Source of the DNA: Paragordius varius
Taxonomy: Eukaryota > Animalia > Nematomorpha
Reading direction: 5' to 3'
NCBI GenBank assembly: GCA_964247055.1
Contig: OZ176050.1
Coordinates: forward strand, 8,928,001 to 8,992,000
Length of the DNA stretch: 64,000 nt
Shown here: positions 1 through 64,000 of the stretch, piece after piece
How positions within the stretch are numbered: position 1 is the stretch's first letter
Layout: each line of letters starts with the position of its first letter
Position numbers and translations under genes: made by a program
The notes under the pieces: model-generated
The model's database searches: none
Seen by the model: only the letters and a program-made list of their open reading frames with translations
What the model was told of the DNA's origin: nothing

Positions 1-673
1 TTTAGTTTATTAAATGGTCGCTGCGTTTTTCATAAATAACGTAAAATCTGCGGGTTAAGCATTTTTTTAAAAAATAGTGGTTTAAAATATGCAAATCTTG
101 CACTATAAAAAATCTTCTTCCTTTTATGCATTATAAGCGAATTTTAAATTTGGAATAAAATTTTAAAATTTAATCAATATAAATTAGATGAGAAGTGTTG
201 AGGCTTAAATACCGTATTTTCCCCTAAACGAACAAAAATAAAAAAAAATCAAAAATTAACTTTATTATACTACGATACAATTCTATACATATATATAATA
301 AATATCTGACAATGTTCAGCAATTCGTTTGGTTGTATACAAGATTAAAAAGCAAAGGTATAGAAAATATCATCGTGATTTAAACATGATTAATAGATATG
401 AAATTACCATACTATATAAAAGATATTGGGAAAATATTATAAAAAAGCTATTTAACTAAATCAGAATTATTATGTAAATAAGCTCATAATTATTTCCCAT
501 AAATACATGTGATGTGCGACACAACATGGATTAAATTATTAATATTATTTTAATGATATAAATATAAAAATGTGTAAGATTGGTAGTACCCTTATAGACA
601 TATTTAATACAAGTAACGCTTAAAAAGCGTAATATATAAAATGTACCATTTACAGTTTAAAATTATCCTCGAA

Positions 674-875
674 CACTTCAATTTCACCCTTATATAAATT
701 ATGTGTTTAATATTTAAAATTACCTTTATTTTTTAATATTTTTAAAATGTGTAATTCTGTTTAAAATTAATATAATGCTGAAAAAATAATAAAATAGGTC
801 GTAAAAATATATTTCATATGAATGATGAGTTATATTAGTCCGCATATAATCTATTTTTAGGGTGAATTTGAAATG
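674..875. mobile_element. ~200 bp MITE with CAC-initiated imperfect TIRs; extra partial TIR copies run on to ~920
   Basis: Left end cacttcaatttcaccct, right end tagggtgaatttgaaatg. The internal right part (tttcatat...ttatattag...ataat.tatttttagggtgaatttgaa) also matches 59581-59646. agggtgaattt recurs at ~859 and ~880, with a variant at ~900. Confidence 0.6.
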
Positions 876-1030
876 TTTGAGGGTGAATTTAAATTGTTAA
901 GGGGTGGATTTGAATTTTAAATGGTATATCACGGAGTTAAGGAAGAATCGTATGCATGTTATAAATGCCTTCATAATACTCTTCACAAAGTGAGATATCA
1001 GTAACTTTAATGATCATATGTTTGAAGATT

Positions 1031-4000
1031 TTAAATTTTTAGAATTGGCTGACCTTGAGGAAGGAGATGAAACTTCAGAAGCCTAGATATAGAAAAAATA
1101 TTAATAACATTTAAATGACTCGTTATAAAATTAAATAAAATACGTAAATGTGTATAAAAATTATATATATCATTAAATAAAATAATCGGTTCGGCTATAA
1201 AAGCTCCGAGTTTACCCCCATTACCATTTTTGTTAATACCATCTTTAGGGAAAAATTCGCATAGTAAAAAAATTTTAAATTTGGGAATAATGTATAAAAA
1301 AAACTTGCCTACCTTTTCTCCCGAAAATAATTGGAAAGATGGTGCTGGTGCTCCAGCATTTACCGCGAACGCACTTCGAATATTATCATTAATGGGTAAT
1401 GCCTTACCTAGATTCGGTGTTGAAGGGTAGGAGCCAGGATTCAAAAATACTGCTTTATTAATAATGTAATAACATTGTTCGCTAAAGCTCGTTTTATTCA
1501 ACGAATGTTTTATGAAAGATTTTTTAAGCAAAATGCTAGCCAATTTACGTGCTTCTTGTTTTCTTTGAGACGAGGTAAGAGGAGGTAAAACAGGGTTATT
1601 TAATGCTACACATAAAAAGGAGAACATTATTATATAATCTAGATTGAACTATATTTAGAAAAGACAAATATGTCATATTAGTTAAACTTTTAACCATTAT
1701 GAGACTTTTTTGATATATCTTATTATTATAAAATTAGAAAAACTGTAATTTTTTCATAAAATAGACAGTCAATTTACAACATAACAGTTATATTGTATCT
1801 TATATTTCATCAATAATCAAAATATATAAATTTTAAATACTATTGTAAACCTTAAACACCTGCATTTTTCTTTAAAGTTTTATAAACACAAATCTGTAAA
1901 CGAAAGTTAGTGAACGTACATTTATTTTTTGGATTATGTGATAAATTTTCTGTACCAGATCCAATCAACATATTTGGGTGAGATGATGAGTTAGATATGG
2001 TGTTAGATGAAATTGTATCCGTATTAACTGAATTACTCCCAGATATGGAAACGAGAGATGTGGATCGATAACCTCTGGATGCTAACCACTCTACTAAATC
2101 AGATCCTGGAAATCAAATATGCAATAATTTATATCAGCCCGTTTAAACTTAATTATATTATTCATCCAAAATTTTTAAAAAATGCAATGTAATAATCACC
2201 TAAAAAGGCATCCTTAATTATGAGTTTAAGCCAAGTTCTGTCTTTTATCTCCAAGCCTGAATTGGGTAAACACATTTCGGTTACAATGCTTAAAAGAGTT
2301 CTATCTACATCAGAAAGGGTAGTGGAAGAACCTAAACATTAAATAAATTAAATATAAAAGATAGATAGTGATAAACTGTTTAATTAAAATTATGTTAATA
2401 AAAAAAACAAGCTTATTCATAAAAATAATCAGCTAGTGATTTAATATTATATCAAACCGACAATTGCAATAAATATATGACAAAATCATATTATGCGATT
2501 TTAAAAACACCATCCAAAATATTGACAAATAACAAACATCAAAGCAGTAACATCATTAAAAGTTTGCGTGCAAAACATAATAACTAATAACTTCCTAATA
2601 ATATTTTGATTATAGTAAATACCGTTTTAAAAAATAGCCCAAACCAAATTGCTTTTAAATGTTAAGCCAAATACAAAAAATACAATACAGAGCATTTAAA
2701 GCTTTAATAAGAAACTAAGATAAATTCACTAAATCGTAATTTACAAAAAAATGTTACCAGATCCTTGGGTCATATTTAATTGAGAGGTATGGTCGCTAAT
2801 TCCACAATTATTAATTTGTCGAACACCATTTACATAATCCCAAGTTTCACACATGGGGTTGCTTTGTCGCATAACATTATTAGTGTTATTCATTGAGGAA
2901 GTTGGGTGAGATATAGAACTGCTACCACCTTGGAGTAAATTAATGCATTTAAAATAAAAATTGATTAAACGTTTGTATTTAAGATAAAAATTGATTCCCA
3001 ATAATAACATACTTTGTATGAAAACTACATAAATCATGTCTGCATCTTCACACTTTATGTGTAAAAATGACTATCAAATTCATTTAATAATTAATACTGA
3101 TCAAATCATTTTCCAATCATATCTAATAATTTATATCATTTTATAGACATTTTTTTTGGAAAAAATATTATTTTTTTGCTCCTAAAAACAGAATCATGGA
3201 CACTCGACTTTAAACGATCATAAATTACAAACAAGAACTTCATTTAAAATTTTGAAAAAAAAGTTAAATGATCAGCATCTAATTAGTTTTATAAGCACTG
3301 TTAATTTGTGGAACTCATTATCAAGTGTAATCAGAAAAAATATACGGATATGATTAATTTGTTTCCCATTGACAACAGTTCCATGTCCATTATTAAGAAT
3401 AAAGTTTGTGTTATGGGATCCCGATGTAGTGGTTGTCGAGGAACCAGATAAGTGTGTTCGATTTTGATGGTTAAAAGTCATTTTTTTGTTTGCCTAATAC
3501 ATATGTGTTAAGATATCTTTTAAAAAAACATTTTAAATTATGTGTGCAAACTTCCAATATTAAATAAAAATCTAGTAAAGGAAGGAAAAAAGCGCCTTAA
3601 CCTAAACAATAAAAATTAAGTCAAAGTTAAATGCAAAAAATTTTGTCACCCTATGTTAGGGTGTATTTGCAAGTATAAAATCTTTATGTGCTTTAAGTCT
3701 ATTAATATAATAAAACAGTACTGAATCTTTTTTAGACATAAATGGCGATTGATTTGTATGTTGGAGGTTAGGTGATGCCAAATAATTTGTTGGGTTTTGT
3801 CGTTGATTTGATACAGAATTTAAATGTTGAGGTCCTCCCATGTTACCAGGAGCACAAGGTTTGTTATTATTGTTATTGCAGAATTGATTATTTGAAGGGG
3901 ATTGATACATTTTATTTATAGAAGTACCATTATTGAGATTGCACGGTTGTTGAAATTGATTAGCAAACTGATTATTATTAATTTTGCTACATGCGTGATA

Positions 4001-6849
4001 ATCACAAATTATACAATATAGATAAATATACAATTATGAGATTTCATAATGAAAAATTATATATACTATATTTTCTCGACTTCTTGTAGTTGATTAATAA
4101 TAGGTTATGTAAAACAATGTTTTTTAAAACAGCTTATATATATTTATCAAATTATTACTGCTAGAATATTTTAATTAACATTATCGCATTTAAATGAAAG
4201 TTATGAAAAACTTGTCGAAATAATATATTTACAATAAATTATAGAAGACCTGTCGGCATCACAAAACTGATTTGGATGATTGTTGAAATTTTTATGCTTC
4301 TTGGATTCAATAGTGTTATCAGTATAATCTAATTTTTAATTTAAAGAGTTTAATTAAATACGTAAAAAAAATATGCCTAACTTCCATATGATAATGACAT
4401 TATACCCATAACTCCAATTAAATGAACCTCGCGGAATTAACAGTCATATTTATCGATTAATAAAAAGTAGCTCTAATCGGACTAAACCCATTTTTATCAG
4501 AGATATTTGACATTTAATAAAAAGTAAACGATAAATGTATATATATTTTTTAATCCTTTACTTAACACTATATATATTACAATGGTCACAACAAAATGTG
4601 GTTAAGTGCATTTCAATTTACATCTCTATTCCTTATTATGGCAAAACAATAAACTTTGTTTTAAAAAAATTCTTTTTACTCCATTTTGACTTTATAATTT
4701 CTATACCTTTGTTACCGTGGAAACGAGGTTTATCATCGACAAAATGTTCATCAACTGTATGGGATTCTTGATAGCAGGGATAAATTGATGGTATTTCCTC
4801 TCGCAGTGGGGGTGAAATGATTGAGGGGCATTCAAGCCCCCAACTCTTAGCCACAAGCAGACGCACTGGTCCAGGTTGTTTCACTGCATCACGTAACACT
4901 TTAATGGCATCTTCGCTCGATAATCCGTCCAGCGTTATGTTATTCACCTTTATTATATGTGCGAAAAAAAATAATTTTAATGTACAAGGTTGGAGATAAA
5001 GAGTTTGGTAAGTACGTACTAGAGAATACATAGCAATCAAAATTTGATGATATAAAATTCAATTTTACTGTTATTCAATTTGAATATTAAAAGTATATCT
5101 TTTAGGTTCAGAAAGAAAGATATTTTATTCGTAAACCAGATTACTACATAAAATTATCAATGTCTACTCATATAATATAAAAATGACTAACAAATATCTA
5201 ATTCAATAAATATTTTAAAGGCCAAATTAAAATTGTTGTCAATCATACAAATTGCCGAAGAATTCCAATTTTATAAATTATTATCATTAATTGAAGAAAC
5301 TTCTGATAAACTGAAAACTCATACTTCAAGAATTATATCACCAGGATCAATCCTACCATCCCGAGCCACGGCTCCACCCTTCATAACTGAACCGACCGAG
5401 ATCCCAGGCATGAGAGATGAAGAATTTTTGTGGCCTGCGCGATTTTTATTACAATTATTATTATCTGCGTTGTTACCAACGATAGAAATGCCCAAAAAAT
5501 TAACAGTGGCATCCATATGCAGGGTAACGTTTATGACATTCAAACTGACCACACTCTCCGTAACACTGGTCGTGCCTGCGTTAAAACAACCAGCGGCCCC
5601 GGCTGAAGCATAGAGCGCATCCATGTTTCCATCATCGCCACAGTAATCACCCACCGCATTATTTAATAGGAGATTGGGATTGGGATTGGGGTAATTATCA
5701 AACATTTGTGCATTCGTGTGTTGAGCGAATTGTTGATGTTCGTGATCTGTGTAGAGTTTCATGAAAATTTTAGAATATGTATTATTGTAAATTATAATAA
5801 AAGCCGTGTACTCTACGACATAAATAATTTTTCTGTATCCAATTGAATTGGACATGTCATCTTTTTTTGGAAAAAATTGTAATTATAAAGTTTAAATATA
5901 AAACCTTTTAATGAATTTGTAAACATTTATAGGATCACCCTCAGATAAGCTATTTTTAATAAGCAACGCCAATAAATTAATTACCATGGTGATAATCATG
6001 CCCTTTTCCGATTTTAAAATAAGATTCAAAAATTATTAAGTTATAATTGTTAATTGAAGACAGCTTCACACAAATTTTGTTAGTGATTGGCATTATGAAA
6101 CCGTCATAATGAGCCAAAAATAAAAAATTCAATCATTTTTTATCAATTTTTTCAAAAATTATGTGGATTTTATAATTATAATATATTATTTAACAAAATT
6201 TAATATTAATTAAATTTATTTATATCAAAATTTTAAATTTTATATATTTAAAAAGGGTCATGGTGGGGAGAATGACCAATATAATATAAATATTTTTTCA
6301 ACAATCGAAGTCATTATCGAGATTTACTGTAATTCATAAATAATCGCAGATTTTGCTATAACTAGTTCAAAAATTAAACAACCCAAGATTATATAAATTA
6401 ATATATTAAAAGATTAACTTGTAAATATATCCTAATATTTTTAAAATTAAAAAGTTTTATTTTTAATAATATTTTAAAAAATTTTAACAAAATATTTTTT
6501 ATCCTCTTGAATCGCATATTAATGATTTTTATATATCGTGCAATGTTGAAGAAAAATATATTTTAAATAGCTTCTTCATATTTATATGAATTGTGTTTTT
6601 TAAATTATATTATAAGATTACAAACTTTGTGAGTGAAATGGTTGGCCGTGAGACAATTTAGATCTTGTGTGTGGTTGACCATTATACCGGTAATTGCGCC
6701 CATCTATAAAAATTTAAAACGTATCTATTAAAAAAAAATTCATAAATAAATTTGTTTTAAATTTGGATTTATTACTCCAATTACCAGTAAAAGATGTTAA
6801 AATAATTTAAGAAGATCTAGCACTTTAAATAAACAATTATATACAATAC

Positions 6850-6887
<38 letters not shown>

Positions 6888-8286
6888 TCTCTTTTTTTCT
6901 TTTTCATTCAAGAGTAAGGACGTAAATTGTATCAGGACTTGTGAAAACTTTAACACTCGCTTGCCTAAGACTAAAAATCATGATAGAAAAATTGTGCAGT
7001 TTCAGATTTCAAATTCTGCCACTCTATGCAGACAGTGTAGGAAGGCGGCATCCTACCTACTATACCAAATAAATTATTATACAAGTCATTAATATATTAT
7101 ATGTTATAATGACGCCCCTCTTTAAGGGATAATACACTTAACTTTTAACGATTCTATCTTTTAAACTAAGATTTTATTTAAAAATCAGAAAAGCAAAAAA
7201 TATATATTTAGTTTAGAGACACTATTTTTTGAAAGTTCATGGTAAAGGAGTCATTATGAGGGGAAAGGGGGCTATCTAATCATTTTATATTTAATTTCAA
7301 ATTATAAAAAAAACTCAATAAATTGACTGCATTTTTCACAAATATTACATATAGCAATCAAAACTAAACGGAGAATCTTTCGAATACAAACCCGGGTAAA
7401 ACAAGGGCATCATTTGTTGTTGTGGATCATTACTATTTTGGGCAAATGGATCCATCTGTTGTTGTTGGTGTTGTGTAATTTGCATTTTTTTCATAGCATG
7501 ATCAACTTGTTGGGCTTGGTGTCTCATTTGACGTCTTTTTGCAGCGCGCACAGCGGCAGCCGCATCCGTTACGCTTGAAAATTTGGTTTCATCTTCGTCC
7601 GTTTTGTCTGTTAGCATGTTAAATAAAAATGGAAAAAATAATATTTTACAACTTTAATTTAAAGTAAAAATTAAAATTATAGAAAATGTTCTAGTTCGAC
7701 TTCTTAAGCAGCATCATAAAAAATGTTAAAATAAGGTTGAATGGTTAACCTATCATAGATTGTCGATCAATGGTCTGCAAAAAATGAGCTAATCATTATA
7801 TATACCCTTGGCTCATATAAAGAGTTGAAATGTAATATAATCAAATATCTGATCAAGACGATAACAAATAATTGAAAAAATTTAGGCGAAATAAGATTTT
7901 ACAAGAACGAAAAAGTTAATGGTATTAAATATTGTAGAGAATCACTTTTTTCAAAAAATTTTTATAATATTTTAGAGACGCGTTTGTGTATTATGATAAG
8001 AAAAAACAATTAAAAGCAAATTTTACCTTTTAAATCAGCAAATCCACCGCCAATGTTTATGGTATCAAATGGTAAAGAATTCAAAACTTCATCATCGTAT
8101 TCGCATTCAGGAGAAATCAATTGGTGTTGGTCGATACCTAATTATCAAAATATTATAACTAAAATGAATAAGGTACAATATTATTTATAGTAAATTTCAT
8201 TAACACCATATTATATATAAAATAATTCAAGTTTTGCCGAAAACGAAGGCTACCATAAAACACAAGGTCCGAAACAAACTTAAAAC

Positions 8287-8354
<68 letters not shown>

Positions 8355-9689
8355 GTTTAGATTGAAAAAACTTGCCAAAAACGTACCCCTGTTATTATTC
8401 GGGAGAAAGAGTCTGGAATTCTGTTTATTGTGACAATGAACATCATTAAGGGTCTGTTTGTGCCCATGTTTGTGCGGTACAGGACCAGATGGTCCCTTTT
8501 GTAAACTGCCTGAAGGGACATTTATTTTGCCGCTTCGATCATTATTATTATTATAATGATTATTGTGTGGTAATTTTGGGTTATTGGATGTTTTTTGATT
8601 TGATTGAAGATAAGATGATTCCGATGATGAGGAACTGTTAGAGCTTTCGGAATCTCGGCAAACATTATCTTTCTTAACAGGTCGGTGATGATATTCCTCT
8701 ACAGTGTGGTTGTTTTTATTGAGAGATTTTGAGGGATGTCGACCACTTTTCATTACTTTATCGTGAGCATAGTTACTATCATTTATATTGTCTATTTTAT
8801 GATCCTAATTATGTGAAAGAGAGAAAGCTAATATTATCATCCCGAAAGAAAACGTGTAAAAAATTTATAAAAACAAAATAAATAGTTTGCTAGCATTCGT
8901 TGCGGTTAATAAAATACCATATTATTATATAAAAATTTTTTTGATAAAAATAATATTTTGATGCAAAAATATTTATTATAATGCGTATTAAAATGTAAAA
9001 CACAAATTATAATTGCTTCAAAATAAAAAAGGCAAAAGATTCTATTATTTCGAAAAACACGTAAAAGATAAAAAATAAACCTTTGAATTTTTATTAGATG
9101 CGGACACACCCTTAGCACCAGAAGTGCAGGTGGATGAAGAAATAATTGTAGAATTAACATCCTTATTGCTGTTACTTTTGTACGATTTCCGAGCTTTACG
9201 TTTACCTACGCCATTAGATAAATAATAATTGTTATGATTTGACGTTAGATTGCAAAATTATTTAAAAAAATGAAGAATATTGAATACTTGAACCGCTTCC
9301 AGAATGTCCGGAACCAACATGACTGGCCATACCTCCTGTACCAGGAACCAAATTATTTGTCATGATCCAACATATGACGCGACCGCTAAAGCTTGGTAAA
9401 CGCGTTTTGTCATCAACAATTTCCTCTTTAACTACACCAAAATCATCATCCATACTTTTGAAGAAAAACTTGTAATCACATGGATTAAGTTCAGAACTAA
9501 TATATTTTTAAAAATTTAATACCCGTCACTACCAGTTAAAGCTTGACGATCATGTAAAATAAATTGCTTTAAATGAGCAAGTGTTATAAAATCTGAAGCA
9601 ATCGGTAATTTTATGAGATATGGTGTCTCCTCATCATCTAGATGGTATATAATTTTGGTTTCTCCTGTGGGAGATACAATATCTTCCAT
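1031..9689 (-). CDS. dsh: Dishevelled (DIX-PDZ-DEP), ~15 exons, ~1190 aa as modelled
   Basis: DIX: [20 protein letters not shown]...[22 protein letters not shown]: FLGISIVG...[25 protein letters not shown]...LLVAKSW. DEP: [28 protein letters not shown]...[31 protein letters not shown]. Phase-consistent exons: 9689-9523, 9496-9288, 9205-9081, 8804-8387, 8137-8027, 7607-7392, 5860-5325, 4947-4707, 4328-4250, 3986-3722, 3493-3346, 2928-2758, 2331-2200, 2105-1920, 1605-1031. Low-complexity exons and the 3' end (1031 or 1195) are less certain. Confidence 0.95.
6860..6882. repeat. (AT)n microsatellite
   Basis: Direct reading; lies in a dsh intron. Confidence 0.9.
8289..8350. repeat. (AT)n microsatellite, ~30 units
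   Basis: Direct reading; lies in a dsh intron and produces the spurious IYIYIY tail of ORF 8280-8753. Confidence 0.95.
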
Positions 9690-10618
9690 ATAAATTTGAT
9701 TAAAAATTCCAAGCAAATGGTCAGCACATCAATAAGCAGTGGCACATGTTAAATGTAACGCATGCAAAATATGAATCCAAAAAAATCTTTGTATTTGGTA
9801 TATCAGCTATTTATATAACGTTCTTTTACTCAAGGATTTATCTAAAAATTTGAGCATATAGGATTATTATTTATATTGAAGGGTTTATTATTTTTCAAAC
9901 ATTTTAGCGAAGTATATCCAACAATGCAATGTTTCTAGTTCTAACCAAAAAATTATATTAATTAGTTTATGCGATGTTTATCAAGAAAAACTTAATAATA
10001 AAAACGAATAATTGTTTATCACTTTATGAGAGTACTATACTTCCAGAGCTATTAACTTTAATATTTAATTATACGTATAAATCTGAAATGCAAAGTAAAA
10101 TCCATTTTCCTCTCTATTTTCCTGCATTTTACAGTCATATTGAAATATATATTTTTTGATAAAAAAAATGAATTAGGATTATCATGTTGCTATCGGAGTT
10201 GGCATTACAATTAATTTAAGGAAGTTTTCTGCAGTTTAGAAGTAATTGCTGGATTGCACATTAAGGTTAGAACTAGTTTATTCCAAAAAAAGTGATTCAA
10301 TTGCAATGCGCATAAAAATGGGGGGAGGGTATAAAAAACATGCTATAAAATATATATTATGTTAGAAAAATTTGTTAGGATTATCACGGTTCTTTTGGTT
10401 TTGGTACTTACGAATGATATGAGAAACTATTACCATTTTTGTGGCAACTATTCCATATTAGAATATGGCAAAATTGCTTAATAATTAGCCTAATGTGCCG
10501 TTTTCTAAAATACACTAAACATACTATATATAAAATGCTAATCAATATTTTTATTTATTTTTTGGATGTGGACTTCGAAAACATCAAATTTCCTTCTAAA
10601 ATAGTTAAGTTTTTTTAA

Positions 10619-11110
10619 CACTTGGATACAACACATTTGTTTTCGTCCTTCGATTTAAATTGAGGTAGTTAAATACCCCAGGCCTGTTTAAAAAAAATTA
10701 TGGAAGGAATCGAAACCATGGCAAAGTTTTGCACTTATATAACATTAATAAACCGAAATATATAAAAAAATTATTAAAAAATACTTGATAATACTTATTT
10801 AATCTAAAACCGAAAGGTAAAAATTATGTCAACATGAAATGTGTGCTATAATTGAAAAATAATACAAAATATTTATTTCTAATGTTAGATGTAATTTTAA
10901 TAAAAAATTAGCTTTTATTTTGCACTTAAAATTAAATGAAGACCATATTTTGCAAAAATCCTGTAAAATGAAAATAGCTTTGAAGTAGTTTGACATGGAA
11001 CCTTTTTTTAAAACAAAATTTTATTATGATATTTTATATTTATATAACTTTTATTAGGATAGAAGCATAAATTTAAATTGGGACCGTTTCCTTCAGTAGT
11101 TTTTTAAAAA
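10619..11110 (+). mobile_element. Dispersed ~500 bp repeat family X (starts CACTTGGATACAACAC), probable non-autonomous DNA transposon
   Basis: Colinear similarity along its length to 46856-47380 and 47427-47880, and to the inverted copy at 46165-46547. Shared blocks include atggaaggaatcgaaac, ccgaaaggtaaaa, aaattaaatgaagac and gatagaagca...ccgtttcct.agtagtttttt. Confidence 0.75.
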
Positions 11111-11939
11111 TCGTATCTTAAATTTAACCGGAAAACGCCAAATGCCGATAATGTTTATAAAAATTCCAATATTTTTTTCTGAAAATTTGAATATTTGTCA
11201 ATATTTATATAGCGAGATTAGAAGAGCCTTGAGGTATTTTCAAACAAAGTGAAAATAATAATTACTCTAAGATATTTAAAATACTTGTTTATACAATTCG
11301 ATGGAATTCTATAGAAGATTTTTTATTTAAAAATGTGTTAGATATTATTTGATGTTTCTATTAAAAAACTAATAAATATTCATTAATTTAAATACGAACC
11401 AAAATTTTAATCAAAATTTTGAGGTTATAGCAATGCTCAACATTGAATTATATAGAAAATAAGTTTTTATAATATCTTAAAGCATTGTACTGTTTTTACC
11501 ATGCTTGAAAACATGGTAAATCACCTTCACCGAACTATTGATGAATTTTTAAGCAAAACCGGTAAGAAAAAATATTGCACAATATCAGAAGTTCATTTAG
11601 TTTAAGAAAACTAGCCCATTTAGGATGGATACAAAAATTTAAGACTTTCGGAACCCACATATGAAATTTAAATCTTTTTTGCTGTTGACACGTAGTTTAT
11701 GATATTATATATGAATATTTTTGGAATAAAACATTAGTTTTTACGTAAAATTAGTGAATTGTGCACATATATTCTTGGATATGGACCAGTTGTCACAAAA
11801 TTAGTACCTCATATCACAAGCAAACCCTAAACCAAATAATCATGATGCATTTTTATATCATAATTTTTTTTATCGATTGTGTTTTATAAAAATCTATTTT
11901 AAATATAATTACAAACATTTTACAACATCTAACACGTTA

Positions 11940-12075
11940 TCATGTTTTATGACTTCTAGAGTTTAAAATTCGGACAGCTCCAAAACACGATTGAAACGAG
12001 CAGCTGAAATAAATATCCAAATATATCATGTTATTTGCTGTTAAAGTGTAACCTGAGCTTTTAAAATTAATTATT
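11940..12075 (+). repeat. Dispersed repeat family Y fragment
   Basis: gacttctagagtttaaaattcggacagctccaaaacacgattgaaacgagcagctg matches the reverse complement of 33045-33185 and, more weakly, 48585-48700. Confidence 0.6.
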
Positions 12076-12230
12076 TATCTTCTTTTACCATAGTATATCT
12101 TTATTGTGCTAGCTTTTTAAAAAAAAATAGTAATGGAAGGTAAATTGGAGATAACAAATATTTGAAAATTTTTTTTGTCAACATAAATGTTACAATAAAA
12201 CATATGATTGACTATCATTCTTTTTAAATT

Positions 12231-15200
12231 ATGAGCGGTTACGATTCTAAAGCAGACGAATTCGAAGATTCTTTTGTAGATTTTATCAAAAAGGTTTGTG
12301 ATTTATGTATATACTTAGAAATGCCCTAAAAATAAAAGAGACCATGATAATATTAGTATTACAAGTCGAAAATCTAACATTTCCCTTTTTTCAATAAAGG
12401 TAAACATATTCACTATATTAAGGATGGATTTAAGAGACGATGTTCTTTTAATAAATTACCTAATATAAATAATCTTCTACATCAGCCAATAGTACAGGAA
12501 AAGCTTCGCAGAATGAGTACTTCGATTCAGGTAAATTAATAATAATTTTAGCGAAACTGCTCGTTCAAAAACTTGCATTCCATTATTACGCATAACAAAG
12601 AAAATTCAAAAGACTGTTGTACGGAAAATAACACTAGTGATACATTTGGCGAAATTTCGAGCGGAGAAAATCAAGTTATAGTACCTTCCATAAATATCGA
12701 ATCATACAATTCAAATAATACTTCTCTACTATCAAACGCCCTTATATCCTCGCCCTTTCGCAAAAAATGTCAAACACTCACTGCCTATGACAGAGATCAA
12801 TATTATCGAAAACAATATGTTTTGGCCCATAAAAACGAAGCGGGATTGAATCGATCTCATTCAAATAATTCGCCAAACAATAAAGCTATTACTCCGAAAA
12901 GCAAACATTTTAAAATTGGTAAAAGCTGGGTCGAGTCTTTGCCGAGCAAAAGTTTATATTCTAACCTAACATCGATGGAAATAAAAAGGCAAGAGGTAGG
13001 GCCCTTATTTTATTTACGTTTAAAATATTTTTTTACAGTCACATCTTTTGCTTATCGTTTTCATTTTTCATCAAACATGCGAAAAATATGTTAAAATCAC
13101 AAACAAATGATATTTATATGCATTTTAGGCTATTCACGAATTTTACTACGGAGAAAAAGATACCCTAATGGATTTGGAATGTTTGAGAAAAGTGTATTTA
13201 GATTCACTTAAACTCTTGAATCTCATTAAAAGTGAAGAAATTGAATTGTCCTTAAGTGCTTTACAAAAAATTATTCCCTGCCACCGCGGTAAATTTGACC
13301 TTAATATATAAATATTTTTTGCTTTGAATAAGTTATTTTTATATTGGGTAGAATCAATCTTATAATTTTTACACTATGATTGCAGAAATCATTTTTGGAC
13401 TTGTTTGAGAGTTCCCACCCTAATTATTTTCATGTACCAATTGATTTATTAATATTTTTGTAACCTAAATAAAATGTATTAACATATGAATTTAGAAATG
13501 ATTGCTCAAATGGAAAAACAACGTCATTGTGATACCCATATTACGAATGAAATAGGAACAACAATTTTAAATTTGGTTTGTATTTGATCTATAATAAAAT
13601 TATTTTTTTCAAAATATATTAAAGATTTAAATTGAATCACAAAGTTACCAATTTTATATGTTAAAGTATTCGATTCCATTTTTATATGTTATTAGAAAAT
13701 ACCTATGATAATTATTGCCCTTGCATAATATATGTCTATGTTTTACATTTGGATTTATAGGTATCAAATTTGAGTAATCACGTGGATTATTGTGAGCATT
13801 TAACTAATTTACGTCGCCTTTTAGAAGAAAAGTATGAAAAAGAAGAGCGCATTAAAGATTTTTTAGATCGATGTCAGAATTCACCGTTTAGTCGCCGACT
13901 TGATATTTGGACTTTTATTGGTAGCGCAGCATTATATTATTTCCTTTAATCTAATTTTTGCTTAGATTTTATGGTTATTTTGTGCATATATATGTATAGA
14001 TATACCAAGAATACGCATCATAAAGTATCCTCTTTTAATCAAGGCCATATTGAAAACAGTAAATTAAAATTATGTGGCATTTTTTGTTTATATATTTATT
14101 TAAAAAATTTTGCAAGGAAAAATACAACTTAAAATTTAATTTCATTTTTTAAAATAACTTTGTTTTATTTAATTTTTGTAGACACCTAAAGACCACCTGG
14201 ATTATGATTCACTTTCTCAAGCGGTTTGCATAATTTTTATTTTTATTGTGTTTTCACTATTTAATTTGGTTCAACATTTCTATAATATGAAATGATAATT
14301 TAAACTCAAATTTACCTCTATTTCAGAAACCATACTTATATATAAAATATCTAATTACAAATTTGTTATTTAAATAATTATTTGAACATATTTAAAAAAT
14401 TCTTTTTTAAAAATAGATATACTGAAATTGATTAAATGGATTTTATTGCATTTATAAAGTATCAAAGTAAAAATTTAATAATAAGCTACGTTTTATAATC
14501 TCTTAAAAATTTGACAATAAAAGTTTTGTAACATAAAAATACCTGTTTTTACTGATTTTCTTTAAGTAATTAGAAAAGCTTTTATGCTGAATCAAAAAAA
14601 GTTTTTTTTGGGTTCAAAGTTTAGAAATATGATTTTTTTAATTTTTTCATCTATCCTTTGTTCCCCTCAAAAAGATTCTTTTTATAATTATTATAGGTAA
14701 AAACGATTGAATCAGTGGTTAGTACGATAGACACGCGCGTCGGATTAGTTAAATGCAAAATTACGATAGATAAGCTTGAATACGTTCACGATTATCAAGT
14801 ATAATACATTTATTTTTTTTCTTAATTCATTTTATTTTTATATGGTTCTCCTCATAATTAGAAACTACCTGATTTTCAACAATCGCAACAATTAATATGT
14901 TCTGGGGTACTCAAAAATGCTAAAGGGATAGTAAGTTTATAATTAGCCGATTTTTGCTAAAAACATTTATGGGCGAATGTCATTTTAATTATTGTAGCGA
15001 TATAAGTTTTTTACTAAGGGTATATACATTATAAATATACAGTTTTTACGGTTTAAACAATAACACATTTGTTTTTTTATACGACAGAAACTTCAAACTT
15101 TTTTGTTTGACAATTTACTTGTGTTTACCCGGCCATCGAGTTTCAATGCCAAAGAATCATCGGCAAAATATACGGTTTACAAAAGGCCTATACCATTGAA

Positions 15201-16700
15201 CCAATTGCATTTGATTGAACCAAATTCTGTTAATGAAGAACTAATAATTTGCAGTAATAATATCTCCTCTAGCATTGGAAACAGTATTTCATCAACTCTT
15301 TCCTCCATCGTTTCACGTAAGGATAGTTTTAAAACAGGGACTACCCAGGACAAGAATGTTATCACACCGAGTAAGTTTTAAATTTATTTTAAATAATCGG
15401 TTTGATTGAGTTAGATAGGTTATATACCCATTTTTAATTGATTAGGGTCTCCACTTTTCAAGAGATAATTTTTTTGGCGAATAAGCGAAAAATATAATCT
15501 AATTGGAATTAAAAAATATGATGCATATTTATAGTTATTCTGCATATAAGCCATTTTTTGAGCCCCATAGATTAAGTTGTGCGATATTTTTAAATTTATT
15601 ATAAATATTGGATTGGCCTGACTTTGTCTTCCATATGTTCGTATTCAACACACTCATTTACCTTGTATATTATTGTTACAGTTTAAAAATTTCATAACCA
15701 TATTTCTAAGGAAAATTTTGGCATATTATACAATAAACTACTGTTTCTTTTTTAAATTTATTTTCGATACACAAGCTTTATATGAAGAATACCATATTTT
15801 TTCTTATTAATAATTAAAATTTCTACCTAGATTATTGCTTAGTTAATTAATGGGTGTAAAAAGGATTTAGGCAATTTTAGGTGGTTCCGGTCACACTTAA
15901 GCTAATGTTTTCAAAATAATATATTAAGTAATACTTATTTCTCATAATTATACTCTTTTATAAAACTAGATACATTTCAAAAAGTATTTTATTAATTATA
16001 CATATTATCTAAAAAAGTTAGACTGTAAAATTGTTTACAGTCAATTATATTTTTATTATTTATACCATAAAAAATTAAAAATTATATGTCAAAATTAATT
16101 TGCATAAAGGTTAATGCTATACAAACTAAAATTTTTATTTTAAATAGCGCTAAAAATAAAACAATCAAAATGCTATTTTAATATTCAAGATAACCATTAG
16201 TGAAATAGATTACTTTATTTTAATTTATAGACAATATAAAATTTATTTTAAATTTATATTCATTTATAGATAGTGCAAATGGGAATCTTGAAAAGTTAGA
16301 TGAATTAAAAGTCTCACCCATCATTGAAACCGATAATGAATTAAAAAACGATAATGAAAGCAAAAATAGTACAAAAGGTATTGAAGAGAGCTCAACAAAT
16401 ACGAATTTACCGGCGACTTTCAATAATCCACATCATTCCAAACATTTTGCATTTGGTGTTCAATTACAAAAGCGTGATTACAACCCCAATGACGCTACTA
16501 TGTTACATAGTATAACAATCCTTGAAGAACATACCCTGATTTGTAAAGATTTTCATGATCGTAAAATGTGGATAGATAATATAAAACAACAGTGTGAAAA
16601 ATTTACAACAACACCAGCAAAAAATGTATCATTGAAAGAGAACGAAACTCCAGATTGCAATGGAAATAGTTTAGTAGCCGTTACAATTACGGAATGTTAA
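12231..16700 (+). CDS. NET1/ARHGEF3-type Rho guanine nucleotide exchange factor (DH-PH)
   Basis: DH: EIKRQEAIHEF...DFLDRCQNSPFSRRLDIWTFIDIPRIRIIKYPLLIKAILK. PH: LICSGVLKNAKGIKLQTFLFDNLLVFTRP...YKRPIP. Exons approx. 12231-12293, 12423-12530, 12552-12995, 13129-13288, 13496-13575, 13761-13920, 14000-14058, 14182-14223, 14698-14799, 14861-14929, 15088-15370 and ~16230/16270-16700. The start codon is inferred. Confidence 0.92.
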
Positions 16701-17159
16701 TTGGTCAAACAATTTTACATTAGGGATTGAAATTATTGTTATTATACTTATTATATCAATGTAGAATTATTATTATAAATGTAATATAATATTTGGTATA
16801 AATATAATTGTTAAAATGTACTTTACCCCTCTAGTTTGTGGAAAGGTGATATATTTACGGTTATCTTTATTAGGACTTTTTAAAACATATGATAGCAGAA
16901 GTTTTTTGGTTTATGAGCCCTGTTTTAATTTATAAGGGAGGTCTAATGTGTTTGATGAAGTGATTGTGATTACTTGTTTTTATAATATTTTTTATTTTAT
17001 TTTTTATATTTCTTTTATATTATTTTCATTATCTATATATAGTAAAAATTGATTGCAACTTCGCTTCATTTACTTTTTGCGATTTGTATTAACCAGGAGT
17101 TGTTGTTGTTACTTTTTCATTGGAATATAAATTAGCTCACCTAGGTGCTTCTATCCTAA

Positions 17160-18812
17160 TCTATATATTTATAAAAATGGAAAATGGTGGCTTTGTGATC
17201 TGTTTCCGGAAAACCGGTAGACCCATTCAAATCCAAATGTCGAAAAAATATAATCATTAATGAATGCCCCGACAATAGCTTCGCCCTTTTTTGAATTAGG
17301 CCCCCAGTTCGGGCCCACCCCGTGGAATTCCACAAAAATTGTGTCTTTGAGACAATTTTCCGGAAAACATGTTGGACCATTTGATTTTAAATATAGTTTT
17401 CTTTTCTTTTTTTTCGATTGCGCCGAACATTGTCGGCTCGCTTTTTTATTTTAGGCCCTCTTTTTACCCGCTCCCCCTGTAAAATGCCATTTTTTTAAAA
17501 AAAATCAAGTCCACAAAAATAATTTTTTGAACCTATTTTTCTCCCAAGGTATGAGATCATAAAAATTCAATAAGGATTCCAGGTATTTCCCGTTAAAAGG
17601 CAAATTAATCAAGCGTTTTTTTCATATTGGCTGCCAGGTAAGGAGACACCCGCTAAAAACTGACCCGTCATATCGAAATAGAGTGCCTTTGAGACTAAAT
17701 TACAGAAAACTTATCAGGCCATATGAGTTTAATAGCTACTTAAAATATTACCCGTAACAAAGCAAAAATTTAGGTGCGGCTTTTTAAAATTAGCCCTCAA
17801 TTAGGCCCTTCACGCCATGGTAAATGCGTCGCCATAGAATGATTTTTTAGTTTTGCTAATGAGTGCATATGGAATCAATCATGATTCCAAGTATTCTCCG
17901 TAAAAAGGCAAAAATTCTAATCTAGCACTTTTTTGTATTAGGGAGCTAACCACCTAAAACTTCGCCACTATATCGAAATTGCGTTGTTTAGGAGTTTATT
18001 TTCAAACTTATCAGGCTTCTTTAATAAGGGCCTGAAATATTACCCGTAAAAAGGCAAAAATTTAAGTCCAGTTGTTTTTTTAATTAGGCCCTTTACCACC
18101 TAAAAAATGCGCTATCATTAAACTACTATTTAGTTTTGTAGCCATTCTTCCAAAAACTACTAATTTTACGTATTCCCTTATAAAGGCAAATTTTTTTATC
18201 AAACGTCTTTTTTATATTGGCCTCTGGTATAACTGTGCCACCATATCGATATAGCGTGACTTTGGAGCGAAATTTAGAAAACTTATCAGGCCATATGAGT
18301 TCAATAAAGACTTAAAATATAGCCCGTAAAAAGGCAAAAATATAAGTAGAGCGGTTTCATTAAATTACCCCTTAATTAGGCCCTTGCACTAAAAAGGCGC
18401 CACCATAAAATGACTTATTGGTTTTGAGGCAATTTTCCGAAAATCCCACGAGAGCATCTGGAATCAATAATGATTCCAGGTATTACCCGAATGGCAAAAA
18501 TTTTAATCGAGCGTTTTTTTGTTTCGCCCCTATATTCCTCATATAAGGGCAAAAATTTTGCCCAACACTTTTTTTACGTGCCCCTAGGTAAAGAGCTACC
18601 CGCCAAAAACTGCGCTACTATATATAAAATTGCGTTGTTTTGGAGCTAATTTACAGAAAAGTTATGAAGCCATATGAGCTCATTAAAAGCTTGAAATATT
18701 AGCCGTAACCAGGTAAAATAAGTTTAGGCGTTTTTTATTAGTCGTTAATTTGGGGCCTTTACGCCCTAAAAATACGTCAAATAACGATTATTTAAGGTTG
18801 AGAGATTTTTCG
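17160..18812 (+). mobile_element. Non-autonomous Helitron, 3'-truncated, with degenerate internal ~280-380 bp subrepeats
   Basis: 5' end A|TCTATATATTTATAAAAATGG is shared exactly with the copy at 36537. Similarity to that copy stops near 18812. The marker cttatcaggc recurs at 17710, 18007 and 18282, with a variant at 18661. Confidence 0.8.
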
Positions 18813-19145
18813 AATGTAAATTAAGCAAATTATCCGTTTTTATAAAAAATCTATCACATATTTAAAATTCAGGCGACCGGCATTTTTGCGTTTATAGAAA
18901 ATATTTAATTTAAGAGAGGCCTAAAAATACACCTTTGGAGCCCTCTCACATTAAATTTCTATAATTATTGTTTACCATTTAATTATAGTTTATGATGTAT
19001 TTCAATAATATTTTTGGAGTGAAACCATATAGCTTAGTCGTACTCACCAAAATTTTGACGGGCTGAATGAAATATTTTTTGTCCTAAGGGCCGTGCCCCA
19101 TATAACAAAAATGTAGTTGTTAAATAAGATATTTAAACTCTAGAT

Positions 19146-21281
19146 CAGTGGTGCTCGCCAAAAAAAGTTAAAGGGCCGCAAAAAACATTTATCTTGCAAG
19201 GTCCGCGGACCATATAACACCGTTAAAAATATCATAGCTGCTTGACACATTTCCAGATATTTTTACCCACAATAAGTATGTGAAAAAATTGATTATTCAA
19301 GGCCATAAATAAAAAACACTATTAGAGTCTCGGTTATCACTCTAGATCACTATGTCGAGAGATTTTGCGGGTGGCATACAAATCGTAACTAAAATGCCTC
19401 TTGTGCGATTTTGTTTAAAATATTTCGATAATATTAATTAAAAACCAAATAAGTGGACTAAATAGACAACAATTTCAAACAAATCTGGTTTAATATCATG
19501 GCAAGTCAATCTTAATACATTGTACATATCATCTATCAAGTCATTACTATATGTATTTTTAACATGTTTCATTTATATATATATGTTCTCGCATGTATAA
19601 GTTGAGGAGAAAACAGTGAAGATAAATTGAGCACATTTTTTTATTATTTTCTAATTGATTTGGCACATCTTGTTAAAATATACCTCTTCGCGATTTTATT
19701 TGTATTGATAAACAGAGCCGTAGCTTCTGGCGTCCCCCTCCCCTCCATGCGACCCCTTGCATTTTAAAAAATAATCAAATTCAAACCGTGGTCATGACTA
19801 GTCATAAATGGGTGACTTATTATGTATTACTAAAATATTGATATAAAACTAAATTTTAAAATCCGGCGCCCCATCAACTATGGCGCTCGGTGCTTCAGTC
19901 CTTCTTTCCCCCTCTAGCTACGCCTCTGTCGATAAATTCTTCAACAAAATGCTATGATCAAAGCATAATTGCTTAATATTTAAATCCATATTTCTTAATG
20001 GAGCAAATTTTATTTCTTCATCTGGAACCTGAATTTTAGTTAATTCTATTTCCATAATTAATGTGTTTTGAATGTGGGATATAGGAAGGTTTGACTTAAT
20101 TATTCCCCTTTATCTAATGTTGCGACTAATTGCTTATTTCCTTAAAGACGTTTTAAATATATATCAGTAATATCGTAAAGGTAGACCAAAATAACCCATC
20201 ATTTCTCATTAACCATGTCTTTGACAGGTTTATTCTTTTGTACATGTTAAATCATATTTTAATTCAAATATTACCTTAAACTCTACTCAGGCTTGTTTAC
20301 TTGTGTAAAAGTAAAATTAAATACTGGCTGTCATTTTTTTAACGATTCTACATCTATCATGGATGTGGTTAACTATATCGACCGCTGTTTTACTGAATGC
20401 TGGCGGATAAAACAAAGAAAGATTTTGGGCATTAACCCCTGATTTCCAATCACAAGGGACTGCCATGAATGCATATAGACGCCAGTTTTCTATAGAACCA
20501 ATATTATAGAAAATTAAATATAAAAAGTGTTTACCTTTCGTGTGGGCACGTTTTCGATTCCTCGTAAACTATGTTGTTATGACAAGATCTTACAATTAAT
20601 GCATATTAAAATGTGGAAGTAATATGAGATAAAATCAATAGCTATACTCTGATTATTTTTTAAGATAATAAATAAATAAATATTAACGTGTTTATGCGTC
20701 GAATATACCAAGCGGAAGTTTTTTTAATTTGCCTCATAATTTCATCTTTGCTACATTTATCAAAAAACGAAATCATTATTTAAACATTCTTTCACCAAAT
20801 AATAGGTTAAAGGCCTCCTTTTTTCAATATAACAAAATTTATGACATGCTATTGTTACAGCTCTTTCCCGTAAAAAGCTATGAACATAATAGTTCTTTTT
20901 GGTGTTTTTAATCTCTTTATACATTTCATGTCCTTGATATTTTCAGGTAATTTATGAGACAGATTTATATTAATCATTAATAGATATCATCCTTTTTGTG
21001 CGTCATTTTTAAAAAATTATACTAGAGAATAATATTTAAAATTTCATATATATATAGATATATATGAAATCGGATAATTAATATAGCAATTTTATTTCAT
21101 TATATAAGGGTAGTGAGTTTTTTTAAAAAATCAACAAAAAATTACAGAATAACAATATATAGATTCAGTTCAAATTAATCAGTTGTATGTGTTTTTTAAG
21201 AAATATTCAATAAACTTAAATATGAATAATTCAGGACCATGAAAGGCCGCATGCAAACCGTGGGCCGCTATTTGGGCACAG
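19146..21281 (-). mobile_element. Decayed hAT (Buster/SPIN/Charlie-like) DNA transposon with transposase remnants
   Basis: Ends are ctctagat|CAGTGGTGCTC...gggccgca and ggccgcatgc...gggccgctatttgggcacag|atctagct, in NTCTAGAN-like target context. Minus-strand remnants include LASICIHGSP..IGNQG (cf. LVSICTDGAPSM), TAVDIVNHI, FELKYDL and dimerisation-domain-like FSSTYTCE..MKHVKN..LRLTCHDIKPD. Many stops and frameshifts. Confidence 0.75.
19713..19928. mobile_element. 216 bp hAT-type MITE nested in the hAT remnant
   Basis: 13 bp TIR cagagccgtagct / agctacgcctctg (1 mismatch); 8 bp TSD ttgataaa / tcgataaa; GC-rich interior. Confidence 0.85.
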
Positions 21282-22381
21282 ATCTAGCTTGCACACAAAA
21301 GGATATTTAGCATAATGTGTGCTATTGGCCTTTCGATATGAAGCATTTACCATAAAAATTAACTTTCACAAATCACTCCTAAGATCTAAAATAATTACAC
21401 ATTGAGAATATTGATACATTTTTCCACCACGATATATTCACATTAAAACATTTTTTCACGGTGGGCGGATTATAAAAAAGTGTTTAACCAAATTTAAATA
21501 ATCTTTAAACTTTAAGCAAGCAAATTTGTTTATAATATCCAAAAAACTGATATATTAGAACCTATTTTGTTTAATAATAAGAATTAATTAATCGTAAAAT
21601 GGTATACATACAGATTTACAGCAAATTTTACAAATTACTTTTGTTTCAATTAAGTTTCTATTTTCAAAACTAGAAGTTTGCTTTATATATTTTATAATTA
21701 TATACAATACACACATATTTCATATAATTCAAGAATTAATTAATTTTATTTTAATTATGGGTGCTATTTGTTCAAACCAAAGGTTATATGTATAAAAATA
21801 TAAAATGTAATGACGTTTATCCTTGTAGTCATCACATATTATTACACAGTGCGCACAAAAAAATAAACAAAAATGATTTTTATCTAGAATAATAAGAAAT
21901 CCCTTGGAAAAGAAGACCCCAAAAAATTTGGGGCAAAAACGCGCCCTAAAATGGAAATATTCCATTTTTTCATTTTTGACTAGAAATAAATTTTTGTCCA
22001 TATTTTTTAATCTTATCGAGCAAACATTATAAAATTTTTATATATTATATAAAACCTAATATATTCTTAAGAAAAATACATATAATAATTTTAAAGTACT
22101 AATAATTTTTTTTATTCCACAAAAATAGAAATTCGAAAATTTCATGAAATTGTCGAAATATATTATAAAAAAATTATTTGTAAGAACTCCATATTGTTAT
22201 TATTATTTAAGTTTATGACTAATATATAACATACCAAAGAGTTGCTATATATAATAAAGGCTATGTATCTTTTTAAGTGCCTAGAAAAATTTCTATTTTT
22301 TCAAAAATTTTTGCAATTTTTGTTGAATTTTCATCATATGCTGATCATTGATTCATAAATACATTATTGCGCAATTTTTAA

Positions 22382-24306
22382 ATGCGATTAAAAAAAAAAC
22401 CAATAAAATTTCAAGATTATGAAATTCCCATTACTTTGGATACAGGTATATATATATTGTTTAAAAATCTAGTTAATAAATTTAAATGCAAAATAAATAA
22501 AGACCTTTTCTGCTATATATGTGGAAGGTATCATCGCCCTACAAATTTGATTAAAATAACTGAACCGATAATTAATATTTATAACTTATATTTTGCTGAG
22601 AAATTACTTCATTACAAAGAAATATGGGCCCCCAGCAAGGTTTTTATATTATTTATAATAAATCTTACACATTAACTAAACTGTTCTGTTCAGGTGTGCA
22701 AACAATGTGTTGGTAGCCTTTCACCCTGGTATAATGGGAAACATGGAAAAATGCCTTTTACAACCCCTACAATTTGGAAACCTCAGAAAAATCATTTCAA
22801 TGGTTAATTTATTAGTATATTTACAGATTGTTTATTTTGTTTCTTAGATCAACCAGTCATTAACATGAAAAAAGGAAATAAAACATTAATATATCCTGAT
22901 TTAGAATCGGCCAGGCGGCCTAAAAAAATATTAAATACAGTTCCCAAGCCTCCCATACAAGAGAATCTAATGGACTTAATAAAAGATACCCAAGACGATG
23001 GTAATATATAAGTTAATCATAGATTTTATTCCGATCGAAGATGAGAATAATGAATCAAGATGCTCTTCTGAGCTGAGTAATATAGCCAGGTCCACAAGGC
23101 TAAGTATCAGGCAAACCGGGATACTGACAGAAAAAATACTTAACATGAACGTGAATATTGATGTTAAAAAAAGTCAATATAGAAAAAGAAATAAACATTT
23201 TGATGATATATATAATACTGAAAACAATATATCATATTGTATTGATCTGCCAGTTTTGATTGATAAATTGGCAATCACCTATACAGATGATAGGGATTGG
23301 ACGATATTTATTGATGCAAATGAAGTAATTAAATTTATTAATTTGATAGAATAGTTACAAAGTAATATTGCTCAATAAACAATCTAAGTATCCGCCCATT
23401 ATCCTAGTCTATAAGGCTAAACTATATGGGGATAAGGAAACTTATGATCTTTATAAAAAGATGTTGGATAGGTGTCCGAATCGCAATCACTACTCCTTGA
23501 TTGCTGATTATAAAGTATAACATTAAATAATTTTTAGGTTTTATCTATATGCCGCGGTTTGAAAGGCGGTTACCCTACCTACGCGTGCCTTTTTTGCCTC
23601 TTTAAATCTAGAGATAAGGCAAACCATTACAATTCAAATCATATATACCAACCTAGAACGGATGATGTCATAGGTATATTTTATTTTAAAATATACAAGG
23701 TACTTATAGCCTGGACAGAATCCCATTGATTAAAATGGACAACATGATGATTCCTCCCTTACATATTAAATTGGGGCTAGCCCGCACTTATATAATTAAT
23801 ATGCACAAGGGAGGACCAGCCTACAATTTTTATTTAAATATGTTCAAAATTAATCCATCAAAATTGGCCGCAGGTTATTTAACAGGCCCTCAAATAGAAA
23901 GACTATTTGATTCGGATGCCTTGTATAACTTAATGAACCCTACTGAAAAAAGAGCATTTAATGCTTTTAGAACTTTCAGTAGGGAATTTTTAGGAACTTA
24001 TAAATCTCTGAATTATCTATCTCTAGGAGCCGAAGTAGTTGACTCCTATAAAGTTCTAGGTAAATATTTGATTTTTAAAACTTATCTTTAACATTTAATG
24101 TTATTTATATATTTTTAGGTGCAAATATGTCCATAAAACTGCATCTTGTGGATAAGCATCTGGACAAATTCCCCCGGTGGAGGGCAACAGACCAGGATGG
24201 GGAACGGTTCCACCAAACACTTAAACACATAGAAAAAAATTATAATAGTTCCAATAGTATCCACATGATTGGTGAATACTATTGGAATCATTTTATGTCT
24301 GACTAA
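22382..24306 (+). CDS. Chapaev3/CMC-like DDE transposase, apparently intact, 9 exons, 554 aa
   Basis: Spliced product contains FCYICG, WAPSKVCKQC, MPFTTPTIWKPQKNHFNDCLFC, WTIFIDANE (D1), LIADYKVL...GYPTYACLFC (D2), IPPLHIKLGL, GPQI, GANMSIKLHL and DQDGERFHQ (E). Introns 22446-22472, 22640-22693, 22803-22826, 23001-23022, 23325-23349, 23515-23537, 23674-23699 and 24060-24118 give 1665 nt with no internal stop. The family name is from recalled motifs, not a database search. Confidence 0.85.
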
Positions 24307-24314
24307 TATATTCA

Positions 24315-24482
24315 TTATGTATAAATAAATTTAAATTCTTATGTATAAATATATTTTAATTCTTATGTATAAATAAATTTAAATTCTTATGTATAAATAT
24401 ATTTTAATTCTTATGTATAAATAAATTTAAATTCTTATGTATAAATAAATTTAAATTCTTATGTATAAATAAATTTAAATTC
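24315..24482. repeat. Minisatellite, 7 x 24 bp (ttatgtataaataaatttaaattc)
   Basis: Direct reading; two variants in the order A-B-A-B-A-A-A, starting 8 bp after the transposase stop codon. Confidence 0.95.
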
Positions 24483-24494
24483 TTATATGTATTT

Positions 24495-24770
24495 GAAGTG
24501 TTGTTGTTGGGTTAAAATATCTTCAGATATGAAGCTTGTCGTATTATTTTCTCCAAGAAGTGCGATCAAGAGCATCCTTAATGTTTATATTTATTATTTT
24601 TTTGAGTGCATGGTAGCTTTTCCATGTTTGTGTGATTCTATCTATGATAGCCTCAGTTACGCCACCGTTGGCAGTAATAATGTGACCTAGATGTTTGAAT
24701 TGAACAACTGATTCATAATCAGATTCATTGTGTATTGTATGGTTGGAAGTGTTTGAAGATTTTAAAATTT
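24495..24770 (-). mobile_element. 5'-truncated, internally deleted RTE-like non-LTR retrotransposon fragment
   Basis: Minus strand reads ESVVQFKHLGHIITANGGVTEAIIDRITQTWKSYHALKK...ALDRTSWRK*, resembling the region after the RT domain and the C-terminal A.DR..WR of RTE elements. It is followed by a short (caa)n tail. Confidence 0.65.
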
Positions 24771-24819
24771 TGTAGAAACCTAATTAAATATTCTTACTAT
24801 AAAAAAAATGCTAAAAATT

Positions 24820-25304
24820 CTATCGAATGAATATAAATCCATTTATTATCAGTTTTTCAATATATATAATTGTAATAATTGTTTGATTTATAATTTGAGC
24901 AATAGTTTCTGGATGTCAGAATATTTTTATTTATATATATATCATCAAAATGTTTATTTCTTTTTCTATATTGAATCTTTTTAGCATCAATATTCACGTT
25001 CATGTTAATTATTTTTTCTGTCAGTATCCCGGTTTGCCTAATATTTAGAAGATATATTATAATTAATATAATTACCTTGCTGGGGGCCCATATTTACTTG
25101 TATTAACTAATCAGCAAAATACAAGTTAAAAATATTAATTATTGGTTCAGTTATTTTAATCAAATTTGTAGGGCGATGATACCTTCCACATATATAGCAG
25201 AAAATGTCTTTACTATGTTATTAAACAATATATATATATATACCTGTATCCAAAGTAATGGGAATTTCATAATCTTGAAATTTTATTGGTTTTTTTAATC
25301 GCAT
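24820..25304 (-). pseudogene. Inverted, deleted and frameshifted copy of the 5' part of the transposase gene
   Basis: ATG at 25304 gives MRLKKPIKFQDYEIPITLDT. A deletion just before the FCYICG codons shifts the frame. A second deletion of ~430 bp joins intron 2 to sequence matching 23105-23210. A faint W.IFID-like remnant lies near 24830. Confidence 0.9.
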
Positions 25305-25858
25305 TTGAAAATTGCGCAATAATGTATTTATGAATCAATGATCAGCATATGATGAAAATTCAACAAAAATTGCAAAAATTTTTGAAAAAATAGAAATTTT
25401 TCTAGGGACTTAAAAAGATACATAGCCTTTATTATATATAGCAACTCTTTGGTATGTTATATATTAGTCATAAACTTAAATAATAAAAACAATATGGAGT
25501 TCTTACAAATAATTTTTTTATAATATATTTCGACAATTTCATGAAATTTTCGAATTTCTATTTTTGTGGAATAAAAAAAATTATTAGTACTTTAAAATTA
25601 TTATATGTATTTTTCTTAAGAACATATTAGGTTTTATATAATATATAAAAATTTTATAATGTTTGCTCGATAAGATTAAAAAATATGGACAAAAATTTAT
25701 TTCTAGTCAAAAATGAAAAAATGGAATATTTCCATTTTAGGGCGCGTTTTTGCCCCAAATTTTTTGGGGTCTTCTTTTCCAAGGGATTTCTGGAAGAACT
25801 ATCCGTCTCTAAAAATATTTATCACATGTGTAAAAAAGTATGTTCAACAATTTTTTGT

Positions 25859-27977
25859 ATGGCTAAGCGTGAAACAGTCGATCTTTTAAAAATAACTAAA
25901 AAATTAAAAACTTTTAGCAAAACCAAAAAATCATGCTCACTGCCAGAAGGTTTGACCGATAGTGAAATAGGTCTTACAGACTACTATGTCGAAAATGGGC
26001 TACAAAAAGTTTATCCATACTTTTATAAGTTTCATTCCTATTGCAAAGGTCGATGGATTGATAGAAAACTTTTGGATGTTTATCAAAATGAGTTTCGATT
26101 GTTTTCTTTGCAAGAATATGTATTAACTACTTAAATTTATAGATTGATAAAGCAGAAAACGGGTTTCTTACGGTAAATAACAAAAAAGTCTCTTTAGATT
26201 ATGTTCTTCAAAGTAATGACACACTTCAAAGCCTAGTCCACCGTCATGAAACACCCGTTCTTCCTATATCTCCCAAAATATTGGTTAACAACAACGATTA
26301 TGTTGTTGTAGATAAGCCATCCTCTATTCCAGTATCAAAATTTAATTATTTAGGTTCATCCCTGTGGGAATTTTCGATACAACTCATTGACCAGCATTTT
26401 AGCCAAAAATTATGATATTAATAACTTATATTCCATGCATAGGATAGATCGATTGACTTCCGGACTTGTAATTTTTGCCAAGAATATTAACGCATTTAAT
26501 AAAATTCAATCCAATATGTTGGCTAAAACTACACTCAAAGAATATCTATGCTTGGTCGAAGGGATTTTTCCAGAGTAATTATTGTTTTTTCGTAATTTTG
26601 GAGACATATAGGAAATTTAATATTATACTTTTAATAGGATAGTAAGTAAATAGTTTGTTTTCCATTAACAAGTTACCTATATGGTATGATGTTAAAATTG
26701 TTGTTCAAGAACACCAATTTGATGTGTACAAAATTTAACAATAGTTTTAAATTAAGGGATAGTTTTTAATGTGTTTGGCGGTTTTTTACTACTCGAGATG
26801 CTAATTATTGTTTTTTCCATCCAACGTCCTATTTTATTTTATAAGTAAAATCAATTACTTGTTTGCTATACCCACGCTTTACATGTCTATATTGATTTAT
26901 TTTAGGCATATGGTCACTTGTGATAAACGTTTAAAAATATTTTCTTTCAAAATTGGAATTTCAGCCGTTGTAAATAGCAATGAAGAGGATGATGACAAAA
27001 ATACCGTTGATACGGATGTTGAGAAACCACAGACAGGGAAAGACGCTAAAACCACATTCCAAAGGATAGCATTGGTAGCTTACATCAGGGATTCGAAAAA
27101 ATCTAGTCCATCAAACTCTTCAAATGCCATAGATGTCAAAATCTTTAGTTTAGTTAAATGTCAACCTTTGACTGGGAGGACACATCAAATACGAGTACAT
27201 GCACAATACTTGGGTCATCCTATCATTAATGATCCCTTGTATAATACCGTGTTGGGTTGGGGACCCGAAAAAGGTCGAAATGCTCAATATAATGGTAGAA
27301 CTATTAACCAAGTCGTAAGAGATTTGATTGTTAGTGGAAATTATGATTTACAGAGCAAATTACGTGGTAGTGATGGTCCTGAAACAACACCAGAAAATGG
27401 AAAAGATGTGGTTAATGTTAATTGTGATGAAATAAATGATGAAATTATAGAGAAACCTTTTTGGTATGAACCTTCATGTTATGAATGCAGATATGAAATT
27501 AAAAAACTCAGAAGCAAAGCCTGTGAAACTCCAAATAATGATAAAGTAAAAAAATCGGAATATCGATTTGAATATGAGTTACCCATGTATCTTCACTGTT
27601 TTCGTTATAGCGGGGATGATTGGACCTTTCAAACACAAATACCGACATGGGCAAACACACCAAACATAGGAAAGTTTGTTGACAAAATTCCTCAAGACCT
27701 AAAAAACGATAATCCTACCGACAATACTGAAGATACCGATATACCAGAAAATAAAAAGGAAAATTCTTGCTTTGAGCTTTTACATCCAAATTATACTCAT
27801 TATAATGCAATCATTGATGCTCTACAAAATAATAGGGATGCACTTAATTATAATGACACCCAATATGTTTATATTTATGATGACACTTTAAAATCAAAAA
27901 ATACCAAGAATGATATTGTGATTTACCCAGAAAATTATAACTCATTATTAAGACATTTATGCCATAAAAATCAATAA
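25859..27977 (+). CDS. RPUSD2: RluA-family RNA pseudouridine synthase, RPUSD2-like
   Basis: DYYVENGLQKVYPYFYKFHSYCKGRW, DKPSSIP|VHPCGNFRYNS, catalytic HRIDRLTSGLVIFAK and PLTGRTHQIRVH..LGHPIINDPLY. Introns 26120-26142, 26332-26353 and 26575-26905. An in-frame upstream ATG exists at 25685, inside the palindrome arm. Confidence 0.93.
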
Positions 27978-28472
27978 ATTTCTTCAAATTTGTTTAAAAT
28001 ATATGAAGCATTAATATACCATATTGTGCAAATTCAGGGTTTTATTTTAATTAACATTTGTGAGAAAATATGCAATTTTTTCGTTAATTGCTGGCAAATT
28101 ACATTTGAAATCTATTAGCTCTATATTTATATAAATGTATATATGCAATCGTTTTAAGATATGAACGTTTGGAAAATATATCTTGACCTATATTCTTAAT
28201 AATGGATTTGATCAAACATAGATGATTAAAAATTGTTTTATTAAAATGTCACACAAAACTAATATTTTTCAAGAATAAAGTTCATCGCTAAAAACGATAT
28301 ATCACAATTCAACTTTAATGGATCTTTTGATTGAATGCAAAAATGGTAAATATTATCAAATTTTAATTTTTTCCCCATATTTTTTCTGTGGTATTTTTAC
28401 CTCAATATGAATAAATAAATAAATATATTTATTTTATTTGCTATAATTGAGAATTTAAAGCTATATGCTTGA

Positions 28473-29471
28473 TTACAAGACTTCTAGGTCCACATGCCTC
28501 ATTTCAGGATGTTTTTTCTAAACAAAAATATAATTAACACCTCATGCAATTTAATAAGCATATTTTTAAATAAAATAACGGATGTAATTATAAATATAAA
28601 TCCATATATCTTAATTGTTTTCTTGTTAATGTATATCAAAAGTATGATTAAACTAACGGTATTACAAATAACTAAAACTTAAGTGTCACCCCTTAATCAT
28701 AAATAATATTTAAATACGCGATATAAAATAAATTAAATAAAATGGTGTAAAACCAAAATGATAACAAAATAAAATTTTATAATTTTTATGTCATTGTTTA
28801 ATTTAGTATCCTAATCATTTACAACATTTATTTTAATAGTGCCAATTGGCTGGTTTGATCATAAATGATTGGAAAAAAAATAAAAAAATGGTTTTGTAGT
28901 TTCTAATTTTTAATGGTGGCAGGAAACTAAATTCAAAATTTCATAACTATGTGTTTGAATTCACACATTTTTTTTCATGACTTTCAAGCTAGGGCTAGCG
29001 AGTGCAAAAGCTTTTATGTATACAGTAATAATTGCGATTTTTACTTTTATGAGACTAAACACGGTAAATTTTATAATTATTTAATAAGTTACTTTAAGGG
29101 TTTGTTCTATCCTATCTATTTCTGCACCAAGCAAATCGACAATATTTTCTCCATGCTTTAGCATAAAAGCTTCCACTTCCATCGTTTCTTTCATACTTTG
29201 CATTTCCTAATTAACCAAATATTGATGAAAAAATACTTAAAAAAATTAATGTTTATATTTATACTTATTAAAAAATATTACTTTTAACAGTGCCATAAGA
29301 TCTTGAGTGTCCAAATATGCAAGGCTAATTTCACGACCATCAATATCAACTTCCGCTTTAAATTTAACTAAATTGCCTCCCATTGTAGTGGCTTTGACAT
29401 CATGGACAGCCCTAAAAAATACATCAAGAGTGGAAAATCAATCATATAGTATTTAATGTTTAAACCGGTGA

Positions 29472-29510
<39 letters not shown>

Positions 29511-31672
29511 TACCAAATTGAAGGAATACACATATTAATAGGTTTATGCTAAACGCATTTTTTGAAAAACAATGTTGATAATTATTAATGCATAAATTTA
29601 GGGAACAATCTGAGTTCCGAACATCTAAGTTTAAAAATCGACGTTTTCAAAAAATTTCATTGTAGAATCAACATAACATACCTTACCATAACATCATTTT
29701 CTAATTCACGCACAATTTGTTGCTGAGATTTCAGAGGTATTGATCTAGGATAAAAAATGTGTGAAAGAAAGTTGTTTAAACACCTGTAATACTGAAAAAC
29801 ATTACGACTTTTTTATATATGCCATATAAAGTATAATATATTTCCCGTTATAAATATCTAAATATCTAAAAAGTTTTTAGGTCAGACGCCAAATATGTAA
29901 TTCAAATAAAAAAATAAATAAAAAATATGTTATCAATAACTACTTTCCAACCAGGGCAGTACTATTTGAGTATATGATGAAGCTGGCTACAACACCAAGT
30001 AATACACCTATTGAGAGTGATCCGATAGCATCATATATGGGTATAATGTTTGAGCTTATACTTTCCTGTCCCGCCTGGTCAACGACCATAGAGGCATTAT
30101 AATGATGTGAATGGAAATAATTGAGCGTTAAACACACAGATGCAATACTAACCCCTAAGACAGAGGCTAAATCCTCCAACAATAAAACATTTACGCTTGG
30201 GTCTTGTCCCGATAAAACTGTATGTAAAGTGTGGAATGGATATATAACATTTAATCAAAATTGAAAATCATATCATTTGTTTAAAAACAACATTCTTCCA
30301 CTAGTATTAACATTGACACTTAAAAACAACATCCATTAATATCCTTCAATCAAAAACAATATATATTCTGTGAAGGTTTATAAAACCGAAAATATTAAAT
30401 TAATAAATTGGTATTGTTTGTTAGTTTTCGATAATTATACATGTGTAAACTATTAATTAAGATTAAAATAAGGGTTTTTGAAGGATAACGTAATTTAAGA
30501 CAAAAAATATTAAGTTGAAAAAAATGGTTTTAAGTTAATTATGATAATTGTTAAAACCAAAGAATCATCCTAGTTTGATTTTTATTTAATTAAAACAGAA
30601 GAAATGATGAATGTTAACCATATTGCAGCACTGTTTTCCCATCTTTTAGAGCATTTCGACGCACAGATTTTAATGAAAGCAATAATGTTGCGCCTTCGGA
30701 AACAAATGAACATGCCAATATCATAAATACCTAAGGTATCATTTTTTAAAAATATAATTGTTCAATAACAAGCGAAAAATATTAATTTTAAATCCAATTT
30801 ACGCAGATTTAAAAATAAATAAAAGTCATATTTTGATAATACCCAATTTAGGCTTTCTACTGTATGAGGATCAAGAATGGCTGTTATTCCGTGATATATT
30901 GAAAGGCCACATCCAAAACAGAATATACCGACTCCACTTATGAGAGAAGAAACATATTTCATATTCATATATCCATAACTAAAAAATCAAGCATTTTCTT
31001 TAGTAATTTTTATATATTTTATTAGATAAATATTTCTTAATCTTGATAAAAAAATTCAAAAATAAATGATATAAAAAAATACGGGTGTATTGTATCTGCC
31101 TTTTTGTGGGATGCTTTGATACCAACAGCCAAAATTAACTAAATTACAACATAATTATATAATATATTTTCATCATTTCAAATATTCAAGTAATTGCACA
31201 TGACTAATAATAATTACCTGATTAACGGTATCTGCTAATGAATGTATAGCTTCAGCGAATAAACTGTGAGATCCTGTGTAAAAATATGCGATAGTTTTGC
31301 CCACAAAGTTGCAGAAATTTCTATATAAAAATATATATCAAATAGTTTTAAAAACGATTGCATCAATTAGATATGTAAATTATTTTTGTTTGCTAAAGTT
31401 TAAAGGTAAAAACTAAAATGTACAATTAAACAAATTTGATTGGTACTGATTTTATATACATCTAAATACAATAATAGTTCAGCGCAAAATATCCATTATT
31501 CCTTGTATATTTATAATTAGTCAGATGTACAGATAAAAGTTTTTAGGTTAATCTATATATATATATATGTGTGTGTGTGTAGAAACAATTAACAGTTATA
31601 TAATTTAAATATGTTATTATGTGTTTAGTTAACCACTATTTAAAATACATAACCATGAGATAATTTTCTAAC

Positions 31673-31716
<44 letters not shown>

Positions 31717-34342
31717 TTAAGCTTTCCTACATGCAAAACCTCAAAAAATATTTGATTTTACCATTATATGTTAGTAGCATACCAATAATATATAACACTG
31801 TTCGGCAAAAATGGGGCTAAAAAATAAAGGTTACTGAATCATATATCATTTGATAAAGTTTCAGTCTTAAAATGCTATATACCGTTAAAATACTTAAAAA
31901 AAGTTTTTTATATTTTTCGGTCATTAGCCAAAATTAAAAATCGCATTAAGATCTATCGATCTAATTTAGTGTTTTGGGAAATTTTTATCTAAAGCCGGTA
32001 TTGAAGGCCAAGGAGCCAAAAATATATAATCTAGATTTTGGGTAAGATGATAGATCTATTTATCTGCATCGAGAAAATGTGTTTATAATATATTGGATGA
32101 TTTCCATACACCTTTGGTGCAAATTATCGAAAAAAAAAATTTTAAGGTCTAAATTGTTTGAAGGCGATATATTGCGTTAACCTATTTATAGAGGTAATAT
32201 ACGATTGTTTTATAAAAATAAAATCTTTTACCGCGTATTAACAAGTTTTTATGATTCAAATTTGCATGCATTTTTTATATTCTTGTAAGGCTTTCTAGGA
32301 CACTCGGATAAAAAAAACTTTATTGATAATATTTTGCGTTTCTATTTTATATTTAAACAAATAAAGCGTTTTCATCTATTGCATTTAAATTTATTTGACC
32401 TAATATGCAATAAAAATGCGATTTTATGATGTTAGCTAATGACAGAAAAATTTAAATAACTTTTTTCCTAACATTTTAACCGTATATATCATTTCAAAAT
32501 TTATTATCCTGTATTTTTTAGCATCTAATGATATATAATTCATTACCATTTATTTTTTGCTAAACATCGTGTAATATGTAAATTATCCACTATTTTAGTG
32601 CATTATATAGAGTTTTAACTTTGACTGCGATGTAATGCGTTTTCCTTTAAATAAAATTAATATTAAGTGATGGTAAAAATTTTTATTCAAATTTTATCAT
32701 ATTCAGATAGATATTATTATTATATTAATGAAATAAAACCAATTATAACAGTTAATTTCATTTTTGTTGGGCTAGACTAAGTTACAACATATATTTTACA
32801 CATTTATGGTAAAAATAACTGCTTATGACCATGAATGACAGCATTTAACACCATTACCTTTTTAGGTAGTTTGATATCGCATAGCTTAGAATTTAATATG
32901 CTTTCTTTAGCCTTTTAAGCGCATTTACCAAATTTTTTTATTGAAAATGTAAACCATATCTGAAACTTTTTTGCCGCCAATTTTTTCCATAAATTTTTTA
33001 TATCGCTAATGCAACAGGCATATAGATGTATATTATGAGAAAATGCAAATAATAAACTTAAAAAAGTTTTCAGGCTACATTTTACCAGCAAAAACTTAAT
33101 ATATTTTGATTTTAATATCAGCTGTTGATTTCAATCGTATGGGGCTGTCCCAATTTTAGTCTCCAGAAGTCACAAACTGTAAAAAATATAATATATCTTA
33201 TAAAAACAATGTTTGATAATTTTATTTTGACAAAAATAACATTCAAAACTGTAGTTTATTACAAAATTGAGCTCTGGTATATAAAACTATATTCCAAAAG
33301 GTATACTAGGAAAAAAAAGTAAAAAGGTATTGAAGTGTAAACTGTCATACCGCTTATTATTTTTGACCGATCAAAATGTGAACTTTTTAAAATTATAAGT
33401 TAAGAAATTTTACGAATAAATAAGTTAATCTAAAAATGCCATTTAAGGAATAATTAAACTCACATTGTAACTGCGGTCCAAATGATAAAAGATGTATCCC
33501 TAAATCGAGAATATGGTAACGATACAGTAGGTTGGGCCGTAAGGAGAAGTGGACTAGACTAAAAATTTGACATTATAAATAAAATATTTACTGGTGGAAT
33601 TGTGGTTTGTCTTATGTCGGCAGATATGTTAGTGTAACGTTGTAAACCTATGATTCCCAAATACTTTTTAAAAGCACGTGATAATGATGGATATTCTACA
33701 TTTAATTAACTGAAATAAACTATTGAAATCAAATTCTTTTATTATGGTTTCTTCTCGGCGTTTTGCGTGCTCTTTTGCCAGTTTTTCCATACTCCCCCAA
33801 ATTTGTGTGGCTCTGAAATAAAAAAACTAATACCTTCGTTCAATGTCGGATCTCAAGTAAACATCAATTTTTCGATATTCATACGGGCTCCGCCTCTGAA
33901 ACACGGGTAAATCCTCTAAATCCCTTTGAAATATCAAAATAAAATATACTTTGGCTTCAGTAAATATTCGCTCATTGCTCGCACTGCAGTAAGAAAATTT
34001 CGATCTGTATAGGTTTGATTGTAGTCAATCGATTTTTTCCTCTTCATTTTTGGTAAAACAGAGTAATAATATAACTATATACCTTTTACGATTGCATCCA
34101 CCATTTTCGTAGTATCCGTTTTTTGATCTGAATAGTTGCATTGTTGTATATATTGAACGGTCCGTAAATGAACCTGGATTAAAAGTTTGGTGTTGTTAAT
34201 AATGTGCCTCTGTACTAAAAACATATGTTATTAGTAATGTACGATATCCGTATGGTAAAACAATAATATCGCAAAATTTAAATTATATTACTCTCTTTTT
34301 TAGACTATTTCGGTGTTTTTTTGATTTACCCTGCAAACTCAT
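28473..34342 (-). CDS. SLC30A9: Zinc transporter 9 (SLC30A9/ZnT9)
   Basis: NFLTAVRAMSEYLLKPKDLEDLP..RRSPYE..VYLRSDIERRATQIWGS, TGSHSLFAEAIHSLADTVNQ, YGYMNMKYVSSLISGVGIFCFGCGLSIYHG, LLEDLASVLGV, AVHDVKAT...FKAEVDIDG and terminal KHPEMRHVDLEVL*. The start codon and one 5' junction are inferred. Confidence 0.95.
31678..31714. repeat. (AT)n microsatellite
   Basis: Direct reading; SLC30A9 intron. Similar tracts lie at ~29478-29505, ~36639-36668, ~39639-39681 and ~41787-41808. Confidence 0.9.
31796..33337. mobile_element. Possible ~1.5 kb degenerate DNA transposon filling the large SLC30A9 intron
   Basis: taa|CACT...AGTG|taa ends with only a 4 bp terminal match; contains a repeat family Y copy at 33045-33185. 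Boundaries are weakly supported. Confidence 0.3.
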
Positions 34343-34728
34343 AACTAAATTCCACGGTGCCCACAAAAAATGACCAAATATATATTCCAATATATATATA
34401 TAGCAGGGTTTTCATGGTGCGCATAATTTTGTCCTTATGAGAGTTATAAAAAAATATTTACAATTTTGGGATAATTATTTCAAATCAATGAATTGTCCAC
34501 ATTTTTAATTTTAAGGTAAAATCTAAAAACTTTTTTCCAAAATATATTAACATTCATTACAGTTTTATTTATTTGTACCGATGATTTGTGGTACTTTTAT
34601 ATCACAGGGCCATTAAGCATGTTTATAAACTGCTAATTTGAAAGTTTTTTTGGTTTAAACTTAATAGCAAACATTGGTCTCCTTGGATAAAAAGTTTATA
34701 TTTTTTAAAAGATTCTTAACTTCTATAT

Positions 34729-34790
34729 CAGGGCTGTCCAACGTACGGCCCTCCAAGACTTTATGTGAGGCCAGAAAAAATTTAAATCCG
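34729..34790 (+). mobile_element. Solitary hAT-type left terminus
   Basis: cagggctgtccaacgtacggccc resembles the TIR at 60222; no partner end was found. Confidence 0.45.
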
Positions 34791-35145
34791 TAATTTGCAA
34801 CAATATGCTCATTTAATCATAAAAATATCAATTTTTCTCAAATAAATATCCAGAATAAGTCTAAACTTTTTTTCGCAACGATCTGAAAATGTGATGTTGT
34901 GTTTGCATTTTACAGTCTTATGTTCAAAATCTGAAACCGGAAGCCTAACATATATTTTTTAAAGTAAAGTATTCTTTAAATATAAATTCGCGGTTTAGCC
35001 TCTCTAAATCATTTGGAAGTTGTGGAAGTAGTGTTTTAATATTAAATGATTTAAATTTAACATCAAAATATAATGCTTTAGCAAAATCTTTTTTATTCTC
35101 ATTAAAAATCAATTTGATATCGTTAGGAACATATATATAAAAGTA

Positions 35146-36537
35146 CTAGCATAAATCTCGTGCGGCTACGCAACCAGAAGAAGTCCTTTGGACTTCTGGG
35201 GGAGGCTATTTGAAAAAAGGGACAATTAAATGATCCATATAGGTGGATTATTTCGAAACATTATTTACTAGGTATGATCTCACAGGATAAAACGTTGCAT
35301 TCATACTAATATTGTTTACTGATGTAAAGGCCCCAAATTGACGGCTAACGAAAAAAACCGCTATACTATAATTTTTATCTTTTTATGGGTAATATTAACA
35401 GCCTTTATTGAACTCGTATGGCTTCTTAGGTTTTTTAAATTCTCCAGAGCCACGCCATTGTATGGCGTTGCAGTTTTAAACCGGCAGACCCCTACTCATA
35501 GGCCTATATGGAAAAAGCAAAGCGCTAAGTTAAATTTTTTGCCTTTATAGGGAAAGTATTTGGAATCATCTTTGAGACGATCGTCTCATGGGTTATACGA
35601 AAAAATACATCAACACTAAATGATCGTTAAATGATGGCGTATTTTTAGGGAATAAAGGCCCCAAAATAGCGGCTAATAAAAAAGGCCTGACCTTGACTTT
35701 AAATGAGCTCATATGGCATAAGTTTTCTTTAAAATAGTTCCAAAACAAAGTAATTCTATATAGTGGCGCAGTTTTTGGCGGTTAGCTTACTTAGGGCTGA
35801 TACAAAAAAGCACTTGATTAAAATTTTTGCCTTTTTACGGAGAATATCTGGAATCCTTATTATTCCATATGCTCTTATTTTTTTGGAAAATTGCCTCAAA
35901 ATTAAAAAATCATTCTATGGTGACGCATTTTATAGGGCGTGAAGGGCCTAATTACCGGTTATTTTAAAAAACCGCATAAATTTTTGCCTTGTTACGGGTA
36001 ATGGTTTAAGCAGCTATTGAACTCATATGGCCGGATAGGTTTTCTGAAACTTAGCCCCAAAGGCACGCTATTTTGATATAACGGGTCATTTTTTAGCGGG
36101 TATCTCCTTTTTAACATACCTGGAATTTCTAATGAATTTTTACGGTCTCATACTTTGGAAAAATAGATTCAAAAAATTATTTTTGTGGACTTAATTTTTT
36201 GAAAGTGGCATTTTACGGGAGGGGCGGGTAAAAAGAGGGCCTAAATTAAAAAAGCGGCCGGATGTTCGGCGCAATCGAAAATAACTAAAAAAATCATATT
36301 ATCGAATGCTCCAACACGTTTTCCGGAAAATTGTCTCACACGATTTTTGTGGACTTTTTTTTAAAAAAAGGGTTTTTAACACGGGGTAGGCCCGAACTGG
36401 GGACCTAATTCAAAAAAGGGCCTATTGTCGGGGCATTCATTAATGATTTTATTTTTTCATTTGGATTTGAATGGGTCTACCGGTTTTCCGGAAATAGATC
36501 ACAAAGCCAGCATTTTCCATTTTTATAAATATATAGA
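35146..36537 (-). mobile_element. Full-length non-autonomous Helitron (1392 bp)
   Basis: Minus strand has a 5' TC terminus preceded by A and a 3' CTAG followed by T. A tgcg-tagc-cgca hairpin lies 11 nt before the CTAG, and there is no TSD. The body is colinear with 17160-18812 and 48055-48558. Confidence 0.88.
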
Positions 36538-36636
36538 TTATCTCTTATCTTCTATTTATGAAAACTTACTTATTTATTTTAGCGAGGCTTTAAGGTGCAA
36601 TAGTCTACATTAAATATAAACAAATGATGTGTTTCG

Positions 36637-36672
<36 letters not shown>

Positions 36673-39632
36673 GTATATTTAAAAAGGCTTGCCCTAAAAA
36701 ATTTCGGCATAAAGTACCCTAAATTTGCCATTAATCATGATATAACGATAAAAATGAAACTAACCTTTTAACAAATTTGTTCACTGCCCAGTCATTGTAA
36801 GTTTTTATTTAAAATTACATGATGTTTTATGCACACAGTGTTCAACACAACCGATTTAGTTCGATTTTGTTAATTTATATATTTAGTGTCGCTTAAATAC
36901 TTTATCAGTTATATCTTCCATGGCCTTAATAACTGATTTAAGCAAAACGCTTTTTTTCTATTTGTGCCTAATTCAGAAAAAATCTCCTTTTATATCTTTG
37001 AATAATCATTTAATAAAAAATGATGGAATTATATTTAGAAAAGGATTGTAATTGTGTGTTTTTTTAAGAATGGGTTTTTAATTTTTATACGTGTGTAGTT
37101 TTTTATGCAAATTTCAAAAACAGAAATTTGCATTAGTATTTTGGTTCACTGTTAAGAATCCTTTATATATAGATAATACTCTTTACACATACATAGTATT
37201 TTAACCAACTTAGGAAGAGGTTTCCCCATCCCAGCTTTTACGGATACGAATATAGGATTTTAAAAATTAAAGCAAATCAAAATTATATTAATTAGCGTAG
37301 ATCAAAAAGTTTACTCCCAATTGTTTTAAAAAATGAAGAATGTTTGATAAAAAAAAACTTAGATATTTAAAAGGCGTCAAATAAACTCGTGTTGAAAGCC
37401 AGGATTAAGCGTTATAAGATATGTTTAATTTTCAAAAATTTTTATTTTTGCTTGACAGCACCTAAGGGGGTAAGGTATATACACGCCCCTGACTCCATAA
37501 ATTATGGGGAACTAATTAATTTTTTTTATTTTTTTCGGCACAACTTAAGAGGATTTAAGCAAAGCTGCAAATGCTGGATGCCACTAAACCGCATATTTTA
37601 CTTTAAAATTGTTTTGCAAAACTGTGAAGGTGTTTTAGGTATTTTGCAGTGTTGGGGGATAGGTTATATTATAATGTTATATGAAAATATATATATCGCC
37701 TCAATATTTTGTTTAAAAAATTAAAATTTTATTATTATAAAATTAGATATTTAATTAAATGGTGGTGAACAATATATAATTTGCAGGTAAAAAATATGTT
37801 TAAGGAAATTATATCTATTTGTTTAAAAAATCTGAATAGAGCATCAACATAAAATTATTGGTAAAAATTTTATAAAAAAATACAAGAAGATAAAAAAATA
37901 ATTATGGAGATGTAATCCTGAATGTGCCAATCGTAATTTATATTTGAATTTTTGTAAAAGGAATAGATTTTTAGATTTTTTTCATAAATTAATGTATGTC
38001 TATTATAATATTTAAGTGAAAGTTTAAAGTATTTCATTTATTGTGTGAAAATTAAAACTACGAATTGTTTTATAAAATTTAATTAAAATACGAAGATAAC
38101 CAATTTTTCATTAAGATTAAATTGTTAAAATAATTATATATTGTCGGTATATACCATTCAAGGAATATAATATATGTATGTAAAAGTGGTTGTCCACAAT
38201 CACATGAGAATATTTTTAATATTATCACACCATTATATTCAAATATTAGATTCAGACCAACTTTTTATCTTAAATATTTTTGTTTTATGTGTCTTACACT
38301 ATGCTTTAAAAGGAGCTAAATTAAACATTTTTAGAGTCAAAACAGTATACAGGAAAATACGTGCCTTTTCAGGCGTTTTTGTATTCAATACTAAATAAAT
38401 ATTTAAGTGACACACGTCATATCGAATGTTTTTTTAAAAATACATTATTAAATATTTTGTTTGCTTACATTAAGATTTTTTTGTCATAATTCCTAACAAA
38501 CCCATGTCTTCTTGTCGATTGTGGGAAAATTCATTAAACACAAAATTAATTCTTAGCAATATTTTAGCACACCCTTATTTTTCTTCATTATAAGAAATTT
38601 AAAGATTTTATGGATATACAATGAAGATTTTAAGATTATATATATTTACATTTTATGTCATAGAGTCGGTAATAAAAAATTAAATGGCTTTTTATACCTT
38701 TAAAAATTAAATAAATTATATGTATAAGGTTTATTATTATTATAACATAATTCGTTATTGATATTTTCTGTTATCTATAACAACAAAATTATAGCTACTA
38801 AGGCTGTGGGATAAAATTATCACAAATGCAACTATAAGTTTTTTTTTATTAAATTTTTGTTACAAAATTTTTCACAGCACACAAAACAAAAATAAAAAAG
38901 TGTTAATTAAAAATCAATAAAAAAATATTTGGATGATCGTACTTATCAGGATTAACCAAAAATAGTCAAACATATATTGTCACACTACATTTTTATTTTT
39001 TATAAAATAAAAAATATATTTTTTTAAGAAAATTTATATTTTGTTTAGCTCAGTATAGAGAAATCACGAAACAGAGACGTCTATCAAAAATGACTGACGT
39101 TTGCAATTCATGGGTATTTATAAAATGTAAAAATTATGTAAAGTTTTTAGAATAAAGAATTAAAATTTATTAATAAAATTAAAAGATTTTGGACCTAGAA
39201 TGACACTTTATTTTACCATATATAAAATAAAAAATTATAAAAACATGGATCTTTAATTTTATTAATATTTATGTTCCTCATAATAGTTATTTAAACCATT
39301 TTTTATAAAATTATAATTAATTTTTGGATCAGGTAGGATATTTACGGATTCAAGGACTGTAAATATGCATTATAACCGTATTTGTTTCACCCATCTCTCA
39401 TAATCATTTTAGTCTGGCGAATCGTTAGGTTTTTTTTGGCTTAGATACAGAATAAACGGAATGCATGCTTGGACTTTTTTTGATCTTATAATTATAAATA
39501 TACCCGCCAATTGCTTTAAATTTTATGTTTCAGGAACTTTCCCGAAAAATATAAATTTATCATTAGTGAGGATAATTCAGTCCCTAGCGGAAAATACTAC
39601 TGTTTATAATGCTTATGTTTTTGCATTTAGAA

Positions 39633-39684
<52 letters not shown>

Positions 39685-42600
39685 ATAATATTTTAGACAT
39701 TTGTAATTATTTAAAGCTTTAATTGCATATCGTGTCTTTTTTTCATGATTATTATTTAATTAATAAGTAATTAGTTTTTACTTCGATAAATTTATTAAAA
39801 AACGTGAATACGTGAAAGCAAGGTGTGTATAATATCGTGTTCACCTTTGATTTATAATCGTTCAAAAGAACAAATACATACAGTAAAATCTAGAAGAAAA
39901 CCTAAAAATTATGTATTATATATTAATTTCCTTTAAGAAACAATGATAAGCATTAAAATGATCATTTATAGTTCAGACTTAATGGGATGGGATATAGGTA
40001 TAATCATATTGATAATAAGGAAAAGTAATTAAAATTTGGCAATAACTATAGGTTGCTTGTCCACAATATTTCCAGGTAGGGGGATTAAGTAAACACTTTA
40101 TCCATTATAGCACCTGATTAATGGAAATATGTAAAATGTTGTGTGTTTGAAGAGATTTTTAGGGAAACATGGAGCCGTATTTAAATTCAATTCATTTGGG
40201 TTTTATTTAGAAATGCTCTCGATAATTTGATTCACAAGCCACCGTTTTGACTTAATCATAGTGAAGTATAGCAGGGCACTGCTAATAATTAATTAAATTA
40301 TATGAAAGGGCACTGCTAATAATATTAATTAAATTATATGAAAGATGCCCTAACTTTCAAGGACAACTAAAATTTCAAATCTTACTCAAAAATTGCAGTT
40401 ATAATTAACAAATTTATCAATTATTATTATTATATTGGTCAATTAATTAATAAATCCGGAAAAAAGTATGTTCCCAAAGCATTCAATAAATTTATATCAA
40501 ATATTTTAAAATATTATGTCATTTGTTAAAAATAATATTATTTAAACAATTTTAATTGGTTTTTAGCATACAATCAATTCCCCAAATTTAAATAATATTA
40601 AATTATTATGATTTAATACCGAGCTTTACAGTATTTTATTATATAAAATATTTTATACCAAAAGATTTTGCCAATCTTAAGTATTGAAGAAAATATATGT
40701 ATATTTATAAAAAATATTGTTATTTCCATTGTACGGATGAATTTTTATTTCTTCACAAGACATATAAAGCGATAAAAATATATTTATACAAAAATAAATA
40801 TGGATATATTATATATTGATAATATTGACAAAAATGAAACAATAGTCTTTTTGTATGATAATAAGCAATTAATCATAAGCAAGTATATTTTCTCACAACC
40901 AATAACTATTAATGGGGACACAACATTCTAGCTACAATATTTGGTTTTAATATATTTAAAATTCAATTTATTTTATATTCAATAATCCATTTTGCCAGGA
41001 ATTCTGAATCAAATAAAAATTGTTGTAAACTTATCCTTGGAATAAATCGTTATATAAAAAATGCCTTTTCTATCATTATAAAGTTCCGAAACGGATATCA
41101 ACAATAATAAAACCTTATTCAAATTACAAAGTTTGAAAATCATAATTAGCTAAACAATGACACTTTGTTGCAAATCATGTGCCCATATCAAGATTTTTAA
41201 GTTATATCATGTTAAAAGTTCTCAATTCTTATGCGTAAGTTTTTTCTTTTTATAATATTTAAACCGTTTATTGAATTTTACCAAAATTATCGAGGATTGA
41301 AATAATTTAATTGGGCACAAATGACATTATATAAATAATTTTTATACATATTATATCACATTTGAAAGAAATTGCCATCATATATGTAAATATGGCTGCT
41401 GTTTATATTCCAATAATATAATAATCATACCTATTCTATTATTGAATTGTTCTCAAATTAATTCAAATATCATAAAGTTTAAATTGGGCCCGATTTTCTC
41501 CCTGTCATTTTCGAATCTTAATTTTTATGGTGATTGGCATTGAGAAAAAATAAAAATATTTGTTTTGGTAACAATGAACTTTAAATTGATAAAAATTTAT
41601 TTCAGATTTTTTTACTTGATTTACCGAATATATAAGCGGAATGATATATTTGACTGACAATATCCCCGAATATTCATTGTTTGGAGCAAAAAAATTTATT
41701 TTGAAAACTCGAATTAAATTATAAGAATGTGAGTAAAAAAATTAATTTTATAAGATTAATTTGTAGTTCAAAATAAAACTCTCAGATATATATATATATA
41801 TATATATGTAATATTGTATACAGAGACACACAAATTAATTTGATTATAGTTTGAATATAATTTAATTTAATTTATTAATGCAGATAAAGCTATAATCTTC
41901 CAATTATTTTTTCTACAATTTAACACTACCATCTCTTACCTAAACGCATTAATTTAATTTAATCAAATTTAATTTAATACATAGTTACACTGTGCCTAAC
42001 TATAAAATTAATAAATTATCCTAAATTTTCGAGAATCTAGAATTATTTAAAGTAGTTGTTGGCTTTTATGACATCTTTGTGGCGCAATAACTTCTAATTA
42101 AAATATTTGTAAATTAACCTTCTATAAATGTTCATGACGGTTTTAAATCACTTTTCCACACCATTATCTTCTGGAATTCAACATTTACATATATTTTTTT
42201 ACACTTAATGCAATTTCTAAAATTTGGGTCGCAAACACCCTCCAATAAGCTTAACTGTCTTTATTTCGAATTTTATAACCGGGCGAGTAATTTCAATAAT
42301 ATCTGTTAATTATGATTTTAAAATTGTATTAATTAATTTCAGGTTGCCAGAAAGGGTAAAAAAATATTTTACACAAAATTATGCTATGTAAATAAATGTA
42401 ATCAATTTTTTTATAAAGATATTACTTAAGTTAGCAAAAATACTTTTGAACTGATTAATACCTGTGCAAAATAGCTGCTCCATAGTAAATTGACACAATC
42501 TCAATATTTTATGAAATAACTTAGTTGAAAGCGAATTTTACAATTTTGTTTAAATGAAACAGAAATTATTTTAAATTATAAAAAAATATCAATTTTTTTT

Positions 42601-43364
42601 CTAAATAAAATATAACTTTATATTTTTTGGCAAAACTTATAATTAAAAACAATTCAAACCATAAACCCAAGAGCGTGAAAAATATTTAATGATATTTTAA
42701 ATATAATTATTTACTGATTTGTGATATATAGGGTGTGAAATTTTACAAAATATTTTATAAATTTAAATATCGAAGGATCCATTAATTTACAATTTTTTAA
42801 GAAACGCTTCTAATAGGTTTTAATCTGTTGAGCGGTATTCTTTTACATAAATGAATAAAAATGTGAAATTCGAGATATTAAAATTATATATGGAAAGGGA
42901 CCCCAAAATATTTTTTGGATAATTTTATATATATATATTTAATTTTGGTGTGTTTTAAATTCATTAGTAAGTTATTTGTTAGGGGCTTGAATATTGCTAA
43001 AATAAATTTTTCCAACCAGGTAGTGTTAAAGATAGAGTCAATGATAGGCTTTCAAAATTCGAGTGCATAGAAATTAAGAAAAAAGGATTAAAAAACTGAC
43101 CATAGTATAGTATATATAGATTACCATTTTTTTCGGCCAATAAATATATCATTATTAATTATGCTTTTAGCTGCTTCAAAACTTTGATGATACAACTTTC
43201 AACGGATGCTAGAAACAAAATGAAAATCCGCTAATTACACTTTACCTATCAGATAATGTAACTTTTAATAACGAAATAAAAATATATGTAATTACAATCA
43301 AAAAAATTGCAAATAACCTGTATTAAAAAATCAACCATTACTCGGTGCAAATACCAACAATAAT

Positions 43365-45878
43365 ATGATTGATAACAATAATAATAATAATAACATTTTA
43401 AATATTAACAATATGAATCATGAAATTGTCAACGCACATCATCAGCCCCCAAATTATTCTGGGAAATGTGCCATATCAAACGCCAAAATAAAACGACACA
43501 GGACACGCTTTACCCCCGGGCAATTGAATGAACTGGAAAGAAATTTTAACAAAACTCATTATCCCGATATTTTTATGCGGGAGGAAATAGCACTTAGGGT
43601 TGGCCTCACAGAATCAAGGGTACAGGTATGACAATTTTTTGAACCAAATGACACATATATTCCAATATATAAAGATCGTTAAGGCTAAATGTAGGTATAC
43701 AATATTCCTGGAAAAATATATGTAACCTTTAAAAAAGTATAAAAAATTTTTTTTTGAATAATGCGGCTTTACCTATTTTTGTAAATTACATATCGTTTTA
43801 TCGTATATATTTGTATTTAGTTTATTTAAGAGAGAGATACTTCTTACAAATAAATAGGGAATAAGAGGGCATTTGGAAACATGTTTTGATATTTAGCAGT
43901 CTGCTTTTTTAAATAAAATATTTTTAATAATAATAACAATAATAAATGATAAGTAAGGCAGATAATTTTTATATTTATATGAGAACCTTTTCAAATTCCA
44001 ATTTGTATCAATGAAAATAATATTTACCTTGTATCATTTATATTTAGTAATTTTCAGCCTATTTAAAACATAGAGTTAATTAGACGAGTCACATTTGCCA
44101 ACATTTTTCTGGCTTAAATTGTTTGTTTTTTAAAAAATATACCGAGTTTTTAACTCCTATTTAAAGGACATATATTAATTGATATATAATTAAGAAAATG
44201 ACTTTTCTGAATAAACCTAATTGCATTCAAACATATTTAGGTTTGGTTTCAAAACAGAAGGGCTAAATGGAAGAAGCGTAGGAAACAGGTTCATAGATCG
44301 TCAGGATTTGGTGGAATCGTGGCTGGTACACATAATGCTGGCAATTATCCCACAAACGCGTCTAACTTTATCGATATGTCCAACAAAAACGATACAAATC
44401 AATCTACACCGAATGAAATTCAAATGGAAGGCGGGAATGAACTTGATGAGGAAGTGAGCGATGTTGGGGACGAAGAAAATTCTATGGATGATGAATCGAA
44501 TAGGTCTGAGAACACAAGGATTAAGCTTCAAAAGAATCAAAATGGTGTTGAAGTCAAACATCAATATGAATATGATAAGGAGTTGGCGAATCAATTACAA
44601 ACAATTAATCATGAAAATAGAAATGACAGCCGCCACCCCAATCCACCATTCCAAGAATCTTTAACCAGATCCAACTCGCATTCTGGTAACAATATTCAAT
44701 TTTTAATTCATAATAATAATATGAATCAATCAAAAACCTTGGTGGAAAATAATCCGTTTGTGAGCGATACTCTTGTCGTTACATCACAAAAATACAATAC
44801 AAGTTCTCAATCGTTTAGTGCAATTACATATGGAGTTAATATTGATAACAGGCATGAAAGTAAAAATGGTGAAGATCCATCGACAAATATATTAACTCCA
44901 TATAACACATCACAACACACTAATTTGAGCCAAAATGCTCCAGAATATTATGAAACCTGTGACTATACTTTAGTCAAAAAGGATTTTAAAAGCTCCACCC
45001 ATAATACATCCATATTTTCTCCATATTTCCACAGTACAAGTTATTACACTCAAAACAATTTATATAATCTTGATTTTTCTACAACGCCTAATTCGGAAGT
45101 TGCCATACCTATGTCCTCCACGTTGTATCAAGATCAGGAATCATTTAAAAGTAATTTTAGTCCACCCTCTTTCATGCCCACTATGTTTGCGCCCACCAAT
45201 TATGTCAACAATCATTCCTTTATGAGTCCATACTTTCATGGGGACTGCAATTTTTACAATAACCTAGTCGTCGAGAGTAATGCCTATAACTTATTCTCAC
45301 CAAACCATCATTATACACCAACCATAAACCCTAACTCCAATTTCGCCTACAATAATATTCAAAATAATGTTATTACTGATTCTTCGGGAGAAACGTTGAC
45401 ACATTTTGGGAGCTATCAGGCAAATATGATGAACGTTGCGACTATAAATTATAATAGTGCCCATATTATTGATCCCTATAATAATGGGTACAGCAGTAAT
45501 CACAATAATTACAATGTTGAACATCCGCCGTTTATATCCGCTCAACCATTCCCCTCCTATACATTTAATCATGAAAAAGGAGTCGAAACAGAACAGCCCA
45601 ATTTTTATCAATTCCCTTTTATGACATATCACCCACAAACACAACAAGCTAATTGCCCTAACCAACCAGATAATAGTAGTTGCTATATGTTTAATTATCA
45701 GCAAAAGCCTCTCATGGTACCTAACAAAGGGGAAACATCTTCTACGGAGAGGAAAATGTTTGAACTCAACAACACTTTTACCAACAAAGACATTTACTCA
45801 TCAACCAAAATAATTGAGAATGGGGATGAGACAGGAATATACCTGAATAATACAAATCATCCCTCTATTGGCAATTAA
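43365..45878 (+). CDS. otp: Orthopedia paired-class homeodomain protein, 2 exons (43365-43625, 44241-45878), ~630 aa
   Basis: Homeodomain [45 protein letters not shown]|[15 protein letters not shown] matches the Otp signature. Phase-0 GT-AG intron at VQ|VWF. An upstream exon cannot be excluded. Confidence 0.93.
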
Positions 45879-46164
45879 ATATATAGAATTAATTTTTATT
45901 TTTTTTACAATGTTACTGTGCAATATATTATAATGTTACAAGCGATTTCATATTTATTATCCATATAGTCAATAAATTATTTATTTTTCTGAATACAATT
46001 TATCTAAATTATATGGAGCATAGTCAAGCATTTGTGCTTAATATTCCGCTGTACTTTGAAATTAATTATTATTTTATAATGGATTACTACTGTTTTCGCC
46101 TTGATAAACTTTGTTTTAAAATTTCGATTCAAATTGGGATATGAATACCCCAAACTATATTTAA

Positions 46165-46547
46165 GTTGATTAAAAAAAACTACTGAAAGAAACGGTCCTA
46201 ATTTAAATTTATGCGTCTATCCTAATAAAAAATATGTAAATATGCCGAAATATCTAAATAAAAATTACTTTTGAAAAAAGTTTTCCATATCAAACTACTT
46301 GACGCCATTTTTGTTTTACAAAATTTTTGCCAAATATCGTGTTTATTTTTACCTCTGAATGAATAATATCAAATACTTTTGAATGAATTTTTTGTTTATT
46401 TCGGATCATTGATGCTATTTAACTACAAACTTTTGCCATGGCTTTAACTTCTTTCTAATTTTTTGAGATATTTAATTTTAAGCAAGCCTGAGCTAAGCGA
46501 CCCCAATTTGAATTGAAGGATTGAAATGATTGTGTTGTATCCAAGTG
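46165..46547 (-). mobile_element. Repeat family X, inverted and internally deleted copy
   Basis: Reverse complement of the 10619 and 46856 copies; ends gtgttgtatccaagtg. Confidence 0.75.
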
Positions 46548-46855
46548 TTTATAGGTGAGGTAAGGAATGGTCTACCTATTATTAAATAATAATTACTAAT
46601 TTAAAATATAAGGTTTAAAATGTAAAATTAAAAATTATGTTTTTTATGTACAGCTAAGTAAAAATTTAATATTTTATCCGTTGTGGGGTTATAAACCAGT
46701 TATTTATTTTATTTAATAATGTATATACTCTAGACTTGGAGTGTCAGAAGTGGTTACGCTATCGATTTCGTGATCGCGACCGCCTGAAAATTTGAATTTT
46801 TTTCAACATATTGAATTTTTTCGGATATGCATATGTTTTTAGGCATTTGCATTAA

Positions 46856-47880
46856 TACTTGGATACAACACACTCATTTTAATCCTTCAATGCAAATTGG
46901 GGTAGTTGAATGTTCGAGACCTGTTTAAAAGCAAATACTTTAAAAAGTATGGAAGGAATCGAAACAATAGAAAATTTTGAACTTAGATAACATTGATAAA
47001 CCCAAATATATAAAAAATTTTATTCAAAAATACTCGATATTACTTATTTTAAGCTACCGAAAGGTAAAATTTCGTCAACGTAACATGTGTGAAATGGTAA
47101 AATTAAAAAATAATACAAAATAAACCGCTTTTTCTATTTCTATCAATGTTAGATGTAAATTAAATAACACTTAGCTTTAATTTTAGGCTTAAAATTAAAT
47201 GAAGACGATATTTTGCAAAAATTTTGTAAAATAAAAATGGCGTCGAAATATTTTGACATGGTACTTTTTTTTCACAAAATTTTATTTAGATATTTTGGCA
47301 TATTTTTAAAATTTTTATTATGATAGAAGCATTAATTTAAATTAAAGCCGTTTCCTTTAGTAGTTTTTTAAAATATTAGTTTAAATTTAGTCTGGGGTAT
47401 TTAGATATCCCAATTTGCAGTGGTAACACTTGGAGACGACACATTCATTACAGTTATTCAATTCAAAAGGTCGTTTGATACCCCAGATTTGTTTAAAATA
47501 AAATACTTTAAAAAATATGGAATGAACTAAAATCATGGTAAAAGTCTTTTATAACATTAATGAACCGAAATATAAAAAAAATTCATTCAAAAATAGTTGA
47601 TATAACTTTTTAGGTTATAAGGTAAAAATCATGACATGTATGCATTAACTAACTTTAAACATAATACAAAATAAACACTTTTTATGTTTCTATCAATAGA
47701 TGTGAATATAAAAAATTAGCTTTACTTTAGCCTTAAAATCAAATAAATGATATTTTGCATAAATTTTGTAAAATAAAAATGGCGTCGATAAAACATAAAA
47801 ACTAAATTTAATTTAGATATTTCGGCTTATTTATATAATTTTTGTTAGGACAGAATCATAAATTTAAATTAAGGCCGTTT
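46856..47880 (+). mobile_element. Two tandem copies of repeat family X (46856-47380, 47427-47880)
   Basis: Both start (t/c)acttgga(t/g)ac(a/g)acac and are colinear with 10619-11110. Confidence 0.75.
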
Positions 47881-48054
47881 GGCGTATTCAGATACCCTAA
47901 TAATCAAAGTATTAAAACTTAAATTCAGTAATTCCTTAATATAGTATTTAACTTTGAGCAAAGTTTTTTTAAAAATACAAGAGAAGCAGTTTTAACTTTA
48001 TATTTTAGAATGAACCAGAAAAAAGAATAAATGGGAATTTTATAATGATAAATG

Positions 48055-48558
48055 GTTTCCGGAAAACCGGTAGACCCATTCAAATCCAAATATCGAAAAA
48101 ATATAATCATTAATGAATGCCCCGACAATAGCTTCGCCCTTTTTGAATAAGGCCCCAAGTTCAGGCCCACCCCGTGTAATAAACGGTTTTTTTAAAACAG
48201 AAGTCACATATATCGTGTCTTTGAGACAATTATCCGGAAACATGTTGGACCATTCGATTTTAAATATGATTTTTGTTTACTTATTTTCGATTCGCCGAAC
48301 ATAGTCGGCTCGCTTTTTTAATTTAGGCCCTCTTTTTACCCGCTCCCTCCGTAAAATGCCATTTTTTTCAAAAAACAAAGTCCACACAAATAATTATTTA
48401 AATCTATTCGCCCAAGGTATGAGACCGTAAATATTCAATAAGGATTCCACGTATTCCCTGTTAAAAAGCAAAAATTTTAGTCAAGCGTTTCTTTGATGAT
48501 AGCTGCTGGGTAAAGAGCTACCCGCAAAAAACTGACCCGTGATATCGAAATCGCGTGC
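48055..48558 (+). mobile_element. Helitron fragment truncated at both ends
   Basis: High similarity to ~17205-17690 (tttccggaaaaccggtagacccattc...ctgacccgt.atatcgaaat). Confidence 0.85.
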
Positions 48559-49981
48559 TTTGTTCTCCTGTATTAGCTAAAATGTTTATAGTTTTTAAAG
48601 TGTCTAATTTGGGACAGTTCTAAAACACGATTAAAATAAACATATTTTTAAATCAATAATAAGTTTTTGCGAATAAAATTATACCTTAAAGCTTACCAAG
48701 GTTAATTATTAACATTTTCCAATATAATATACATTTATTTGCCTATTGTACCAGCGAATTATGTATATTTAACTTAAACATGGCGTCAAAAGAGTTTGAG
48801 ATGAGGTTTTTTTACAATTTTACATTTTTTTAAAAAAAATTGCACTAGACTGCTGATGATATATATGTATTCCGATGGGGAAATGTACAAAGATTATAAT
48901 GATTCTTTGGTGTTGGCCCTTACGAGTGGTATAAAAATGTTATTTACACTTTTGTGGTAAGTGATCCATATCAGAAAATGGCAAAATGTGCAATAACGCC
49001 AAACAAAATACTCAAATAATTTTAATTTTAGTTGTGGGCACCGAACCCATTTTTGCTCTTCTAAAATAGGCTAGTCCTCTTAAAATTTAATCAAATGGCA
49101 GGTTGAGCAATAAAAGTTTTAATATGCTTTAAAAACAATAAAAATTTTTTATAATAATTGCCTACCTTTTTAAAAATTTGATTTTTATAATTTTTGAGTA
49201 GAGTCATAATATAATTGGTATAAAAACGCTTTAAGAGATAAAAACAGATTCTGTATATTATTTGATAATGCTGAACATTTCTATCCTTCCAAATTTCGAT
49301 GAATATATTAGTTCTTCAAGATTATGCTAAATATATGGTACATGAACCTTTAAATATTTTCAAGCATTAGATATGTTCATTATATCGAAAAACTATTTTT
49401 ATAATATAGCATTTTTAAGCGTTTCCATCATGGCTCAAAATAGTATGAAGACGCTTAAGCAACTTTTTCCTAAAATGCATTTTTTTAAAATATTATCATT
49501 TGATCCTTAAAGAAAATATTTACACTTATATGGTAGCGCATATTTATGCTTAATATTTTTTGTGAGAGATAAATGCTATATTCCGAAATGATTAAAATGC
49601 ACCAAAATATTCAAAAAGAACTATTACAAAGTAATGTATAAATAATTTAAAAAAATAGGTACGAAATTTAATAAATGACATTTTTATATTAGAAATTTTT
49701 TTTACTTATTATAAAGCCAAAATTTAATTTTCACCAAATATCTTTGGGTTTTTGTTATAAACTTTAATATTTTTTAGTATCTTTATTTTTAATATTTTTA
49801 CTTTATAATTATGAATTTCCATCAATAATAAATATGTTTTCACTATCTTGGTGCATAAAATAATTTTTGACGCTACAGCAAAAAATTTATTTTCACTATT
49901 TTATGTTATCCACATTATCAATTCATCTGTAACAAATACCACTATTAATTTGCATTTAATTAGCGAAATCCGATTAACATT

Positions 49982-52900
49982 ATGTCTAATTTATTAAAAG
50001 GCACTTCGGGACAAACTATTGTGGACAGGGTCACTGCTGCCAAACATACAATTTCTGGAGCAGGTCTAGCTAAATCGGTGTGTAAAGCCACCACTGAGGA
50101 AATTATTGCGCCTAAACGAAAACATTTGGAAGGTTTATTATATTAAAATAATATTTTTTTTAATTATAATTATTCATCATAGATTTAGTAAATTATACCA
50201 ATGAGCCGAATATTTCTATTCCTCAAATGGCTAATCATTTAATTGACAGATCCATGAACGGAAATTGGGTTGTTGTTTATAAATCATTAGTTACGGTTCA
50301 TCATTTAATGTGTTATGGTAATGAGGTATGTGCTGCTTTTACTAAAATATTTTTTAATTAAACTAACAAATCAATAATTTAGAGATTTACTCAATATTTG
50401 GCCACCAATAATTGTACCTTTCAACTAAATAATTTTATGGATCGTGCGACATCTTCTGGTAAGTTGTTTATTTTTTTTGATATATATAATATGCATTCCT
50501 CTATTTTTTCTTAAGGCTTTTAATGTGGTTTTTGTATGTGTCTGTTTTTGTCAATATTTATTTTTTCATACTCATTTATCATTTTATCATGCAATACAAT
50601 GGGATAAAGTGTATACTAACGCATTTATTTATTGTTAGATTTGGCAATTTATAGTATAAAAATGTTTTCTTTTTAATATTTTCTTAGAAGAATATAAAAC
50701 ATTTTTACATCATTTATATGATATAATTGCAATTTTACAATTGTGATTAGTACAAATTGGTACTTGTATATTATGTATGTATGTATTTAAATTAATATGT
50801 CACACACGTTATATAAAGAAATACACTCTGACAATCAAGTTTTAATGTAAATAACTTTTTTCAATTTTTTTCCCAATATTAGGTTAATATTGTCCATTTA
50901 TATAATTTTTTTATCTTTAAGTTGTTGATTTGAAATGGTTGTATTGACCAATTATCTTACAGGAACTTATTTTTTTCAATTCTAACATTTTTGACTTGGG
51001 TTTTAATAAATATGTGTGTGATATAGGATATGAAATGTCCGGATTTATAAAACGCTACTCAAATTATTTGAATGAAAAAGCTCTGGCTTACAGACATGTT
51101 GGCTTCGATTTTTGCAAAGTCAAACGCGGGTAATCTTAACACATTATTTTAATATAAATACATAAAAGTTATTTGTTAATTTAAATGCCGTTACACTTTG
51201 TGTCTAGTTTAATTTTATTAATTTATCGATTTTTAATATTTTTTTTGGTTTAGGAAAGAAGGTGTTTTACGGACGATGAATCCTGACAAGGTAAAGAATA
51301 TTTATACTAAAGCTTTATATGATTTTTAATAATTATATTTTTTTTCTAGTTACTTAAAACGTTGCCCATTTTGCAAAATCAATTGGATGCCCTTCTAAAT
51401 TTTAATGTAAGAATTTTTTACTATATGTTTTATGCATTGTTATTCAACAAAACTTATTTTTCTTAAAAAGGTTTCCATAAACACTATTTTACCCTTTAGC
51501 TTTTTTTGAATTTATAAGCTAATTTCGTTCAACAGTATCAAAGTAGTATTAAACAAAAATTATAGCAATTTTTTTATATTAAAAAATAGGCTTTAGCGTA
51601 ATGTTAGACATTAATTTATTTACATTATTGTATTTATAGTGTGCACCTGGTGACATAACTAACGCCATTGTTAACAATTGCTTTATCTTACTCTTTCGAG
51701 ATTTGGTACGTTTATTTGCTTGCTACAATGATGGAAATATGAATTTATTAGGTATATTATATTTACTTAAATTATATTGTTTTATATATATGTGATTTGT
51801 GCCTAAAAAGATTTTGTAAATTAACGATATGTTAAAAAGGCTTAAAATATATATAAACATATTAAAAACTTATTCTAATTGTTTAATATTATCTACCTAC
51901 ATGGGTGTCATCTAACAATAAAATGTTAGTCTTTATATTATTTCAAATTCAAAATTGACAAATAAATTAGTGTATTATCGTAAATTTTTATCTTAACTAT
52001 GTTTTATTTTTTCTAATATAAAATGGAGTTTGTGGTCAAACACTACTGATGTACAAAATAATATGGCATCTTTGACTTCATAAAAAGTTTCGCCGCTATA
52101 ATATTATGAATTTTTATAGAAATTTATTGGACTCTTAACAAAAAACAATGCAAGGAAGCTTTGGAGTTGTATAAAAATTTTATAAATCGCATGGATAAAG
52201 TTTCAGATTTTTTGCGATCTGCAGAGGTAAATTTTTTCTAAAACATATGTTTATAAAATTTGGACATCAATGTGTAACTAAATTTTTTATGCAATTTATT
52301 TTTTATATATTTTTAGGCTGCCGGAATTGATAAAAGCGACATACCTGATATAACCAAAGTATATACATAAGGCATTTTTAATTTGCAGACCCTTTATATT
52401 TATTTTAATAACTTGAGCCAATCATACTAATTTTGGTTTCTTCATAATTTTTGTTAATAAACAGCAAATTAATAAAATTATTCTTAATTACAGCCAAATC
52501 TCTATGAACTTATTAAAATATACATAACTCTAATTTTTTAATTACTACATTTTTATCCGATGGTTAATTTATTTTAATCAGATACCCACCAGCTTGCTGG
52601 ACTCAATGGAACAACATTTAGCATATGTGGAAAGTGCCGCAGTCGGTAAAAAAGACAAATCTAAAATTTCAACACAAATTACCACGCGTGAAAATGATGG
52701 GGTCGATAGGTAAATTTAATAAATTTAATTTTATCATAATGGAATGTGAAAGGTTATTATTTTGATGTTTTAACTTATATATATATATTAAAGAATAAGT
52801 ATTAATATACGAAAGTTATTTACCAAATTTATAGTTTCCAGGGTTAATTTAAAATAATGTTTTAAGTTAAGCTTTGAATGCGTCAACTGTATTTCATTAA

Positions 52901-55900
52901 TTTGGATAATATTTTTTAAATACTTAACTGTCATTTTGCCCAAAATAATCTTCTATTTTATATTAATTTTGAAGTCACACACGTCCAGCCAATTTCAATG
53001 ATATGTTTGCCGCATTGACTGATCACTCTCAAGCTTACAATGAAAGTTTGGCGCGCAAAGATAAAAGCGATGATCCTTATCACATGTTTGATTTTGGCGT
53101 TAAACGGTACACCGATTCTGAAAACCAAAGTATTTTATATTTTTATACAACTTAGCTATTTGGCGATTAATTGAAAATTTATATGGCGCTAAAATTATGT
53201 AGATCTTTTTAACCAAAGTTTTATTTCATTATATATATTAAAATATATAATTATAATTTATAGCGATCGGAAAACCTAGTCCATTAAACGATTTGGATGC
53301 CACAGAGGCCTTACGAGAAGAAGCTGAAAGATTGGAACAATATAAGGTTTATTTAACCCCAATGATTTTTTTTATTATTATAACCCACCTTGTAATGTTA
53401 CATAGGTAAAATGTGGAATTCTCTAATGCCTTGTATAAGCAGTTCAAAACATTTATTTGTGAGACCATTTCACACTAGGCATTCAATAATGGACTTGAGT
53501 GTGATATATAATCGTCTATATCTTAGGTCAGCTTTATTATAGGATGCCTGGATATCCGTAATAAACGTTTGATAAGCTTTGTTATGGGTGATATCATTTA
53601 GTAGGATTCGTTGCATTAACATTCGATTAAATTGATATATTTGAGTTTTTTACCGCTCTGAGCAGGCAGCTATGGGTTGTCATATATTTTTGTATTGATC
53701 TTTATATATAATTTTCCCGAGTTAGTACCAATATCATTTTATAATCAATTTATTATATTGTTAATAAAACTTGATGTCTTTTAATAATATTGATCGAAGA
53801 GTTATTACCGGTTAAGGTCTAATGTTACAGTAAAATCAAAATTATTGTTAATTAATTTTTTGTGTGGCCCTTTTTATATAATGACGCTTTTATATTATGA
53901 AAGTAATAGATAGTCGCAATTACATCTAACTTTCTTTTACTGTATATATACCATTTTTTCAGTCAAAAGCATATTTTCTAGACGCATTATTTTTTTATCT
54001 AAGCGTAAGACTTTTTAAAAATGTTGCGTTTGCTAAAAAATGTTACATTTACTCAAAAAATGTTGCTTTTGACTGAAAAATGGTATATTCACTCCTTTTG
54101 ATGTCTTTTTGCGTAAATGGTCTAGCAAGGCATATATTTTAGAATGAACAAAATATTTATTACTGTATTATATAAACAATAATGCCATATAAAATATCGG
54201 TAAATTTCTTTTATAACTGGCTGATGAGTAAAATAAATTAACACATTTGAAAATCCACATACTTTAACAACATCCTTAAACAAAATGTTTATTTTATCAA
54301 TTAACCTAGTCAAAAATATTTTAGTTATCATTTATTAAAGCAAATATATTTTTTCCAACAGATGAAGAAAATAGGAGGTGGGGTACCTCCGGCACGTCCA
54401 GCAACATCACCTAATATGAATGTCACCACCATAAGTAGCAATGTTAAATCAACACAAGATAATATTAAAAAACCGGCTGTTAATAACATTGCTGACACTC
54501 AGCAAAACAAAACGAAAGACACTAAAAGCGAAGCATCGATTGGAAAAACCAAACAACAACTACAACAGCAACCCATACCAGATATTTTTGATTCCCTGAT
54601 CTCACTTTCGTCGCCGCCCACGTCTGGCACCACAAGTTTTTTGATTGATTATTATTATTATTAGTATTCCTAAAATTTATTAAAATGTTTGACACGCAGA
54701 GAATTTAAATAACAGATTTTGGATAAAGTTACGTTCTTTATGAATGGACATTTATTAGAAAATTTTAATGAAAATTTAAAATTATATATAATTTTTTTAA
54801 TATCCCTTTAAATTTTCCCTATCTATAAGCAAAATAAGCCTTTGACTCGCTCATTCTTATTTTCGGAATTACTTTTTTTATTTTTTATAAATATGTTTAG
54901 GTTTATTTATCCATCCCAACAATATATATATATATATATATATTTTCTATTTTAGTGGTAAATGGAAACTCAATACAAACCACACAATCACTCATTACAG
55001 CTATTCAACAGTTATCAGCATCACATCATTCACAAATGGCTGGAAATCAGCAGTTTTTAACCCCGAATGGTTTTGCTTCCGGTATGTATTACATATTAAT
55101 TTAATCTCAAAAATTAAATTTTTCATATACCGTAAAAACTAAAAGGCATACTTTTTTAACCTTGATTTTTTTAAAAAACCTTTATGATTGTAACTGTGAA
55201 ATGTATTATAGATTATTTACTTTATTCCAGATCTTGCAACCCAAAACGACATAAGCTATATCAAATTTAAGCTTAATTATGGTTGTTTTTTACATATTTA
55301 ACTTTTAGTTTTATGTTTTGTCTTTATAATTTCATTTTTTTGCAAAATTAAGAACTTCATCCATTTTCAAAAGTTACTACTATCTCCAAAATATTTTCTT
55401 AAAAAGTGGCATTTTTATCTTCATGAATATATTACAATATGATGTAGGAACCGGAATCACAAATAATAACGCAAATTATTTTTCTTCTGGTGGGGCGGAT
55501 CCTTTTGAAAGAAACAATAAATATAACAATATGGTTGTCCCATCCCTGAGTGCAAATTTTTCAAGCATTACAACATCAGTGTTGTCTCCAAATACTATGG
55601 GTAACGCTAATGCTCCCATAATAAGCAAACCTATGGGAAAATCTTCACAAAGTCCAAACATAAATCCCACCGCTATCGTAAAAGGTGATTTAGATGGATC
55701 CTTGGCAAATTTGGCTGCTTCACTAAACATTGAAAGCAATGCGTCAAAAAAGTTTGATTTTAAACATTAAATTTATATGCGCATTTTGTATACTGTAAAT
55801 ATGTGTAAAAGTTTTTAAATGGCTCTGTTTATAATGGAACGTTTTTTTATTTGATAAAATATATTGTTTTTAACTTTTTATTACAGATCACCAAATAACC

Positions 55901-57461
55901 AATGGAAAATGCAATCGTCCTCTTCTCCTTATAAACAGGTTTATTTTATTTATTTGTTTAAAAAATTTGAATTTGTAGGTCTAATTACTGTTATTTATCA
56001 ATGGAAAAAAATTATTTAAAACACATTAAAAACGTCATCTTTCTATAAATTATTTACTTTTAATTTTTGATTAAACAAATAATATCCTTAACACTATTTA
56101 TTTCTCTCATTAATAATTTAAAGGTGAACAGAATAATTTTATTATGCAAAAACGCCAGAAATTTAATTTAAACATACACTTATATTAGAGTTAATAACAA
56201 TATATTTGTCAAAGACCAATTTTTGAAATGCGTTGATAATAAGTTTTGAGTATGGAAGGTAAGTTATAGGGTTTGCTTAAAAATTTATATTAGATTAGGG
56301 ATAATTTATATATTGATTGAAAAATATTGTTTTTCTTTAATATTCTTTGTATCACTGTGGTTATTTAATAATAAAATAGTGCAAATAATTTCAAACCATT
56401 AGTTTGGCGTCCCTATGCTAAATAGTATTATCACATAAATTCGATTTCGACAACTACTCATGTTTTAATAGAAAAATATATGTTTTCGACATTTTCCGAT
56501 TAATTTTTATGGTAATAAACGCCCATTTTGTTTTAGACTCCTATTAAAATATATTATATTGATTTTTATTATAGGTTGGTGTTGCCCCTTATCCCAACAA
56601 AGAAACAAATGGATCTGTGTTAAATCCATTTCAAAATGGAATAATACAGCCTATGGTCAATGGGATGGCTTCTACTGTAAATTTTTATATAATTGACATT
56701 TTTCTAACACTGTAGATTGATAGAATATTTTGCAAATTTTTACAGTCTTGTATATTTTTATTAAACTTCATAGAGTTTTTAAGAAACTCTTAAAACATTA
56801 AAATTGTGACGATGAAATTTAAATTGTATTTCTCGTTTTTAATAATTAAATTTAAGATTTTGAGGACAATATTATTTTTCGGTATTAACAATTTTATCCA
56901 ATTATCTTTAAGTTAATAATCATAATTCCACCATTTATATACAGTATTCAGGTCACAATGGCACTACTCAATCCAATCTAACAGCAAATTCGTTGAATCC
57001 TTTCCTTGAAACTGCCGTGAATTCATCAGTTAAAACCAATTCAGTTTTTCTCACAACACCTTCCCATAGCAATGGAAATTTAAATAGTAACAGCAACACA
57101 TTTCGAAAAAGTTCGCCTACACCCTTTGACAACATTCAGGTGAAACATAAATTACACATCAAGTACTATAAACTATTCACAGAAAATTATTATTATTTTT
57201 TTATTAGCTATTTTTAGGATAGATTAATAAAAATATAGTTTAAAATTATAATTTATAATTATTTTTTTTTAAATCATAATTAAGGTGCCTTGGTCAGAAT
57301 ACTTGAATAGCTTTCCTTCGGTCAATAAGAACGGGGAACTGACATCATCAAAAGACAATTTTGAAAATGTTAACTCTGTATCCGCAACGCTTAACAAAAA
57401 TCTTTTTATAAATACATCATCTAGTCATCAAACCATGCACGATGCTTTTGAAGCTTTTTAG
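49982..57461 (+). CDS. PICALM: PICALM/AP180 (SNAP91) clathrin assembly protein with ANTH domain
   Basis: [96 protein letters not shown] and [15 protein letters not shown], plus DPF/NPF motifs. About 20 GT-AG-bounded exons; TAG at 57459-57461. Confidence 0.95.
53951..54083. mobile_element. 133 bp MITE in a PICALM intron
   Basis: ~25 bp inverted repeat atataccattttttcagtcaaaagca / tgcttttgactgaaaaatggtatat (1 nt indel) with TA on both flanks; three internal aaaaatgtt motifs. Confidence 0.75.
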
Positions 57462-58473
57462 CCTCATATTGCGTTGTGCGACACGATAGACAATTTTAGG
57501 TATAAGGCGGCACACATTTTATACACTTTTAGTAAAATGCTTGAATATGGCTACTTTTATTGATAAACACTAATGTTAACAACTAATTTTTACGTAACTT
57601 TTAGTTGTCTTTTTTTTATTACTTTTAACAAAACTTAGCAACAACGGAATATAATTTTTTAAAATTGTTATTTTAACCACATAGATACATACATTTTTAA
57701 TGTAACTATTAACACTATAGTTGATGTGATTTTACATTTGACCAATGAAAATGCAACATATTCACACACATTGTTTTATATACTCTCTATCACAGAAGAA
57801 TGGCTAAAAAATCATCATGTGCTAATTATGCAATTATGATGTTTTGACAAATATTTTATGACTTAAAATTTTTCTTAATCATAATTAATTATAATCACAA
57901 TATACGACACGTTTACTATCACATCATATAACCATTTTTATGATGTAAAAATATTTTAAATATATATATCTATATATATATATATATATAATAAATTTAT
58001 TATTTTATTTTTGTATATATATATATATATAATGCAGAATATAATGTAAAAAAAAGTATAATAATAGTTATGGGGCAAACAAAACATTATTTTTTCACTG
58101 CCTATAACTTACTCATCCCTGTGGTGGAAGTATGTGAGATTATAGATCATGATGAAAAGATTTTGAGCAAATTAGAAAACTGCATCGCGAAAGGAAAGAT
58201 AAAATTAAGTTTTGTACTTCTCATACAAAACGTAATGTTTATCTTTGGTTAAATATACATACAATCATACCTACAAATATATTGTATACAATTAAAACTA
58301 TAAGATATAATAAATGATTTTTACCTGTAAACTGGTACTCCGGAAAAATGGATATATCTATATAATAAAAAGTAAAATAACCCTTAAATCATAAATAAAG
58401 GCTAGCTTAGGATACAATACTGGGAATAGAACTTGACCGTGATAAAATTGTGTTAATTATATAATCTGTGCAT

Positions 58474-61400
58474 CTAATTGTTAAAAAATGGTATTAAAAA
58501 TAGGTAATACGATATCTTTTTTGGTTTTATTTGATTTTGAGTATCATCCGGTTCCGAATGATGGCATAAAAGACTCTGAAGTACTTTGTCCAACCAAATG
58601 TAATACTCCGATTTAGGGTCCAAATATTTTTGATTCAATGATTGAAAGTTTCTGAGAATAGGCTTAAAAACATTGTATGATTTTCTACTATCACTAGATT
58701 CGCACATTAACAGCAATATGAAACAAAGTATGGCCGTAAAACATTCTTGCAGTAAGTAAAGATTAAAAAGGGAATAATCTTGTTCTCTTGCCGGGATAGA
58801 ATCATTCAATAAAGCCCACAATTTATTTATGTAGGCACTTATATCATAAGTGAAAGATTCAAAAAAATCATCTTTTTGGTCTTGAGCTAAATCTACGTTA
58901 TATTTTTTTCGTTTTAACTCTAGCAAAGCCAAATAATTACGTTGCCTAAAGTTTGTGAAAATAAGGTTTCTGCAAAGAGCTTCTTCATTAAGTGATCCAT
59001 TTTTGGGTAAGTTTATGTAAATTTCAACACTTTCCAACAATGTCGTTTTAAATTCATTCCATCCATCATCTATGAGAAGATGATCCTTATTTTGGTAAGT
59101 ATTGGTTGATGTTAGAGGTTGTCGCATGACCCAAGTTAATAAGTATAAATATAATTTTAGGACATCGTGAAAGTTGTGATCTTCCAAATTTTGATTCATA
59201 GCTTGTATCATAATTTTCCGATAAAATGTTTTAAAGAAATTGATAAATTTTTGGTGTTCATTGGATTGCACAACAGCATCCGTTTGGCCATACTTGCAAT
59301 TATGTTTAAGTGGGATAAATTGGGGTTCCATGGGAAGCTAATACAATGGTACGGTTTAAACATCATATTTTATTTGATATTATATACGCAAATGCTACAT
59401 GTTATACACAAAAAGAAAAAATAAATAAATTAAATATCATTTACACTTGAAATTCACCCTAAAAATTAGGTGTTTTTTTAGATTTAAAATTATATATATT
59501 TTTATTATATTTTAAAAAAATGAAATTTTGTTTTAAATTAAAAAAATACTAAAAATAATAAACTAAGCCATAAAGATAGATTTCATATTAATAATGAATT
59601 ATATTAGCCCGAAAACACATAATTTATTTTTAGGGTGAATTTGAAAGAAAATGATATATATAAATTTTTTTTCACATCTGCATTCCAAATTGGTCCCAAC
59701 AGTTGGCTTACATATTTAAAAATCGAATTATCTATTTTTGGGTAAAAATCACAATAATTTATAAATTTATTAATATAAAAATATTAAGGGACCAATTGGA
59801 AATACATAGGGGGATATACAGACTGTTTAAACAAATTCCGAAAAAATTTATTAATTACTTTGAATCGGGCACAATGGTGAATTAGACAGTTTATTGCATC
59901 TAATTGTTGTGAAAGAATATATTCCATGCTTTTATCAGAAGTTATACTCTTTATATGTAATGCATACGAATTAAACAATCCAAAATGAGCAACATAAAAA
60001 CATGCTAAAGCAAAATCACATAGATTTAAGCTCTTTATAAGCACAGATAATAAGGTTTCTATTTCATGGTTAGATTTTTTGACATCTATTTTACCGCTAG
60101 ACGTTTTATGTAATTTATGATCCTTTGAGTCAACAGAGTTTTTTGGAATGAAATAACTCAAAAGAATTTTCTATAAATGATTAAGAATATGTAACTACAG
60201 ACGTTAAATATTTTTCTAAGCCAAGGGTGTCCAACATGTGCCTTTGGTATATGATGTGCGGCCCGCGAAAATTTTAGACATCCATAATTTGCATAAACAT
60301 GCTCAAAACCTTATAGCAAATCTGAATAAGTCTATATAATTGACAATGAACTGGAAAAATATATTATGTTTGCATTTTACAGTCCTATGTTTGATAACTA
60401 ATAAATAATAGCCATTTTTTTCAAACGAGGGCCGTAGGTTTTTTTGACTCAAAAATAAGGCCGGCGAAGCTATGTGTTGGACACCCCTGTTCAAAATCAT
60501 GATACATATTAAAAAGATATGCTTTAATAATTACATTTTATGACATTAATAATAAAGTTACTTCTAAATTTGGGTAGGGAATTTTAAAGGACCAAACCAA
60601 CATAAAAATTAAGCGTAGATTTTTAGGCGATAATTTTATTGAAGTATATTCTTTGGAGCCATCACAAATTTTTTCTACTAGTTGGTACACAATGGCCATG
60701 TCGCTTTTATTATTATCATTGAGTGTTGAGGAAAACGCTAGAAACTATGAATCAAAATTATAAATAAATAAAATTACAAAGCCAATCTACCCATCTTCAA
60801 CGAAAAGGGTTTTTATAAAAATTTGTATTATAGGAATTAGAATTTAAAAACACTCCAAAATCTAAAAATATTTAAAAGTAGAAAGCAAAAAAATATATAT
60901 TGTTGAACATTAATATTTTGACAATTTTTTCGCTATATTTACCAAACTGAGATGATCAACAATTAGTTCAGATTGAGCCGTATGGTTTTGGTTTATCCAT
61001 TCTAACCCACCTTTAAAAAATTGGACTATGCTATCATTATGGATCCATTTCATATTTTCAAATGATTTTACGTGGCTGGTTAATATGGTTTGAATGATGA
61101 TTAAGTAACCATAAAATGAAAGCATTAAATACAAAGAGTACATATATTGAATGAAAGATAATTCATCATTTTTAACATCTACACCAATTTTTTTGCGATC
61201 AAAAAGCATTTTGAAAATTGTTTTCAAGGATGCATTTTGTTGCTGAATATTTGTCACTAAGAATGCAGCATGATTGTCATTAGGAGAATTTATTATACAA
61301 GCGAATCTTTCAATCAGGTTTAGCAGACTTTTTGCATTAGAAGTGTCATTATAGTGTTGTGCGTTAAATATTTGTATTCCGACACGAAATTTATTATCGG

Positions 61401-63850
61401 TCGCAAATGCGTTAAAACTAAAAATGATTTCGCACACAAAATTGATCATTGCATCCATTTTTTGCCCGTAATCTCGATGTGAAATAGTTTGAAGCATATT
61501 AATACATGATTTTAAATACGCACATATAATATTGCCATAAGTTATATATGGTTGACTAAGATATGCAGTATTCTCTGTTGATTTTTTTCCTTTATCAATG
61601 TAATATCTATCTTCTACGTAATAAGTTGTATCAGTAGAAACGTTTTTGGTGTCGATTGTCGGTTGATGTGCTTGTAATGTTTGTTTCAATATTTCTTCAT
61701 GGAAAAGCCAAACGGCAGGAATTAATTTAGTTTGAATTATTGTTTCGTTAGTTATTGTTGATAATGATTGTTCTAAACAAAGGCAAATATTTAAATGTAA
61801 AATTATGGCTAATATAATTGAAATAATATTTAATAATAAAAAAACTCACTTGTGTCATGAATTTTATGAATTTCGGATGGTTGAAATGATATATAGTGAG
61901 GATGAGTATCTATGATGACATTAAAAATGTTTATTGTAAAAGGCACATTCATAAAAATTTAACAACCTTATATAAATCAATTTTTTTCATACCGGGCTAG
62001 TTTTTAGCCTTAAACAATTTAAAACACTAATCATGGTGTTTTAACACCTGTTTTATATAATATAGGTTAAAACCCTGGTTGACTTTTTAGTTCTAAGACT
62101 TTTTAACATGGGTTACTTTTTTCATATTTATAAAACAGCAGGGATCTGATTTTACTTTTTCGTTTTAAAACCTTATTGATAATATAAAAATCATAGAGCT
62201 CATCTAATATAAATAACATTAGAAAACATTTCAAGATAAATTTTGTAAATGATTGTATCGTCCATTATAAAATTAATTACTTTTAATATGTTCATTGTAC
62301 TGCGATACGATAAGGATCAATAAATCATCGGGTGTTATTTTTCCTTCACACATACGTTTCCAATCGTTAATATAATTCTTCAAAATGAAATCTAAATAAA
62401 TTTGCGTTAATAAGCACATTTTTATAACTAATAGGACGTTTGTTCTAAATTAAACTAAAGACAAATAAATAAATACCTTTGGAATCGTCCATCGCTATAC
62501 CGTTAAAAAATGCCATGATGAATGTTTCAAAATCTATGGCCTGAGTAGCTTTAAAGATTTTGGAGTTTGTTCGATTTTTGACACTTTTCCTATTTATCTG
62601 TGCGGTTATTTTATTTGCAATCTTAGAATCTGATTGTTTAAATGTGTGAGATAATGACCAAATCTTTTTGTTACTGATCAAATCGTTAAAATTTTTGAAA
62701 CAATGAATGTGTTTACAAGAAGAATCCAAACATTTTCCTTGTAAAGCGTAAGGACACAAAAATTTATCATGATTTATAGTTCTTTTGGAATCAAGTGTGG
62801 TGTCATGTTTCTCATCACAAGATAAAAAACGGTATAAGGCCACAGATATGGGCAAACCATATTTTGAGCGGTAAAATGGAGATAATCTAATATAAAAGTA
62901 ATTTAATTATATTTGCTTTCATATATTTTATATAACATAAAGTTACAATTTACCTGTATTGATGGAAAACAGCCAAAGGATAATCATAATAAAATGGTTT
63001 AAGGCGAGATTTAACATGGTTTATGATAGAATTTGAGTGATTGTATTTAATAGGTTTGGTTTTCGAGGGCGGTATATCACAAAAATCGGTATTAAGATTA
63101 CAACATTGAGCATATTGAGGTATGGAGTATTGTGGTATAATTTCTTTTCTATTAATTGCATTCGGTAAATTGATTTTCTCTGAATCAAGTTTTTTTTGAT
63201 TCAAATCATATACATCCCTTGCAGTATCTTCCTTACAAATAATATCCGTAAAACTAATATAATCAACAGGTTTGAGTCTTATAATGAATGGCAATATTGG
63301 TGTTGAAACTTTGGCCTGAAAAAATGAAAAAATATATAAAGGGTTTTAATAAGATTTGGGTTAAAAATAATTAAATTACTTTTGGTTGATGTTTATTTGT
63401 TGTTGCGCCTTCATTTTTCTCATTATATTCAACGGGTTGTATAGGGTTTAATTTTTTGACTTTTTTATGGGGTAAGGGTACAACCTTTTTTACAATGTTA
63501 GGTTTTTCAATTTTATTGTCCTTGGAAACAGGTATTGACGCATTATTTAGTTTAAGTGGACTTTTAAGCATGTCTTTTGATTTTTCTAGTGTTGTTGTTA
63601 ATACCTTAGTTGTTAGTACAAGATTGGTTAGATTGGAATTACAAGTTTTAATCAAACCATTGGGCAATATATTTTTAGTTATGGTTATAGCTTCAGATTT
63701 TGGAATTGGTAACGGATTTGGTTGAGAATTATTCGGGGCGATTGGAGTTTTTTGATGTGCTGTATGCATCCGTTTAGCAAGGAGAATCGTTTGAAGTAAT
63801 TTGATTTCCTTTTCTTTTTGCGTGCCATACTCCTTATCAAGGACACATAT
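58474..63850 (-). CDS. ZFC3H1/Red1-like zinc-finger protein; 5' end lies beyond the window and the 3' end is uncertain (may extend to ~58150)
   Basis: Spliced YYDYPLAVFHQYR|LSPFYRSKYGLP...KFLCPYALQGKCLDSSCKHIH resembles the ZFC3H1 zf-C3H1 region. Long ORFs 63371-63769, 62950-63294, 62445-62855, 60910-61689, 59784-60161 and 58474-59331 join through phase-compatible GT-AG introns. Confidence 0.7.
59444..59646. mobile_element. MITE, same family as 674-875
   Basis: tta|cacttgaaattcaccctaaaaat ... atttttagggtgaatttgaa; intron of the ZFC3H1-like gene. Confidence 0.65.
60222..60489. mobile_element. 268 bp hAT-type MITE
   Basis: 15 bp TIR caagggtgtccaaca / tgttggacacccctg (1 mismatch); subterminal gcggcccgcg and ggccggc; degenerate 8 bp flanks ttctaagc / ttcaaaat. 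Confidence 0.75.
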
Positions 63851-64000
63851 CTGTACAATGTTAAAATAAAAATGGTGTTAGAAATCGTATTCTTAACAAA
63901 TTTTTTTTAAAAAACCAAAAAATTTCTAAATTTTTTATTTTCAAAAAATTGGTAAAATATTTAAAGAATAAGTCTACCATCGGACATAAAAAATAAAAAA

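Follow-up and report, generated by a model that had tools for sequence, protein, structure and literature searches.

In a 64,000-nt stretch of the Paragordius varius genome (contig OZ176050.1; the window in what follows), a transposase gene faces an inverted copy of its own upstream region and first exons. An earlier note on this DNA had placed the palindrome at 21895-25791 and offered three models: a foldback-type element with the transposase promoter and first exons inside its long terminal inverted repeats, a self-regulating locus, and an inverted duplication of a domesticated gene. The locus raises the question of whether the palindrome is a mobile unit and, if so, of which transposon family and how its arms came about.

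We consider it probable that positions 21845-25830 are a single 3,986-bp Chapaev3 DNA transposon whose 3' arm is a decayed inverted copy of its own 5' region, a judgement that covers jointly the structure, ends and family described below and the proposed origin, arm conversion and mobility. Of the three models the first fits best, because of the CAC...GTG tips, the very deep arms, the arm-to-arm deletion derivatives and the several copies of the inner junctions in a second sample. Three points in it must be amended: the element exceeds the proposed length by 89 nt, its extreme tips are not mutual inverted repeats past the heptamer, and the superfamily, unnamed in the earlier note, is Chapaev3, which is assigned to CMC or to the Transib/RAG1 branch. 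The palindrome of the element's own 5' region is a variant of a known phenomenon; in principle, such a lengthening of inverted ends has precedents in other superfamilies.

Inverted arms and the transposase gene

Features of the element and its flanks, in window positions
Feature	Position	Strand	Basis
Left flanking trinucleotide TTA, preceded by A (A then TWA, the Chapaev3 context)	21842-21844		sequence; TWA rule PMC4079192
Left tip: heptamer CACAGTG (21845-21851) and 43 nt absent from the right end	21845-21894	+	motif search, contig depth
Left arm: 487 nt of upstream region, then exons 1 and 2 with intron 1, and the start of intron 2	21895-22681	+	alignment
Chapaev3-type transposase gene	22382-24306	+	splice sites, phase arithmetic, profile tiling
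Transposase exons 1-5	22382-22445, 22473-22639, 22694-22802, 22827-23000, 23023-23324	+	splice sites
Part of exon 5 whose inverted copy is retained in the right arm	23100-23235	+	89% identity
Transposase exons 6-9	23350-23514, 23538-23673, 23700-24059, 24119-24306	+	splice sites
24-nt minisatellite, 7.3 copies	24310-24486		repeat detection
Central spacer containing an open stretch of 79 codons (24783-24547, minus) resembling the ORF2 tail of a non-LTR retrotransposon	24487-24912	-	translation, by eye
Right arm: degraded mirror copy of the left arm (upstream region to the start of intron 2) together with part of exon 5	24913-25791	-	alignment and profile match
Right tip: 32 nt and heptamer CACATGT read inward (25824-25830, within palindromic CACATGTG, 25823-25830)	25792-25830	-	motif search, alignment
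Right flanking trinucleotide TAA, of TWA type, differing from the left TTA	25831-25833		sequence
RluA-type pseudouridine synthase, neighbouring host gene	25859-27977	+	ORF; PF00849, E = 7.5e-6

The inverted repeat lies where it had been reported, with 21895-22396 and 25290-25791 being 99% complementary over 502 nt. With gaps allowed, 21895-22681 pairs with 25791-25032, and in a second block the retained part of exon 5 pairs with 25048-24913. The description of the right side as an inverted and deleted copy of the upstream region and 5' exons is borne out by its lesions: the counterpart of 22682-23099 is deleted, 25 nt are missing across the intron-1 acceptor, and gaps within the exon-2 copy break its frame. 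The arms have not diverged evenly. Only 4 mismatches fall in the outer 549 nt (99% alike) versus 25 in the inner 291 nt (about 91%; Fisher p = 8e-9), and this far greater likeness of the outer arms points to arm-to-arm conversion. The upstream region is 99% identical between the arms, and its two copies face each other.

The complete spliced gene claimed for the left side was recovered as nine in-phase exons separated by eight GT-AG introns of 22-59 nt, giving 1665 nt (554 codons) from ATG to TAA. As judged from its sequence the gene is apparently intact, and the element is possibly autonomous. The exon pieces tile positions 2-546 of the 566 positions of the Chapaev3-type family profile. The family was reached by an all-protein HMMER search alone, in which exon 8 gave 457 homologues, the nearest database relatives being 34-41% identical over that exon; Pfam gave no match for any exon piece, and neither did phmmer with exon 8 against the PDB. 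Chapaev3 transposases conserve C(2)C, LH and H(4)H motifs (PMC4079192). All three are kept here, as CLFC in exon 7, PPLHIKLGL in exon 8 and HLVDKH in exon 9, and they align both with the consensus of 23 homologues and with the profile positions. The predicted acidic triad would be formed by FIDAN, IADYKV and DGERFHQ, which match the consensus LFIDxS, CxDxKV and SDExGERFHQ; CLFC follows 19 residues after IADYKV, and D323 of the homologue alignment is nearly invariant. We had considered PPLH as a degenerate DxxH catalytic motif and rejected this, since PPLH is itself a conserved motif of the family.

An N-terminal Chapa zinc domain is common to Chapaev3 and RAG1 (PMC4411706). Window exons 2-4 match profile positions 2-140, and this part of the profile matches the RAG1 N-terminal chain 21wb_A at E = about 0.003 (0.0028). 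For the fold of the family we turned to the relative P0004, which is 37% identical to exon 8 and whose AlphaFold model has a pLDDT of 82. Foldseek returned 43 matches with this model at E <= 0.001, nearly all to the RAG1 core and two to P element transposase, with HzTransib next at 1.5e-3. The best RAG1 chains reach E ~1e-6 with TM 0.35-0.43, values that describe the structure of the relative and not of the window protein. The RAG1 core is thus the best match to the predicted structure of P0004.

Between the arms, the minisatellite is present as the earlier note described it. Its copy number varies among family copies, as contig joints at 24331>24483 and 24338>24486 indicate, and it carries repeated AATAAA motifs directly past the stop codon. 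The spacer had been called an RTE fragment; by eye it does look like the end of a non-LTR reverse transcriptase, but Pfam and protein searches with this piece found no match and leave the RTE label unsupported. The only database lead, a weak one, is an Atlas match to DUF6451 at 0.90. Contigs from other copies join parts of the gene to the spacer (joints 23195>24465 and 23617>24843).

Tips, flanks and copies in public contigs

Chapaev3 elements have CAC...GTG termini and a 3-bp TWA target duplication, and insert between A and T (PMC4079192). Such termini are present, with CACAGTG starting at 21845 and CACATGTG ending at 25830; both tips read CAC inward and each adjoins a TWA trinucleotide. CACAGTG is expected about 2.1 times in the window on both strands and CACATGTG occurs in it only once; a hand calculation from base frequencies gives each heptamer a chance of ~1e-3 to 3e-3 of falling no more than 60 nt from an arm end. 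The long inverted repeats do not reach the termini: the arms begin 50 nt inside the left tip and 39 nt inside the right tip, a difference of 11 nt. Beyond the heptamer the tips do not align with each other, and inspection by eye for a nonamer-like motif 12 or 23 nt from the heptamers found nothing convincing. An outward-reading ORF on the minus strand crosses the left tip (21729-22001); used as a query for recurrence of the ends, it gave no candidate in a collection that evidently lacks the ORFs of this genome.

The earlier note had found no right-hand end and had taken the flanks to be unrelated beyond 21895 and 25791. This was mistaken, since tips lie at 21845-21851 and 25823-25830; moreover, the repeated family already covers 21872 in public contigs, outside the palindrome. 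Its statement that there is no target site duplication holds in so far as TTA and TAA are unequal. The left context is A followed by TTA and the right one TAA followed by A, both of TWA type, with the 3' T absent. The unequal trinucleotides, and the A rather than T that follows the right one, weigh against reading the unit as a single clean insertion.

The arms belong to a repeated family. Summed contig depth was 47,700-55,900 on 21788-22181, against ~370-740 and 590-1,070 in the flanks, which places the outer arms at about 50-100 times flank depth in the public contigs, while exons 3-5 reach about 1-3 times. These depths do not translate directly into copy numbers, and a contig compatible with both arms contributed to each. 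At 21872 the depth was ~75,000 against ~400-700 in the flank, and in contigs from other insertion sites homology ends at 21840 (X6) and 21857 (X1). The bin 25728-25924, which includes the right tip, had an average depth of only ~8,000. Arm-to-arm joints at 22179>25218 and 21865>25224 indicate short foldback derivatives. In sample S2, contigs covering 24485-24630, 24876-25084, 23644-23910 and 24012-24294 had depths of 271-315 against 64-85 for single-copy DNA, so that the inner junctions of the palindrome appear to be present in about four copies. The public contigs did not directly reveal another complete unit bearing both tips, and a metagenome scan for the arm start returned 0 loci. The unitig ends at 21866 and 25818 were considered as repeat boundaries and rejected, since heterozygous sites break unitigs likewise (as in the bubble at 26158-26322).

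Origin of the arms and alternative explanations

We infer the following order of events. An internal rearrangement, by template switching or gap repair, would have begun within the ordinary short inverted ends of the family and duplicated the left end inward as an inverted copy, so that the ends grew to ~0.9 kb. That copy of the 5' region, which comprises upstream DNA, the first two exons and part of exon 5, is joined to a genuine right-type tip. Since then, the outer ~560 nt may have been held nearly identical by gene conversion from arm to arm or from copy to copy, as the inner part decayed. Many non-autonomous foldback-like derivatives bear the same arms, and the window copy, or one like it, could mobilise them.

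Relatives of the element give a view of its ordinary state. The relative L002 is a canonical element with CAC...GTG ends and the duplication TAA/TAA in the A..T context; its inverted ends are only ~130 nt long, which suggests that the long arms of the window element are a derived feature, and its left spacer is 10 nt longer than its right one. In the relative L006 the flanking trinucleotides are inverted rather than direct (TAA/TTA) and the spacer offset is different, so that the rules for the ends seem looser than L002 suggests. The contig of L001 held no element ends. The 1-2-kb inverted repeats around the gene of L005 were considered as a parallel and set aside, as they could not be tied to a Chapaev3 element.

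A first alternative is that the palindrome is a composite and no mobile unit, made of an intact element and a separate, internally deleted member inverted beside it or in its tail. The unequal trinucleotides TTA and TAA would fit such an arrangement, as would the abundance of the family, whose rearranged copies are common in public contigs. However, the region has just one left-type and one right-type tip, the interval 24307-24913 contains neither a further CAC heptamer end nor another start of an arm, and the right arm is 5'-like inside yet carries a right-type tip, which a simple inverted second copy would not give. With the inner junctions in about four copies in sample S2 as well, we regard a composite as unlikely.

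The second alternative, compatible with the transposon reading that we prefer, is the self-regulating locus, in which read-through of the gene or the promoter copy of the right arm would yield hairpin or antisense RNA that silences the transposase. The geometry is fitting, with 99%-identical upstream regions pointing at each other. On the other hand, the AATAAA motifs past the stop may halt read-through, although in DNA of 27% GC such motifs are weak evidence, and spliced mRNA would pair with the right arm over only ~230 nt, with exon 2 at ~92%. We hold self-regulation to be rather improbable. Somewhat further off is the more specific proposal that the mirror arm is a working part of the element and not debris: its putative promoter copy would fire toward the gene, and the resulting antisense or hairpin RNA would throttle the transposase, as a Mu killer in cis. 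If so, the master copy, apparently the only full-length autonomous one of the family, would owe to a built-in silencer its survival among tens of foldback derivatives.

It is very improbable that the inversion is an assembly artefact, produced by mis-joining reads of a repeated family. The arms are indeed highly repeated and short-read contigs break throughout the region, but independent contigs from two samples span the left flank and tip (21444-21866), the right tip and flank (25818-26187) and the inner junctions (24485-24630 and 24876-25084), and arms of just 0.8 kb are well below long-read length. Least credible of all is an inverted segmental duplication of a domesticated, host-serving gene derived from a transposase, the third model of the earlier note: despite an intact-looking gene, host-style micro-introns and a gene-rich location, it is contradicted by the family-type transposon tips, by arms at ~50-100 times flank depth with deletion derivatives, and by relatives just 34-41% identical over exon 8, so that no orthologue series is visible. 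The depth of the arms, the arm-to-arm derivatives and the about fourfold inner junctions make the Chapaev3 palindrome look like a mobile unit.

Comparison with known systems

Chapaev3 DNA transposons were reportedly described by Kapitonov and Jurka in 2008, and Yuan and Wessler are said to have placed them in CMC in 2011. They have also been treated as a clade of the Transib superfamily (PMC4411706), and include the families Merrow, Garfield and Conan; most of their transposases are encoded by a single exon, those of Merrow and Garfield by two (PMC4079192). The window element shares with them the three conserved motifs, the DDE-like triad and the RAG1/Chapa N-terminal zinc domain, a protein of ~550 residues, the CAC...GTG termini and TWA at both ends. 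It differs in its eight introns, in arms of ~0.8-0.9 kb built from its own upstream region and exons where those of L002 are far shorter, and in its unequal flanking trinucleotides.

In its general plan the element resembles Galileo, of the P superfamily, and Foldback-like elements (PMC3573991, PMC4168063), which likewise have an autonomous gene between long inverted arms, many short arm-only derivatives, and arms whose length and structure differ among copies. These belong to another superfamily, however, and the window arms are not internally repetitive, since the promoter and 5' exons can still be recognised in them as a pseudo-copy; furthermore, the outermost 39-50 nt of the window ends are not mutual inverted repeats save for the heptamer. 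The palindrome would be a clean example of an element that has used its own promoter and exons to lengthen its inverted ends.

Mu killer of maize, like the right arm, carries the 5' portion of a transposase gene and its terminal region as a partial duplicate in inverted orientation (PMC3440606). Its hairpin RNA is made from a flanking promoter, and silencing of MuDR by it has been shown (PMC3440606). Mu killer is a separate, non-autonomous locus, whereas the duplication in the window lies inside an element with an intact gene and is known from the DNA alone.

The signals of RAG1, Transib and ProtoRAG offer a further comparison. At one window tip lies a perfect RSS heptamer, CACAGTG, the distance from heptamer to first shared sequence is unequal at the two ends by 11 nt, and the family has a RAG1-like predicted fold, as seen in the relative P0004. 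These distances measure 43 and 32 nt in the window, in place of the 23 and 12 of RAG signals, and there is no recognisable nonamer; the relation of the family to the RAG1 core is detectable only through structure and the N-terminal domain. The window copy looks complete and is possibly autonomous, in the transposon branch closest to RAG1 in architecture. With an RSS heptamer at one tip, ends one helical turn apart, an intact-looking gene and many non-autonomous partners, it could provide a pair of substrate and enzyme for asking how RAG-like enzymes distinguish two unlike ends and how long inverted arms arise and stay alike.

The element lies in gene-rich DNA, and the first plausible ATG of the neighbouring RluA-type host gene lies 28 nt from the transposon end.

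The transposase gene and its family

The element at 21845-25830 is a Chapaev3 transposon, a member of a known group. Its nine exons, all with GT and AG borders and with phase verified by arithmetic, add up to 1665 nt, counted from ATG to TAA, which bears out the complete spliced transposase gene proposed in the earlier note. The eight introns (22446-24118) measure, in order, 27, 54, 24, 22, 25, 23, 26 and 59 nt, so that six of the eight fall within 22-27 nt, in an animal host genome of 27% GC. Since most Chapaev3 genes have been reported to be single-exon (PMC4079192), such host-style micro-introns are unusual in a transposon gene.

No exon of the gene was matched in Pfam. Exon 8 alone as query found 457 proteins, the best of them 34-41% identical, and a consensus was built from the alignment of 23 full-length matches. 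All its motifs (WxEPxxHxxDCYFC, LFIDxS, CxDxKV, PCxLC 19 residues on, LLPPLHIKLGL, HxxxxH and SDExGERFHQ) are encoded in the window. A profile from the same alignment, searched only against stop-free pieces of the window, was tiled from position 2 to 546 of 566 by nine pieces in order, the sole gap being the variable linker of the family. The hallmarks of Chapaev3 are the C(2)C, LH and H(4)H motifs, CAC...GTG ends and a TWA target (PMC4079192). Furthermore, the N-terminus of the family profile matches a solved RAG1 N-terminal fragment (E = 0.003), which fits the 'Chapa' domain described by Kapitonov and Koonin as common to RAG1 and Chapaevs (PMC4411706). The AlphaFold model of a relative protein, P0004 (pLDDT 82), found its best structural matches in the RAG1 core (E about 1e-6, TM 0.35-0.43), with HzTransib at E 1.5e-3. 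Because of these hallmarks and of the RAG1 matches of profile and structure, the initial description of the gene as 'Chapaev/CMC-like, eight introns' was right.

Arms, tips and target site

A repeat search recovered the inverted repeat that had been described here (21895-22396 and 25290-25791, 502 nt, 99% complementary, plus additional inner pairs), and no further copy of either arm within the 64-kb window. In a gapped comparison 21895-22681 pairs continuously with 25791-25032 and, after a break, 23100-23235 with 25048-24913 (89%). Because the pairing jumps from 22681 to 23100, the right copy lacks a counterpart of 22682-23099; 25 nt over the intron-1 acceptor are also gone, and gaps break the frame of its exon-2 copy. 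The inverted, deleted copy of the earlier note is thus confirmed, as is the minisatellite between the arms (Table). Within 80 nt of its start, each arm (21895-21975 on the left) has two short palindromes, CCCCAAAAAATTTGGGG and ATGGAAATATTCCAT, which are possible protein-binding sites.

Features of the element and depth of the X1 public contigs (depth is summed over contigs and does not equal copy number)
Feature	Window position	X1 depth	Description
Left arm region	21788-22181	47,700-55,900	
Right arm region	25334-25727	27,800-36,000	
Gene 3' half		7,000-11,000	
Exons 3-5		360-1,600	
Flanks		about 370-1,070	
Left heptamer CACAGTG	21845-21851		just outside arm; CAC reads inward
Palindromic CACATGTG of right tip	25823-25830		just outside arm; CAC reads inward
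Minisatellite	24310-24486		24-nt unit, 7.3 units; between the two copies

Between minisatellite and right copy lies a 426-nt stretch whose minus strand has a 79-codon open piece, formerly called an 'RTE fragment'. The piece resembles by eye the tail of a non-LTR reverse transcriptase, and Atlas gave weak leads (DUF6451 at 0.90, RVT_1 at 0.87), but Pfam and protein searches found no match for it; 'RTE' is therefore a label and not a result.

Both ends lie further out than had been supposed. The left boundary had been placed at 21895, but among public contigs placed on 21000-26900 the summed depth is already about 75,800, in 27 contigs, at 21872, compared with a left-flank depth of about 370-740, so that the repeated family extends outside 21895. 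On the right, where no end had been found, CACATGTG reads CAC inward. CACAGTG is expected about 2.1 times over both strands of the whole window, in which CACATGTG occurs once; a hand calculation from base frequencies puts at about 1e-3 to 3e-3 the chance that either heptamer falls no more than 60 nt from an arm end. A|TTA precedes the left tip and TAA|A follows the right one; both trinucleotides are TWA, yet TTA differs from TAA, a disparity that may reflect a point change or recombination between family copies, of the kind documented for Galileo (PMC2775673). Homology in contigs of organism C ends at 21840, a pattern expected if they come from other insertions that share this target preference.

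At 50 nt, the left tip exceeds the right one (39 nt) by 11 nt, and a gapped comparison found no alignment between them beyond the heptamer. L002, a relative (ends compared: 1-170 and 3226-3415), has clean CAC...GTG ends and a TAA/TAA duplication in A..T context; its gene-upstream end is about 10 nt longer, measured from the CAC tip to the first common inner block, and in this longer spacer it resembles the window element. A second relative, L006 (1-300 and 2376-2673), has CACAGTCC ends but another offset, and its flanking trinucleotides, TAA/TTA, are inverted and not direct. Because these two relatives differ in offset, end asymmetry as a family trait is supported only in part and not universally.

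Copies, mobility and assembly

Although contig-summed depth does not equal copy number, the contrast between arms and flanks in X1 is large: the arms are common to many elements, with about one copy of the full gene. Contig joints from 22179 to 25218 and from 21865 to 25224 are short arm-to-arm derivatives. In X3, a run of contigs from a second sample, single-copy contigs have depths of 64-85, as against 293 for a contig across the minisatellite/spacer junction (24485-24630), 276 for one across the spacer/right-arm junction and internal deletion point (24876-25084), and 271-315 for pieces of the gene 3' half. As these inner-junction and 3'-half contigs stand near four times single-copy depth, the inner architecture of the palindrome exists in several near-identical copies, which favours movement as a unit. 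The same multiplicity argues against a duplicated domesticated gene, one of the models of the earlier note, and against a one-off local accident as the origin of the palindrome. It also argues against assembly error, as do public contigs that span the flank junctions (21444-21866 and 25818-26187) and the inner junctions and independently support the assembly at this locus.

Between samples, the element is more alike than the adjoining host gene: the roughly 800 letters of the X3 host-flank contig 25847-26643 include 22 differences from the window, as against only 1-3 in contigs of the transposon 3' half and inner junctions.

Origin and possible effects of the arms

This Chapaev3 element is unusual in that its long inverted arms derive from its promoter and first exons, in its micro-introns, and in carrying a perfect RSS heptamer at one of its tips. 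Inverted ends that are long and dynamic are already known in Galileo and Foldback elements (PMC3573991). The 0.8-0.9-kb arms appear to be a derived feature, since the inverted ends of L002 extend over about 130 nt only. The right arm has a 5'-like interior yet a right-type tip, and arm homology starts exactly at the end of the tips; for these reasons we suggest an event that began within the ordinary inverted ends and in which the left end would have been copied inward, inverted, via template switching or gap repair. A second element lying upside down beside the first does not fit the right-type tip of an arm that is 5'-like inside. There is no extra tip or arm start between 24307 and 24913. 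Arm divergence falls into two classes: the outer 549 nt have 4 mismatches, the inner 291 nt have 25 (Fisher p = 8e-9), and one class gives way to the other within intron 1, where a TA run and the 25-nt gap lie. We read these two classes as a probable recent conversion of the outer arm over an older duplication.

L005, DNA of another organism (NCBI GCA_042850755.1, 32-39% GC), has a spliced Chapaev3-type gene at 5001-6944 flanked by rearranged inverted repeats (1376-3598 and 8609-10797) of about 2.2 kb per side, 88-100% identical, which are only candidate parts of the same element as the gene.

In this geometry the duplicated upstream region could drive antisense transcription, or read-through could give a hairpin, as in the self-regulating locus envisaged earlier; a similar geometry is found in the hairpin precedent Mu killer (PMC3440606). 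Two points speak against this reading: the minisatellite 3' of the stop codon has repeated AATAAA motifs, weak evidence at 27% GC, and of the spliced mRNA no more than about 230 nt would pair with the right arm.

At 25831-25861, 28 nt separate the right tip from 25859, the earliest plausible ATG of a gene for an RluA-type pseudouridine synthase. In this position the gene's transcription must now start in, or run through, the transposon arm. The frame open at 25685-26134 leads out of the arm into this gene. Elsewhere in the window, a minus-strand PDZ domain ORF (5319-5855, E = 6e-9) and a weak minus-strand DEP match (1031-1627) stand in the order that a Dishevelled gene would show (1031-5855), a sign of an animal host. 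Two further repeat families, at 17150-18730, 35350-36540 and 48050-48560, and at 10600-11110 and 46170-47880, have several direct and inverted copies in pieces 76-99% identical, unrelated to the arms.
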